64,000 nucleotides of DNA from assembly GCA_050084515.1 (NCBI GenBank), contig CM114271.1, forward strand, positions 3,038,001-3,102,000. The letters are read 5' to 3'. Under the pieces are notes generated by a model. The model was given only the letters and a program-made list of their open reading frames with translations, ran no database searches and was not told the origin of the DNA. Both the position numbers and the translations under genes were made by a program. Every line of letters begins with the position of its first letter. Position 1 is the stretch's first letter. The DNA comes from Blasia pusilla. Its lineage: Eukaryota. This document shows positions 1 through 64,000 of the stretch, one piece after another.

Positions 1-125
1 TGACACTTACTTGCAAGTAGAGCTTTTATTCACATTCATAGGGATCTTGAAGCGTGAATGGGCAATATGTCCTCCATCTAACAATAGAGCAGCAATTTGG
101 GATGATACTACGACCAAAGGTATAC
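1..125 (-). pseudogene. Helitron PIF1-like helicase fragment, continuing the Helitron at 17388+ across the copia insertion
   Basis: Minus strand reads IPLVVVSSQIAALLLDGGHIAHSRFKIPMNVNKSSTC, matching the PIF1 ASSGIAALLLxGGRTAHSRFKIP motif. It joins in frame to STYLYNLFLASVRSARG on the other side of the copia element. Confidence 0.9.
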
Positions 126-554
126 TGTTGGATTCTCAACATCCACTTCGCTAAGCACCATTAATCTGATCGGCCCGCTTGTATGAGGAGAAGCCTAGAT
201 TGATGGTTCCGACTTAGACGTTGAAGGAGTCATAGTAATATGACGTAGATGGTTTCTGGAGTAGTGTTACTAGGATTATCTAACCCTACATTGTATCAGG
301 TTACCCGCACCCTGATGCAATAAAGCGTTAGATAATCTTAGTAACGAAATGAAGAAAAGTAGGTAAAAAACCCTAGTTTCCCGAGTAGTGAAAGAGTCGG
401 GAGTCGCAACGGTAGCGCATTCTCGTATGCCAAGTTATCTCCATGTTCAGGTTCCATCGAAGCTCTTCTATGAGCGCACGGACGGACTAGGCCACTTTGT
501 ATCTCTAAGTTTTGTAAATATTTCAGTGATTTCATCATTTTATGTTTTCTCACA
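126..554 (+). repeat. 5' LTR of copia element
   Basis: TGTTGGATTCTCAAC...TTTTCTCACA, homologous to 16985-17387. Confidence 0.96.
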
Positions 555-566
555 TGGTATCAGAGC
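555..566 (+). promoter_or_regulatory. Primer-binding site (tRNA-iMet)
   Basis: TGGTATCAGAGC directly after the 5' LTR. Confidence 0.95.
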
Positions 567-626
567 ATGAGGTTTTCCAATATTTTGTATATGGCGATCT
601 AGTGTGTTTGCACGAAATCTTGAGAG

Positions 627-1945
627 ATGGCTACTTCTTCATCAGTTTGTGCTCGCCCTCCTCCGCTTGATGAAGGGAAGTTACATGGGTCTAACTATCT
701 ATTTTGGAAGTTCAAAATGAGGACTGTCCTCGAATCATTTGAGATCTAGGAGACAGCCACAAGGGATTGATTCGAATTCACAAGCTACTTTGAGTTCTGC
801 ATATTCATCTTCATCTGGTGATATCGATCTTATTGTAATGCTCGCATGGAAACGCAGAAACGTGGATACTCTATATGCGATTGTCACAAATGTAACTCTT
901 TATGTCATGACTCTCATTAAAAATACGACCACTGTTACTGAGGCGTGGAACATTTTGAAGAATCAGTATGAAATGAGGACTGAGACTGGGATTCAAAATC
1001 TGGAGAATCAACTTACATCCAAGAAATTTTCAGAAGGAGAAAGGGCGGAGCAATTTTTTACAAGGATCAAGAATCTTCAAGATCAGATGGCGTCCGTAGG
1101 AATTTAAAAGTCTAGCGAAGATTTGGCACGTCGGTGCATAAGGATTTTGCCTCCAAGGTATGACAATTTGGTCACTGCATTGAAGACTCAAGTAGGACCC
1201 ATGCCACTTACTTTTGAACAATTTAGTGCAATGTTGATAGAAGAGGAAATGGGCTTCAAAGCAAGAGAGTGATGGGGTGATGCACCATTTGCTGCCAACG
1301 TACAGAGAGGTAGAAATCAGGATTACAGTGCAAATGTCAAGAAAAAATTTCCAAGGAAATCCTTCAAATGCTTTTATTGTGGTAAGCTATGTCATCTTAT
1401 CAAAGATTTTAGAAAGAGGAGTGAGGATGAGAAGAATGGTTGTTTAAGACCTAAGAAGGAGTCTGGAAATTCTGTAGAACTAGGAGAACATGAAATAGAT
1501 GCTTGCGTAGCAATCGAAGAGTTTTGCACACAGCCCGAACATTCCACTAAATCAAAGAGTGAAGATAAGGATTGGTATAGCTCCTTACAACCTCTATAGG
1601 AGCCCATTGTTATTACTGTTGGAAATAATGTAAAGTGCCCTATAGAAGGGAAAGGCATAATTTCTTTAGTCTCACAAAAAGGAGATGAAAAGAAGTTAAC
1701 TGATATACTATACGTACCAGAGTTGAAGCGGAATTAGATTTCAGTAGCAGTATTATGTGATTGTGACCTAGAAGTTTGTTTCAAGAAAATAGAAGTTGTC
1801 ATTGAGGATGCCAATGGGAAAGTAGTGGGTGAAGGTATACGACGTAGAAATATGTACGAGTTGTATGCTTTCACGACAAGTGTAGGTACAAATCTTAGTA
1901 GCCGTAAGATGTGGCATGAAAGAATTGTTCACCTAAGCTTTCCTT
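627..1945 (+). pseudogene. Copia gag, zinc knuckle and GAG-pre-integrase (5' part of polyprotein)
   Basis: NYLFWKFKMRTVL, EAWNILKNQY, knuckle CFYCGKLCHLIKDF and WHERIVHLSF. Several stops and frameshifts. Confidence 0.9.
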
Positions 1946-2728
1946 GGGGGCTGGTATTTTGGCAGGAGAGAGTAAGAGAGGAGAGGAAGAGAGGAAGAGA
2001 GGAGAGTCTCTCTTCAAAAAAAAGGGCCAAATCCGCCTCCTCTCTTCAAAACTTTTTGATAGATTTGAAATTTTCGTTTGCTTTCAAATTCAGGAAATCT
2101 TTAGAAGAGAGTAGGTAGTGGTCAACATTTGGCCCTAAAAAAAAAGAAAAAAAAAAGTAGACATCATAAGACCACTACAAACTTTTTTCCATCACTCTCC
2201 ATGTGAGCCTAAGTTTCTTAACATTACCTGTCTCGGTCTACAAAAAGCAATGCCCATGGGTATTTTTGTTGGAGGACCACCCGGATGCCAACCTCTCTTT
2301 TTGCAAGGATTGTTTGCATCATGGCCTCCTGAATTTCCCCATAACCAACTTTTTGGTTATGAATGGTGTCTGCTCAAGACCAACTTTGTGAAATGTGAAC
2401 ACATGAGAGGATAATTGAACCAAAAGATTGTTAGTATGCTGGAGTAAAGAGGAACTGATGTCCCTTCATTCAGATCCTAAAGCTGAGAAACCGAGAAGTG
2501 CACCTCCCAACCCGTAAGAAAGCTCACCATAAGAAAGGAAAGATTTTTAGAAGTGATTTTCTTCCACGCACCCACAAAAATCTAACAAGTTGGGAATCGA
2601 AATGGCAACGAGGTAGTAGGAATCTGCACATCTTAGACAAGAAAAGAAGCCTACAACTAGTTTGACGAATGAAGGGGAATGAGCCAAAAGTTAAGAAGCC
2701 CGCCACAATGCGTCAGAAGTTGGTCTCA

Positions 2729-3680
2729 CAGGGAAAGAGTCCGATCACTCAAGCAACCAACCTGTCGGAATCGGACAACTTGCCTGGAAATGGTTAAAAA
2801 GTTGCAGTGGGCAAAAAGCAAAAAGTTGCAACCCGTCGGAATCATACGGGTTGCAAAATTGTAATTCTGAGTAGCTAAAAGAACACAATCCACAAGTCCA
2901 AAAAAATATTCCAGCAAACTTTTACAAACACCATTATGGGTTGAAAAAATCTCGTCCTTTATTACCTCCAAAGGAACCTCGGAAATGTACATTTGACCTA
3001 GTCTATGATTTCTTCAGCCTTGTCATGTACAAATTTACTCCTAAGGTGTGATACCAAAGGAATGTCCTGGGATACAAGTGGCTCCTCGGCCGATTGTAGA
3101 CGGGGATCAAAATGTTGGCGAGTCGAGAGCCTTGGCCCCCCCAAACGCCATAACGGTCCCATGTAACCTGATTTGAGTCCCCACCGCCTTCCTCGAGATA
3201 CCTTGTACGCTCTACAATGTGACACCCATCCAAGTATCAATATGTGCTCTGTCCTTGGTAATACCATTATGGCAATCGCACAGGTAGTAGGAATCCAACA
3301 CGTATGAGAGAAGAAAAGAAGCCTACGCCTGCCTTTACGAGTTGAGGGGAAGGTGCCAAGGGAAGAAGCCCCCGAGACTGCCTCTTAAGTTGGACCAATA
3401 GGGAAAGAGTCCGATCAGGAAACCTCTCGGAATCCGACACGTTGCTTGGAAGTGGTAAAAAGGTGTTGTCGTCAAAAAGTGAAAACTTGCAAGCAGGAGA
3501 AATCCGACGGTTTGCAAAATAGAAGTCCGCGGAGTTCATAGACAATCACATTCGAAAAGACATAAAAAATGTTCAACAAACTTTTACAAGCACCACCATC
3601 ATTCGAAAAAATCATCTCCTTTATATCATCCGAAAAAAGCTCGGAACTGTACATTTGATCTATTCTATGAAATCTTTTGC
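2729..3680. repeat. Diverged ~280-bp direct duplication (about 2730-3020 and 3400-3680), each copy with two palindrome units
   Basis: Shared AGGGAAAGAGTCCGATCA, CAAACTTTTACAA, GAAAAAATC and TGTACATTTGA blocks. Confidence 0.8.
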
Positions 3681-4365
3681 CTCATCATTAAATAGCTCCC
3701 TACTCCAAACGCTGCAGTCAAGCTGGGTCCTTGAGTTCTTTGAACTCACTCGTCATCGTCCGAGAGCTCTTGCAAAATTACTTTCGGCCTTGCCCTCACG
3801 ATTTTCAGAATCATTGGAAGTGACGATGGAGTCACTACCAATGGTGGGTCTTGATCCGGAGCTCTCAGCTTTGGTGGAGAGTTGTACGCCCCAACGAGCC
3901 TTTCGTATTCTGCCTTTGCCTCCTTGCAAAGGTCAAACAGTTCTTGCCTTCCTCGAGGCGAGAGAATGTTCTCGGCACACTGCCAGCGCCTTTGATACTT
4001 GCCCCTGAAAGTCCCACTAAGTCAAACACCAAGTCACCCGGCCTTGAGCAGAGCTCGATGAGCGTTTGCATCAAGGATGGCGACTTTTCCCTTCCTCCCA
4101 GAAGTGGGGTACCGTCTTGCATGTAAATTCCTGGGGGGGAAATTATACAAACTATCTAAGCTGCACCCATCTGAGCATGGATCCACAGGATCCTGGATCT
4201 TGAACACCTGGAAATTATGCTCGGGCCGAACAGCAGTAAATGTAGGAGTGGTCCATCTGTAAAGAACCACGTTGGAAACAATGTCAGCAACTTGGCATAA
4301 TGTGCAACAAGTCATCAAAGAAGTCGGCTTGACCCTAGAGAACTTTTTTCAATTACTAACTTTGG

Positions 4366-4733
4366 AGCAACCTGTCGGAGTCCGACGGGTTGTTTGTCCC
4401 TGACCAACCAGTCGGAAGGCGACGGGTTGGTCAAGGACGGGTTGGCTGGCCTAGAGCAACCCGTCACTTTCCCACGGGTTGCAGCTTTCCAGAAACACAA
4501 GGAAAAACCAAAAGCAACTGAAACCCGTCTGGTTCTGACGGGTTGCAGCTACACCATGGTTTTCCCTGTGTTTCACGGAAAGATGCAACCCGTCGGGTTC
4601 CGATGGTTGCAGGTACACCACGGTTTTCCCTGTGTTTCTGGAAAAGATTCAACCCGTCGGAAACCGACGGGTTGCTCTTAGCCGAGCATGGGCTGCTCTA
4701 AGCCAGCAACCCGTCGCCTTCCGACGGGTTGCT
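4366..4733. repeat. Array of ~7 palindromic 27-bp units in predicted intron 3 of the ParB-MTase gene
   Basis: For example GCAACCCGTCGCCTTCCGACGGGTTGC and CAACCCGTCGGAAACCGACGGGTTGC, mostly 55-65 bp apart. Confidence 0.92.
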
Positions 4734-6799
4734 CACGGACAAAAACATCAGAGATATACTATCTGAAATTCACACGCACTGAGATTATACTACAGGAATT
4801 GAGCCTTACCCGAATCTCACTCGTCGCGGATCGGAGTGGGTACTTGTTTTTTATGATCCACAATTGCGCCGTCCTCCACTTTAGCGACCTCTTGACACAC
4901 AGGAGGTTGAAGAGCTCGTCCTCGCTCCCTCCAGTCAACACTAAGAATTCACTCGATGATAGGCGCCGCAAAGAAAGGAGAACAATAGCGCGATTTGGTC
5001 ATAAGAAGAGCGGCACATTCGATCAAGTACCCGTCCGACGGATTCTTGCCCCCGATCGCAACCAGCGGGCGAGGGCAGATCAGCCATCAAGAGATCCACC
5101 GCAACCTCTTCGACCACTCCATTCACCGTCCAGGCATCATGCGTGTTTCGTTGGAGCTTCCGTCCCAACGTTGACAAGCGTCCTCCTTCAGTTCACTCCT
5201 TTACTGGATGAAGGAGTGAACTAAAGGAGGACGCTTGTCCGGGTCGTTGTTTGTCATGTCTTCCCAAGGATGATGGATGTATTCTCCTTGGGACAACATT
5301 GGCACCTCTCGCTTCCGCTTCTCCCGAGTCATGACGGGACGGCTTGTCGGGGTCTCTATGAAGACTATGGTGGGGTTTTTTTCGCCGAGGACCTGGTCCG
5401 ACCCTCTCTCCCCGCTCGCCCAGACGATTCCGCCTCTGGCCTTGAATCTTCAGCCTCTCTTTGGGAAGACTTGGCCTCGGAATTTTTCCCTCCCCTCCCC
5501 TTGCCTTTGAGACCATTTGTGGATTTGTCTTTGGTGTGCGGACCTTGAAGCCAACTTATCTCGTGGGCTTGCTCTTCCGCATCTCCTCCTCGAAGTCTTG
5601 AGTTGCACAAAATTGGGGATGTCGATTCAGCATCATGAAGCACTCATAAATCCTTATTAGTGATGTCTTCAGGGTCGTTGAAGTCAAGCCAAATGGGGCA
5701 ATTCTCCACCTCCCAATCGGACATGTGAAGCCCCATCTCCATGTCGTACATGGAGAATGTCTCTCCATGAGGCGGCGAAGCCCACAATTTCAAGGCTTCC
5801 GGTAAATTTCCCAGTGTACTGCATTCTTACTTTGGACAAGGTACCAAGACCATACGTTAGGCGCTTTTACTCGAATGAATCGGCCGTCTGCAAAATCTGA
5901 GATCTCGCTTCTTCTTTGCTTGATCCCGTTTGTTCCCCTCGATTTCTTTGTTAAGCATCGAGGGAGGACGCAAACCTTGAACATTGTCTTGAATCCTGGG
6001 GTTTTGATTGGCTTGTCCCGGATGTCTTCGAGCCAAACCTCAAAATCTACAGAACTTTCAAGGTTTGCTTCATCCGGAATGGGCTCTTATCTTTTGAGCT
6101 CCGCTTGCATCATCTAGCACGGACTTCCGATAACCCACAATGGTGGGAGATCATCGATTGGACACACCAGAGGATGGTGTGCCGCCCTCTTCTGGGCCTT
6201 TGTGCCCTCGAGACTGATTTTCATCAGTCGGATCCTCCTAAATTCGCTTATGCAGGAAAACGCAAACCGATGCACGCGATCCAGGGACACTTTCTCCCCA
6301 ATCCGACCTTGCGGATCTTCATCCCTTTTCCGCTCGCGCTTGATAATCGCCTTTAGCTCCTTGTAAAACTCCTGATCAAGTTTGGGGTTGAGAATGCTGA
6401 TGTATCGCTGCATCTTGCTCGCCATGTATTTCGTGGCTGCAGATACTGCAGCTTGGATGAATTCCGCGCGCTTAGACCCTAATACTTTCTCCCTCCGCTC
6501 CAACTCCAGTGCATCGCTCTTCTTCGCGGCCTATATCTTCGACCAGCAAAGGATGGTTACGGCTGCATCTTGGGAAATAAACTTATTTGCCCAAGTTTTC
6601 TTCTTTATCTATGCATCCTTTGCAAGCATCTGATTTACCAGGGCGTCGCCCAAGAACCCCTTGTACTCTTCCGGGTGCGTCGTAAGCACCTTCTTCACCC
6701 GATCGCAGTCTGGGATCCAATGGTGGGTGACATTCCCCTCCGATACAATCCTGCACATCCAAACTCAATCCGTCAGAAAAGTTTTAAGTTACATGGGTT

Positions 6800-7448
6800 C
6801 CTGCAACCCGTCGGATTCTAGCAACGAGCTAAATGATGCAACCCGTCGAAGTCCGATGGATTGCATTCACATTTGTGAATGCCTGGTTTCAACCCGTTGG
6901 ACTCCGACGGGTTGTCAGATATTCCGTATCAAATGTGAACATAGGAACCCGTTGGAGTCCGAGAGGTTGCGCAATTGAATGGAAACTTGCAATTTGACAC
7001 GAAATTTGCTAAACCAACTTCCGAAGACAACCCGTTGGACTCTGACGAGTTGCTTTCAGCCAAAAACATAAAAAAAACCTCCAAACAGTTTCGAGTCAAG
7101 CAACCCGTTGAACTCCGACGGGTTGCTTTGGGCCAAAAACATACTAAACATGTGGTCAGTCGAACAACTGGTCGGAGTCCAACGAGTTGCTTTCTTCAAA
7201 AAACATCTTGAAAAGGCGGCGATTCGAGCAACCCGTCGGACTTGGACGGGTTGCTTTGGGCCAAAAACTTACTAAACCTGTGGTCAGTCGAACAACTCGT
7301 CGGAGTCCGACGAGTTGCTTTTGGCAAAAAATTACCTAACCCATTCATCAATCGAGCAACTCGTCGGAGTCCGACGAGTTGCGTTTGGCCAAAAGCATCC
7401 CAACAACAAGGCAGACCCAAACAACTTGTCGGAGTCCGACGGTTTGCA
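6800..7448. repeat. Array of ~11 palindromic units in predicted intron 2
   Basis: For example GCAACTCGTCGGAGTCCGACGAGTTGC, about 64-bp period in the right half. Confidence 0.92.
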
Positions 7449-8919
7449 GCAAGAAGATACTTACGTGTTCATGGCATGCATTGCCATCTCCATCGTTGCC
7501 ATGTGATGAGGGAATGGATGAAGGACCACTGCCTTCACGCAAAAATGTGCCTCCAAGGAGTTGGGCCGCTCCTCTGCAAACTTGGTCCATGCCATGAACC
7601 TGTGATTTCCATCCCAGATGAAGAAATACAGATTCCTCATCTTGCTGAATTCTATGCCTTGTACTTGCCTTCTGAAATCCTGGTCTCTCATCCTCCGGAA
7701 TGTGTCGAGCTTATCCAAGTCCTCCTCCGTAACCAGGGCTTGGGTTCCATGCTCGTCGTAAGGCTGAACATAGAAGGGAGGAAAGTTGTTGACGTAGGAT
7801 GCTGTCGCCGCCGATTGTTTAAGCTTCGCGATGTCCTCGTCGGACTGAATTTCGCGGACGTATTCCATTGTCCGCAATCGGCAGAGTGGAATCCTCGGGG
7901 CGTTGTGGCCCTCCATCAGTGCCATCTGCATTACCACTTGTCAGAACCGGGACAAGATCAATAAGCTACACTGAATTCCCAATGAATTGCAATTCACATA
8001 ATTCAAAAAACCCAGATCCTCTCTTACCCGCTCGAAAATTGGGTCCGTTTCTTGCCCAGCCAACTTGTCTGAGACGGCAGCTGGCAAATCGACTGGGAAC
8101 TCGTTGATGCGATAGAGGTCGATGTCTTCCGCCGGGCTTGGAGACGAGAATGACCACTCTCCGGCTTCTTCGGCAATATCCACCATCTCCACGCTGGCGG
8201 TCCTCATGACCTCATCGTCCGTGATTTGAACTTTTGGCGTTTCCGCTATGTTGATTGTGTCCCCGGACTTCATCGGGGACATTTCCCGCATCTCAACACT
8301 TTCGGTTGGACGGGCAGGGCTGTCGTCAATGGCTTTCGCTTTTTCCCTCCTCGCTTTAGCCAATTCTACTCTCCTCACCGATGCGTCCAGACGCTTCTTT
8401 TCTCTCTTTTCGTCGGCGATCCTTTTCTTCAAGGCCTACGATGTCTCAGCCTCTGCATTCTGTCTATCGAGCGCCTCTTGAACACGTCTCGCAAGAAGCT
8501 CCTGGTTGTGCATCTCCGCTTCCCTTTCCTACTCCTTGATTTCCTACAGCCTAATTTCATTTGCCGAACAAGGCCCTGGAGATGCTGACTCAGGAGTCCT
8601 AATGGACTTCGGAGTGAAGCTCCCAGACTTGTTTGCTTGAGATTTTTTCCTCGTCATTTTTCCCGGAAATGCCTCCACCTATGTCCTCGATGAATCGCTT
8701 GATCAGTCGCCTTGCTGATGTCGAGATGAGTCGCCTTGATGGGAAGCTCGAATCGTCTTGCGATCGTTGAAAAGCCGAACCGTCTCGCTCTCGTTCCCTC
8801 GTATCGACTCGCGATGACTCGCCATGTGAAACGCCCCTTGGTATTTGATCAGCTGCTGCGCGGGAGAGAGAGGAATGGAGATCGCGAAATGAGAAACCGG
8901 AAATGAGCGATTTCAGCCC

Positions 8920-8927
8920 TATTTATA
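8920..8927 (-). promoter_or_regulatory. Candidate TATA box for the ParB-MTase gene
   Basis: TATAAATA on the minus strand, about 260 bp upstream of ATG 8657 and next to the central palindrome array. Confidence 0.5.
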
Positions 8928-9016
8928 CTTTTCTAGCCGTTGGGCTGACCGTTGGGTCCCGTCGTCCTTTTGACGGTGACGTGCCGACCGTTACGGAAGT
9001 CCGGACGTGAAAAATG

Positions 9017-9770
9017 GCAACCCGTTGGAGTCCAACAGGTTGCGCGCCTCGCCGTCCTGGGAAGATAACGCGAGGTGCGCCAGCAACCCGTCGGAGATCG
9101 ATGGGTTAAGCGCCTCCGCCGTCTTCGGACAAGAACGCGAGGTACCCGCGCAACCCGTCGGAGACCGACAGGTTGTGCGCCTTCGCCATCTTCGGACAAG
9201 AACAGGGCGTACCCGTGCAACCCGTCGGAGACCGACATGTTGCGCGCCTCCGCCGTCTTCGGGCATGAATGGGACGTACCCGTGCAATCCGTCGGAGACC
9301 GTTGGGTTGCACGCTTTTCTTGTCAAGGGTTAATTACGTGGGCTTTCCGCGCAACTCGTCGGAGCCTGACAGGTTGCACGCTTCCTTCATGTAAGCGAAA
9401 CAAGGCGAGGCCCTTGCGCAACCCGTTGGAGGGCGACGGGTTGCACGCCTCGCCGTCTTTGGGCAAATAGGTGCGGCACCCGCGGGACTCGTCGGGAACA
9501 GACGGTTTGCACGCTTCTTTCATGTAAGTGTTACACCGTGAGATAATTGGGCAACCCGTCTAATGCCGATGGGTTGCAAGCCTCCGGCATCTTCGGGCAA
9601 GAAGGATCGGTATCCGAGCAACTCGTCAGAGAGCGACGGGTTGCCAGCTTCGACCATGTTTGCGTTTGAAGGTAAGGCAGAAGCGTGCAACCCGTCCGAA
9701 GCCGACGGGTTGTAGGCTTCGCTTAGCTTGGGTTAATTGTTGAGTTACCAGGACTCCGACGGGTTCCAAA
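9017..9770. repeat. Central array of ~12 palindromic units between the divergent genes
   Basis: GCAACCCGTCGGAG..CGAC.GGTTG units at about 9017, 9083, 9149, 9216, 9283, 9350, 9417 and onward, a 66-67-bp period. Confidence 0.93.
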
Positions 9771-9959
9771 AAAATGAAGTGTGATTCGCAACCCATGTCT
9801 CTGCTTCCCAAATCTGGTAACACATTGCAACAGAATTGGATCCATTGTGTTAGACAATGTCACCTACCAAACTTCATCTTATCAGTAAAAATCTGTCAGG
9901 AGTGATGTTTTCCTATTCACTACAAATTAAAAATTCTCACTCTCAACAAAATTTTGGGA

Positions 9960-12900
9960 ATGGATAATTATGTGAAGCTTACTTTGTGGCGAGTCATCGC
10001 GGCCCTTCCTCAATCAGAAATCATTCGACCGCAAGCTCGTGAGTCTTTCATAGTAGTGGATGAAAATTTTCTCTCTGTTCGATTTCTTCTCCAAATTGGA
10101 ACCATCTTTGTATCCAAAGATGTTAGGGTGGACGGTACGGAAGACATAATAGGTGAGACAGTCCAACCAGTGACTGCAGACCATAAAGTATGGAATCTCC
10201 TACCTCTAGCAAATGGTCAATACAGAGTTCTGGCGTGTTCTGATCGTCTGTTTAAACAGACGAATTGAGGAAACAAAAATACTTGGGAAATTTCCCAAGT
10301 AGACGGTGGAGAATTTCCTAGTGCTCCGAGCTCTACGTTTGCAACTCCTAGCTCAGTACATCCGGCTTTGACTCCAATCTCACACGCTCGTATCATTTTT
10401 GTTCTTCCTGACGAGATTCCGGATGTTATCAACCTCAGTGGATGTGTCGGACACCAACCGGGCCCTCCGTCCGCCTACTCGTTCCTCTTGCGAGTATCAG
10501 GCAATAGTTTGCTTTCGTCTCTGGCCTTGAAAATGTTCAAGCACATTCTTGTCAATGAGTTGCCACCCACGTACGATGGTAATTGCATTTTTGAGTTGCC
10601 TCCACTTGCTGCTCCTGCTCAAAAGAAAGATGGAGGACGCCTGAAGGATATGGATAGAAAGTTTGATTGTCATCGATGGTGCAGGCTTCAACGGACTAGT
10701 GCTTCAATTCCAGATGGTCCTTGGATTGTCTCCCGCCGCCAATGCGTGGGAGCCTTGGAGTGTAGAAGTCCAGCATGCCCGTATCTAGAGCGCAACGGGC
10801 GAGTCAATACGTCGTAATTCCCCCCCCAAGAATGAGAAACTCCATACGAGGTCGGTGCCACCATACCGCCGGGAGGCCATCGATGTCCTCATTGTCAGGC
10901 ATCGCCCTTCTGCGTTGGAGCGTGTCCTGCATACATATTTTTCATTGTCCACGAATTGGGCTCCACGCCGAGTACACAAGGTGGGAGTTCATGTTGGCTC
11001 CCACACTCATCCTGTGACCGATGCAATTCAAAGACACATCAAGGAGGATGTGGCGAAGAAAGTTGCCGAGGTCTACAGAAACTCTCCGGGTTCAAAGCCC
11101 GGAGTGATCAAGCTCACAACGACATCACAAATTTGTGAACAATTTCTTGGAATCCCTAGACAGGGCGAGATTACGGCGGTTGAGGAGAAACAACTCTGGG
11201 AAAATCTCGCATTTCTCGCTGATCCTGAATGCTTCCGGAATTTGCTGTGTCAAATACGAGTTCTGGATGGAAAGACGGCCGAACTGGATGCCATCGCCAT
11301 AATCAAGGCCAACTCCAGATTTCCATTCATTCACAGATGGCAGTTCATGGGTCTAGGAGGCAAGGGATCCATGGCCTATGTCTTCAAAATGTCAACCACA
11401 TGTCGGTCGAGTGGCTTCGATCTTTCCGGCAGCAAGGTAAGCTTTGATATTTGCTACAAAGTGCTGAACGGATGGTTGACGATGGGTACTCACGTTTATG
11501 ACCATATGGAGAAGGAACTCAAAACTATATTTGTGTGTGAAGTAAAGGCAGAAGACGTTGGCAGTTTGAAGATGTGCTCGTTACTCTTATTGGAGGTGGT
11601 GAAGGAAAACAAAAGGCCACCTCCGAAAATTTATGGGTTCATGGCAGACAATGCACAACCTAGGTGGATTGCTATCCGGGAAGTGTTCTGGGGGAAAGGT
11701 TGGATGCTTTCCATTGGCAACAGTCTGTGACCCGGTACACCAAATCTTGCATCAAGGAGAATAATAGGACAGAGCATGTGACTCTACTCCAACGCTGCAA
11801 GGATAGAAAAACCTTGAAGCAGGCCATGGAATGCCAAGAAGAACTTTATGAGACAATGGGGAAACTTCATGCGGCAGGTGAGTTCACTATTTTGTCTTGT
11901 CAAGCTCACGCAAAGAATTGTTTGTAAAGTTGCAGCATCAGGTTGAGAAGCGTAGGAACTATAGGGATTTCAAACCGAAGAAACCAAGCAAGCTCTCACA
12001 TGCGATGGGTTGCCCGAGTGTGCAACCCGAAGGAATCAGACGGGTTGCATCCAGAATTTTGGTGCAACCCGAGTGTGCAACCCGACGGAAACGGACGGAT
12101 CGTAGAGTTGTTCATGGGATGCCTCGGCCTTGCAACCCGTCTGAATCCAACGGGTTGCAATAGGTGGGTTTAGGGTTGCAACACGTCGGGACCCGACGGG
12201 TCGCAGAGTCGTTCATGGGATGCCTCGGCCTTGCAACCCGTCTGGTTCCGACGGGTTGCAGTAGGTGGGTTTAAGGTTACAACACGTCGTGACCCGACGG
12301 GTCGCAGAGTCGTTCATGGGATGCCTCGGGCTTGCAACCCATCTGGTTCCGACAAGTAGCTTATGTCTTTGACTGCTGAGTTATTTTCGTTCCCTTCTAA
12401 TATTGCCGTCGTTGCAGGGATTGAACGTTCATGAAAATGCCCTCTGCCCCAACACAAGTGGAGCAGAAAGTGTTCATTCCTCCTGGAGGTCGTCACAAGC
12501 ATGCCAACGAATTTCACTTGTGGAGGCAAAGATGCACCATCCCATATCTTCCTCACAAAAGGCATAACAAAAGGAAGGGGGCCGTTGATCTACGAGCTCT
12601 ATGTCAGGGCGGCTGTGAGATCTGATGATGAAAAAATGTATGTGGAAGCCTTCAATCGGTGCGTAGCTGGAACTCCCCTTGAGCAAGACGTACACATTGG
12701 TGGGGATATTCGTGGGCGGGTTTCAAGATGTCCCATACAGATGGTGGTAGAGCAGTCCGAGCGAGACTCGTGGAGACGAGATAAGTATCTTGACTTCAGG
12801 CAAGTGAAGAGGCAGCATCGAGGAACGAATTTGGTGATTGATTTGGATGAGGAAATTATGCCGCCCAGGTATTCAGGGACCCCGGACCCGTCCCAAATCC

Positions 12901-13888
12901 GTGATTGAGTTACTTCTCCAAAATCAGTGAATGTTTTATTTCAAAAGCCCTCCGTTGCTGGAAGTTCGCAACATCCTGTCACTGGGGTGGTTCAACAATA
13001 TGGGATTCCGGTAATGGAGGTGAATTGCAACCTTAAACGGTGGCATATATCTCGGAGCAACCCAAGACATGGACCCACCTGTAGGGCAGGATCTGATGGC
13101 ATAAGGAGAGCATGCGGCACTTTCCTACATAAGAACTCTACAAGGATTGGACGACCACTGCCTGGGTTTTGGGGACTCAAAACCTTTGATCTTTTCACGA
13201 GGACCGGGGATCAATTGAAGTGCTTCTTCTGCCCAAATGAATCTTTGCGCTTTCCGGAAGTCTTATCCGGCTGCCATTGGAGCTCGGGGAATACCCCCAC
13301 GATTTGGCCCATCGCCGCAGGTACGAACTGCACTCAAGACGAAGTGGACAATCTTACAAGTGCCGGTTTTACACTCGTAGACGGGGGAAGTTTGGAGCAA
13401 GTTCGCATTACAAAGGCCTTTGCATTTTGTATTCAACCCAAGATTGATGTCAACATGTACCCGGAGAAGGTGGATGATCTCAATCCATTATTTCTGTTTG
13501 AGTCTAGAAATGGGGTGAAGAGAAACAGAATGTGTAGGCCAACGGTGGAGAGAGCAAAGCGAATTGCATCAGCTCGGGAGGAAAAATGGAGATCATCGCC
13601 ACGAAATATGTCTCGAGTGGCAATGGAATAGGAAGGATGTATTGGGTCAGGAACAACATTGTAAATTCAAGTGTCAGAGGGGTGTATGTGGTGCACATCT
13701 GTTGCTTTCCCACATGTTCATGTGATGACTTTTTCCAAAGAGAGACAAGTGGCAAAAGGTATTTCCCTTGTAAGCACATGTACTATGTGTTGCTGGTAGT
13801 TTTAAGAGAGTCGGAGGAAGGAGTAGGAATCCACCAACCAATTCTGTCCCTCAAAGAAGTGCGAAGTATTTTAAACAAACCACTTTGA
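9960..13888 (+). pseudogene. MULE-type DDE transposase with N-terminal Cys/His zinc-binding region and C-terminal SWIM finger. Intron 11878-12417.
   Basis: CVGALECRSPAC...HVGSHTHP, then SFD, GFMADNA, FHWQQS and PNTSGAESVHSSW (putative D-D-E), then SWIM CSCDDF...PCKHMYYV. Stops and frameshifts present. Confidence 0.85.
12000..12356. repeat. Array of ~7 palindromic units, including a ~101-bp higher-order tandem, in the transposase intron
   Basis: GCAACCCGTCTGGTTCCGACGGGTTGC. The block GTTCATGGGATGCCTCGG recurs at about 12110, 12211 and 12312. Confidence 0.9.
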
Positions 13889-14286
13889 GGATGCAAAATG
13901 AGGTTTTAGATTGTACTTTTATTTTTCCTGAACCTTCACTTTGAGCTTGAACTCTATTAAGCCCGGGGCAAATGATAGATTTTTTCGAGATCTTGGATGG
14001 AAAAAGTGATTGATTCCACACTTATGATTCCACTGATTTTTCAGTTTTCTAAATTTTGTGCAATTTGTAACTCGTCGGACTCAGAGGGGTTGCCAAAATA
14101 TGGAAGAGGAAAAAAAAAACTGTGGGACTACTTAATATATGAACAAAAAAGTGCAAAAAAATTCAAACAAAAAGTTTCGTCTCTTCTACCCAACGGAAAC
14201 TCTCTTCAAAAAAAAGTGTCTATTTCGGTTGAAGGTAGTTTCCTCTCTCCTCTCTCCTCTCTCTTCCTCTCCTCTTACCGCACCTC

Positions 14287-16953
14287 GCTTTCCCTTACTA
14301 AGTCAGGTGTAGAAATATGGCATGATTGCTGATTTACCAACAATTTTGGAGTGTCGGATACATATGAAGCTTGTATGATGGGCGAGCAACACCGAAAACC
14401 ATTTCCACAAGAGTTCAGAAATAGAGCAAAGGCTCCTCTAGAGCTGATTCATGCTCACCTCTGTGGTAAAATGAGAACAGTGGCATTAGGTGGTTCTTCC
14501 TACTTCTTTTTAGTTGTCGACGATTATACTAGGAAGATGTGGGTGTATTTCCTTTGTGATAAGGCAAGTGCTTTTGGAAAATTTAAAGTATGTCACAACC
14601 TGGTTGAGAATGAGACAAGAAAGAAGATACATAAGCTTCGCATCGATTGAGGAGGAGAATTCTTATCAACAGAATTCAAAAAATATTTGGAGGAGCATGG
14701 AATCAAGCGACTATCAACCACGGCACATACATCACAACAGAATGGAGTTGTTGAGAGTCGAAACTGTACAATGGTGGAGATGGCAAGATGTATGATCAAA
14801 GAAAAAGGTTTGACAGAAGGATTTTGGGCTGAAGCTGTTAATATTGCCGTTAACATTCTAATTAAAAGTGCTACCAAATCAGTGCAAGGCATGACTCTTC
14901 ATCAATCATACTCAAATAAGATACCATTAGTCCAACATTTCATGACTTTTGGTTGTGAGTGCTTTGTACATATTCTTCGAGCATCTAGGATCAAGCTAGA
15001 GTCCAAGAGCAGGAAGTGCATCTTTATGGGATACAATGATGAGTCTAAAGCTTATCGCCTATGGAGTCTTGAGGCTAAGAAGATGCTTGTGAGTCGTGAT
15101 GTGGTATTCCGGGAACAGCCTTTTTAAGTGGCGGATATCAGTGGTCCGTCCACATTATCATCAAACGAAGAGATAACCCACCAAAGCATACTACCAATGT
15201 TTACACCAAATCATCAAGAAGAAGAATTTGATGATGATTACAAAGAGTAGCCTATTCTTCCACTACGGTCATCATACCCTAAGTGGATAAAGCAGCTCTT
15301 GGATGGTAAGGATCCAGTATCAACTGATGAAGTTTTTACATATCCAAGGAGATCCAAGAGACTAGAGGAGCAGAATAGAGCTTCCACACATCTCATCAAC
15401 ATGGCCTTGATGACAGAGGTTTTGAAGGTGGAAGAGCCATCATGCTCGGATAAGGCCCTTTCTCATCCTCAATGGAGAGACGCCATCCAGATGGAGATGG
15501 ACGCTATTCAGAGAAATGAAACTTGAACTTTGGTTGAGAAGCCAAAGGACATGAAGATAATACGCACCAAATGGATGTACAAGACCAAGTATAAGTTGGA
15601 TGGTACATTGGATAAATTCAAAGAGAGGTTGATTGCACAAGGGTATTCACAAATCAAAGGTTTTGACTACTATGAGACTTTTTCTCCTACTGCAAGGATG
15701 AAAACCATTCAAATTGTTCTAGAGGTGGCACGAACAAGACGTTGGCATGTATACCAATACGATAAGAAGTCTGCTTTTCTGAATAGGAGTCTCTAGGAGG
15801 AGGTGTATGTATCTCAACCACCAGGTTTCGAGACACTCGGATGAGAAGAGAAAGTGTGTTTACTTCATCGAGCATTGTATGGGTTGAAGCAAGCCCCAAG
15901 GATATGGTATCAACAAATAGATACATTCTTTGGAGAGAAGGGTCTCATCAAGAGTCTGTCAGAAGCAAATTTGTATGTGTTTTGCGAAGATGGGATGTAT
16001 ATGTTGATAGTCATGTATGTGGATGATCTGATCATCACACGACACCATAGTAAGAAAATAGAAGAAATGAAGGGAGTGTTGAAATCGAAGTTTGAAATGT
16101 CAGATTTAGGTCTTTTGCACTACTTTATAGGGCAGGAGATTTGGCAACAATCAGATTCTATTTTTCTCTTTAAGCAAAAGTATGCTAGAGAAATCTTAAA
16201 GGCATTCGAGATGACTGAGTGTAAGGTAGTGGTCTCGCCAATGGAGGTAGAGTTGAAACTCTCAATGGAGGATGTTTCACCATTGGTAGATGAAAAGTTG
16301 TACAAAAATCTTGTAGGCAATTTGATATTGTGTGTAACACTAGACCAGAAATTAGCTTTGTTGTGGGAGTGTTGAGTAGGTTCTCAACTAAACCTCATGA
16401 GAACCATTGGAAGGCAGGGATGCGCATGTTGAAGTATATCAAAGGCACTATCGAGTACGACATCACCTATGGAGCACGGACAGAAATAATACCTTTTTGT
16501 GACTCAGATTGGGCAGGAGTTTCAGATTCTCGGAGATCAGTTTTGGGTTATTGCTTCTTGGTAGGATTTGGTGTGGTGCCATGGGTCATCAAGAAGCAAC
16601 CTATAATGGCTCTTTCTTCTACCGAGGCAGAGTACAAGGCGGTTTCTTATGCTTCTTGCGAAGGAATATGGTTGAGATGGATATTTGAGGACATAAGAGA
16701 AGCACCAGAAAGTGCTATTGTAATATGGTGTGACAATCAGAGTTGCATTGCCACAGCACATAATCTTGTGTTTCATGCTTGTATAAAACACATATAGATC
16801 CAGTATCATTTTGTTTGTGAGTTGATTGAGAGAGAGGTTTTGAAGTTAGTCTATTGGCCAACAGAGGATAATTGTGCAGACATCTTCAAGAAAGCATTGA
16901 GCGAAGATCAGCTTCACTAACATCTGAAGGATCTTGGCATTGGTCCAAGATAG
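14287..16953 (+). pseudogene. Copia integrase, reverse transcriptase and RNase H
   Basis: PLELIHAHLCG, VDDYTRKMWVYF, QQNGVVE, RALYGLKQAPRIW, YVDDL, CDSDWAG, ALSSTEAEY. Confidence 0.96.
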
Positions 16954-16976
16954 TAGTCCACATGAGAGTGGATATT

Positions 16977-16984
16977 AGAAGGGG
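16977..16984 (+). promoter_or_regulatory. Polypurine tract
   Basis: AGAAGGGG immediately before the 3' LTR. Confidence 0.8.
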
Positions 16985-17387
16985 TGTTGGATTCTCAACA
17001 TCCACTTCTCTAAGCACCATTAATCTGATCAACCCCCTTGTATGAGGAGAAGCCTAGACTAATGGTTCCGACTTAGACGTCAAATAAGTCATAGTGATAT
17101 CACGTGGATGGTTTCTAGAGTAGCGTTACTAGTATTATCTTACCCTATATTGCATCAGGAAAAAAAATTATATCAATAGAAATGAAGAAAAATAGGCCAA
17201 AAACCCTAGTATCTTGAGTAGTGAAAGAGTCAAGAGCCGCAGCGGTAGCGCATTCTCATATGTCAAGTTATCTCCATGTTCAGATTCCATCAAAAGTCTT
17301 CTGTGAGCGCACAGACAGACTAGGCCACTTTGTATCTCTGAGTTTTGTAAAGATTTCAGTGATTTTGTCACTTTCTGTTTTCTCACA
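16985..17387 (+). repeat. 3' LTR of copia element
   Basis: TGTTGGATTCTCAAC...TTCTCACA, followed by TSD TATAC. Confidence 0.96.
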
Positions 17388-20300
17388 TATACCTCTTGCA
17401 CTCCTAACACTTGCAAGGAAAAGATTATATAAATATGTGCTTCTCGTTAGTATAGCTCGTTGAGTCAATATGTTGTAAGCCAGAATAATTGCAAATAGTC
17501 AGAGAAGTGAACAACCCGTACGGATCATAAAAGATTCTTCAAAGAAAGAGAACACTTATCTGTCATCCTCAAGAAGCCCCAATTGGATAGCAACTTCCTT
17601 GAATGTTGGACATAATACTCCATCAACAATTTTCAAACATTCGTATATAATGGCTCCTCGAACATTATGGAGGAGAAATCTCAACCAATGACATCCTCCT
17701 TCACCTATGAATGAGTGATATAAATTAGCTCATCCCTTTCCATAATAATTCACTCACTTGACAGAGTGAAATATAAAACCAAAATCCAATGTACACAAAA
17801 AAGCATTCACTTGGTTAAGTAGTGTATGATTGGGCAATGGGATGGCCACAACCATTTATTTTTGTACCCTATGAATCCATCTTTTTTTAGTTCGACGATA
17901 ATATGAAGGAAAATATGTATACAGATATTGTCGACTCTTGGACTCAGATAGATTCGTTGCGAATCGTTGTATTAGAGTTGTCTCTCTATTCAGTTGCAAA
18001 ACATCTTATGGGGTGTCAACATCATTGAAGTACACCATTTGATGCTCTGGAAGATGAATAGCTAATCACATAATACTTGGAAGTTCAACATGTAGACTAA
18101 ACTTGAAGAATCGCCAACATGCCTCCAAAGAAGATAATCATAATTCCAAAAAAAAAATCCTTAATCAATAAAATTATTCCTCGCATCAAGATATGACGTT
18201 GTCTTATCAATGACTTCCATTGCGGTGGATGTATTCATATCTTTTGGAAATTTAAATGTCACCACATCGGATCCCTTATGTACATAATTATATAAGTATT
18301 TTACGATAGAAACACTACTTATGATCTCCAAATTAATGTGACAATTAAAGAGGGCTAATAACATATGATTGTAGGATACGACCCAACGAATGCTCATGCT
18401 TGGTTATTTCCCTCTTAGTCTCCAATCTACAATTACAATAAAAGATCATGAGTACATTAAGGTCATATGGCTTACAATAATAATAAAGAAACGCCAAGAA
18501 AAGAAAAAGAAAAGATCCTTACCTGCTATAGACTGGGTAACCATCTTCAGTCTCTATAGTGTTGGGTGCAAAAGCTTTATGATAGCCTTTGGTACACTTT
18601 TTTGTTTCCTTATACATACATGGTGCATTTTGATTCTATGATCCACATTGCATGTGAAGGATGCAATTAGCAACAGTAGAATACAACATTAGGTGGGTAG
18701 ACTTATCCGGAATTTTTGCTGAAATGATACGATTATAATCAGAGGTAGTACGTGGTTTATCCTCATGAACTAAAATAATAAGAACATGCACATGTGGAAA
18801 ACCTCTTTTTTTGGAATTCCACCACATGGATGCATCCAACGAATTGACCCAATATTTTCTTGTTAATCATAAGTCGTAATAATTCCTTTTTCTTCTTAAA
18901 AACCCGCACAACCAAATCAATTAGGTCTACAATTGATTGACCGGTTAATAAGGCTGATCTAATCCTCTCCCACTTAAGATTGCATGTCATGGTCAAAAAG
19001 TAGTTAAGCTTTTCTAATTGTCTCATAATTGCTATAGCATCTTGATAAAATTGATGCATATGATGGGGCCCTCGAGTAAAATAAGAGGATAATACAATGC
19101 GTCTCCCAAACCTTCTACTGTCCATATCATGTCGATGCATGACATCCTTTAAACCTTGATATAATTCAGCCCTCAACTCCTTCTGATTTAAGCAGACCCA
19201 TTATAATCTTTGCATCTCTACAGTGGCATAAAGGTCAAACATATACTCTTGATTAAGTGGACTAAATCTCAATAAGCGATCGTTGTCTTTACCTCCAATT
19301 CGCGTTTGAAGTAAAAAATATGCAAGTGCAAGGCTATAACACTCATTGACCTTATTTCCACAATATTATCACCAACAAATGTTTCCTCATCCATACAATT
19401 TTCTGAAGGATCAATATGTTCCTCCTCCCCATGAATAACATGGCCTATTCGTGTGGGTCTTTGAGTCCCTTCGAGTCTCCCAAAGTGTATTCTGAGATGC
19501 CAACGTGCTTCACCATAGATAAATAATACAACAAAGTGTAATGGAACATATGCTTCGTTGAGGTCAAACATGCACCTCCATGTAGTCGTACAATTATATC
19601 ACGATGGTTAATGTTTCACTTCCATCACCTGGAAAAATAGCTGCAACCTCAGAAGTAGTTGCTTAGTTATAATGCATTTCATTGAGACCTCTCTTACTTT
19701 CCTTGAGAATGATCTGCATATTAAGATCAATTGCTTCATATGCCATATGACGGAAGATCTTCACAAATGGATTGCATTCATGCAACATCTCTTCTATCCC
19801 TTTCAAGATGTTTATGTTAAGATTAGAAGATCTAGACACAACGCGTCCACTTTTCTCAATTTTATTTACAATATCATGAATATAGAGCCGAGCAAATTGG
19901 GGATGCCCCCTATATCAGGATGTAAGGGTCCATTAGAATGACAAATTCCTCCTTGGATCCTAAAGTGTCAAATGCCACCAACTTGTTCATTTACATGCAC
20001 ACTAGTAGATGCAAGTTGAAGTGTTGGATTGTAAGTGCGAGCATGTGTAAGGGAATGAAGACTTCTAGGACCAACACCCAAAATCAACGGTTTAAAAAAT
20101 GGAGGAGATAATTTCAAGAGGGGCAAATGTATTCTCCAAAGGCCACAACACATGCCATATGGTGAGTAACTAAACTTTTTACCTTTGACAATTCCACATT
20201 CCCAATGCAAGGCAGAACATGATGGGCATATTTTTGTCATAGAACCCAACGTATGATAACAACTGGTACGACTCAAACCCCTTTGTAATCGCAACTTCCT

Positions 20301-21039
20301 AGTATCATTTTTTGGAAATTTGGTTTCCTTGCGAGATTCAGCAATATATAAACTCTTACTATCCTATCAATAGTAAACAATTGAGGGATTGTAGAAGCAT
20401 TTGGTATAGTTACACTTTCTCTAGGTAACACAACTCCATTAGTGGTGGAAGAAACATGACCTACAGTTGACATAACTCCATTCCCAAAATGGGGAAGAGT
20501 CAAAGAAGTCTCAAAATCTTCATGTTTATCTTTGAATACTTCGTTTGGAATAGGGAGAACAGTAGGTAACTCAACTCTTGGTGTTACACAAGTACTTACG
20601 TCGATCGTAGAAGCATTCTCAATAACTTCATGGAGTGCATACTGAGATAACTCTCAAGTCTTAGTATTCAATGGATGGAATATGAACTTCATAATTTTCT
20701 CCTACTAAGACTCCATTTGCATTGGGAGGCCTTAGAAAAAATTATTATAAGCAATTAACACAAATCATATATTAGCAATGAAGAAGTCAAAATATTAAAA
20801 TAGGATGGATACCTTATGATTGGACTTTGAGTAGTCAAAATCTCCATATTTGGAATAGTTGGTGTAGTGTCAACTACTAAAGGAGGCTCAGCTTGAACAT
20901 GAAGTGTTGTCCTTCTTTTCCTATACTCGTGATAGTAGGCCTTCTTTTTCCTTTGAGAAGTTATATTTTTTTTGCGCAAATGGCATCTTTTCTTTTCGGG
21001 ATTCGCCGCGTAGAACCTTTCGAAAATCACGTACATCAA
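17388..21039 (-). mobile_element. Degenerate Helitron Rep/helicase coding region (upstream limit approximate)
   Basis: CPSCSALHW...MCC zinc finger, RAELYQGL, YQDAIAI..FLTMTCN.KW, VEFQK.RGFPHVHVL (HUH motif), WVVSYN..L..FNCHINLE..KYLYNYVHKGSD. Confidence 0.9.
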
Positions 21040-22263
21040 TAGGATTCAATGGAATGGGAAATCTAGAATAAGAAACAAATTTAAGAAAGAGAGAAAATAA
21101 TATTATAAGGTGGGACTATAGAGAATGGAAATTTGGACTCGCTAAATGATAATGAATGGAGTCAACTTACGTTGGAGATATTTTAGGGAGGAGTTTATCT
21201 TCCTTGTTTGCTTGTTGTGATAAAATTTCCTTACGACAGGTACACCTTTTTTGTTGCGCGTTCACACATATCAATTTTCCAAAGTCACGCAAATCCTTAG
21301 GATTTGATGGAATGAGAAGTCTGACCAATAATTGGCTTAGAACAAATGATTAATATGGATATCTGACAAAAGTATCATAGAATTACAAGTTAAGACATGA
21401 AAGCAAGGAGTTTACGTCAGAGAATTGTTCTTTTGTATGTTGATATGTCCCCTCGAAATGTGTTGCCCAATCGATGTATTTGTGATATCACCGAGTGGCT
21501 GTTTGTCCACGTCTAATAATGATGGACCGACACAAACCATCTACATAATACACCACGAAACTATTAAATAGACATGATAATTTTGACATGAATTATTAAC
21601 AAAGAGAAAGAAAAATAAATGTCTATATATAGAGCGAGATAAAATCAATGGAAAAGTAGGAAATCCTTACTGTTTGAAGAATTAAATTTTCACAATATTA
21701 ATTTTAGGTTAGGTTGGGGACATAGTCGATAACATATCCAGGTAGGATTTGAAAAGGGGAAAAAAAAAAAAAGCAAAATTTTACTTTAATAAATAAATTT
21801 AGAAATAAATGGGAAAATTTTTAAATGGGGGGAAAATTATAAAAAGAGAGAAAAAAAGGAGAAAAAAATTTGGAGGGGGATTTTTATTTTTCAAAAATAA
21901 TTTTTTCATCTATTATTCATTCAAAATATAGGTTCGGTTAGGATTATGGTTGGGAACCTATCCAACCCTAACCCGTCCCTAACCCGTCCCTATCCTCTCG
22001 CCAGGCCTAATCCTATGGGCATCGCCTAATGTTTGCTACATCTAACTGCCCAGATCTCTCTGGGCCGTTAGATTTCCATTCAACCGCAGAAGCGCACTAG
22101 GGCGCCTCCACCGTCAGTGCAAGCCCCCTTCCCCTAACGTGACAACACCCTTCCCCTGCTCTCACACTCCACCTCCCAACTGCCCTAACGCGGAAATGGC
22201 AAAACCCCCTTATCCCCTCCCCCTCTACCTCGCCGTTCCCTTCCTTCACTTTCACTTCCCACG

Positions 22264-22379
22264 CGCTCCTCTCTCGGCTCTCCACTATGCTAGTGCCGTC
22301 TCTCCATTGTCTCACACGCTCCTCTCTCGGCTCTCCACTCTGCTAGTGCCGTCTCTCCATTGTCTCACGCGCTCCTCTC
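22264..22379. repeat. 53-bp tandem repeat, about 2.2 copies
   Basis: CGCTCCTCTCTCGGCTCTCCACT.TGCTAGTGCCGTCTCTCCATTGTCTCAC at 22264 and 22317. Confidence 0.85.
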
Positions 22380-25300
22380 ATGGCTCTTCATTCAGCCACT
22401 TTGTCCCATTTGAGCGCCTCACGTGTACATTTGCCCCGTCTCAACCTCATGCGCACATCTGACCCGTCTCAACGTCACACACTCTGTTTTCCTTTGCTAC
22501 AAACATGCGGCTTGTCTCGTAAACCCAACCTCTACGGCCTGAGGCATTATGTTTTCCCTTGCAGCGAACTTGCTGCCCAACCCGGCCTCACGCACTCTAT
22601 TTTCCTTTGCAGCAAACCTGCATGCCATCTTGGCAACTCAACCTCTACGGCTTGACATGGCCTCAAGCGCCTTAGTTCTCTTCCTTGCAGCTGAAGTTGC
22701 CTCTATAGGCTTCCCCAATGGTACATTGTTGCAGCGCGGCCTATGCAACTTCAAGCGGCCTCTTCCCTGCTGTCTTCCTTGCACGCGAGTTTGCTCACTT
22801 AATGCAATGTAGCCTCACGATCCCTTTCATCTTACTTTTCCGCAATGTTGAATGCTCTCAATTCGCTATTGTTGAGATCTAGCTAGGTTCGGGTTGTTGT
22901 GGCATTGCGAGAGGTGGGCTTTTAGGAATATCAATCAAAACTTCGGGTGGGGTTAGATTTGAGATGCGCAACATACATTTAGGGTCTCTCCACCATGGAT
23001 GCAATGTTTTCCATTGTTGCCATAGCCGTGGATGCATTGATGTCCATTGCTGCCACTACTCTCTAATTAACTTTTACTTCATACCTCATTTCAAGCTAAG
23101 GTTTTTGCTCTCGGATCTTTGTACAGACACAATTTTCTTTTTGAGAGAAGCGTCAAAAGAGAACGACCACGGGTTTATTCTTTTCTAGTTTGATCACTTA
23201 GATCTGCACAATCTTTTGCTATGACTATTAAGCTATGGACTTTCTCTCCATAGCCCGAGGCATAGAGCAGTTTGTTGTTGTTGTTGCTACTATTTGATTA
23301 GCCCTAGATTTCTAACAAAGATCTTTGCTTTCCCACATCCATTCTTACAATTTTTCTTTTGAGGGTACCTTGGTACCTCGGCCGAGGTTTTTCATGTCCT
23401 AGAGTACTCCAGCTTAGTACTTCCGAGATGGGAAATGTAGCAAGTAGACATTCATATACATAGTTTCAAAGTAGAGATTATTTCCCTTGTATCTGAGAGT
23501 ATAATCCGAATGTTAACTACAAAATCTTGTTGCTTTTGCCCATTTTTTCGGGCCCTTATAGTCACAAGCGGATGTGGGGTAGAATTCATTGGCATGTTCC
23601 CAACTTCCAGGGTATTCCTTGGAGATAGCGAGCAATGCTTGTCCACGTTGGGCAATGATGTCTTCATATATTTTCTCATAGAGGCAGCTTTGAACTCTCT
23701 TTTGTTGTTGGATCGTTTATCGCATGTTTGAAGCTTGGAGCATGATTGGGCTGAGTTATGTCCCCCAAATAGGGCTTGCACCAAAGTGCAACATCTTCCA
23801 TGTGCTTAGTCGGATACAATCCTCTTGAGATATAGGAGACCATTGAGAATTGTCCAAAGGTTCACGATTGGCATTCTTGACACCGTAATGCTTATTCGAC
23901 GAAGTGACTTTGGCAACACTCTTTCCTTTCTCCTGTGTGGATTTTTTGTTGTTTTTTTGGTTGACATGATTTTTGTCTGCACCCATGATCTATTGTGTAC
24001 CTTTTATTAAGAAAGTTTTTCAGAGATGGGAGTTGGAGCTGTATGAGCTAAATTGGAACATAGGAGGTGATTTTAGAGGTGCAAAAGCTGGAAGTTGAAC
24101 ACAGTAGGTGATTAGGGAGCTGTAGAAGCTGGAGATGAATCTAGAGCGTCTGTCGAATCGAGACTAGAGGTGACTTGAATCTCAACTACAACTGGCACCT
24201 GCAATCCACAAAGTAGAAGCCGAACACAAAAGATGATTCCGGAGCTGCAGCAGTTGGAGCTGGGAGGTGGCTTGAATGGGAGCTTCTTGATAACTTGAAC
24301 TGCAATCAGAAGTTTATAGTTCTTGTAGTACCTTAATCATAAAGCAGAGATATAAGAGTAGAGGAAGATTTTCAAAGCATATCAAAGCATAGTCGTTAGA
24401 GTTTAGCTAAATTGTGCCTAGGCTATTTTGAAGACACTTGAGAGCTCCAAGAGGAATCAAACACGTGAATAAAGCTTCGCATTAAGCATGAATGGCAAAC
24501 TCGTGGCATTGAGTCAATCGAAACCTGAGTGCTCATAAATGGAAACCTCATGGCATTGAGTAGATTGAAACCTGAGTTTAGAGTATGTGAATGAAACACA
24601 CATTGTATCTGATCGGGTCAAATGTAAAAATACATTCGACTTGTACTGTTCCTTGAGAACTCACAAACCCTCAGATTTGCCGCCCATAGAGAAGGCGTCT
24701 ACATCAACAGATGTGCCTTCTCACAATCGTGATTGTCTCAAGACACACATGAATACATGCCTTCAAAAAACCAGACATCCTCTTCATGATCGTAATTGGC
24801 TCGTAGAATTTGAACGCATGACTTCAAAAAACCGTTACAATATATCACGGCGCACACATTGAAACCTTAAAATATCCAACCTTAAAATGTACTAAAAAGA
24901 CACTACATGCATGCACGTGCACTAGATACATCTATTTTCCTCTAGACCCATACTACATAACTACTAACAAGACATATCTAGAAATATTTATTGTGCAAAT
25001 CGGACTTCCACCGATATATATATAGGATTAATTTTCTAGATTATGCGCAAACAAGTGGTGCAAGGTAACTATCTCTTGAAATAGGGTGTGCCATATAATA
25101 TCTCCTTGTTCTCATAATTGGAGTATACATGACTTAGTGAGATATGAGAATATGTGAGGATAAAGTTCCATGTAGAAATCTTCAAGTATCTATAAACAAT
25201 TGAGACATCTAAAAAGTTGAAGATAAAGATAGAAGTACTTATCGATTATAAAGTCATCATGATTCTTGGTGTTGTGAACAATTAGGTATAAACTATTTCC

Positions 25301-28300
25301 ATTTGAGCATAATCTCAATCTTATTCTTTATGCATTGATACTTTAAATTTTTCATATATGTCTAAAAAGATTAGTAGTTCCCACATTACATTACATGTTT
25401 AAAAAATATAAATGATCCTTTAACAAACGTAAGATTATCTGAGATAAAGAAAATGAAGAGGAATTATTAACCTATCGGAGGGAATGTTCCTAAAGAGAAC
25501 TTTTTTTACATCAACATGACCTTAGAACAACAAAATAATAATGCATGATACATAATTGATGAAAATTGTATCCATTGGTATTTTTTTAATTTCCATGTTT
25601 AAGAATTAGAAAAAAAAGGAATTCAAACACCAAATTAAGAAATACTAAAGAAGTGTAGAATTATTTTATTCCTAAAAAAATTTCATTATTATTTTTTTTG
25701 GCAAAGGGGAAGGGAGGTTTGTTAAGATTAGACCTAATACACCCAAATGCCTTTTTATTGAATAATCAACCATAAATTTAAAAAAATTTTCATATTATCA
25801 AACATAAACATTTTCAAATTCCACATTTTTTAATCAATATTATTCATTATGGGGAATAAATTACACTAGAAAAACTATTTCATATATGTATGGAAGTTTC
25901 AAATAAAAAACTTCTTAATGGATGAAACTTTGCCATATAAATTATCTAATTACATAATGAACCCATGCTAATGAAATAGTTCACCCTTAAAGTAGCCCAT
26001 TACATTTCAATGAACATCAATATATGTTTGATTGATATTAATCTAAGATGAAGAAATGTCAAAGTAAATGTGAGATGAGTTTGAACAAATATTTGAGTTA
26101 CTATACTACAACTATGGAATGGTAGTTGAAATGAGACTTTAATAAGGTTATGAAGTAATCTCACACTAAAATTGACTTAAGACTTTTCTTGGAATGAGTT
26201 TTTTGCAAAGAAGTACTCTAAGAGAAATCTTTGTCGAAGTGTCTGTGCAACGAGAGAGTAATAACAAAGATGGAGATACTTTTCCATGAAGGGTTAGTCA
26301 ACTCTAAGGAAAGGGTAAGCAATCCTTGAGTGATAGGGATAAAGACTTGCTGAAGATGGAAAATGAGGAAGACAAGGAAAAATTATAGTCTTCGCGAAGA
26401 ATGAAGAACTCTTACGAAGCTTGAGAAGAGTCTTTGTGAAAACAATGTACGAAAACCTTGAACTTTATAGAGATTTTTTTACAAAGTTCTTCTACAAGGA
26501 GCTTTTACGAAGATATTTTACCAAGTATTTTGTGAAAGACAAGCAACGAGCAAAAGAAGAGTAGTTAGAGTAGTTAGAGGTACATTGTCATATGATTATT
26601 GGAATATGAAAGAATTGGGAGTTTTAGTAACTCATAATCTACATGGATCAAGGAAGTGGACCTTTAGGTAACCATAAATTTAGAAATGTAGAAAAAGTGA
26701 AGAGGTGGATAGATCAGAGGCACCAGTTGGAATCTATAAGTTCCCTTAGCACAATATAGCACAAAAAGAGAGTATAGGAAGCAATAGGAAGCACATGTGA
26801 TCAATCTTTAGAAAGGAGGGTGTCCTAATGGCTCTTAACATTGTTCAAAAGAGTTATATGTATACATATTTCAGACATCACACCCTTTTTATGAAGTAGT
26901 GACCATTCTCTCATTTTATATTTTGCATTTGGTGGTGCCGATCTTCATATGATTGGAGATGCAAGTGTAGAAGTCTTATGAGAGGTTGTGTCAAAAGGAA
27001 TTGAAAAGTTTGCGAAAGAGGGATTGCACTTTGTTATATAGAGAGCACCTTCAAAGATGGATTAATTCCTAGGTATGGAAGGTCATTTTCCGGACTCTAG
27101 AGATAGTGGGAAAGTAAACTTTTCCTTATAGGCAACTCTATCTTGCTTAGAACAAAAAATGGGGAATCTTTGGAGAGAGAGGGTTGTGCGAGACTTGTCC
27201 TTACGGATGAGAGAAGGATGGATCGATAGATGAGATGTGGAAGGGCTCAATCTTGAAAACTTATGAGAATATTCTTATTTTCCAATTAAAATAGTCTTTA
27301 AAGTGTAACGGGGTCCACTTGGGAAAAAACTAGATGATAAGGGATAACAGTACTCAATCCAGAAATTACTAGAACATTACAATATTCAATATCAAAACTA
27401 GAGGTGATTACATGAGGAGTATTAAATTATTTGTAGATGGTTATGCTCTAATTATCATCATACTTTAATTAAAAGGAAATCAATCTCATACTTTGGAGCA
27501 TCAAGATATGTTAAAGTCACATTCCTCATATTTTTCAGAATGGATTCCTCATTCCAGTCTATGAAGGGATCCAACAAAGAAGTTTTTATTAGGATTATTC
27601 AAGATGAATTTTGATATGGATGCTTCTTCTAAATTATTTTTAATTAGGAATATTATTATTCACTTCGTGTTCATATGATCATAATGAAGATGATAAGTTT
27701 GTTATGTGAAGCACCATTCCATCCAAGGAGCCATCCATCTAGCTCAAAGACTATGTTAGATGGTTGAGTAAATCTAACTTCTTTAAACAAGATATGGTGA
27801 AGATTTGGAAATAGATTTATTAGAAAAAATAAATGGAGATAATGTCTGATACTTTATTGAAGACTATGTATCATTATGGCTTCTATAGCGTGGAATTTTT
27901 TTATGGTGCACATGTTTTTGGAAGACATTGGACAATCACTTAAATGAATCACACAAGATCTACGAGGTTCACTGCCTATATAGAAGCTATATATATAATC
28001 AAACAATCGCAAGTTGCTTTTCTAAAATCTGCGTACATCGTACATTGCAAGCTATCCAAGACTCACTCTCAAGCCTAAAGTTGTGCGTGCAAAACAACGT
28101 TGAACCCTAACATGGCTTCAATCAAACAATCATGAAAGTGTATTGTACCATAGGGACCTTTCCACACCCTTGCTTAGGAAGGGGGGTCGAGCGGGGCTAA
28201 GAAAATAACTCCCACCCATCCATTGGGTGATCAGAGAAATCATAGATGACAAGCAAACTCACCTTTCAGAAACCTTCATATTGTCACTCTTGTAACTAAT

Positions 28301-28393
28301 GGAATAACAATCACGTAGGCAACAATCTCCATCTTGTCTTATATTATATCTACTCCAATAAGGCTAACCCTAAGAGTATTCTTGATAGCATGC

Positions 28394-28795
28394 CTAGCAA
28401 CGTATAATATGCAACAAGTCCAAACAGTGTTTAAACTTCTCCAATAGAATGAGCTTTGTCAACATATTTTCTGAATTTTCCTCAAAGCCTGTCTTCATAA
28501 GGTTGGTCACACCCTCACTTAGTGTCTCTCGAATGAAATGACATTGAACATGAATGTGCTTTTTCTTGTCATGATACTCTAGAGTTTTAGCTAAATGTGT
28601 GGCTATCACAATATGTGATAACTCCATCATGTAAAAAACCAAACACATCTACAAGTCTTTGTAGCCAAATAACATCCTTAGTTGCCTCTGATGCAACCAT
28701 ATACTTGGCCTCTATGATAGATTGTGCTATAGAGGCTTGTACTGTGGACTTTCAATTGACCGATCCACTCACGAATGTATACACAAAACATATAT
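28394..28795 (-). pseudogene. Ty1/copia RNase H remnant
   Basis: KSTVQASIAQSIIEAKYMVASEATKDVIWL and HLAKTLEYHDKKKHIHVQCHFIRE...ENSENMLTK. Confidence 0.85.
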
Positions 28796-29979
28796 CTCTA
28801 GGATATCCATAACCGTCTATTCTTCCAATCTTTATGGATATCCAAGGTTGTACCAAAATGGACAAGTCCATCCATGGGACAAACTTGTTTGGATCTCTCC
28901 AAGGACATCCCAAACCGATCTTTAGCCGGATTCTTTGGGCACCCATGTTGCCCGCACGGATTTTATTTGTGGAAACACGTGCAGGTTGGGATGAAGAGTG
29001 TGGGCTATAGGCATGATATAGGCAAGTAGCGGGCTTGACGTAAGTGCGCTCGCATGATTGGCTTGGACTGAGAGGCTTGGCGAATTGAGGCTTTGTGCGG
29101 ACTTGAAGGGATTTCTACAAGTTGAGACTCGGGTCACGTTGGGAGGATGTGGGCTGAAGCGGACCCTGTAGACCTAGGTGTGGCCTTAAGCGTAGGCCTC
29201 ATGCAGGCAGAAGCATGATCTATGTACGGGATGGTATGTTGATAGAAGAGGATTTTGGTTGTTATTGAAGGCACGTGAGTGGGCGGAGAAGAAAGTAAAA
29301 GATTAAAATATAATTGAGTAGGGTCGTTGTATTATAGAATAAGTTAGTTGTAAATGAAAATGGAATACTAAAGGTGGAGAGAGGGAGGGAGAATATTAAA
29401 TTTGATTGAATAGGGTAGTTTTATTAGAAAATAGGTTAGCTACAAATTAAAGTGGTTCAAGAAGTTAGGATAGTTGAAAAAGGATTAGGATTATGACAAG
29501 AAAATAATATTTGCTAAATGGTGAATAATGGAAATAGTTTTGGAATAAATAATAAGTGGGGGTAGATAAGGAAAACGAATGAAGGATTCATTTTCTTCTT
29601 TCCATCCTCCCCTATATAAACTTGCTCATATTTTGTATACCCTCACAATCTCACAATCTCACTCCTTATTTCTTGTCTCCCTCTCTCGAATCTTGTGTGG
29701 AAGTTTTTTTCTCTCCATAGATAGGTGAACTTGATAAGTGAGACTATGTTTTTCTACTGAATAATCCTCATAATTAAAGGTATCTCGATCATCTATGTTA
29801 GCATGCTGATTTCTCTTGTTTATAGTGAGTGTTCCAAGATTGACATTAGAGCATTTATTGACAATATTTGGTGTAATTTGCATATATTTTACCGATTAAT
29901 ATATCCTATGAGTAACATGGTAAAATTTTCCAAATTATCCAAATAATTTTTAGGTGGGAACAATATGTGCTTGTAGTCA

Positions 29980-31880
29980 TGACCAAAGCCATAGACCTGC
30001 AACACATCGTGAAGGAACTTTGGGAAGAAATACACATAGAAGGTGGAATATCAAGCAAATAGCAGTGTAAATATTATTCCTATTTTTTGAAAACCTATTA
30101 CAACACGCGGATGGTGGAGCATTTTTAAAAAGTGAGATGGAAAAAAAAATGGGAATCATGATATCCATCATGTCAAGTTACGTGTGAAGGTCCCTCCTAA
30201 TGTGCAATACAATGTCCGAAATAGGGTACTTGTGGGAGATGGACAAAGAAGGGAAGTGAGACCCTCGATAGAAGTGGTGGAGATAACACTATTCCAAATG
30301 GGTTTGTAACATACAAGAAATATTTTGTTATGTTGTGTCCAACGTTGATGGGGTTGTGAACATGACAACTAGTGATAGTCTTGATCAATAAAGAAGAGTA
30401 GTTGGGTCGAGTTTGACGAGTGGTAGCATTGGAAAGAAGCAAGCTCATTTGAGTGATTCTTTCAACATTCAAGGAATAGAAGTTGCAAATGACATGTGGC
30501 CAAAGTGTTTCTATGAATGTGGAATATCATTCAAAGTAGTACTGTAAGATGCTTTAAAGCAAGCAATGTTGGAAACAACAAAGGTGAAGGGTTACTTAGG
30601 TCCTAGTTAGAATTGGTTGTGCAGCGCTCCATTTGAGAAATATATGGGGAAGGTGAAGGAAAAGGTGGATAGTATATTGGATGATTTACGTTTGGGGGCC
30701 ACGATCATCACGAATTCTTTGACGAATATGAGGAATGAGTCTTTAGTGAACATCATGGTCTTGTGTCCACAAGGCGAGGTCATGATTGAGTCAGTATATA
30801 GACACCAAGGAAGAATCCCAAACGACTCAATGGTTGGCAAGTCATATAGAGAGGACTATTATGGGCATAGGTCCAAAGAATGTGTTGCAACTTGAGACAA
30901 ACAACGATAGCAATCAAAAGCAGCGCGAAAACTTCTTGAAAGAAAGTTTCCTCACATTCTATGAGATGGATGTGTATCACATTCTCTTGATCTGGTATTC
31001 AAAGAATGAGGTAAGTGGCCTTGGGTGGACAAGATTTTTGCACAAGCTCATGATATGGTAGTATTTTTTAAGACAAAATCTCGGATCATGGCCAAATGCA
31101 TGGAAACCAACCATCTAAAGAGACGATTGTTGCTTCTTGCAAACAAATGATTTGCAACAAAATTTATAATGTTGGAAAGTGTCTTAGAATTGAGGGAGGC
31201 GTTCCGTGCAATGGTTGCCATAAATGCTTTTAGGAAGTATTTCAATGATAGGGACGTGGGGCAAAGGGAGAAGGTACAAGAGAGTGAGAATAAAGTGGCC
31301 AATCATGACTTTTAGATAGAATATGAAGAATTATTTGTTGCAACTTTGCTTACTATTATTCTGTTGAGAGAGTGTGATGGTCATAAACCAATGAAGGGGG
31401 GTATTTATGGCCGCATGTTTGACATAATTGAAAAGATCCATTCTCTCGCCCGTTCTTTTCTTGTAACTCTATGGGCCAGTGTGGGTGGAAGGCATCACGG
31501 TTTTTTGTTAACATCTTAAGAGCAATGGAAATGGTTGATGTTATTTCTAGGCGATGGGCACTTATCCACAATTAATTACACGTAGTACGCTACATTCTCG
31601 CCCCTTACAATCTTCTTGATAGTATTGAAGATGTCACTGCAATTTTTGAGTGCATGAGAGATTTCATACAAAATTTGAAAGTCCATGCAAAGGGGATGCA
31701 TGGCCTAAATGTCACCGAGGCTAATTCTTATGTAGGTAATTATTTGCAAAAGGTCTCTTCATCTTCAACGGAGAGAAATTGGAGTAGTTATGGTTTTATC
31801 GAAAAATAAGCACAGGAATAAATTGACCAACAAGCGTGCTAGAAACTTGGTGTACATCTACACAAACTCAAGGTTTGGAG
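29980..31880 (+). pseudogene. hAT (DUF659-type) transposase remnant
   Basis: KCFYECGISF, GATIITNSLTNMRNESLVNIMV, IGPKNVLQLETNN and the dimerisation motif SSSSTERNWSSYGFI...RNKLT..RARNLVYIYTN. Confidence 0.8.
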
Positions 31881-34800
31881 ATAATGATTTTTTGCGGATA
31901 TCAACACAATCATCGTTGTAGGAGCAATACTTCGATATGCAAAAGGGATGGCCTAGAACAAGCTAGAACGGTTGTAGAAGATGGTAGTGAGCCTAGCCTA
32001 CATGCAAGAAACCATGATGGTAATCATAAAGATAACCTTGAATGGCAAGATGAGGACCTAGAGGATGTGGACGTTCTATGTGGAATATATGGCACGGAAG
32101 TGAGGCATTATACTTATATAGGCGATGTTGAAAACTTTGACTTAAAGGGGCCTAGTTGTGAGTCGTTTGAGCCTTAGCCCTCATAGAAGAGACAAAGATT
32201 GGATTTAAGAGTACAAGGAAGAGCAACAACGTAGGACTTGAATTCAAGTGAATACAAGTGCCATATCTTCTAACACTACCTATGACCCTCCTATTGTCGT
32301 CATTGGTAGGAATTAAAAATTATTCTATCGAGTCTAGTGAACCACGAAGGGATTCTCCTCCATAATCTTTGAATGTTAAAAGAGTGGACCTAATAGATGA
32401 GCCTGGTGATGATGAGGTTCTTATACCTATTGTTCCAAACTCTCGACCTATCAATGATAACATCCACAGTTCATATCTTTCCTCTGATGATGAAACTATT
32501 GCATTAGGAAATCAGCTGATCCACAACCATCCAACTTAGAATTCGTAAGCCGCCCAATTACCGCATACATCTAAATCCATCAAACCCAACCATACACCCA
32601 AAGTAGAAGTATCATAGGTGTTGTTAGTGAAACGAATCAGTAAATACTTGCAACAAGCTTGTTTTGTAAAGAGTATCGTAAGAATGTCATTTTTAGACAT
32701 TCCTTTTTGTAATATTCTTGATAATAAAGTAAACTTTTTATATTGAAGCTTAATTTAAAAAGTACCATTTTGATAATAGAAGATTTTGTTGCACTTTTAC
32801 ATTTGAAAATAATTTGTAGGGAAGTTATCATCAATTTCCAAAACACCAAGAGATATAAAGTTTAATGTCAAGATATGATTTGTGGGAAAAGAATTGAAGA
32901 AGACCATAAATGGACATGCCCTTTTTCCTCAGAAAGTTTTATTGTATGGGTCCAAAATCCAAGTATCCATTTTTGGGTTTTTCGTCCCACATCCAATTTC
33001 ATTGAAATCTTGGAGGGATCTTGGATATACTTGGATGATCGAGTGTCCCAAATTTGAGGTCAAGATCACATACTTTAATAAGATGAGAAATCTCATGGGT
33101 CAAATAACCTAGAGTTCCATTTTTCAGGAGATCTTTCCAAGTAGGTTAGTTTAGGTACAATTGGATGATAAGAAGCCCAAATTTCACGTAAAGATTGCAT
33201 ATTTACACATATCGAATAATAGACACACTTGTTTGTTTATTTAATATTTTGGGAATAAATAATAAAAGACAATAGGAGAGGGTGTCCAAACAAGAAATCT
33301 TATCCAAAATTGTGAGAAAAAAATATTTTATTTGTAATATTAAAATGAATTTTTTATTGAGAAATATTGTTCAAACAAATATTTACATATTTAAAAAAAT
33401 CTTTAAGTCACGGGGAAAAATAATTATCCTTTTTTCATGATCTCTTTTTCATTTTTTCTTAACCTTTTGAGAATTCCCTTGTAGATTTCAAATTTTATCT
33501 TTTCCATTTTCTTTTTAATACTTGTTAAAGGTCCAGTGGTCTATTGGAGGGACATACTTGATTTCTTATTAGTGTTTATTACAATCTAACCTTAAAATTT
33601 CTTAATAAAAATTTCTCTTCCTGGTCTAAAAAATTGATGAACATATTCTTTTTCAAGTTTCTCTTAGTTGGAACTCATACTATGAATCATCATATTCAAT
33701 ATTAATTCACTATTTCTCCTTGCATCTTCTTACAACATTATTTCAAAAATAAATTAATATTTGAATTGAGTTTCAATGATGCATGAACTATGCATGCACC
33801 GCCTCATATAAAATATTATGAAATAAACTAATTCATTTTGGATTTCATAATATTTTTAAAATTTAATTATTAAAACTTTTCCCGTTCTACTTTTTAGTTT
33901 ACTAAAGGTCCATAGGGTCAATTTCAGAATAGGCTTTGTGGAAAATATTTTTTTAAGTAATAAATTATATCTCCTTATAAAAATAAATTCAAAATCTTCT
34001 CCAATATGAAAACATATTGTAAAACTCCACTAAATAAAGTTATACGTTTCTTTAATCAAACAAATATTTCTGATCGTACTTTCCATCTTATCCCAGGATA
34101 ATCCTAGAGAAAACTTGGAGATGTTTTATGAACTCACTTCACGGATTTTTATGTTAGTTAACATTCATGATATTATGAATGAATGAAGGAGTATAAATCA
34201 AATTTATATTTTAGAAATAATTGAACTTTTAATTTTCCAACTCCGTATCATCTTCCAACTCAAAATCACCACCCATAAAGCTTCATGCAAAAACATGCAT
34301 TCAACGTTATCGAACGGGTGCGGTATTTATCCATAAGATTGAACAAATAAGCCATTATTATGAAAAACAAATTTATATATTGTTTACAAAAATGGATAGT
34401 ACCCGATAAGGCGATAATCTATGGATTGAGAGGAACCTCATAGTTATGGCCATTACAAATATATGAACGAAAACTCATCCCATCTAATTGGATTCATCAA
34501 CCAAATATACGTAACATCGGTTCAGATGTCTCGCCAACTCTTATTGTGACTCTAGTCATGCGCTGTCGTATAGTAAAAAATTTCATTTTGTAAACTCTTA
34601 TCTTATTAATGTTAGAGAGTTTTATAAATATTAAATAAATTAGCTTAGGAAAAGAAAATTTACATGTTTAAACCCGTTTATAATGTCTCATTTGAGTGGA
34701 TCTAACTTTAGAAAAAGAAGTAATAAATGAGACATGGGAGTATAAAAGCAAAGTAGTGGGTTGGTATATTGATGAAAATAAAGTTAGAGTAGTTTTGGTT

Positions 34801-35449
34801 GATGGCTAGGGTAGTTCGGGTAGTTTGGAGGATAAAAAGTGAGTTGATGGGATATTTTGGAAAATATAAGAGATAATGTATTTGTGTTAAAATGGGATTG
34901 GCTAAACCTTGAAAGGAAGCTATGCGGCACAAGATAAGATTAGCATTATTTTGTATTCTTGGGGATCCCTTGCGAGTATATTAAGAGGAGGGACCTTCAA
35001 AGGGTTCATTATCTTTAACTTCATTTTCTGAGTCTCTTATTACTATTGAGTGGATGGAATTGGGCTTGGGTACTTTTCCAATGAGAGTGGATTACCCCTC
35101 GTGGGAAAGGGACTTTGGCTCATATCTATTCTTCAAGAGTTTCTTGTGTGGAGATGGTTACTTGGAGACACTTATTATCTTAGAAGAATTCTTGTCATAG
35201 TAGGGATAGGAGATGGTTTTTTTGGCTTGTTACTTTTCCAATGAGAGTGGATTCTCTCATTGGAAAGATCAAGAATGGATTTTGGAAATGGCGGAGATGG
35301 TTTTTAGGCTTGTTGCTTTTTCATTCTTGATTGAGGAGAATAGAGGATGTCCGTCAATCATGGATAGAGGTGGAGCACGAGGCGTACCCAATTTTCTTTT
35401 TCTTAACCCATATCACGTAAAAGTTCTCTTTGTAGATAGGCACTGATTT

Positions 35450-37800
35450 ACTCGTTATCTAGTGTATCATTTTGTGAGGTATTAATGAACCATGTTATGC
35501 AATCTCCAACTCCGGTGATACTTCCTATTGTCACATATGGAAGGATATGGGATTGTATTTTGAATGTCCTTACAAAGCGATCTATGGAAGATAATAGGCC
35601 TACTCGGATATGGTTGAACATTAGTTATGCAATTTTTCTTGTGTACAAGCGTAAAGTAGTTTATAATAACTTTATAGTCAAGAATTTCAGAATTAGATGT
35701 CATGAAGAAGTGATCACCTTGACACTACCATTTATGGTTCATGTCGTGAGAGAATGGAGAGTGTATATAGTAATAGTATACTAAAAGGATAGTTTCTTGG
35801 AGAGTTCATCTTGTATCAACGTCTTCCGCAATTGGAAGGTCCACCCTTACTCGAACAAAAGCTTTTGGCACGATAGGGCCTTCCCCCCTAAGGAACCGTC
35901 CTCTCCAACTCAACCTTGGCTTTACCATCATTTGTGTCTTGTGTGGGTTGTATTTGAGACATCTCCCAATCTCTCTCAAAGAATCCATTGAGTTCCTTCC
36001 CATTTGAGGGTACTGTTACGTTCGTGGATATTCCCATTTCATCTTTTGAGGAATATCTTGCCATAAGAAAGGTGGCAAGATCAATTCAAGTCTTCTAAAA
36101 AAAAAAATCCACCAATGGATTTTTATGATCTTTTAAAACAAGTTGTTGAGTTGTGTTGAGGACATCTCGGATTTATTGTGGATTCAACCCCTGTGCAAAG
36201 AAGAAGTTTTCCGCCTCTCGATTTTGGAGATCTATGGAAATTTTATGAATAAGATCTGCTTGATTATACATGTCAATGCAGCGTATCAACCATGATCGAA
36301 TCCCGATCAATTCTTTGTTAACGTGGTATTTCTCCTAGAATCACCCCACGTTTGTTCATTTCAAGGTTATAATCGGATCAAGGGCTATAATGTCCCAAAT
36401 TGAAAGTCTCTCTTGCTCTCGGGATCCCTTGTGATATGAAGTTGGTGCGTTACAATCGGGCGTGCGGAAAGATATGCCAAAAATCTTTCCTCCAAAACCT
36501 TGATCAAGAAGGTTTTCTACAAGTTAGACATGTGTGTGGTAGTAACAACAATTTTGTCTCATCTAAGTAGCTCATCGCTTAAAATTGACTTATTCACGAT
36601 CCTCTCCATCTATCTCTTAAATATCTTGTGCTCCTCTAACAATTTTTGGTACTTCCCCTTCAAATGTTGAATTTGGATTCCAAATCCAAAATGCATTGAT
36701 AATTCTTTATTAAGTTCTCCAAGTGTGATAGCCAAGAAATAACCTCGCTATTGTCCAAAGCACTCATTCCCAACAAGATATTCCCAAAAACATATTTTGG
36801 GAATAGCTTCGTTATGTACATAGCGATCGGAACTCTCCCCATCAAAACTCATATTACGACCTAAATTAAGGTTATTCAAAATAATTCTTAGCTCCTCAAA
36901 TTTCTCCTCCCCCAACAAGACTTGCCCTTCATTTACATTTTTGTCATGTATCTCCTTTTCAGTCGGCAGATTTCTTCTTTGTCCACCCATTCTTAACCCA
37001 CAAAAGAAATGAAAACTCATAAAATAGTAACACTCTCAAAAGGAATTTGTAACCTATATATACATATCATCTCCAAGGTAGCAAGTCATCATGACCTTTT
37101 AGAATGGAGATTACAAAGGACCCCTTTAGATCTCGATATAAGCTTGCCTACCTCTCTAAATTCATGAAAACCTCAACTCATGAGTTCTACTAACTCAAAA
37201 CTATCCAAGAATATAAATGTTATTCCCTCACTCACTTTTTTTTTATGTCAACCAACTCTACCTACTTCGAAAAGTTCTTAATTATCACCAACACATATTG
37301 GTTGTTTTGCTCAGTCAAAGAGAAAGGTTTGGGAAAACCCAAATCTATCGATAACCAAACCATAATTGATAAAGAGTGCAGTTGAAGCAATGAAGGATGC
37401 TGATACTCTATCACACCATATACACTTGATAAAGAACTAATAAATGTCTATATACATGCCATATCACCATAGACCCATAGCCATATAAAAAGTATACTAT
37501 ATGCTATCTTCACTCGAAAGTAAAACGCCCTTAGTCTCCAATTGGCATGATGCGCCAATTGTACTCGATGAAGAGGATAAGCCATTTCTTAGTGCTCACA
37601 CTTGCGTATCCTCCCATACTTGTAAACCATGTGTCCCCTCCCATTAAAACTTCTTGGATTATTGCAAGGATCCACTCTCACTCCCTACCATCCAATATGC
37701 TTGCTATGCTGCAAGTGAATAAATATTCCAAGATTAGTCCATCCTCTCTAAGCTCTATCTCATGCATTCAATAACGTGCTGGTATCATTAGATGTTCATG
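35450..37800 (-). mobile_element. Possible highly decayed Ty3/gypsy pol relic
   Basis: Only faint RT-like and integrase-tail-like residues are readable in AT-rich decayed sequence. Confidence 0.25.
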
Positions 37801-40800
37801 ATAAGAGCATCATTCTATGTATTATCAATTAGTACGATAATACATCTCCAATTGCCTACTCTAGGGAAAAAGCATGGCATGAGAAACATTAGTGATAGAT
37901 GATAGATTCACTTGTAAAATAACATAAATAATTTGTATAGATTTTTGAATTACATTTGTTCACATATAAATGAACTTAGATGATTGCATGATTGTAACAT
38001 GTGTCTGAAAGGATGTCCTTAATAGTCTTAACGATATTAAATAATAGTCATGAGTAATAGTAAAGTACTAAATAAGTCCCAATCCTCTCCAGGCTCTATT
38101 CCATTCCTAATTTCTGAGTTCTACACTAATGTACAAGATTTCAAAGTCAAAAAATATCTGAGGATACAATTATTTTATGAATTTGAAGTGACCTTCTTGT
38201 GAGTGTTAGAAAACGAATCTTCATTCTTATGATATATAAATGGATTTTTTTCCTTGTAAGAAAAGTTTTTCCTTACCATTAAGTTATCTATAAATTTATA
38301 AAGAGTTAGATATAAAATGAGAGATTCAAGAGCCTCTTAGATCAAGTTTTAAATTTTTGTGAGATTTTTTGTTTCATAGTTATTTATGAATTATATATAT
38401 CTAAATCTTTGAATGTGCTTATAATCCTCTTTTAAGATTTATGTGTTCAATGACGTAAGGGGTAAATGATGATACGATGCATTGGAAATTATTCTTCTAG
38501 GTAAAAATTATAGAAAATTAATTTATAATCACGTATATAATATTCCTATATGCTTAAAAATTATTTTTCATATTAATCTTGTACAATTTTCAATTGGTTA
38601 TGTTCTAAAGTAGTAACATATGGTTTGTGTCCTAAATTTTCTTTCCATATCATTTAGCATACTTCCCATAAAGTATAATTTAATCCATTAATTGGGCATT
38701 TTAAACTAGGTTAGTCTTATTTCATCCTCTTCTTGATACCTATAGTTGGGCAAAACAACAATTCTTGTATGGGGAGTGGAGTGAATTTTAAGTTCCTATC
38801 CTTATTTGAATGGATATTTTCATTGTAACCTCTCATAGTCTAATGTCCATTTCAATGTGGAGCTAAAACTAGCTTAACATGACATCAAACATATGGTCAT
38901 GTTTCATGTTATGTTAGACTACAAAAGTTTCAACTAGTTTCTTGGTGTGTTTTTTTTTAAAAATGTTTGACACAAAAAATCTTGTTATAAGTGAAGTTGA
39001 TCTTGTTTATGTTTAATAAAATGGTAAGACAACTGAAATAAGTAGTTCTTCCATATGCAATTATGGTTGTAAACGTGTTAGGGACCAAAAATAGGGCCAC
39101 ACTCCAAGAATTCGGATGAAGGAAAAGCATTTATAAATCTTCAACTTCCAAGAAATTATCATGTGATAAGTCATAATCACCTTCACTAGTCCTTGAAGAG
39201 CAAGAATAACCCAAACTTGACTAAGATTCAATAGAATCTTCTCAAGAATTTGGATTGCAAGGGCATGTCACACATCCTTAAGAATGGTTTATCAATTGCA
39301 TAACTAATCAATGAAAATACACTACTTCAAGATCAACTCTTTAGACCAACTCGTCTTATAATAAATAAGATAATTTCACAAATATAGATCATTTAGCCAA
39401 GTAACAAAATTGTCCTCCCCTAACTATGTAATTGAGTGTGCAATGAAGAAGGCTTTTGCATCATTTAGCTTTTCTACACCCACTTAGTATAACATTTTGG
39501 AATTCTGAATTCAACTCCCTATATCATGGTTAAGCACATATTCTAGAATTACAAGAATACGATAACAAATCTTTAAATAATTAAAAAATCTACTAGAGTC
39601 TGAAAAAATCCTAATTTAGAAATGAAGTATCTTGGAAAAGACATAACTAGTGGATTCAATATCTTACATATAGAATTTCACATAATTTTGCAATAGAAAA
39701 GGAATATAGGAGAGCCTAAAAGTTTTACAAAAAGGAATTATTTTGTAACAGATCTTTCATCACTTTTTCCCTATTGCCTCTTAGGTATGATCCTACCCAC
39801 GTTGTTTATACTCATTCTACTCATACAAGACCAACCAATCTTCTTTACTCCCACTTTTAACTTATAAGTTCCTATTGATCTTTATTCAACTTAACCTTGT
39901 GATGACCCAAAGTAGGTTCATCCACATTACTATCACTCTTAGTTATCATATTTGTTATCTCCATGGGGCATGTTGAGTGCTTTACTACAAAATTTGACTA
40001 TCCAATGCACGAACCTTCTAAAGGACACATAATTAGAAACTATAATTACATGGTATACCCATATAAAGACTGAGACGCTAGACTTTACAAATTTCAAATG
40101 AATTTTTAACACATTGTTCTAAAAGTATCTAGTACACTTCTTGAAACAAGATTTTTCAAGTATTGTAGGACTAATTGATGATAGTCTAATATCAATAAGT
40201 AAAGGACTTAATAATTTTTGTTTAACTTCTCCATTGATGTGAAAATAACATCCAACCATAGAATGAGGATCTCCTACTAATTCATATGTTTCTTCACTCA
40301 CTTACAATGCACACTAATGGTTTTTGGGTGTCCCTCATTCCTTTATGACTAACTTTGCTTTATGTTCTTTTGTACTCCTTGCTAAATATTTTGATGTAGG
40401 AAGTCTAATTCCCCTATAGAATACAGTGAATCCATTTTCATCCTCTTGATTATTAAAAAATCATTGGAGTGTCTTATTTCCCAATGCTAGTGCAACTTTT
40501 ATTGAACGTAGTATAAGGGGCACAACATTCCCAAGTTACAAAATACATATTCTATTGAAAACATATATCTTTCAAATTTAACTTTTTTTTCTAATGAAAA
40601 ACACACATTTCAAATATAAATTTTGCTCTAAAGTGAAATTTCATGACTATGGGAGGACAGATGAGATTAAATGAAGGTGTGGAAGGATGCTCCATGGAAA
40701 TAATTTCAAGAGGTTATGGTAAGTTGCTACCAAAGACTGGCAAAGATGTGACACATGTCATTGTTTCTTTTTTTCCTTGTGTGTCCAATGGCACATAATT

Positions 40801-43800
40801 GTGTGTGATGCATGTAATGGTTCCTCTTAAGTCTAGGAGACTCAAGGAGGATGGTAATAGAGGGATAGATCTCTTATGAGCGGCCTTTCCTTTCCGACCG
40901 TGCATCTGATATTTCATTAGAGCATCAAATCTAGAGCTAGTTGAGGGAGGGTTGAATCCCGTTGATATATCTTAAACTATTGGCGATGAGCTATGCTAGT
41001 ATATTTAGACTAATTTATATTATGTTAATTAAGAGTGGGGTAGGACCGATATCTATATTACTCATTTTTTATTTGGTTGTATTTACAATAAATATTTAAT
41101 GAAAATATAAGATTTACTTAATAAGTTTTTAATTAATTTTTTCTTGATCTTGTGTCTCTTTTGTATAAGCATAATGTTTATTTTTACTATCTTTATCCAT
41201 ATTGGGGGCGAATTTTGTGGTAGAACATCGGAAGGAACTGCCCTTTAAAGCATCCATATCGAAGATTGTGATGAATTGTCACACTTTAGAATCAATTTAA
41301 CTACAATGTTTGCTCCATAGGGTTTTTGTTTAGGGAAACTAATAGAGAAACCAAGAGTATCATATCTCTTTTCTCATTTTGTGAATTTTCTATTCATGTC
41401 ATTTGTAGACGTCTTTCCTTTTAGCCTTTGATAGTTGTGAATAGTGCCTAGAAGAGATAGCACCTCTTTTTGGATTATGCTGTAGTTCAAATCTAATAAA
41501 CTCAACTCTAGAACATAGAGATAATAGAAAATGATGAAGTTCTTCCTTGATTAATTTTTTTTTGTTTGATTCAATCAATGGTTGCTTACTCGTCTTCGAA
41601 AGAAACTTCAAGCTTCCCATGAATTGATTCATATCCTTTTCTATTTTAGTTGATACCTCTTCTTACTTAAAAATAACTTGTTGTGTAACACCAAATGTCT
41701 TCTTGCGTCAAATAAAGCTCTTCCCACCCTAGGCCAATATAACAAAAAGATCCTTACCTCAAGAATATATATAATCTTAATGTCTTTTCTTACCAGAGTT
41801 TTTACTAAAAACACCAAGAAATTCTACTCGACATCAAGCCCATGCTTGAAACACACACATACACTTGGATAGAAAGAAAATACTTTATGTACTTCATAGA
41901 ATCCCAAGGCATCTTTATACTTTCGAAGTACAAAGTGATCTCACATAAAAAGATAAAATCCAAACTCTCCATTCTACCTCATCTACTCCTTCTCCTACAA
42001 AGACTTGTACCTCTTCTTTACTTCTTTGTTCTTGTCCTATTGGAAATCTCGAAGAGTTTCTCTGCTAACAATCCCAATAGAAGAGTAGCTTGCTAACCCT
42101 TTATCTTTTGGTTTTCTTCCAATATCTTATCCACATCAAGAGCTCCAATTTTCTTTTCTAGCTCACTAATTATAGTCATCGACTCACCAAGTGAGCTAAT
42201 TAAATGTTGTATCATTCATAGCATTTTTCACGCTTCACTACTTCTCGTACTTTCTCTACACTATGCACTAGCGCCTAATAATTGTCGAGAATTATCCATA
42301 TTGATAACTTCTATGTCTTCTTCTAGATATGCATGGAACTCTTCTATGTCTCCCTAGTTTCTCACATCCCATAGGTGTATCAAGTGCAATCCTACATAAG
42401 ACAATGCAGTCTTCTCATCCAATAGCTCCATCATCAATCTATTGTTGCATTATACCTGTAATGTAATAACCCTAGTTTTGAATCATGAGATAGTAGATAG
42501 CATATACTATAACCTAAGTTATTCTCCCATTTCACTATGTCCTACTCTACTAATAATCATATTAGAAAAAAATCATATTTTCTAAAAGACCACATTTCTC
42601 GAAATTGGTGTTATACTCCTCCAATGCTTCTCTATAGAAGTGAAGATGACTGCCATGTATTCTTGATGGTCTATTTGGTTTGAAAATACTCTGAAGGAAT
42701 TTAACGAAGGTTTCGAGCCTTCCAAAAAAATCTCTATAAAGCTAAACTCATAAACCTCAGACCAAGTAGTTTCATCCTAATTCTATGGCTAATAGTGAAG
42801 TTCATCTAATCATGTTGTCACTATTTCCTTGAAGCGTCTTAGTAGCTCCACATATGAGATATTCTACCCGCGCGCTTTTGAATAAGATCTTCAACTTAAG
42901 TTCTTCCATCTTTCTTGAAATTTATCTCCAATCACTTACCATAGTTATCTTATTCAACACCAATTTGGACACCATTTCAAAATTTCAAAATTAATAAAGT
43001 TTCACTTTATTTTTGAATAATCTCTTGAACCCAATGCTTTTCTCTCAATTGTGTGTAGAAAGGTAGAGCATTGATGCCAACACAAAAGGGGCCCTCTCCC
43101 TCTCTGAAAGCTTATATTTTTTTATAGCCATTTACAACTCTCCAAGTTCTTCATGCTTCTGTTTGAATTGTGGCACGTATGGGTCCCTTGTACTCCATAT
43201 CTTCTTTGTCCCTAAATCTGATAATTTTCACCTTGGCCAAAACCTTTCTATCATGACACTCATGCTTTTACTTATTTTGGCCTAAACACTTTGTCTCATT
43301 CCTCATTATTTCTCCATAACGCCCACCTCTTCTTTGTAAGGTAATCGAAAAAAAATCTACTTATCTTTATAACTCCTTCTTTAATCCTTAAATGAGAGTA
43401 TCACATCAATTTTATAGCTAGCCAAGGAGAAATTTATATCTAAACAACAGGTTTTATTATGTGTGTCCAATATTTTGTGCATGGATGTTCTAAGATTCAT
43501 AGGATAAATGGATCTTAGGTATGTGTAGATGAAAACCAATCTATATTGGTTAGTAATGTCTACTTAGATAACTAATACCTCCATTAATCTCACTTAGGTT
43601 CAATCTATCAAATAGTCCACAAGTACATGAGCTTGCTTGTAAGCATTCATATACTTGTCACATTTATTTTGGAAAATTGATCTAGAAAGGGTTGGAAAGC
43701 CATTTCCTTGAAGAATGGATATCATGAATGCAAATATATAATTTTTTCAATGTTTCTTTTATTTTTCCTAATTCTCCGTCCCAAAAATGGTGATGTTCGC

Positions 43801-46800
43801 AAAGTTATTGGTCTTCTACGCAATGAAGTTTTAAAAAAATAGTGTCCAAAATTTATTGGAAATCTATTTCCCTCCTATTTTTTCTTTCACCATGATGTAG
43901 TTTTCTTGATTGAATCAAAATTAACGCTACTTCCCTCTCCCATCGCTCTAACTATTTCTTCTTCACCAAACTTGCAAATTTGTAAGTGATAAGTTGAATG
44001 GTTATTATATTCAAGAAGGTTCCTTCAAGTAAATTGATACCATTTATTAGCAAGTTTGAAAAAGTGCATGCATATGAATGGTTGTTTTGGCACTCACTAC
44101 CACTCACCCTTGATAATATAGACCAAGAAGAAAATTAGATGGATAAGTGAGTTTTGTACACTATTTTGGTAATTACTTAATTTAGACTTATCTTTGATTT
44201 TTTAAAATTTACAATCTTGAAACTCCTTCTGAGATGAGTTGTGTAAGGAGGAGTTTCACCCACTGATACTCTCTCCATGCCTTCTTATAACATGAGGGCT
44301 TTGAAATGACCTACAACATCATAGTGTGGGGAAGTAATTTAGGTTTCTCTGCCACACTTTGGATGGTAAAACTATCTTATGTGAAATATTTACGTGTAAA
44401 AATTATATATCTATGAGATAAATACTCACACTAAAAAAGTTTAATTGCATAATATAAAGTGGGGAATGCGAGGAAAACTCTCTTCTCACTAGTAATATGC
44501 ATTGATCTATAAAAAGATTTCTTTATGATGTGTCCAAGTAATTTTTTTCTATATTGGAAAAATACGTTTTGGTTTTCATAATATGCATGAAAGAAAGGTG
44601 TAAATTAATTCTCCATCCAATTCAAAAAAATAAAAGCCTCATTTTTTTAATCTCTCTTTTAATATAAAATAGAATGGTAATTTACAACTTACCAACAGTT
44701 TTGCTTTAAAATTTCTCACATCCAGAAATAAATTTTGAATGTAAGACTACAATAGAGCACTTTGATGTGCACACAAACAAGACGAATGACAAACCATGAT
44801 ATAATTAGAGAGGAAATGGCATTAATGGTTGTACGATACAACCTCGAGCAAGAGCGACTATATGTCCTTACTTATACCATAGAAGCAAATACCTCTTGTT
44901 GAATATTTGATATTGTTATGTCTTAAGGTGGATTTTGTTTATTGGGTGATTTGGGGGCTCTTGATCCAACACGTTCCGACTTCGTGTGTTGAGGTGCACA
45001 TACTAAAGGTTCCACGATTGATGCAAAATAAAAAATAAGAAAGTTAAGTTATGTGATGAGAGATGCGACCGATGGATTTATTCCTTTTTTTTGGCACTTA
45101 GATGTGTCTTTTGATACTTTCCTAAAAGCATGTACTCACCATGCCCTCTAAAATCAACTCGACCCTTCTCCTAGTCCTCTCTCCATTTTCACTACTAGTT
45201 TTCATCAATACATCGTGGTGATATTACAACATGCACAAACAATGCTTTTAATAAGTGAAGCCAGAGTAGTTGGTAGCCACTCATCGTTGTCTAGTTATCC
45301 TTTCACATACTACCTATCCCCAATATTTGTGTGAGATATGTTATGTCCTTGATATCCATTCACATACTACCTACCACTATCATTTGTGTGAGATTTGTTG
45401 AGGGTTGGTTGGCATTTTCTTTTTCTTGTGAGGTGGTAACTTCTTTTCTTTTTTTTTTTTTTTAAGAAAGTAGATTCTACTACTTAGAAGTAGCATAGGT
45501 ATTTTGAACTAGCATTTTGGAGTAGCGTAGGATTCACATTGAAGAAGACAACACATACCACTTGGTGCAACCACATAAATACACATAATTTTTAGTATAT
45601 TTTAACGAACCCGTGGGATGCGCGAACTCAACGTGGCATGCTCCCTAAGACGACGACCAGGGACAAATGCACTCGATTGGCATGAGATGCTGAATGTCCC
45701 ATATGTCCACAATATTAGAGTAGGATAATTGGTACTAAGTACGCCCATTATATATAGGTTGTTCGACAGGATGAAGATGAAGGGGACGGGTTGAACAAGA
45801 TATCACACGATATCCACGGAGCTGATAGATACGGATCGATTATGCTGCTGCCATGTATGTTGGTCGTTTGCGTGTTGCGAGGAGATGGAGATTGAAAGAA
45901 ACGTGAGACATGGATTCCCTACATGTGAAGAAAGAGAGCGAAGAGGCTGATTGTGACCATACCTTTTCCTAATTTTAGTATTCCTTTGTGGAGACCTCGC
46001 GGGAGACCTCATGCTTGTTTGGCACCGCGAGGAATGATTTGTAGTTTGTGATTTCCTGGAAAAAGAACCTATGTGATCGTGGTGCGTGTGATCAAGATAT
46101 TGCCTTCCTTTCTCGCAAAAAGTCCTTGAGTTCTTTGTCGAGGGAATCTCGTCTCCTGAAGCTCTTGGCTCACTCATCTGGTCTTAGACGCATTCATGTA
46201 CAAGATTTCGATTTCATCTTTTCGATATTGATACGAAGCGTAGTGTACTTTATGGGAGGCACAGAAAGGTTACGTTTTCGTTATCTTCACTTTTGCAAAC
46301 CTAACTAAAGGCGCTTCTCGCGTGTGGAGTGAATGATTATTCTCGCAATGGAAAGGGTGGATACGGGAATGCTTGGCCTCTTAAGTTTGCGACCATCGTT
46401 CAACTTGGCGAGAGAGAGTGGAATGTTTTCGAAAAGGTTTTGAGAGGGGGGGGCGGGGAACCTCATGTCTTTCTGAGGAAGGGAGCGTGCAGGCTTGTGG
46501 ATTCAACACACCTAATTACCTCGGAAAACGTCATCTCAGTTAGATCAAATGACCAAATAGATACATAATCGCGTTCGTCAAAAGCAGGTGGGTTGCATCA
46601 CTAATTTGGCCGATGTGAGTGATTTCACATGTTGTGAGCAGACTGGTATCTCCTCCCGATGCGGAAAGTCGTCAATTTAAAGCGCTAGGGCTGTATCACT
46701 TGTTAGGCCGCTGTTTTCGGAGGGCTCTGCACAATCCTCCCTGTGAGACTGTACGCGACGATCAATGAGAGAAAGAAATGGTCTACCTAGGTTGGAACGA

Positions 46801-49800
46801 AGACTCCACCTGGGGTAAGGGGGCGTTCATCGCTGAAGACAAAGTCCTCTTTATCAATCTCGAATGGCTGACGAGAAGCCCGAACAAGAGAATCCCATGG
46901 AACGATTCGAACTCTCGATGGACCAATGGAAGCGTCGGAGGAGACACATGAGAAAACGATGTCTGAAATGATGAAACAACGGATCATTGGCATCATGGGC
47001 AGCGCTTCTTTCCAAAAAGTGCGATGCTAGGCTATACCTACGCTACAGGTTTCATAGTTTCGATTGCCTAGCCTTTGGTCAGCACAGTCGTGAACCGTAG
47101 GTATTTACCCCTACGGTTTATCGAGAGTCCTCGAACGGGACTCTCGATAAAGATGTGAATGCAATGGCTCCTTGGAAAGATGCGCCTGTGAACGAATGCT
47201 TGAGTGTTCCATATATCCTTAATTCGGTCGTATTTCTTTCACGACCTAGCAACACGGCAACGACCAAGCAAGCACTTTGTGTGTTGATTGCATCATGGCT
47301 CCCCAAGGCTCACTCAGAATTTGGATGAGTTAGCGTCAGGTTCTTAGAAAAGGCCTGCTGCTAAAAGCTACAAGGCTCGACGGGTTGAGGACGGAATGTG
47401 AGAGGACATTCCGAGAGGCCAATTGTAAACCTTAGAACAATTTTTTAAAAGACATCTCTGAGACAACAAGTTTGAATCAAACGGATAAACAATTCTGGAG
47501 GACAAGACATTAGATAGTCAATTGTGTAACTCTCGCTCACATTGTAGACCGATCTTGGTCGTGGAAAGATATTACAATCCTAAACGGTTCTCCACGACTT
47601 ACCGTCTGGGATCTCCCTAAATGACGGGATACGTTTTCATTTGACTCTGTAAAAGAACAGGAAGCACTGCACTCCCACAAAAAGATCTCGTCGGAGGGGA
47701 AAAGCGCTTGTGGAGCTCATCCGAATGGAGAACGATCCCCGCAGTCCTTAAGATTCGCGTAGAGAAGTGTATGTTGACCGCTTCTCTTTTTCTTCTCTTA
47801 AAAAATTTTCCTTCCGTTTTGTTTATTCAATAAATTGCACGAGCTTTTATGGCACCTTGGGAGTGCAATATACAGGTGCTTTGACCACTTCATCTTTCTT
47901 TAAAGTCAAAGCACAAATCTACCTTTCAATGATAGATCGTGTTACAGATTTTAGGTGACCATCCAACACTACGGCTAGCCTTGTAGCTGAATTAAGATCG
48001 GAAAAGAAAAGTGACCGTGTAGTTCTCCGGTTTGGCAATGCGCTCTTCAGCGATCGCATTCCAGTCTCGTGACCCTCGTAGAAACCATTCATCGTTGAGC
48101 TGGTTGGAGCTAGGACACATTCGGACGAAGAACGAGTTACTCCGCTGCCATCCCTCTCTTCATGACATTCTTTTCACCTCAGGGTAGTTATCACAAATCT
48201 GGAAAACATTAAAACTACATGATTGACTCTCGTCTAAAAGGTGAACCACTGTAGCGTTCATAATTCTTATCACATTTCACCAAAATATCTACGCAAACTT
48301 GCTGGGAGCCTGGGACTCTGGGAGATTCATTGTGTCCTCGTCATCTGATGACGTCACTAGGATTGTTGCTTGCACAGTGGGGGAATCGGGGGATTTGCAC
48401 CCCAGCAGGAATAGAAAGAGTAATTGAAAGGTGGAAGGGGGAGTTGGGGAGGGGGAGTTGACTGGATTGATGCATATTAGTCATAATGTAATCAATGGAG
48501 CATTATTTTCCCCCGGTGATATGACATCCAAAAGTGGAGAAGCAAATATAATGCGAGTGTCACCCATACACTTCCGAAGTAGTCCTTTCTCAATTGAATG
48601 AATGACAGATGCCTTTGTCTTTTACTGTTCTTGAAGTGAAATCAATTCGAAAGACGGACCGACCCATTTCCACGTCGATGGGAGAGAGATGGGACTTTGG
48701 AGTCCATTCAAAATCCTCGGGAGATAATACTGCGGTTGTAAAGTACATGGGGGAAGTACAAAGCTCCTACGTGCTTGGCACCGCTTGCACTCTGGCAAAC
48801 AAAAGTCCTCTGAGACATCTTCCTGGAAAGAGAGCAAAGCAGATCAGTATTTCGAAATGCCGAGTGAGTGTAAGTAAAAGTGTGAGCGAGGCAAATAAGT
48901 AAGTGGACCCCTGAAGGCAAAGGTCGCAGAACTCTCGCCTTGCCAACCCCGGGAAAAAGCAATTTCTTAGCTGCTCTCTCTCATTGGACTGCACCGTGAC
49001 GTGGGCACCGTCCTGACGTGTAGATTGAGAGGGATGACATCGATATTAGCCTGGACTACGGATCGATCTTACCTACCGTCACGATTTTTTCACTGTTCTT
49101 CGTATAGCCTAGGTTTGGATTCGCTCCCGGAGCCATGTTGTCACTGCGATTGTACGCCACTCCTGAAACAGAACCAGAGCGAAAATTGGCACGCTTAAAA
49201 TGAAAGAAATTGGGAATCAGTGCTGAAACGCAGGGTCACACATCTTGAAAGACAACCATGGTGTCTCCATAAATCCCCGATGATAGAATATTAATTTCTT
49301 GAGAAGGGGACCGTCCGTCTGTAGAAAAGAACAAGGAAAGTAAACAATGGAGGATTAGACCACGTGCAGGCTGGGTCAAGCAGGCAAGCGTTTCCTTGTT
49401 GCCAAAGGAGATTTGTCTTCTGAGCGGGAAGTTAGGCCACCCGGACCTACTAGCAAATATAGAAACAGGGTCCTAAACAAGGGCGAGAAAAATCATGAAA
49501 ACGCCTGGGAGAGTGTCGTCGCCCAAATTACCACGAACAACCGTGTAGGCGTACCGCGTACTTTGCTGGAAAACAGAGAGGTCAAGATGCTTCGCTTTCA
49601 GAAGTTCCATAGGCCAAGCTTTTCAAAGCGTGTCCGACCAGTGAATCCTGACCAGGAGCTACGCAGTACAGTCGCCAGCGCTTTGATTGTCGCCGCGCCC
49701 GGAATATCATCATCATCATAACCGGTCGATCATTTCCCGCCGGCTGGCAACAGTTCGGCTCAGCGTGCCCGCCGGGATGGTCGATGAGCGAGCGGATGAA

Positions 49801-50515
49801 GCGGGGCCGGGGCATGTGATGGGGGGGAGGATGGCGCTGCGGAGTCCCGGGTCGAGCGGGTGAGCTGGTGATAGGTCGAAGGCGTCTGTCGCGCTTAAGC
49901 GGATGCCCCATGTACCCAAGTACGGTCCTGTTACAAATTCCCTCCCGTAGCTGGATTCTGGCCGCCGTAGATTCTAAGGCAATCGCCATCCGGGCGCCGT
50001 GAGGCGTCGGGCGGCGACATGAACCCCGCGCCTTTCATGTCGCCGCCCAGCGCGTCACGGCGCCGGGTGGGAGATCCTTGGCCCGCGGTTGGACGTCTTC
50101 GACGAAGAAACCCGGCTTCGTCGCTAAAGATACGTCCGGGGCGTGACCCTTGCGACGAGCTGTCGAGTAGACGGCCGCGACTGGAACCTAGACACCGGGA
50201 AGGCGCGGAAGTCGTGGGCCTCCGAACTGGCCGTCGGATTGAGAGTTAGTTTCCCTGCCAACTGCCAGGATTGGGGCTACGGTAGCAGTTTCCAGAGGTA
50301 GTAGGCACGGGAGGACCCATCTCAGCTTTGCTGTTAACAGCTCACGAATTTTAAATTTAAACTCGCCCTCCGATCCTACCCGTCGCTTACACGAGTCATC
50401 GGGCAAGAGGTCTCGTGGGGAAGCGGAAGGATAATTCTGCGAGTCCTCAGAGGGCGGGCGGTCACGTTCAGTTGAGATTTGTTGTCTTTTCGGAAGTGTA
50501 GTGTGGTGTCGACGC

Positions 50516-50575
50516 AAGGCAGGCAGGCAGGCAGGCAGGCAGGAGGGCAGGGCAGGGCAGGGCAGGGCAGTGCAG
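50516..50575. repeat. Compound microsatellite (GGCA)n(GGGCA)n
   Basis: Seen directly. Confidence 0.9.
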
Positions 50576-51523
50576 GAGGGGAAGGGAGGGCAGTGATGGC
50601 AGACAGCACCAGAGCAGAACCGTGAGCAGACAGAAGAATAGAAGGGAAGGGAAGGGAAGGGGGAACGCAATCTAGTGTGTAAATTGCGCGTGTGGGAGTG
50701 CAGTGAAGGAGAGGGACAGGGCAGTGCAGGAGCCTCACCACATCCACCCAACCACCAACCCACAAGTGGGGGCAGAATGGGCTGGTCAGTACTGACTGAC
50801 TGGACTGGACGGACCCTGAGTGACAATAGAGGCGACGAAGTAAGAAGAGATGACCCACACATCCCCGCACCCACGTCCTTTCCGTGACGCGTGAAACACT
50901 GACTGCTTTCCCCCGGGGACGCCAAGGTGAAGCGAAGAAATGGTAGGAGAGTAGTTTATTCGAGAAAGTGGGACGTGGGATTAGTAACCAGGCACGGAGA
51001 ATCTCGGTCGGAGAAATCGGTAGGAGTTGTGTGGGGTTTTATCCACAGTTGCGGTAATTAATGTGTCAAAGAAGAAAAGCACAGTTGTGGTTGGGTCGGG
51101 TTGGGTGGGCTGGGCTGGGCTGGGGTGGTGTGAGGTGAGGTGGTCGGACGTGCTGCAGGTCTGGGTGGGAAGGAATCCATTCATGAGTAGGGCGGTGGGA
51201 CGACCGGTTACATTCCCTGAGAAATCAAGAACGGCAGGCAGTGGGGAGAGAAGCCATATAAGGAGATGTAGGACGGTGTGAGGGGTACGACAGGCTTTTA
51301 GCGTCCGCTTCTCCCCACTTCTCCTCCCCTCGCCCCGCTCCCCCCTTCCCCCGCCCCCCCGCCCTCCGCCCTCCGCCGGCTACCCGCCCCCGCGGCCTCC
51401 CTCTTCACTGAGCGTCCAGACCTCCTGCCTGTCTGCCTGGTGCTGGGGATTAACTGCCTGACTGTGTGGAAGTCATTTGGTGTTTGGACGTTTCGTTGGT
51501 GCAATCTGACTACACCAAACGCC

Positions 51524-54500
51524 ATGGTTGAGCAAGCAGAGATTAAGGCCCCGAAGATGGATCGTAGAGCGTCACGATTCAAGAGAATATGTGTCTTCTG
51601 TGGAAGCAGTAATGGAAAGAAGAGTCTATACCGCAATGTAGCTCTGGATCTAGGCAAGGAAATGGTACTAGCTTCGACCTTACTCCCCTCCGTTCTTACT
51701 CCCGCCTTCACGGGCACATTGCTGGAATCTTGCCATATTCAATTGTAATAGTTGAATTGGAATATTGAATTGCCTTGCTCGACCCGTTTGAACAGGACTG
51801 TAGAGGTAAGGTCGTCCGAAGGCGTGGAGGATGTCGGTCTCTCAATGAATATCGTCACAGTTACGTGGATCGTTAGGCTTACTATCAGAGTCACCTATCA
51901 AATTATATTTGTACGTCGCTTTTATCACAATACCTTGTGGAGAGATGGAACTGGTCGGTTGGGGAAATCAGCATACCATTTTCCTGTTTCTTCAGAAACG
52001 CACTCGCAGTCTGACTTGACGGCCAACGTGGGTCCAGCGGTTTGCACTGTTGATTCTTTTCAATGGTATGGCTCTTGGATGCTAAACGTGGTTTCTTCAC
52101 TGTTTCGACGAACACATCCACCATGCTGTCGAATATTCCATGTGGAGGCTTTTCGCTCCACAGAAATTTGTGCTGTGTACCGGAGTGAATCTCGTCGGTC
52201 ATTTAATATTATCACCTTTAGGTGGTTGTCACGTTCCAATGCATGCATCTAAAGTCTCCGTAGTGGCAGGCAACTGTAGTTAGAATTGAACACGGTCGTA
52301 GATACGAGACGTTGATTGTAAACTAAAGATTGCAACAGGATAAGAGAAAATGCACCGGAAAAGCACAATGATTGATCGGGAACTGTCGCCGGTATGTCCT
52401 GGGTTGGGGAATTTTTGTAGTTTAAAATATAGCCGGTGGATGACGGATTGTGTTCTTCGCCATTTCGCAGGTGAAGCGCAAAATTGATCTAGTTTATGGA
52501 GGGGGGAGCGTCGGTCTAATGGGGACGATCGCAGAAACGGTTCACGATGGAGGTCGTCATGTCATTGGGTATGTAGCATTCGTAGATTCTCACGCGTGGT
52601 CCTCAGCGAAGTAACTAGACGCTTGAAGATACCACGGCTTTGATGTACAGAAATTAATCGCCAATTCTACGTTTGCGATATTTGTGACTGGTTGTCGAGG
52701 AACTCAAATAATCTTAGTCAACTGCGTAGTCATGGAGTACGATTGAGCGTGGCTTGAGTCATTGCCTAGCTTGGATGGGATCTTCTGGTGCAACGCGTTA
52801 TGTATGGCTTCATTCGTGTGCACAATCTCTGTGCACGTGTTGCAGCAAAAAGAATTATTTTTTCTCCTGTTTAATTGGGACTCTTTTTGTTTGCTTTGAT
52901 GTTACAGGGTTATCCCGAAAGCTCTGATGCATCAGGAGGTATATGCACATTCCCAGGATTCACCAATGTTGTGACTTTTGGGGAATTTCCGTGGTCAAAA
53001 TGTATGGCTACAGTGAGCCGTTAGCGCTGGAGGGTCAGAGGATTCTAACGAGTAGAAGCGTGGGCCTAGGAATTTGCATCCACGAAATACTTGCAGAAAT
53101 CTCAAGTCAGGATGGGTGAAGCATTTGTTGTATGATTTTAAAGAATGCTGAGACGTCTCAGTAGGGTATTCAGGAGCTAACATGGTTTTTACATCTCACA
53201 GATCTCTGGTGAAACTGTCGGCGAATTACGAGCTGTATCGGATATGCATGAACGGAAAGCCGAAATGGCCCGTCAAGCCGATGCATTCATCGCACTACCA
53301 GGTGACTCTTCTGACTGATCTCCTTTAATTTTTAAGTTTATTATGCAGTTGTATCCTGAAAAACTAATTCTCACAATACATATCAGGATGAGGTTTAGAG
53401 TGTTGGTTATCATAGCGTCCACTGCCAGAGCTTTTTGTTCTTAGGGTTAGAAGATTCAAGACACAAGCCCAGAAGGTGCTGAGTCCTCCTATGCATACTG
53501 TCCTGATTGTCACCCAAGGCGCTTCTCTGGTCGACTTGATGCTCCTATGCATCGAATTTTGGATTAGACGTGCAATCTCATGACTGGTATCCATCAAGTA
53601 GGCATTTTCATAGAGAGCCTCCACTTTTTCACATTATCCCATATTCCTTTTCCCTTGGCGAGCTCCAATGACACCCATTTTGACGTGGACAGTTTCTGTT
53701 TGGCGTCTCCTTCTGAAATCAGTGCGTGGAGTATGTATCACAACACTACCTGTTGTGAGTTTGTCTGTTAATAGGAGACTTGTACTCGTGTGTTCGTTCA
53801 CACGGAACGCATTTTAAAGAGAGTGACAAGATTAACTGGATTAATTCCTTTATGGAGATGAGTCAATAATTTGTCTACTCACGAACATCTAAACGCGGCC
53901 TTCTTCATCAGAGCTCCTTAGTTCAGCTATACGCACTTTGTTAGGCTCAGAGTCAACCGATTATTAGCCACTGCTTAACGCGTTATTCTCTGTATCGTTC
54001 TTGTCCGTTGAGAGTATGTGTTATTAGATGATCTCCACGCTTTTCCACGTGGAAACGTAGGTTTCCACGCTTTCAATCTTTTGTGATTCGATGGATTGAG
54101 AGTGTCCATCATATGACTCGGTGACCCACTCGTCGTTTTCGATTTGTGTGAACCTTCCGGAATTCTTCTTTGACGTTGCCTTTCCTCTGGTGACTTCTTG
54201 TCCTTGGTGTGTGTATGTTTGCAAGTTTATAATCAGAAATCTGGGGCAGAGGAGTGTATTGTCTGAATGTCGTATTGTGTTTCTTACAGCAAAGCAATGT
54301 GCATTTCCATCTTGTAGGAGGCTATGGAACCTTGGAGGAGTTGCTCGAGATGATAACTTGGGTGCAACTAGGAATCCACGACAAGCCAGTAAGTCACTAA
54401 GGCTCGCTCTTTAAACATTATAGCTTGTGGATAGGCATCGTCACTGGTCTCGTTCAAAGAGCCCAATGGGTGACCTTGTTGCTCTCTGCAGGTGGGACTT

Positions 54501-55098
54501 TTGAATGTGGATGGATATTACAACTCGTTGCTAGCTTTATTCGACAAAGCTGTTGAGGAGGGCTTCCTCAAACCCTCCGGACGGAATATTTTACTTTCTG
54601 CTCCGACTGCTCGGGAGCTTCTTGAGAAGTTTGAGGTATTTTCATGTACTCACGTACGAAATTCTCTCAAGTCGCGGGTCTTCGGCGTCTGCAAAACTTA
54701 CTTGTAAAGTCGCAGAAAAGTAGGGTAATAAAGTGAAATGCAATGTCAACTCTAGAGGAATATTAATTTTGAAGGATTTTTTTCCGAGCACCTTCTGTTA
54801 GCCAATGACGATAAACTCTTGTTAACTGAAATGAAGTTGAGTTCATTCATGCCACCGTTGTGAACACTTCTCCTTATGCTTGGAGCTTCGATAGTGCACG
54901 AAATTTGTCTATTGGGCTATTCGTCATGAAGTTATTTATGTGACGTTGTGCATATTTCTAAGTGGACGTAATCGCTTGCAGGACTATGAGCCTAAGCACG
55001 AACGGGTGACCACGAAAGGAAGCTGGGATGCCGGGAAAGGAGAGATAGAACAGCGGGAGAAATTGAGCTACAACATGACGAAACAATTAAATTGCTAA
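51524..55098 (+). CDS. LOG: LONELY GUY cytokinin riboside 5'-monophosphate phosphoribohydrolase, 233 aa. Exons 51524-51664, 52471-52568, 52908-52938, 53202-53301, 54318-54388, 54492-54635, 54982-55098.
   Basis: [79 protein letters not shown]. Six GT-AG introns give a 702-nt open frame. Confidence 0.97.
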
Positions 55099-58000
55099 GG
55101 ATCAAGCATGGATAGCAGAGATTCTCTTACACTTTTTGTCACTCCACCCATTCAATCCTTACCCGACTCACTCTCAAAAGAATATGTGCATAGGCTTCGC
55201 TTGTAAGGTGTTGTGGGTATGGAGCTGTAATGATTGAGTCACGGGCATCACTTATCTAATTCATGTCAAATTGATTTGACAATAAAACATCTTGTACATC
55301 CCACACATCCTGTAACTTTGACCCTTCTTTCAATAAAAAAAACGGATTTGCCCTGCCGCTCGCGTTTTCTTGTTCCACACTCTCTTGCGAGTCAATAAGC
55401 TCGGCTTGGTACACAGTACAGTTCTCTGCTGACGCAGTAGTACCGGCGCTGTTCATGGGCCGAGACAAAACTTCCGGATGTCTACACTGCTACAGTAAGA
55501 CGCATGATGCTCACATGGTCTTCACGCTTCATTTGCGAGGGTCGAGGAACACTGGGCCTTCACGCATGAGACTCAGACCTTCATCTCCTGGACAGGGCCG
55601 GCCCGGTAGTGTGCAGCGGCTCAAGTTTGCGCAAAACTCGGGAGGCGTGAAACATGGATAAGAATCTACAGAGCGCAGGGATCTCCCTAGTACGACTGTG
55701 CACCACATAACTTGGAGGTTATACCCGGAGCATACCACTCACTTTGGCCTGCCTGTATCAGAATAAATCCATTACCACCTTTTGGCAATGATTTGCTGAG
55801 AATGTCGACATCCAAATCCCTAATTTTCTTTCAGATATGGAAGTTTTGTTGTGAACTGTCGTCGAAGACATCCCTTTAATGTATACAGTGTGAGTCCGGA
55901 TGCTATGGCGCCAGAACGTGTCTTCATCCATCGAAAAGTTCAATTGCGCCACTAAGTACATTATGCTAGTAGTTCCAAACATCAGAGAGACAAAAGTCCT
56001 CACTTCTCTGACAGAAAGGTTCTTCATCCTCGAGTCTGGTTATCATAGAGCTATTACGTGCCCACTCGCCCGCAGACAAATTCATACCTCCATCTGAGTC
56101 TACTGGCACTGTCCATGCAAAGCTTGGCTGTGATTGAGTAGCTTGCCCAAAGCCTATGCTCATATCTCCGCAGTAAAGTCGGCATTCGCAATGGTTGTGA
56201 ACCTACAAGCCTAAATCTCTTCCCTGGGAAAAGGCATTTTCATGGTTTATTGCTCACTTTAGAAAAGTCCACCCGCTCAATTCCAATTCCGGTCAAACCT
56301 TGTCTGGTTCTCAGATGTATAGCGTCTCCGATGCGAAGAAAGTGCTCCAAGTCAGTCTCGAGCGTCGAGATTCCCGCACGCGCACTACTTGCTCTCGAAA
56401 TTTCGTGAAAACACCTTCGACATGGGAGTTTTTATCGAAGGGCGGGGAGTGGGGGCGGGAGCCAAGTAGTCTAACTGTGTTCTAATGAATGGGTACCGGT
56501 GTAGTAGTCTACGTTGGAGCAATGCCGGGGACATTTGCATTACAGCTTGGCAGATGTTCATATGATCGTGGACCTGTCACCGGTATTATTCTGCTCCCTC
56601 ATTTGAGCTCGTTTCAGTCGGTCGATGTAGTGTACGGCCGAAAAGGGTCGGTAACGAATAACGAATCGGTGCAGCAACTACAGTGGAGGAGTACGAACTG
56701 CGAGCTGGATAGGTCTCAAGGTGAATGACCAATCGCGTTGGCGTGCGCGCTCTCGGCCGCACGCTGGAGGAGTGAACCATAACTGCTGCTGCTCGCGTAC
56801 GATTTCCATCCCCTCGTCTTACGCTCTTTCGAGTTGTTCCCGAATCCCGATTGCAACAGTTCCAAAACTGATGCCTGCGCTGCGCTGTGGCTCCCGCTGC
56901 AACGTTCGTTCCTTTCGGCGCTTTCTGCCGCACCGAGGATTCGTCTGCCCTCGCAAACAGTGCAGGCAGCTGAACCTGGAGCTCTTCCTTCTTCTTCGAC
57001 TACAATCGCCCGCCCCAGTTCGATATCCCGTCGACCCCTCACAGATTCGCCAGTGTCCAGATGGTTTCATTATCTCCCGTGTGATCATATCACAACGTTG
57101 TGCATTTCTACTGCCGCAGAGCGGCGGCCAATCAGACTCGCGGTTCCCCATATCAGGCAAACGTGCTTCTCGTTAAAGCGCACAGAGTCTACTTCCTCAA
57201 CAACCAACCGGCCAATCCCGCCCCATGCCAGCCTCAAATGAGCTCATCCAACCGAAACACGAGACGTGTAAGCTCCTCTTTCCCAGTTCCAATCCAGTGC
57301 TGTAGAGTACGGTACAGCTGCACCACATGATGCAAATGCTACGTAAAACCCAAGATGCGGCGTTACGTCACTCTTTTTGGACATCCTCCCTCAATTGACC
57401 CTTTTCCCGCTGATCTCTTTCCGTGAGACTCCCTCCCCAATCCGCTTTCTGCTTACTGTTGTACGCTTCCTTTCAATTCCCTCCCGTCGATGTCTGGAGC
57501 CTCCTCCTACTACTGCAACTATCGTCAAACAAATGACAGTCGGGAAAATTACTAAAGCGCTGAGGATATTTCCCCTTTTCCTTCGCCGGTTAAGTGACGC
57601 TAGGTCCCCGGGATCGTGTACCCGAACGCAAAGCAACGTTGGGTGGTTTTTTCCCCTGCGTAATTTTCCTGTAACTTCATTCTCGCGCTAACGGCTCTGA
57701 GCTCCTTCGTCGGTTGTAACGCGCGCAAGGATGAGGATCTCAGTCCCCCCCTGTGTGGTGTCGAGGAAACTTGTTCCCTGCACACCACACAAGTCCCACT
57801 TTCTTTCTTTAATAATTTGATGCTCTTCTGATACTGGCGCACGACAGACCGCTCCAGACTTCCTCCGAATCCTCCCCTGCCGAGGTTTGTGTCGATGGGG
57901 GCCCGATCCGTCGATTAGGGAACATGCGATCGATGATCAAGTTCACGGCTCCGACGCAGTAGATTAGTACGATTAGATCTCGACTTTATCGGATTTTACA

Positions 58001-59165
58001 ACAGCGCCCTATCGAATGGAGTCATGTTATATCACGCCTGGAGTATTGATTGTGCATGCATCCAGCGATAGAGGACCTCTCTCAAAGTTCCTGCAAAAGA
58101 CAACACGATTGTCGAGAAAAAGGTTATTTTTGTCTCCAATCCATTTGTCTCATTAATCTATTTCTGGAGCAGATTGGATTCTCTTCAGCGAAATTTTCTT
58201 TATCCCTGCGATTCCCTCTCTCTTGCAGATGCTGCCTTGAAGTGTGCTCCGTACTAACCTCATTGTTTCCATGTATGAATACCGCAATGGCGTCCTCTGA
58301 ACAACTGAACTACAGTCTACGACCTCCAACCAAAACCAAAAGGACTCCGCGTTTCCTTCCAGACGGACGCAGTGTGACCGATGCTTTCACATAATGCTAC
58401 CGTATCCTGTAAGTGTCCTTTTTCAGTGTAAAGAAGCCCTTCTTTCGTGCGCGAAACATCGTAACATCTCTACTGTAAAGATGCATTCCACACGAGCCAG
58501 TCAACTACTTAACCGGCCCCGATTCCAACGCTCTCGCTTAATCGGCCCTTTGTAAAGTTGCCCATCATTGAATGCGTGCCAGAATTTCGTAGGGACGGTG
58601 GTTATTTTATTATTTTATTTCTCTTCAGGAATTTTCGTAATAAAGAAATCTAAAGGAGGAATGTATCGGCTCCATGGATAAAAGTTGAAATAGCGCGGAT
58701 GGAATAAAGAATGTTATCATACATACGAAGTTATAAGGACTTGAAATTACATGGTTTTTTAATATAAATTTAGGGAAAAAAGTCAATGGGTTTTGTGGTA
58801 GAGGTCAACCTTTACTCCGAGTGCCTAATTGTGAACTCCATCTCAACCTTGAGTTTTGGGAGCTAAAATCTTGGGTTAAACTTGATAGATCCAACCGGTT
58901 GTGCGTTCTATAAACTAGTTGGGCTAGATGCCAAGTGCTTGAAAAATGATGTATATCCTAATGTTGAATGGACAGAGTTGTTATACTTCAACTCCTCCAT
59001 GGGAGAATGAGTTGCCCAATATAATTCATCTAATGAAACATAATTTTGTTGAGATTCCTCAAGCGCTTGACTCGTAGTGTTTGAATTGTAACCCAAACTT
59101 AGGAGTAAATTGGCTCCCAGTGCCTTAACAAATATGTCTAAACTTAGATACTAACTTGTTTGGTA

Positions 59166-59930
59166 TGTCGTGCGTATACACATCACTACACAACATACAT
59201 CGCTGTCATGGAACACACACATAAATATGCACGATCCCATGCTAATTCATGGCATCCAAACCACTAAGACAAGGAGTACCAAAATATCTCCAAAAAAATA
59301 AAGTCAAATCTCTCTCAACATCTCATACCAAGCTCTCCTTTGTGTGCATCCTCTCTCATGTAAAAAAAAACCCAGTCTCCTAATGAGAAGCTTGGATTAC
59401 ACACACAAGGCAAGCAAGACCATAGTTTCGCTGCCTCATGCCAAGAGGTTCAACAAAGAGAGAATGAGCTCTCAAGCTCTCTCTTTTGGAGGTATATCCC
59501 TTCCCTCTCCCAAGTCCTCTCCATGATAACGTGTGCTCGCAGGTCACCTCCTTGGCTTTGGACCTGCTCTAGCGGATCAAGGGCCACTTCCCAAAGTGGA
59601 AATTCAACTATATTCCAAATGGAAACTTACCCGAAATAGTAAGTTTCTCTATATGACTCCAAATGAGCCGAAACGAAGGAAAAACCTGCTCTCTCACGTT
59701 ACCCGTGGCCTCAACAGGTCATCCTCAACCTCTTGAGGTTGCCCTCCAGTATCTCCGAAGGTGCTCTACTAGATCTCGCTGATCTATCCTAAAAGATGTA
59801 ATAGTTGTCATGCCCATACACATCGCTACACAACATACATCATTATCACTGAACACACACATAAACATGCACAATCCCATGCTAACTCATGGCATCAAAA
59901 ATCGAGATGAGGAGTACCAAAATATCTCCA
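59166..59930 (-). repeat. 3' LTR of gypsy element 1 (A-B-A structure)
   Basis: Minus strand TGGAGATA...ACGACA, homologous to 61339-62094. Confidence 0.8.
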
Positions 59931-61338
59931 ATCGCCCCTCTAGCTGATGGTTAGATCCCTCTAACTCCAAATAGCCATCTATCCCTACCTACCATGACAT
60001 ACATCTCTCGGACGCTAAGAGCAAAAAGGCAAGGTACTCATGTGACCCCATCGTTAGTCGCCTTCTTGTCATGCATGTCACAGACACAAATCACTATCTA
60101 GAACTACCTATTGTATGTACATGTGGGACACATCCATCGTCCGTGAGGAACCTTAGTGAGAGATGGCATCATACATGCCATATGCCATCCTCTTGAAACA
60201 CCCATCACAGACCAGCATAGTGGTTGCACCACGGGCGGAACCACACAACATACATCACAAGCTTGCAGGAACTACTGCTAAGCTTGGATCAACTGCACCA
60301 TTAATGTTAAGGAAGGTGACATGGCGCATAGTTATGCACATGTTCCTTCCAAACCATACCATCACGTCCCTCCAATAAGAGAACACCAGATGGCAAAATC
60401 TCACTCACTCTCAAGATAGTGCGCCTTGCAATCACATCCAACGTCGTGGATGCCGTTTGCTGCAAGTAGACATAGTCTTCATGATAAAACCTCCGGATAG
60501 TAGGTCAATAATCACCTCCCCGAATAGTCATATATCTTAATGTATCCCGATGATGCGCAATCGTCAAGTTCTCAAACGCCATGGGCATCACTCTCCAAAA
60601 CAACTCAATCCTCTAAGAACATGCTCGCATCATACATCATGGTCATCAAGGTTCAACACCTCACCCAACATCTTGACGAACAGCTGCACATAAATCCGGC
60701 TCTCGACCATAAAGTAGCAAGTACGGTGAGAAAGACGCTAAGGATGCCTGCTTGTTGAATCTGTATCCCATCGCCAACCATGGCAACTGGAGGTCCCAAT
60801 CTACTAGGTGACCTCTCTGCAAGCCATACTTGCATAATCGTCTCTTCACCGTCTCCACAACCCTCTTCGCTAGTCCATCCGCTTCAGGATGATCTCGCAA
60901 AGAGGTGCGGTGGTCGATCAACGTCTGATCACACAAGGCTTGAACTCCCCGGGAAACTCTGTACCTTGGTCAACCAACTCTATCCACTTCAAGAAGTGCT
61001 CGACCATCACCAACACATAACGACTATGGCGCTCCGTGAAAGGTAAAGGTCTTGCAAAATCCAAACTCCATCTATAACCTAAACCCATGATCGTAAGTGG
61101 ATGCAATTATGGAGTCGGAGCATTGAACAATGCTCGGAATCGATCAAACACCATGCACTTGGCAACAAAATGCTCCACTTACGATCATGTTGCTGCATGA
61201 TCGTAAGTGGAGCATTGAACGTCAATCTGCATGCCCCGCCACCAATACTGTATCTGGAGTAAGTTGTACGTCCGCTTCACTCCAAAATGACCCAACTTCT
61301 CGTGGGCATGACGCACCAAACGTGCTCTCTGTGAAGGA
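59166..61338 (-). mobile_element. Ty3/gypsy element 1: 3' LTR plus decayed integrase-PHD, cut off by element 2
   Basis: HAHEKLGHFGVKRT, WSLDFARPLP..RYVLVMVEHF, HPEADGLAKR, FSPYLLLYGREP. PPT AGGGGCGA before the LTR. Confidence 0.88.
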
Positions 61339-62094
61339 TGTCGTGCGCATACATATCGCTACAAAATATACATCGTTGTGACCGAACACACACACAAACA
61401 CGCACGATCCGATGCTAGCTCATGGCATCCAAAAAACGAGACAAGAAGTACTAAAATATCTCCAATAAAATAAAATCCAATCTCTCTCACAACACCATAG
61501 TTCTCACATGTGTCTCTCAATGTCAAAGCAAACCCACTCTCCTAATGAGAGGGTTGGGTTACACTCACAAGACAAGGGACCATAACTCCGCTGCCTCATG
61601 CCAAGAGGTTCAACAAAGAGAGAACGAGCTCTCAAACTCTCTCTCCTTGAGGTATACCCCTCCCCTCTCCCAATCTCTCTCCATGGTAACCTATGCTCCC
61701 AAGTCACCTCCTTGGCTCTTGACCTAATGTAGGAGGTCAAGGGCCACTTACCAAAAATACGAAGTCGATCATATACTCAAAATTGTACTTATCTAAAATA
61801 GTAAGTTACTCAATATGGCTCCAAATGAGCCGAAACGAAAGAAAAACCTGCTCTCTCAAGTTTCACGGGGCCTCAACAGGTCATCCTCGATCTATTAAGC
61901 TTGTCCTCCACTACTCACAAAGGTACTCTACTAGATCTCATCGATCTATCCCAAAAGACGTGAAAGTTGTCGTGCGCATACACATCGCTACACAACATAC
62001 ATTTGTTGTCATCGAACACACACACAAACACGCACGATCCCATGCTAATTCATGGCATCCAGAAAACGAGACAAGAAGTACCAAAATATCTCCA
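61339..62094 (-). repeat. 3' LTR of gypsy element 2 (A-B-A structure)
   Basis: Homologous to 59166-59930 and preceded on the minus strand by PPT AGGGGGCGA. Confidence 0.82.
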
Positions 62095-63444
62095 ATCGCC
62101 CCCCTAGCTGGTAGTTACGTCCCTCTAACTCCAGATAGCCATCTATCCCTACCTACCATGACATACATCTCTCGGACACTAAGAGCAAGAAGGTTGGGTG
62201 CTCATGTGGCCCCATCGTTAGTCACCTTCTTGTCATCCATGTCAAAGACACAAGTCAGAATGTAGAACTACCTACTCTATATACATTTGGGACATATCCA
62301 TCGTCCCTGAGGAACCCTAGTGAGAGGTGGCGTCAAAATATGCCATATGCCATCCTCTCGAACACCCATCATAAACTAGCATAGTGGATGCACCACGGGC
62401 GGAACCACACAACATACACCGCAAGCCTGCAAGAACTATTGCTAAGCTTGGATCAAATATACCGTCAATGTTCGGAAGATGACATGGCACACAGTTACGC
62501 ACATGGTCCTTCCAAACCATACCATCGCCTCCCTCCAATAAGAGAACAACGAATAGTAAAACCTCACGCACTCTCAAGATGGTGCGCCCTGTAGTCACAT
62601 CCAACGTCGTAGGTGCCGACGGCTGCAAGTAGATTAAGTCTTCTTGATGAAACCTCCGGATAGTAGGTCGATAACCACCTCCCCGAATAGTCACATACCT
62701 CAACGTATCCCGATGTTGCGCAATCGCCAAGTTCTCAAAGGCCATGGGCATCACTCTCCAAAATAACTCATCCCTCTGAGAACATTCTCGCATCCATACA
62801 TCAGGGTCATCAAGGTTCAACACCTCACCAACATCTCGACGAATGGCCGTAGGTAAATCTGGCTCTCGGTCATAAGGCAACAAGTACGGTGAGAAAGACG
62901 CTAAGGATGCCTGCCTGCTGAATCTGTATCTCATCGCCAACCACGGAAACTAAAGGTCCCAATCTCCTAGGTGACCTCTTTGCAAGCCATACTTGCGTAG
63001 TCCTCTCTTCACCATCTGCACAACCCGCTGTGCTAGTCCATCCGCCTTAGGATGATTTCGGGAAGTAGTGCAGTGGTCGATCATTGCCTAATTACACAAG
63101 GCCTGAAACTCCCCGCGGAACTCTGTACCTTGGTCTGTCAACACCTCAACTAGTGCATCGTAATGATTGAGCACTCGATCTAGGAAGGCATATGCTACTC
63201 CTTCACTTGCTTTTTCAGGCAATGCAACCAACTCTATCCACTTCGAGAAGTGCTCGACCATCACCAACACATATCGACTATGGCGCTCCGTCAAAGGCAA
63301 AGGTCCTGGCAAATCCATACTCCATCTATAACCTAAACCCATGATCGGAAGTGGATGGAACTGTGGAGTCAGAGCATTGAGCGATGCTCGGACTCGATCA
63401 CACACCATGCATCTTGCAACAAATTGCTGAACGTCAGTCTGGAT
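61339..63444 (-). mobile_element. Ty3/gypsy element 2 (same family): 3' LTR plus integrase and C-terminal PHD finger
   Basis: CMVCDR, WSMDLPGPLP, VEHFSKWIE, LTDQGTEF, and PHD-like CMLC...MLV.DGCSRGWH...GRWICPKC. Confidence 0.92.
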
Positions 63445-64000
63445 TGTCACATGTGAGTAACCAGTAGACCAAGATCTATCGTGGATAGGACGTAGGAGCC
63501 AGCGGACTATCTGGAGTGTAACTTTGTCCCACGGTGTCGGATAAGGTTGAGGATAGGTCCATGGTGTCAGGAACGTCATTTCTGACAACTTTCACGTTGA
63601 GGACTTTCACAGCCGGATGACTTGTTGACCAGGTCACCCACCCTTGGTAACCTGTGCGCGCAAGTTACCAATGGGATGGCTATTTTTAGAGGAAGATCCT
63701 TTTGGCTCTTCCCAACCCTACATAAGAGAGGAAGATGGCTTTCCTAAGCCATCTTTCTCATGTTGGGCCGTTGGAGCACCTCTCTTGTATGTGTGTGAGA
63801 TAGGACTAGGGTGCTAGCGTCCGGATTCCTTGATAGCATAGGGTGGACTAGGCTCGATATGCCGATGTAGATTGAGGAGTGGACTTTTAGGCCGGGTGTG
63901 CCGTTTTTACTACTCTTTATTTTTATATGAGAGAGATGTTAGGGGGGCTGGTGGGAATTCATTGTTTGCAGGTAGGCAAGCGAGTTGCCTTGGTCAGGAG
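63445..64000. mobile_element. Unrelated insertion, probably an LTR, breaking the integrase of element 2 and running off the window
   Basis: Integrase similarity (IQTDVQQF) stops abruptly at 63444 and the new sequence begins TGTCAC. Confidence 0.5.

Follow-up and report, generated by a model that had tools for sequence, protein, structure and literature searches.

The window, by which we mean the whole 64-kb stretch of DNA analyzed here, carries a DNA transposon that splits a Copia retrotransposon. The Copia gag domain (PF14223, E 2.4e-12) lies at 721-1107, and the zinc knuckle and the peptide "WHERIVHLSF" reach to about 1940. On the right-hand side, the Copia integrase SH3 domain (PF25597) and RVT_2 are found from 14651 onwards. 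The interrupted Copia element places the limits of the insert near 1965 and 14280. An imperfect 14-bp direct repeat, CACCTAAGCTTTCC (1930-1943) and CACCTCGCTTTCCC (14281-14294), flanks the insert and is a candidate target duplication in the one copy examined. In the same single copy, the ends form a terminal inverted repeat of about 40 bp, with patchy similarity further inwards, and the insert may include a nesting of two elements. Its features, from left to right, are as follows.

1965-14280: whole DNA transposon of about 12.3 kb, inserted in Copia (limits approximate)
1965-2005, plus strand: left terminal inverted repeat, GA-rich, which aligns with 14240-14280 when reverse-complemented (weak by itself because of low complexity)
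2560-3700: left subterminal unit of about 650 bp in two tandem copies, with palindromes at 2757 and 2828 and at 3419 and 3489
3700-8830, minus strand: accessory gene, recognized from its open reading frames, with stops and frameshifts in the window copy
3865-4155, minus strand: methyltransferase-like exon of the accessory gene with motifs X-I (PF01555 below cut-off)
4367-4732: array A, seven palindromes in candidate intron 4335-4809 of the minus-strand gene, with a 64-bp period over 4522-4675
near 5778, minus strand: SPPH motif of the accessory gene, upstream of the motif X-I exon within the gene
6803-7447: array B, 11 palindromes in candidate intron 6751-7464, immediately downstream of the ParB-like exon, with a 64-bp unit and a 128-bp higher order
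7461-7940, minus strand: putative ParB/Srx-like exon (conserved DGNHR block, Foldseek)
9017-9767: array C, 11 palindromes and one half-site in the spacer between the divergent genes, with a 67-bp unit and a 134-bp higher order
9960-13888, plus strand: degenerate transposase gene, with a zinc-finger region at about 10690-11010, the catalytic core at 10789-11730 and a SWIM-like CxC..CxH pattern at 13706-13798
12002-12360: array D, one half-site and seven palindromes in candidate intron 11878-12417 of the transposase gene, with a 101-bp higher order made up of 55 + 46
14067-14093: single right subterminal palindrome, with four mismatches
14240-14280, minus strand: right terminal inverted repeat, CT-rich

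The structure model of the transposase indicates a DDE enzyme of a divergent Mutator/IS256 type with an RNase H-like core, in agreement with the transposase label of the original prediction. The modeled core has a pLDDT of 85-95, and the top four Foldseek rows are ISCth4, an IS256-family transposase (E 2.4e-3, probability 0.94). Likewise, all ten named Atlas rows are MULE, ZSWIM-RNaseH, SWIM or FLYWCH (top score 0.94). The transposase has 56 relatives (best E 3.5e-30), the named ones being liverwort proteins, and Pfam profiles, MULE included, gave no match at E ≤ 0.01 on 14 of these relatives. SWIM (PF04434) scored below its cut-off (E 0.085), and a CxC...CxH pattern is seen in the reading frame at 13538-13888. 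The relatives also retain a Cys/His module (C..C...H.H) that presumably adopts a WRKY/GCM1-like zinc finger fold at the transposase N terminus. Hallmarks of Mutator elements and MULEs are long terminal inverted repeats and target duplications of 8-11 bp.

The assignment of the accessory exon to the ParB/Srx proteins is weak and depends on a structure model. The AlphaFold model has a pLDDT of 51.7, and on this low-confidence model Foldseek places sulfiredoxin at ranks 1-11, followed by ParB, Noc and KorB, in a list that also includes SbnI and PadC and whose matches have E values of 0.1-2. Profile searches of Pfam, NCBIfam and PDB with this exon yielded no match, no helix-turn-helix was identified in the accessory protein, and a word-index protein search for longer, fused forms, a weak method, returned nothing with either the single sequence or the alignment. 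The DGNHR block is kept in five sequences. CTP-binding ParB proteins carry a GERR arginine patch, and the presence of DGNHR in its place weakens the case for a protein of that kind. The methyltransferase-like part is also weakly supported, by one SPPH motif and one sub-threshold match of PF01555 to exon 3865-4155, searched as a single exon with exons unjoined (E 0.03; 14.7 bits compared with a cut-off of 26.7). This exon is conserved in three other lineages (loci L001, L003/4 and L006-8). Thus, the name "ParB-MTase" that the original prediction gave to this protein has evidence below threshold for both of its halves. Another lead, DUF3723 (Atlas, 0.93-0.95), was dropped for want of Pfam support at E ≤ 10.

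The introns that hold arrays A, B and D are candidate GT..AG introns read from the sequence. RNA run X19 placed 430 reads here, 354 of which are less than 95% alike and therefore derive from other copies of the family. RNA depth falls to 0.14/0.07 in the array A bin (4405-4805), compared with 8-14 in the adjoining exon bins, and to 0/0.08 in the array D bin (12024-12424), compared with 2-6 alongside. No splice joint across the three array introns is among the joints listed for these 430 reads. Two other joints, 3258>3707 and 11988>13210, with 11 reads each, are of non-canonical type and perhaps stem from deleted copies. RNA reads on the accessory gene have their first mate on the plus strand.

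The element carries a 27-bp palindrome, GCAACCCGTCGGAnTCCGACGGGTTGC, which is present in the 64-kb window in 41 non-overlapping copies at up to eight mismatches (nine copies at two mismatches, nine at three, 11 at four, four at five, six at six, and one each at seven and eight). All 41 lie within 2757-14093, and the remaining ~52 kb of the window have none. A stricter scan at up to three mismatches gave 18 matches, compared with 0 in 100 dinucleotide shuffles. The 12-base half-site, at up to two mismatches, occurs 73 times within 1965-14280 and once in the rest of the window (47377), and half-sites are nearly always paired, the two exceptions in the element being those at 9756 and 12002. The palindromes form six clusters of 4 (2757-3515), 7 (4367-4732), 11 (6803-7447), 11 (9017-9713), 7 (12022-12360) and 1 (14067), and these occupy three candidate GT..AG introns, the divergent-gene spacer and both subterminal regions. 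Of the 41 copies, 33 (arrays A, B and C and the left cluster) fall within the accessory gene or next to it. The original prediction had counted about 40 palindromes by eye, in introns, the central spacer and the ends. The count holds, with two lone half-sites in addition, as do the spacer and the (candidate) introns, whereas the supposed end copies are subterminal, lying about 790 bp (left) and 190 bp (right) inside the insert limits. The number of left subterminal units varies among copies of the family, given that contigs from runs X7 and X10 either jump over 651-701 bases or return 626. The right palindrome (14067) aligns, when reverse-complemented, with the palindrome at 2828 and about 100 bp internal to it.

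The palindrome is better conserved than the sequence between its copies. In MAFFT-based alignments of in-register units, the mean pairwise identity is 0.82 for the palindrome and 0.49 for the spacer in array B, and 0.76 and 0.53, respectively, in array C. Between arrays (662 pairs), palindromes are 0.71 identical, compared with 0.28 and 0.23 for the ten bases on either side. When a 27-column window is slid over the unit, the conservation maximum coincides with the palindrome, and information content drops to about 0-0.4 bit at positions 0 and 28, although the inner values are inflated because copies were picked by their likeness to the consensus. The outer letters are the most faithfully kept (A3 in 40, A4 in 41, C5 in 39, T24 in 40 and G26 in 39 of the 41 copies), position 14 is free, and its neighbors 13 and 15 are the least conserved of the rest. 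These results bear out the original observations that the flanks differ while the palindrome is kept and that the outer arms are better conserved than the center. They also support the view that the palindrome is under selection, unlike a neutral satellite.

Copies depart from the consensus at 160 letters, 71 of which are C>T or G>A, and the right arm of array C is more decayed than the left (30 compared with 13 departures). Among the 40 differences from other family copies that are listed, of 1036 in total, seven fall in array regions. Five of these hit a palindrome or half-site (4649, 9102, 9108, 9713 and 12006), and at each of the five the other family copies have the consensus letter. The share of C>T and G>A changes and these consensus letters indicate that sites in the family at large are nearer to the perfect palindrome than those of the decayed window copy.

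The consensus palindrome could fold into a perfect 13-bp stem, and three arrays lie within transcribed introns, such that the repeats might instead be selected as RNA or DNA hairpins, whether as intronic stem-loops, a source of small RNAs or cruciforms. We consider this very improbable. A stem of 13 bp is short for dicing, and array C lies outside both gene models. Moreover, the two arms do not covary in the manner expected of a stem. Arm positions pair in 81.7% of cells, compared with 81.5 ± 0.7% in shuffles (209 of 500 reach the observed value), and the covariation score is 0.137 compared with 0.122 (52 of 500), although this test partly reflects neutral decay because the window copy is dead. 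Cells altered in both arms number 10, compared with 6.2 ± 2.3 in shuffles (36 of 500 reach 10), and three of the ten represent one lineage. Wobble-type mismatches show no bias to the transcribed strand, and indeed run in the opposite direction (1 compared with 5 in array A, 3 compared with 9 in array D). The symmetric arm changes noted in the original prediction (CAACTC...GAGTTG) are present at 7164, 7292 and 7356. However, all three are in array B, with its 128-bp higher-order period, and thus may reflect a single copied event. Each arm is conserved by itself, without compensation. The lack of covariation, together with conservation above the spacer, therefore favors a sequence-specific protein site with two half-sites over a selected hairpin; of the two mechanisms originally put forward, a site for a dimeric protein fits these data.

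Relatives of the ParB-like exon were found at 12 metagenome loci (26-45% identity, about eight lineages), and two of these lineages have palindrome arrays of their own. In locus L002, the 200 bp upstream of the exon contain at least six copies of GGTTTGGGTCGnnCGACCCAAACC. Locus L005 has two arrays, with periods of 127 and 75 bp and differing flanks, that share the core TTCGGCGCCGAA and lie in an intron upstream of the exon. No palindrome family with at least three copies was detected in L001, L003/4, L006-8, L009/10, L011 or L012, and no transposase homolog was found in the 12 loci, whose contigs are short enough that a transposase could lie beyond them. A search for a DPPY-type motif revealed nothing conserved across the related loci. 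The combination of the same gene family with different palindromes in L002 and L005 is, at the level of sequence, a signature of protein-site co-evolution. Three hairpin-like repeats in L003 and L006 were set aside because they look like part of another repeat rather than an array. Separately, L003 has an array of a direct 13-bp motif about 2 kb upstream.

Without any function of their own, the arrays might also be a by-product minisatellite that grew from a terminal-repeat motif and was homogenized by unequal exchange or gene conversion. The higher-order periods of 128, 134 and 101 bp are as such a process would leave them, read joints indicate that unit number differs among copies, and in run X1 the array bins have a contig depth roughly 3- to 100-fold lower than adjoining bins. 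Conversion of whole units would, however, even out palindrome and spacer alike, yet only the palindrome is well kept. Five arrays share one 27-mer despite unrelated spacers (0.23-0.28 identity), and the relatives bear different palindromes in similar places. For these reasons we regard a functionless minisatellite as improbable.

We find scarcely credible a further possibility, that the arrays are clusters of sites for a host transcription factor that makes the element stress-inducible. Each arm contains CCGAC, which we take to be the core of the plant DRE/CRT element, and GTCGG and CCGAC (positions 8-12 and 16-20) keep the consensus letter in 30-39 of the 41 copies. However, a CCGAC reader would have no use for the outer GCAAC and GTTGC, yet these are kept equally well or better (39-41 of 41), and the palindromes of the related loci lack CCGAC. 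A methylase site was also tried as a candidate. The center, GGAnTCC, includes GANTC, presumably a CcrM/HinfI-type methylase site, but only 16 of the 41 copies keep GANTC, conservation is lowest at the center, and the palindromes of L002 and L005 are without it, and the idea was dropped.

We predict, with about even confidence, that the 27-bp palindrome is a cis-acting protein site of this Mutator-like family, likely read by the family's own accessory protein in the manner of parS or the VANC motif arrays. What we infer here is the binding of the palindromes by a protein, the identity of that binder and the effect of binding. A dimer would read each palindrome as two half-sites of about 10-12 bp (GCAACCCGTCGG), and tandem duplication would have multiplied the site into every non-coding stretch, namely three introns, the spacer with the divergent promoters and the subterminal region at either end. 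The accessory protein, with its ParB/Srx-like domain joined to a methyltransferase-like part, would be the most probable reader. The arrays might then act as parS does for ParB, or as the VANC motif arrays do in VANDAL elements. Perhaps the accessory protein finds "self" at clusters 1.8-2.9 kb apart and there modifies or regulates the DNA or chromatin of the element.

Similar arrangements have been described in algae. Plavaka transposons of the red alga Bostrychia carry an accessory gene, PAG3, for a ParB-like protein fused to a 2OG oxygenase, and tandem inverted-repeat arrays adjoin this gene (Petroll et al. 2025, 10.1101/2025.02.11.637652). Its authors propose that the PAG3 protein binds and modifies its own element, the binding itself being a proposal (10.1101/2025.02.11.637652). 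The window element shares the adjoining inverted-repeat arrays and would also share a ParB-like accessory protein joined to a domain that modifies nucleic acids. In Plavaka, however, the methylase is encoded by a separate gene, PAG2 (PF01555 plus SET), and the element uses a Plavaka/EnSpm-type transposase, whereas the window element has a methyltransferase-like partner and a Mutator/IS256-like transposase. Furthermore, the named relatives of the window element are from liverworts, and its arrays extend to the introns of the two genes and to the subterminal regions at either end. In Ectocarpus, Sola1-1_Ec32 has a gene for a ParB-like DNA-binding and DNA methyltransferase (N4C or N6A) protein on the strand opposite the transposase (Dinatale et al. 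2025, PMC12477816). Its accessory gene resembles ours in this orientation and, putatively, in domain pairing, but the transposase is of the Sola type; the main text of the report has no instance of "palindrom", and the passages considered mention no repeat arrays (PMC12477816).

Among elements of land plants, VANDAL21 of Arabidopsis offers a working parallel. There, VANC binds arrays of its motif that lie in introns as well as in intergenic and terminal non-coding parts; related families differ in both motif and protein, and repeat number is dynamic among copies (Hosaka et al. 2017, PMC5735166). Both are Mutator-like elements in which a short motif has accumulated as tandemly repeated copies within non-coding sequence. 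In contrast, the motif of VANC (YAGTATTAY) spans 9 bp and is not described there as a long palindrome, and VANC itself, which brings about a loss of cytosine methylation, is not a ParB-like protein. Compared by description, VANDAL/VANC thus appears to be a functional analogue, alike in array layout and working mode rather than by membership.

Bacterial ParB-parS, KorB-OB and Noc-NBS systems have palindromic sites of 13-16 bp, often several, in or near the gene of the reader. The readers are dimers with a ParB/Srx N-terminal domain, and a helix-turn-helix reads the site. The window element is similar in having several palindromes in or near the gene of the putative reader, and it differs in its 27-bp sites, its DGNHR motif, the lack of an identified helix-turn-helix and the lack of a partition ATPase gene.

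To our knowledge, transposon proteins that recognize and modify their own elements have been demonstrated experimentally only for VANC and TnpA, both in seed plants. ParB-like accessory genes in algal transposons are a recent and purely genomic observation, and among the reports considered here, such a gene together with inverted-repeat arrays has so far been noted only there. The window element would extend this algal kind to a Mutator-like family with relatives in liverwort genomes. In comparison with the published passages considered here, it adds a defined 27-bp site, numbers for site over spacer, evidence against a hairpin, and two more lineages where this gene family is accompanied by different palindromes. 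The 27-mer can serve directly as a probe in binding assays, and transformable liverwort models make the role of ParB-like proteins in eukaryotic transposons testable. A bolder proposal, which we consider quite unlikely, is that this land-plant transposon has its own parS-like system, in which a ParB/Srx-like protein fused to an N6A/N4C methyltransferase loads at palindrome clusters every ~2-3 kb and writes a non-cytosine methyl mark, or shields the DNA, over the full length of the element. If true, such a system would serve the element for self-recognition and against silencing, co-evolving with the palindrome, and it could partly account for the very high copy number of the family in its host.

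The remaining alternative concerns the identity of the reader. In En/Spm (CACTA) elements, TNPA binds 12-bp motifs in both orientations, only in the subterminal regions and over the promoter, and MURA has its site in the Mu ends. As in En/Spm, one short motif recurs many times in the window element, near its ends and over the promoter, but its sites are full 27-bp palindromes, mostly internal and in introns. By analogy with TNPA and its subterminal motifs, or with MURA, the transposase itself might bind the palindromes through its N-terminal WRKY/GCM1-like zinc finger, for end synapsis and autoregulation of the divergent promoter. We judge this to be rather unlikely. Palindromes do occur in both subterminal regions within the alignment of the terminal inverted repeats, one array is in the transposase intron and another in the shared promoter spacer, and the relatives keep the Cys/His module. 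In addition, a recent report describes TnpA as a regulator of its own element and argues that transposases are sequence-specific regulators of their own copies (10.64898/2026.08.24.746577). Array D and the right subterminal palindrome, which lie on the transposase side, would suit a transposase reader equally. However, palindrome arrays accompany accessory-gene relatives for which no transposase homolog was detected, albeit on short contigs, and the outermost palindromes are set back 190 and 790 bp from the insert limits. Most of the copies, 33 of 41, surround the gene of the accessory protein, the reader that we favor.

The palindrome GCAACCCGTCGGAnTCCGACGGGTTGC occurs 18 times in the 64-kb window at three or fewer mismatches and not once in 100 dinucleotide-preserving shuffles. 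At eight or fewer mismatches, with the best match retained where matches overlapped, there are 41 copies, all within 2757-14093 and none in the other ~52 kb of the window. The 12-base half-site (at most two mismatches) matches 73 times inside the ~12.3-kb Mutator-like element and once elsewhere in the window, and only two half-sites in the element are unpaired, both on array edges. It is exceedingly improbable that the palindromes are sites for a host factor. The copies form six clusters:

2757-3515, left cluster, 4 copies
4367-4732, array A, 7 copies
6803-7447, array B, 11 copies
9017-9713, array C, 11 copies
12022-12360, array D, 7 copies
14067, right palindrome, 1 copy

According to Tandem Repeats Finder, the repeat unit is 64 bp in array A, 64 bp in array B (128-bp higher order), 67 bp in array C (134-bp higher order), and 101 bp in array D (composed of 55 + 46). 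The counts and positions in the original prediction are therefore right. The cluster centers (~2800, 4550, 7100, 9350, 12200, and 14070) are fairly regularly placed, at intervals of 1.8-2.9 kb over the whole element.

Better retention of the palindrome than of adjacent spacer is evident among in-register units. Pairwise identity is 0.82 in the palindrome versus 0.49 in the spacer for array B (seven units), 0.76 versus 0.53 for array C (11 units), and 0.78 versus 0.52 for array A (three units). In an ungapped sliding comparison, the most conserved 27-column window starts at column 20 in array B and, with one unit one base out of register, at column 21 in array C; the palindrome itself starts at column 21. 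Between arrays, the palindrome remains 0.71 identical, whereas the ten flanking bases are at 0.28 and 0.23, or roughly chance (662 pairs), and so the flanks do differ while the palindrome is kept. The outer arms are likewise better retained than the center: information content peaks at A3, A4, C5, G8, T9, A19, T24, and G26, is lowest at positions 13-15, and falls to background at positions 0 and 28. Since the copies used for information content were selected by their resemblance to the consensus, the register-based identities are the fairer measure. The palindrome is real, limited to one transposon family, and constrained as sequence. That the arrays are functionless satellite is improbable.

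The original prediction offered either a site for a dimeric protein or an RNA/DNA hairpin. In 39 aligned copies, standard pairs occupy 81.7% of 507 pair cells versus 81.5 ± 0.7% when the 3′ letters are shuffled, and 209 of the 500 shuffles do at least as well as the real copies. There are 10 cells with changes on both sides, versus 6.2 ± 2.3 in shuffles (36 of 500 reach it), and the covariation score is 0.137 versus 0.122 (52 of 500). Arm pairing among these 39 copies thus shows no excess over shuffles. Symmetric changes in both arms do exist, in three C6>T/G22>A units, but all are in array B, at alternate places in the 128-bp repeat, and they may represent a single event that was then copied. 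Wobble-type mismatches also show no bias to the transcribed strand: one pairs in the gene's own RNA and five in the opposite RNA for array A (minus-strand gene), three and nine for array D (plus-strand gene), and 13 and 11 for array B. Because pairing is at the shuffle level and this strand bias is absent, each arm is retained for its sequence rather than its pairing capacity, although neutral decay after insertion weakens a covariation test on a dead copy. A selected hairpin is therefore very unlikely.

The genes and candidate introns around the arrays are as follows:

from 9960, plus strand, transposase gene (56 relatives found among 1.84 billion representatives; lowest E 3.5e-30)
7461-7940, minus strand, ParB-like exon of the accessory gene, with a conserved RIPLCR...FFIWDGNHRF block
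3865-4155, minus strand, methyltransferase-like exon of the accessory gene (motifs X-I of PF01555, E 0.03, below cut-off)
4335-4809, candidate GT..AG intron with array A, read from sequence
6751-7464, candidate GT..AG intron with array B, read from sequence
11878-12417, candidate GT..AG intron with array D, read from sequence

Array C is located between the starts of the two divergent genes, both of which carry stops and frameshifts in this copy. Eight transposase relatives were looked up, and the six that are named are all proteins of two liverworts; Pfam gave no match in 14 relatives. In a language-model look-up of the transposase, every named cluster returned was of MULE, ZSWIM-RNaseH, SWIM, or FLYWCH type (highest score 0.94). 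The AlphaFold core (pLDDT 85-95) has the IS256-family ISCth4 transposase in Foldseek rows 1-4 (E 2.4e-3, prob 0.94). On these model-based likenesses, we read the protein as a probable divergent member of the Mutator superfamily. A DNA-binding module of Cys/His type is predicted in it, along with a SWIM finger that matches weakly. It is possible, albeit doubtful, that the palindrome is a site for the transposase itself.

For the ParB-like exon, a low-confidence model (pLDDT 51.7) has sulfiredoxin in all of Foldseek ranks 1-11 and then ParB, Noc, KorB, SbnI, and PadC (E 0.1-2), and the profile libraries searched gave no match. The methyltransferase-like exon lies ~3.4 kb further down the gene, and three other lineages also retain its motif X-I block. 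Given the low-confidence model and the sub-cut-off PF01555 match, the earlier "ParB-MTase" label is plausible but weak.

The best reading, at about even odds, is that the palindrome is a docking site of two half-sites for the ParB/Srx-like accessory protein that the element itself encodes, tandemly multiplied in all non-coding parts. The protein would dock on pairs of half-sites, tandem duplication would have spread these pairs through every non-coding part of the element, and the arrays would act as parS sites do for ParB and as the VANC arrays do in VANDAL. VANC has been shown to bind a 9-bp motif that is tandemly repeated in the non-coding parts of the Mutator-like VANDAL21 (introns, intergenic and terminal regions), where changes in the motif go with changes in the protein (Hosaka et al., PMC5735166). 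Red-algal Plavaka elements encode PAG3, an accessory protein in which a ParB-like part is fused to a 2OG oxygenase, and they carry tandem inverted-repeat arrays beside its gene; homologous accessory genes are present in Chondrus Mutator elements (Petroll et al., bioRxiv 10.1101/2025.02.11.637652). In an Ectocarpus Sola element, the gene opposite the transposase is described as ParB-like plus DNA methyltransferase (Dinatale et al., PMC12477816). Chlorophytes and chytrids have ParB-HTH proteins fused to adenine methylases (Iyer et al., PMC4738411). No bryophyte report of ParB-like transposon systems was found in full-text searches, whose coverage leaves out most subscription journals. Transposons of this kind have been recognized very recently in algae, and the present one is a Mutator-like element in a liverwort-type genome.

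Relatives of the ParB-like exon comprise four short proteins and 12 metagenome loci (26-45% identity). In these 12 loci, no transposase homolog was detected, and the window's palindrome is absent at seven or fewer mismatches. In one locus (L002), the contig begins 200 bp upstream of the exon, and this stretch holds at least six copies of GGTTTGGGTCGnnCGACCCAAACC, spaced 32-34 bp apart. In another (L005), the intron that precedes the exon contains two arrays, with periods of 127 bp and 75 bp and unrelated flanks around a common core, TTCGGCGCCGAA. De novo searching (at least three copies) found one palindrome family each in L002, L005, and the element, none in L001, L003, L006, L009, L010, L011, or L012, and, in the remaining 49.6 kb of the window, a single dispersed family that is unrelated. 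Because L002 and L005 have arrays of their own, this gene family travels with different palindromes that are similarly repeated. Three closely set hairpin-like inverted repeats (e.g., CATTCACACTCTCGGGAGTGTGAATG) in L003 (4420-4520) and L006 (2215-2300), ~1 kb downstream of the exon, resemble a piece of another repeat rather than a tandem array. In fungal Starship elements, DUF3723 genes form an accessory family. One relative protein (P0063) is nearest to fungal DUF3723 clusters in a language-model look-up (0.93-0.95), which is a lead only because Pfam gives no support for DUF3723 in it at E ≤ 10.

One DNA run, labeled as the same species, has 129,520 contigs that map to the element, which is also present in two other organisms at 85-99% likeness. 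Array bins have low depth (e.g., 425, 932, 410, and 2,211 versus roughly 2,000-43,000 in adjoining bins), which fits spacers and unit numbers that differ between copies. Among the 40 differences listed of 1,036, five of the seven in array regions lie in a palindrome or half-site (4649, 9102, 9108, 9713, and 12006), and at all five the other copies have the consensus letter. A raw RNA run gave 430 reads on the element, mostly transcripts of other copies, and left arrays A, C, and D almost without coverage. First mates are plus over the left gene and minus over the right gene, as expected if transcription is divergent and the library reverse-stranded. Two joints without GT..AG ends, 3258>3707 and 11988>13210 (11 reads each), may be transcripts of internally deleted copies; the latter takes out array D and the next exon.

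The 41 copies show 160 departures from the consensus; C>T and G>A account for 71, of which 35 fall at the four CpGs. DNA that decays under cytosine methylation should show such a pattern, and this copy is dead. The palindrome is CpG-rich yet better retained than the spacer, and therefore the difference between them must predate the death of this copy. In array C (9017-9713), the right arm has 30 departures versus 13 in the left, an imbalance that is absent from the other arrays. Either one half-site is more important there or a center-right variant, GGAGACCGAC, was copied along the array.

The insert splits a Copia retrotransposon, whose gag (PF14223), zinc knuckle, and "WHERIVHLSF" block extend from 721 to ~1940 and whose integrase SH3 domain and reverse transcriptase (RVT_2) resume past ~14290, to 16372. 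This split sets the approximate limits of the ~12.3-kb insert (about 1965-14280). Its edges are a GA/CT-rich inverted repeat, and an imperfect 14-bp direct repeat beside the ends (CACCTAAGCTTTCC / CACCTCGCTTTCCC) is a candidate target duplication. Given these limits, the outermost palindromes, which had been placed at the ends, are near both but subterminal, about 790 and 190 bp inside. The left ~650-bp subterminal unit (2560-3700) is present twice in tandem, each time with two palindromes; contigs of two other organisms skip one unit or step back one, so members of the family differ in how many units they have. A Helitron fragment (Helitron_like_N, PF14214, E 4.4e-26) lies at 18766-19200 on the minus strand, a few kb right of the element, and the window is therefore a nest of transposons. 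An unrelated imperfect 24-bp palindrome, GATCCCATGCTAATTCATGGCATC, has three copies (about 59244, 59884, and 62047) that probably sit within a dispersed repeat.

Follow-up and report, generated by a model that had tools for sequence, protein, structure and literature searches.

The minus-strand locus running from ~8435 to 3865 of the window, i.e., the whole stretch of 64,000 nucleotides analyzed here, is best explained as a decayed copy of an accessory (passenger) gene of a high-copy, ~12.3-kb Mutator-like transposon in a plant-like eukaryote. We put at about 0.6 the probability of this reading as a whole, in which the last exon of the passenger gene derives from a methyltransferase (MTase), AdoMet binding has most likely been lost, and the MTase fold would be retained as a DNA-binding or DNA-targeting module. 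The protein might act on the element's own GCAACCCGTC-N7-GACGGGTTGC palindrome arrays, which it is predicted to bind. Such self-recognition would follow the model proposed for two groups of accessory proteins in algal transposons, ParB-MTase and PAG, and demonstrated for VANC of VANDAL elements.

The putative gene would form one unit diverging from the transposase, composed of the following parts.

7944 to 8435, minus strand: Lys/Glu-rich N-terminal piece, with an in-frame TGA (7943-7941) between it and the following one
7464 to 7940, minus strand: stop-free piece with a possible ParB/Srx-like domain, holding YFFIWDGNHRFMAW and a DGNHR motif
5793 to 6530 (6530-6117 and 6086-5793), minus strand: middle stop-free pieces without a recognized domain
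5767 to 5778, minus strand: S-P-P-H, a second candidate for motif IV, set within NLPEALKLWASPPHGETF and preceded by an LPE-hydrophobic lead-in
4810 to 5192, minus strand: upstream exon, frameshifted in the window copy, with D-L-P-S codons at 5081-5070
4156 to 4809, minus strand: putative intron of 654 nt, GT (4809-4808)...AG (4157-4156), of phase 0 on either side and with a palindrome array inside; read from the sequence
3865 to 4155, minus strand: last exon, AdoMet-binding half of a beta-class amino-MTase, identified by profile, PSSM, tblastn, Smith-Waterman, and BLASTP evidence

Judged by sequence comparison, the last exon genuinely descends from beta-class N6A/N4C DNA MTases of prokaryotes or phages, corresponding to their AdoMet-binding half (motifs X-I-II/III), and its nearest enzymes are phage rV5-type and type-III-Mod-like. 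It contains a motif X-like stretch (EKSPSLMQTL), motif I as D-L-V-G-L-S-G at 4023-4003, and a motif II/III-like RTFSRLEE, and it ends with a stop codon at 3867-3865. The N6_N4_Mtase profile, a match to which the earlier note had made a check of its proposal, was found in part: Pfam PF01555 matched the exon with an E value of 0.03 and 14.7-15 bits, but below the gathering cut-off of 26.7 bits and over the C-terminal quarter of the profile only (positions 165-193 of 221). Three "DNA methyltransferase" families of PHROGs (E 1e-3 to 5e-3) and eight MTase models of PADLOC (best MTase_III, E 2.1e-5) pointed to the same identity. A tblastn search of 2.3 Gb of phage DNA returned 84 records, the best at E 7e-5 with 35% identity over residues 5-75; 14 of the 15 best rows listed are annotated, all 14 as methyltransferases. 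Against gp230 of phage rV5, Smith-Waterman alignment gave a z of 17, with none of 300 shuffles reaching the score, and BLASTP found 25 of 71 residues identical. A PSSM spanning motifs X to I scored 38.3 bits at the last exon and -17.9 at the next best of 28,070 positions, the profile being seed-biased. Thus, the proposal of a prokaryote-type, beta-class (PF01555-like) amino-MTase remnant in this region was borne out for the last exon by Pfam, PHROGs, PADLOC, PDB, and an unbiased phage tblastn.

Searching 1.84 billion representatives with the last exon yielded five matches at an E value of at most 1e-3, one of them a genuine relative (P0004; E 6.9e-5, 39% identical), which is short. The other four, bacterial repeat proteins (MucBP, InlK, HYR, and beta-propeller-like) matched via many weak stretches, were set aside. 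P0004 matched PF01555 at E 1.8e-4 and 22 bits, also below the gathering cut-off; its best PADLOC MTase match was at E 1.1e-4, and its PDB match was DpnA. With a two-sequence profile built from the last exon and P0004, DpnA was recovered from the PDB at E 0.003, the next match being at 0.69. A scan of viral contigs with the same alignment found no relatives, and word-based protein homologue searches with 7464-7940, 3868-4155, and 4944-5192 found no relative of any length.

The AdoMet-binding motif itself is degenerate. In the single decayed copy that was read, motif I is D-L-V-G-L-S-G, aligned with D-S-F-G-G-S-G of rV5 gp230, so that the altered FxGxG described in the earlier note is confirmed (V-G-L-S-G for F-G-G-S-G) and its central Gly is replaced by Leu. 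The Leu codon, CTT at 4011-4009, lies at least two base changes from any Gly codon. In P0004, motif I reads D-L-S-A-S-T-S, with Ser at both Gly positions, and an HPxxKP-type motif X is kept in neither sequence. The last exon retains the Asp that precedes motif I and, past strand 2, the acidic residue (in RLEE). Two lineage-specific features, MxDGTP and IE[LM]CS[RK]PG, are common to the last exon and P0004; that they are shared at 39% identity suggests constraint over a long divergence. Some variation in FxGxG is tolerated in M.PvuII-type enzymes. With the central Gly of motif I lost both here and in P0004, and with no canonical catalytic half to be detected, AdoMet binding has most likely disappeared from the family's protein, which is probably catalytically dead. 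The suggestion of a catalytically dead reader, made earlier as one of two options, gains weight from the CTT codon and from the lack of both Gly residues in P0004.

The catalytic half is less clear. The earlier note had described a single MTase domain at 3865-5177 on the strength of four strings, with DLPS as motif IV. All four strings are present at those places on the minus strand, but they do not share a single open frame and only the last exon is demonstrably homologous. They fall into two reading frames, with the likely 654-nt intron between: VDLLMADLPS (5099-5070) lies inside the stop-free piece 5192-4944, RRLSSSEFLVL and WRTAQLWIIK lie in the piece 4998-4762 in another frame, and EKSPSL...DLVGLSG lies in the piece 4155-3868, whose frame is that of 4998-4762. 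The latter two pieces are parted by stops and a stretch rich in hairpins, and the similarity to P0004 and rV5 gp230 begins at residues 4-5 of the last exon. Within the upstream exon (4810-5192), VDLLMADLPS is followed by NPSDGYLIECAALL in a second frame and then by RRLSSSEFLVLTGGS...LWIIKNK in a third. In six RNA reads of other copies, DLPS continues straight into GLRLWGENPS (at 5070), and therefore the first two frames are joined in those copies. Among the joints listed from aligned RNA reads, there was none for the putative intron at 4156-4809 and none tying all minus-strand pieces into one transcript.

A 13-residue motif IV PSSM ranked VDLLMADLPSPAG (DLPS) fourth among 67,904 stop-free positions in six frames; the chance that a top-four match falls within the expected ~1.1 kb and on the expected strand is p ~0.03, a post hoc estimate. 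As motif IV, DLPS (5081-5070) is thus suggestive, but no profile supports the catalytic half and SPPH (5778-5767) competes with it on the same strand. SPPH is one of ten matches to [DNS]PP[YFWH] across all six frames of the window, a number expected by composition, and it obtained no profile support; an extended ungapped PSSM (GD...DPPY) supported neither candidate. The pieces bearing DLPS, RRLSSSEFLVL, and WRTAQLWIIK matched no MTase family in Pfam, PHROGs, NCBIfam, or PADLOC, returning unrelated weak matches only, and their Smith-Waterman z did not exceed 1.3 for 12 bacterial MTases or 1.2 for rV5 gp230. An MTase HMM of our own likewise detected nothing in them. It was built from 12 of 18 bacterial MTase loci of a metagenome scan, leaving out L003 and L008 (duplicates) and L006, L010, L015, and L016 (truncated); of these metagenome relatives, the five tested against PF01555 are all members. 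Because the loci had been found through the exact word RPGDLVFD, the HMM is biased for the last exon and hence serves as a negative test for the upstream pieces only. As the catalytic half escapes detection by every profile and pairwise method used, the term methyltransferase domain applies to only ~70 residues. DLPS was read from one decayed copy, in which simple deamination could account for a change of Pro to Leu (CCG to CTG).

For the piece at 7464-7940, a ParB-like domain is possibly present, as suggested by the DGNHR motif and by a weak lead from an Atlas feature search, namely a cluster with ParB_N in 11% of its members (score 0.95) and a DUF6551 cluster (0.92). Comparison with Pfam, PHROGs, NCBIfam, PADLOC, and PDB gave no ParB-type family and a few weak matches to unrelated ones; BLASTP against the ParB_N domain of a bacterial ParB_N-MTase (L018) gave nothing meaningful, and a viral-contig scan found no relatives. 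The AF2 single-sequence model of this piece has a pLDDT of 36, too low for use, and no paper on DUF3723 together with ParB turned up in the literature.

The locus lies inside a mobile element with the following features, unstranded unless indicated.

1946 to 14286: Mutator-like DNA transposon of 12.3 kb, inserted in the integrase region of a copia element
1937 to 1945: candidate 9-bp TSD, left copy GCTTTCCTT, read from the sequence
14287 to 14296: candidate TSD, right copy GCTTTCCCTT, with one extra C, read from the sequence
1977 to 2006, partner 14245 to 14275: GA-rich terminal inverted repeat, 29/31 matched by blastn
10269 to 13885, plus strand: frameshifted, Mutator-like transposase-like ORF pieces with a C-terminal CxC...CxH SWIM-like motif
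4367 to 4732: array of GCAACCCGTC-N7-GACGGGTTGC palindromes, 64-nt period, inside the putative intron
6803 to 7447: palindrome array, 64/128-nt period, from a half-site search
9017 to 9767: palindrome array with a 67-nt period, in the spacer that separates the two divergent genes
12004 to 12343: palindrome array, 46/101-nt period, inside the transposase region

The copia frame (…HLSFP / LLSQV.KYGMIADLPTI…) picks up directly across the insert. Both hallmarks of MULEs, a 9-11 bp TSD and terminal inverted repeats, are present (GCTTTCCTT/GCTTTCCCTT and the 29/31 inverted match). Local alignment of the inverted repeats scored 50, the maximum in 300 shuffles being 31, for a sequence of low complexity; the ends of the repeats show an offset of 21 nt, and their exact position is uncertain. 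With the transposase pieces, the ten best family-bearing Atlas clusters were all MULE/ZSWIM (scores 0.85-0.92), an agreement also seen for a third of shuffled proteins. Pfam gave SWIM at E 0.085 and no match to the MULE transposase domain PF10551 in these pieces. The TSD, the inverted ends, the continuity of copia across the insert, and the MULE-like transposase lead bear out the idea that the gene is TE-borne. The MTase-like gene is located between the TSD-flanked ends, separate from the transposase-like ORFs and diverging from them. The element holds four palindrome arrays with periods of 46 to 134 nt, and 57 of the 59 GCAACCCGTC half-sites of the window fall inside it, with 1.8 expected in the window. 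The palindromes could equally be transposase-binding subterminal repeats.

The family is present in very high copy number. At an identity of at least 90%, 45,592 of 12,434,590 DNA reads (0.37%) were placed on 2500-12500, 34,600 of them being only 90-95% alike, and the depth in every bin of this region, last exon included, was ~200-1,300 from 1.4% of a run. Transcription is weak, with 178, 227, and 180 RNA reads placed on 2500-12500 in three runs of 10.1, 12.0, and 11.1 million. The first mate of the RNA reads was plus across 2834-9179 and minus across 9848-12500, a bias that fits two diverging transcription units. The window copy is broken by its three frames across 5192-4762 and by the in-frame TGA at 7943-7941, which agrees with the decay that the earlier note had suspected. 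Relative to the reads, its A>G/T>C places (339) outnumber its C>T/G>A places (228), which means that it is enriched in A/T at places of G/C in the reads; its single residues may therefore be decay. No second copy of the gene was found in the window by tblastn of nine pieces, which gave self-matches only plus a 19-residue match at E 0.26; no Rfam families were found in the window.

The nearest documented parallels, absent from the earlier note, are accessory genes of algal transposons, compared here by the descriptions available from the cited texts. Ectocarpus Sola1-1 (Sola1-1_Ec32) encodes, on the other strand from its transposase, a 1104-aa ParB-like and N4C/N6A MTase protein for which binding and modification of its own element have been proposed (PMC12477816). 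The window gene resembles it in having a PF01555-type domain in what would be a long protein, in being encoded by a large DNA transposon on the strand that does not carry the transposase, and perhaps in a ParB/Srx-like motif (DGNHR). It differs, by description, in its motif I, which is degenerate, and in its carrier, which is Mutator-like with a 9-bp TSD rather than Sola1. Red-algal Plavaka accessory genes, PAG2 (PF01555 and SET) and PAG3 (ParB-like and 2OG oxygenase), adjoin arrays of tandem inverted repeats and have been found in Mutator elements of Chondrus as well (10.1101/2025.02.11.637652). As described there, they share with the window family a TE-borne PF01555 domain, inverted-repeat arrays by the accessory gene, the Mutator link, mostly degenerate copies, and low transcription. 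Pfam detected no SET or 2OG domain in the window gene. Unlike in the PAG2/PAG3 arrangement described, its MTase-like exon and the possible ParB-like piece seem to belong to a single gene, in a plant-like host. Two traits of the algal accessory genes recur here, namely location inside a DNA transposon apart from the transposase and adjoining inverted-repeat arrays.

The best sequence match is rV5 gp230 (NC_011041), with 71 aligned residues that take in motifs X, I, and II/III and are 35% identical. Unlike the window gene, gp230 has intact DPPF, KPE, and F-G-G-S-G motifs, and no counterpart of its N-terminal 320 residues was detected here. VANDAL Mutator-like elements encode VANC anti-silencing proteins (cited in 10.1101/2025.02.11.637652). 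They offer a model of how the window element might work, combining a Mutator-like element, an accessory gene, and short-motif arrays in its own non-coding DNA. VANC is not known to have a methyltransferase fold. A precedent for a TE-borne, amino-MTase-derived domain judged catalytically dead is provided by DIRS1 retrotransposons, whose MTase domain is described as inactive in all copies (PMC4738411); unlike the window exon, that domain is PCIF1-like rather than PF01555, lies in a retrotransposon polyprotein, and is thought to be RNA-related. Marchantia DN4MT1a/b and bdelloid N4CMT are described as permuted beta-class PF01555-type enzymes of prokaryotic origin, encoded by single-locus host genes and with proven 4mC activity (10.1101/2021.02.12.428880; PMC8885841). 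In N4CMT, replacement of the SPPY motif by APPA abolishes activity (PMC8885841). The window gene differs from both, by description, as multicopy TE cargo with a degenerate motif I.

An active, self-marking enzyme appears unlikely. Intact copies would then encode a working amino-MTase with SPPH or a family-consensus DPPx as motif IV, and 4mC/6mA on the element's own DNA, e.g., on the palindrome arrays, would protect it from silencing, the odd residues reflecting decay or tolerated variation. Intact copies could be active because of the canonical-looking SPPH upstream with its LPE lead-in. The spacing from SPPH to motif X, ~350 codons, is of the type-III-Mod kind, in keeping with MTase_III as the best PADLOC model, and rV5 gp230, the nearest phage enzyme, has 270 residues from DPPF to motif X. 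The retained Asp and acidic residue, transcription of the family, the A/T excess of the window copy, and the proposals made for algal ParB-MTase accessory proteins in PMC12477816 also favor activity. However, the Leu codon at the central Gly is not one change from Gly, P0004 independently lacks both Gly residues, motif X of the HPxxKP type is absent from both sequences, no profile sees the catalytic half, and SPPH is no more than composition predicts. The fuller version, in which intact Mutator-like copies encode a working ParB-targeted amino-MTase that writes 4mC/6mA on their own palindrome arrays, is less probable still.

Capture of a functionless piece of a host or foreign MTase gene, in the style of Pack-MULEs and with unrelated upstream pieces, is improbable too, even though Mutator-like elements are known to capture gene fragments (cited in PMC12477816), only the C-terminal ~70 residues of the domain are detectable, and the exhaustive search with the last exon produced one short relative where word-based searches produced none. 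The exon has clean, splice-site-like borders and a stop; ~4.5 kb of stop-free pieces lie upstream on the same strand, consistent with the RNA; and the upstream exon is, by eye, colinear with beta-class motifs IV to VIII at sensible spacing. The features shared with P0004 suggest long constraint, and the algal precedents are described as full accessory genes (PMC12477816; 10.1101/2025.02.11.637652). Domesticated PF01555 enzymes are reported in eukaryotes (10.1101/2021.02.12.428880; PMC8885841), but a domesticated host gene amid transposon debris, as with DN4MT1 in Marchantia, is very improbable for a broken gene between TSD-flanked ends with such read depth throughout and reads mostly 90-95% alike. 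Chance resemblance in non-coding repeat DNA is the least credible of these explanations. The Pfam score is under the cut-off and four of the five matches among 1.84 billion representatives were spurious, but four profile libraries and PDB indicate the same region of MTase models, the tblastn and Smith-Waterman values argue against it, and no competing family scored comparably. For 4155-3930, and for this piece only, it is refuted by the concordant profile, tblastn, and Smith-Waterman evidence. A decayed passenger gene with an MTase-derived last exon thus remains our preferred reading.

TE-borne PF01555 genes, some with ParB-like domains and inverted-repeat arrays, were already known from brown and red algae (2025) and, earlier, from green algae. 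To these the window adds a very-high-copy Mutator-like family of a plant-like genome, combining an MTase-derived domain, a diverging transposase, and palindrome arrays. For annotation, the locus is a pseudogene copy of transposon cargo and not a host methyltransferase. A dead domain would make this another transposon in which an enzyme fold is kept for handling DNA. Active intact copies would offer a route for 4mC/6mA into a plant-like genome, and if self-marking holds true, the family would carry a transposon-encoded epigenetic self-marking or anti-silencing system in a large plant-like genome, built on a bacterial/phage enzyme type that has so far been linked to transposons only in algae.

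The window is eukaryotic and plant-like in character, and its ORFs are fragmented. The earlier note had supposed that the methyltransferase-like gene is carried by a transposable element, and this was borne out. The gene lies within a 12,341-bp insert (1946-14286) flanked by repeats (GCTTTCCTT and GCTTTCCCTT), whose GA-rich ends are inverted and matched at 29 of 31 positions (score 50; shuffle maximum 31). The insert breaks the integrase frame of an old copia-type element between HLSFP and LLSQV.KYGMIADLPTI. The copia domains were matched by Retrotran_gag_2 (E 2.4e-12) and SH3_retrovirus (E 4.8e-28). The two nested elements and the palindrome arrays within the insert are arranged as follows.

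126-17388, plus strand: old copia-type LTR retrotransposon hosting the transposon insertion
126-555 and 16985-17388: copia LTRs, 83% identical
721-1596, plus strand: copia gag
near 14290, plus strand: resumption of the copia integrase
up to 16794, plus strand: copia RT/RNase H
10269-13885, plus strand: frameshifted pieces resembling a Mutator-like transposase (Atlas, SWIM)
4367-4732: palindrome array, in a putative intron
6803-7447: palindrome array
9017-9767: palindrome array with a 67-nt period, between the two genes
12004-12343: palindrome array

The pieces at 10269-13885 have the appearance of a Mutator-like transposase with frameshifts: their best Atlas feature matches were all to MULE/ZSWIM clusters (0.85-0.92), and a SWIM match was obtained at E 0.085, with no match to PF10551 in Pfam. 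The accessory gene, on the minus strand (~8435-3865), diverges from this transposase. Downstream of its stop lie two direct repeats of ~400 nt (2601-3008 and 3274-3670, 74% identical), each with one palindrome or near-palindrome. Elsewhere, two minus-strand ORFs at 62317-63588 look, by eye, like part of a further LTR retrotransposon, its integrase region.

The arrays are built on the palindrome GCAACCCGTC-N7-GACGGGTTGC. With one mismatch allowed, GCAACCCGTC occurs 59 times in the window (1.8 expected), 57 of them inside the element, and there are six perfect AACCCGTC-N5-9-GACGGGTT palindromes (0 expected). Single sites are also found near both element ends. Either the accessory protein or the transposase may bind at these sites.

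Methyltransferase homology, as proposed earlier, held for the last exon of the accessory gene (4155-3865), which is, from its sequence, a real methyltransferase remnant. PF01555 (N6_N4_Mtase) matched it over profile positions 165-193 of 221 at E 0.03 and 14.7 bits, short of the Pfam cut-off of 26.7 bits. Three PHROGs "DNA methyltransferase" families (E 1e-3 to 5e-3) and eight PADLOC methyltransferase models, MTase_III at the top (E 2.1e-5), matched as well. A tblastn search of all 50,697 phage records returned 84 matching records (best E 7e-5, 35% identity, residues 5-75); among the 15 matches listed, every annotated one is a methyltransferase, with rV5-like phages predominating. Against residues 325-394 of rV5 gp230, a 441-aa phage enzyme with DPPF at residue 73, 25 of 71 positions are identical (Smith-Waterman z 17; score reached by none of 300 shuffles). 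In a metagenome scan, 18 bacterial loci were 34-53% identical to last-exon residues 21-88; because the shared word RPGDLVFD served as their seed, they are not independent support. The five loci tested all belong to PF01555, one with ParB_N in front.

The amino acid strings cited in the earlier note are all present on the minus strand, but they are spread over separate pieces and frames rather than one open frame.

5192-4944, minus strand: stop-free piece with VDLLMADLPS
4998-4762, minus strand: piece with RRLSSSEFLVL and WRTAQLWIIK, in a different frame from the preceding piece
4155-3868, minus strand: piece with the long string EKSPSL...DLVGLSG

Stops and a hairpin-rich stretch separate the second piece from the third. 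Its borders are CGG|GTAAGG, with the intron starting at 4809, and CTTAG|ATA, with the exon starting at 4155; the stretch measures 654 nt, a multiple of three, and is in phase 0 on both sides; we read 4809-4156 as a putative intron. No RNA joint for it was found among the joints listed (15 of 290).

This copy of the gene is broken, in agreement with the decay suspected earlier: 5192-4762 requires three frames, and an in-frame TGA separates 8435-7944 from 7940-7464. In six RNA reads from other copies, DLPS continues into GLRLWGENPS without a break, joining the first two frames, which indicates that the break at 5070 is private to this copy or a minority state. Most DNA reads carry single-base indels relative to the window at 3960, 3950, 4140 and 5277. 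As those at 3960 and 3950 cancel each other out, and the window frame through both sites gives a good alignment with rV5 gp230, the last exon looks intact. Just upstream of the DLPS piece, 5173-5239 forms a 29-nt inverted repeat (97% complementary, 9-nt loop), and an "opposite strands" joint at 5177/5211 in 78 DNA reads indicates that copies differ there by a small palindromic insertion or inversion.

On this copy a catalytic half could not be demonstrated. Searches of the upstream pieces against Pfam, PHROGs, NCBIfam and PADLOC returned weak matches to unrelated families and none to a methyltransferase family. An HMM that we built from 12 bacterial methyltransferases and ran on all 2,075 stop-free window segments matched the last exon alone (E 8e-10; next best 2.1). 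Joining the pieces with X at the breaks gained nothing (N-terminal part -1.9 bits; z -1.45 to 1.34 against the 12 enzymes). DLPS (5081-5070), proposed earlier as motif IV, is one candidate for it. VDLLMADLPSPAG ranked 4th of 67,904 positions with a 13-column motif-IV PSSM, which is suggestive, and on visual inspection the exon follows the order of the beta-class motifs (HD...VDLLMADLPS; SDGYL; RRL...FLVLTGGS; LWIIKNK) ~125-135 residues ahead of motifs X and I, but neither profiles nor an extended ungapped PSSM supported this reading. SPPH at 5778-5767 is canonical-looking, has an LPE-hydrophobic lead-in and lies ~350 codons ahead of motif X, a spacing like that of type-III-Mod and rV5-type enzymes; tetrads of this form number 10 across the six frames. 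Motif IV could be DLPS, SPPH or neither of them.

When 1.84 billion representatives were searched exhaustively with HMMER, five matches to the last exon were obtained at E up to 1e-3. Four were spurious, being repeat-rich bacterial surface proteins. The fifth, P0004, is a 147-aa protein from one 13-kb ENA metagenome contig, 39% identical to the last exon across 72 residues and sharing the lineage-specific features MxDGTP and IE[LM]CS[RK]PG. P0004 alone matched PF01555 (E 1.8e-4, 22 bits), PADLOC methyltransferases (best 1.1e-4) and, in the PDB, DpnA (E 0.04); a two-sequence profile of P0004 and the last exon matched DpnA at E 0.003 (runner-up 0.69).

Motif I reads D-L-V-G-L-S-G in the window (4023-4003) and D-S-F-G-G-S-G in rV5 gp230. 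The central glycine is replaced by leucine; from its codon, CTT, no glycine codon is reached in fewer than two changes. In P0004 the motif is D-L-S-A-S-T-S, its glycines gone, and the HPxxKP-type motif X is replaced in both (REKSP in the window, SREIL in P0004). Together these changes, seen in one decayed copy and one fragment, favour a lineage that has lost AdoMet binding. Earlier reports describe loss of N4CMT activity upon changing SPPY to APPA (PMC8885841) and DIRS1 methyltransferase domains judged inactive by Iyer et al. (PMC4738411). An enzyme still active at the family level, for which the canonical-looking SPPH would be one candidate motif IV, appears unlikely.

The family is abundant and transcribed. 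In ~1.4% of one run, 45,592 of 12.43 million DNA reads (0.37%) fell on 2500-12500 at ≥90% identity (373 at 99%+, 10,619 at 95-99% and 34,600 at 90-95%), with a depth of 200-1,300 in every bin. Three RNA runs gave 178, 227 and 180 reads there; first mates were plus across 2834-9179 and minus across 9848-12500, which fits two diverging transcription units, provided that the libraries are stranded in the usual way. Many DNA reads skip 60-90 nt or differ in letters at 5812-5900, 7383-7454 (269 reads), 9512-9580 and 10229-10291 (547 reads), so small insertions or replacements set the window copy apart from a large part of the family. A pile-up of 19-36 RNA reads per run at 3148-3181 (~34 nt), with loose ends on both sides and A at 3168 in nearly all (23 of 290 DNA reads), has the look of a short stretch shared with an abundant transcript of another locus; 11938-11988 is similar. 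Between 5 and 11% of sampled words of the 4.8-kb gene stretch occurred in three "air metagenome" runs and two other organisms' runs. At most this hints at airborne material shed by the host, or at relatives with the family.

Piece 7464-7940 contains YFFIWDGNHRFMAW, presumably reminiscent of the GxxR/DGxHR box of ParB/Srx-fold proteins. In the Atlas, its features pointed to two clusters, one in which 11% of members carry ParB_N (0.95) and one of DUF6551 (0.92). No ParB-type match was found in Pfam, PHROGs, NCBIfam, PADLOC or PDB, and BLASTP against one bacterial ParB_N-methyltransferase gave nothing. A ParB-like identity is therefore tentative, somewhat short of an even chance.

Comparable genes are described in several settings. 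Ectocarpus Sola1-1_Ec32 carries a 1104-aa ParB-like plus N4C/N6A methyltransferase gene opposite its transposase (PMC12477816). Bostrychia Plavaka elements, which have tandem inverted-repeat arrays, encode PAG2 (PF01555 plus SET) and PAG3 (ParB-like, by weak HHpred, plus 2OG oxygenase); PAG homologues occur in Chondrus Mutator elements, and the Plavaka accessory gene copies are mostly degenerate and weakly expressed (10.1101/2025.02.11.637652). ParB-fused Dam-type enzymes are listed for chlorophytes and chytrids (PMC4738411), and phages commonly have ParB-PF01555 fusions (10.1101/2025.10.10.680097). Within the part of the literature covered, we found no land-plant report of a transposon-borne PF01555 gene or of a Mutator-like element with a ParB-like accessory gene.

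We also consider a captured fragment without function improbable; the lineage-specific features common to the last exon and P0004 speak against it. The reading that we prefer, with a probability of about 0.6, is that the window gene would be a pseudogene copy of the accessory gene of a Mutator-like element, and that the methyltransferase-derived domain of the accessory protein would probably have lost catalysis. This kind of gene has already been described in algae, and the window adds another member.
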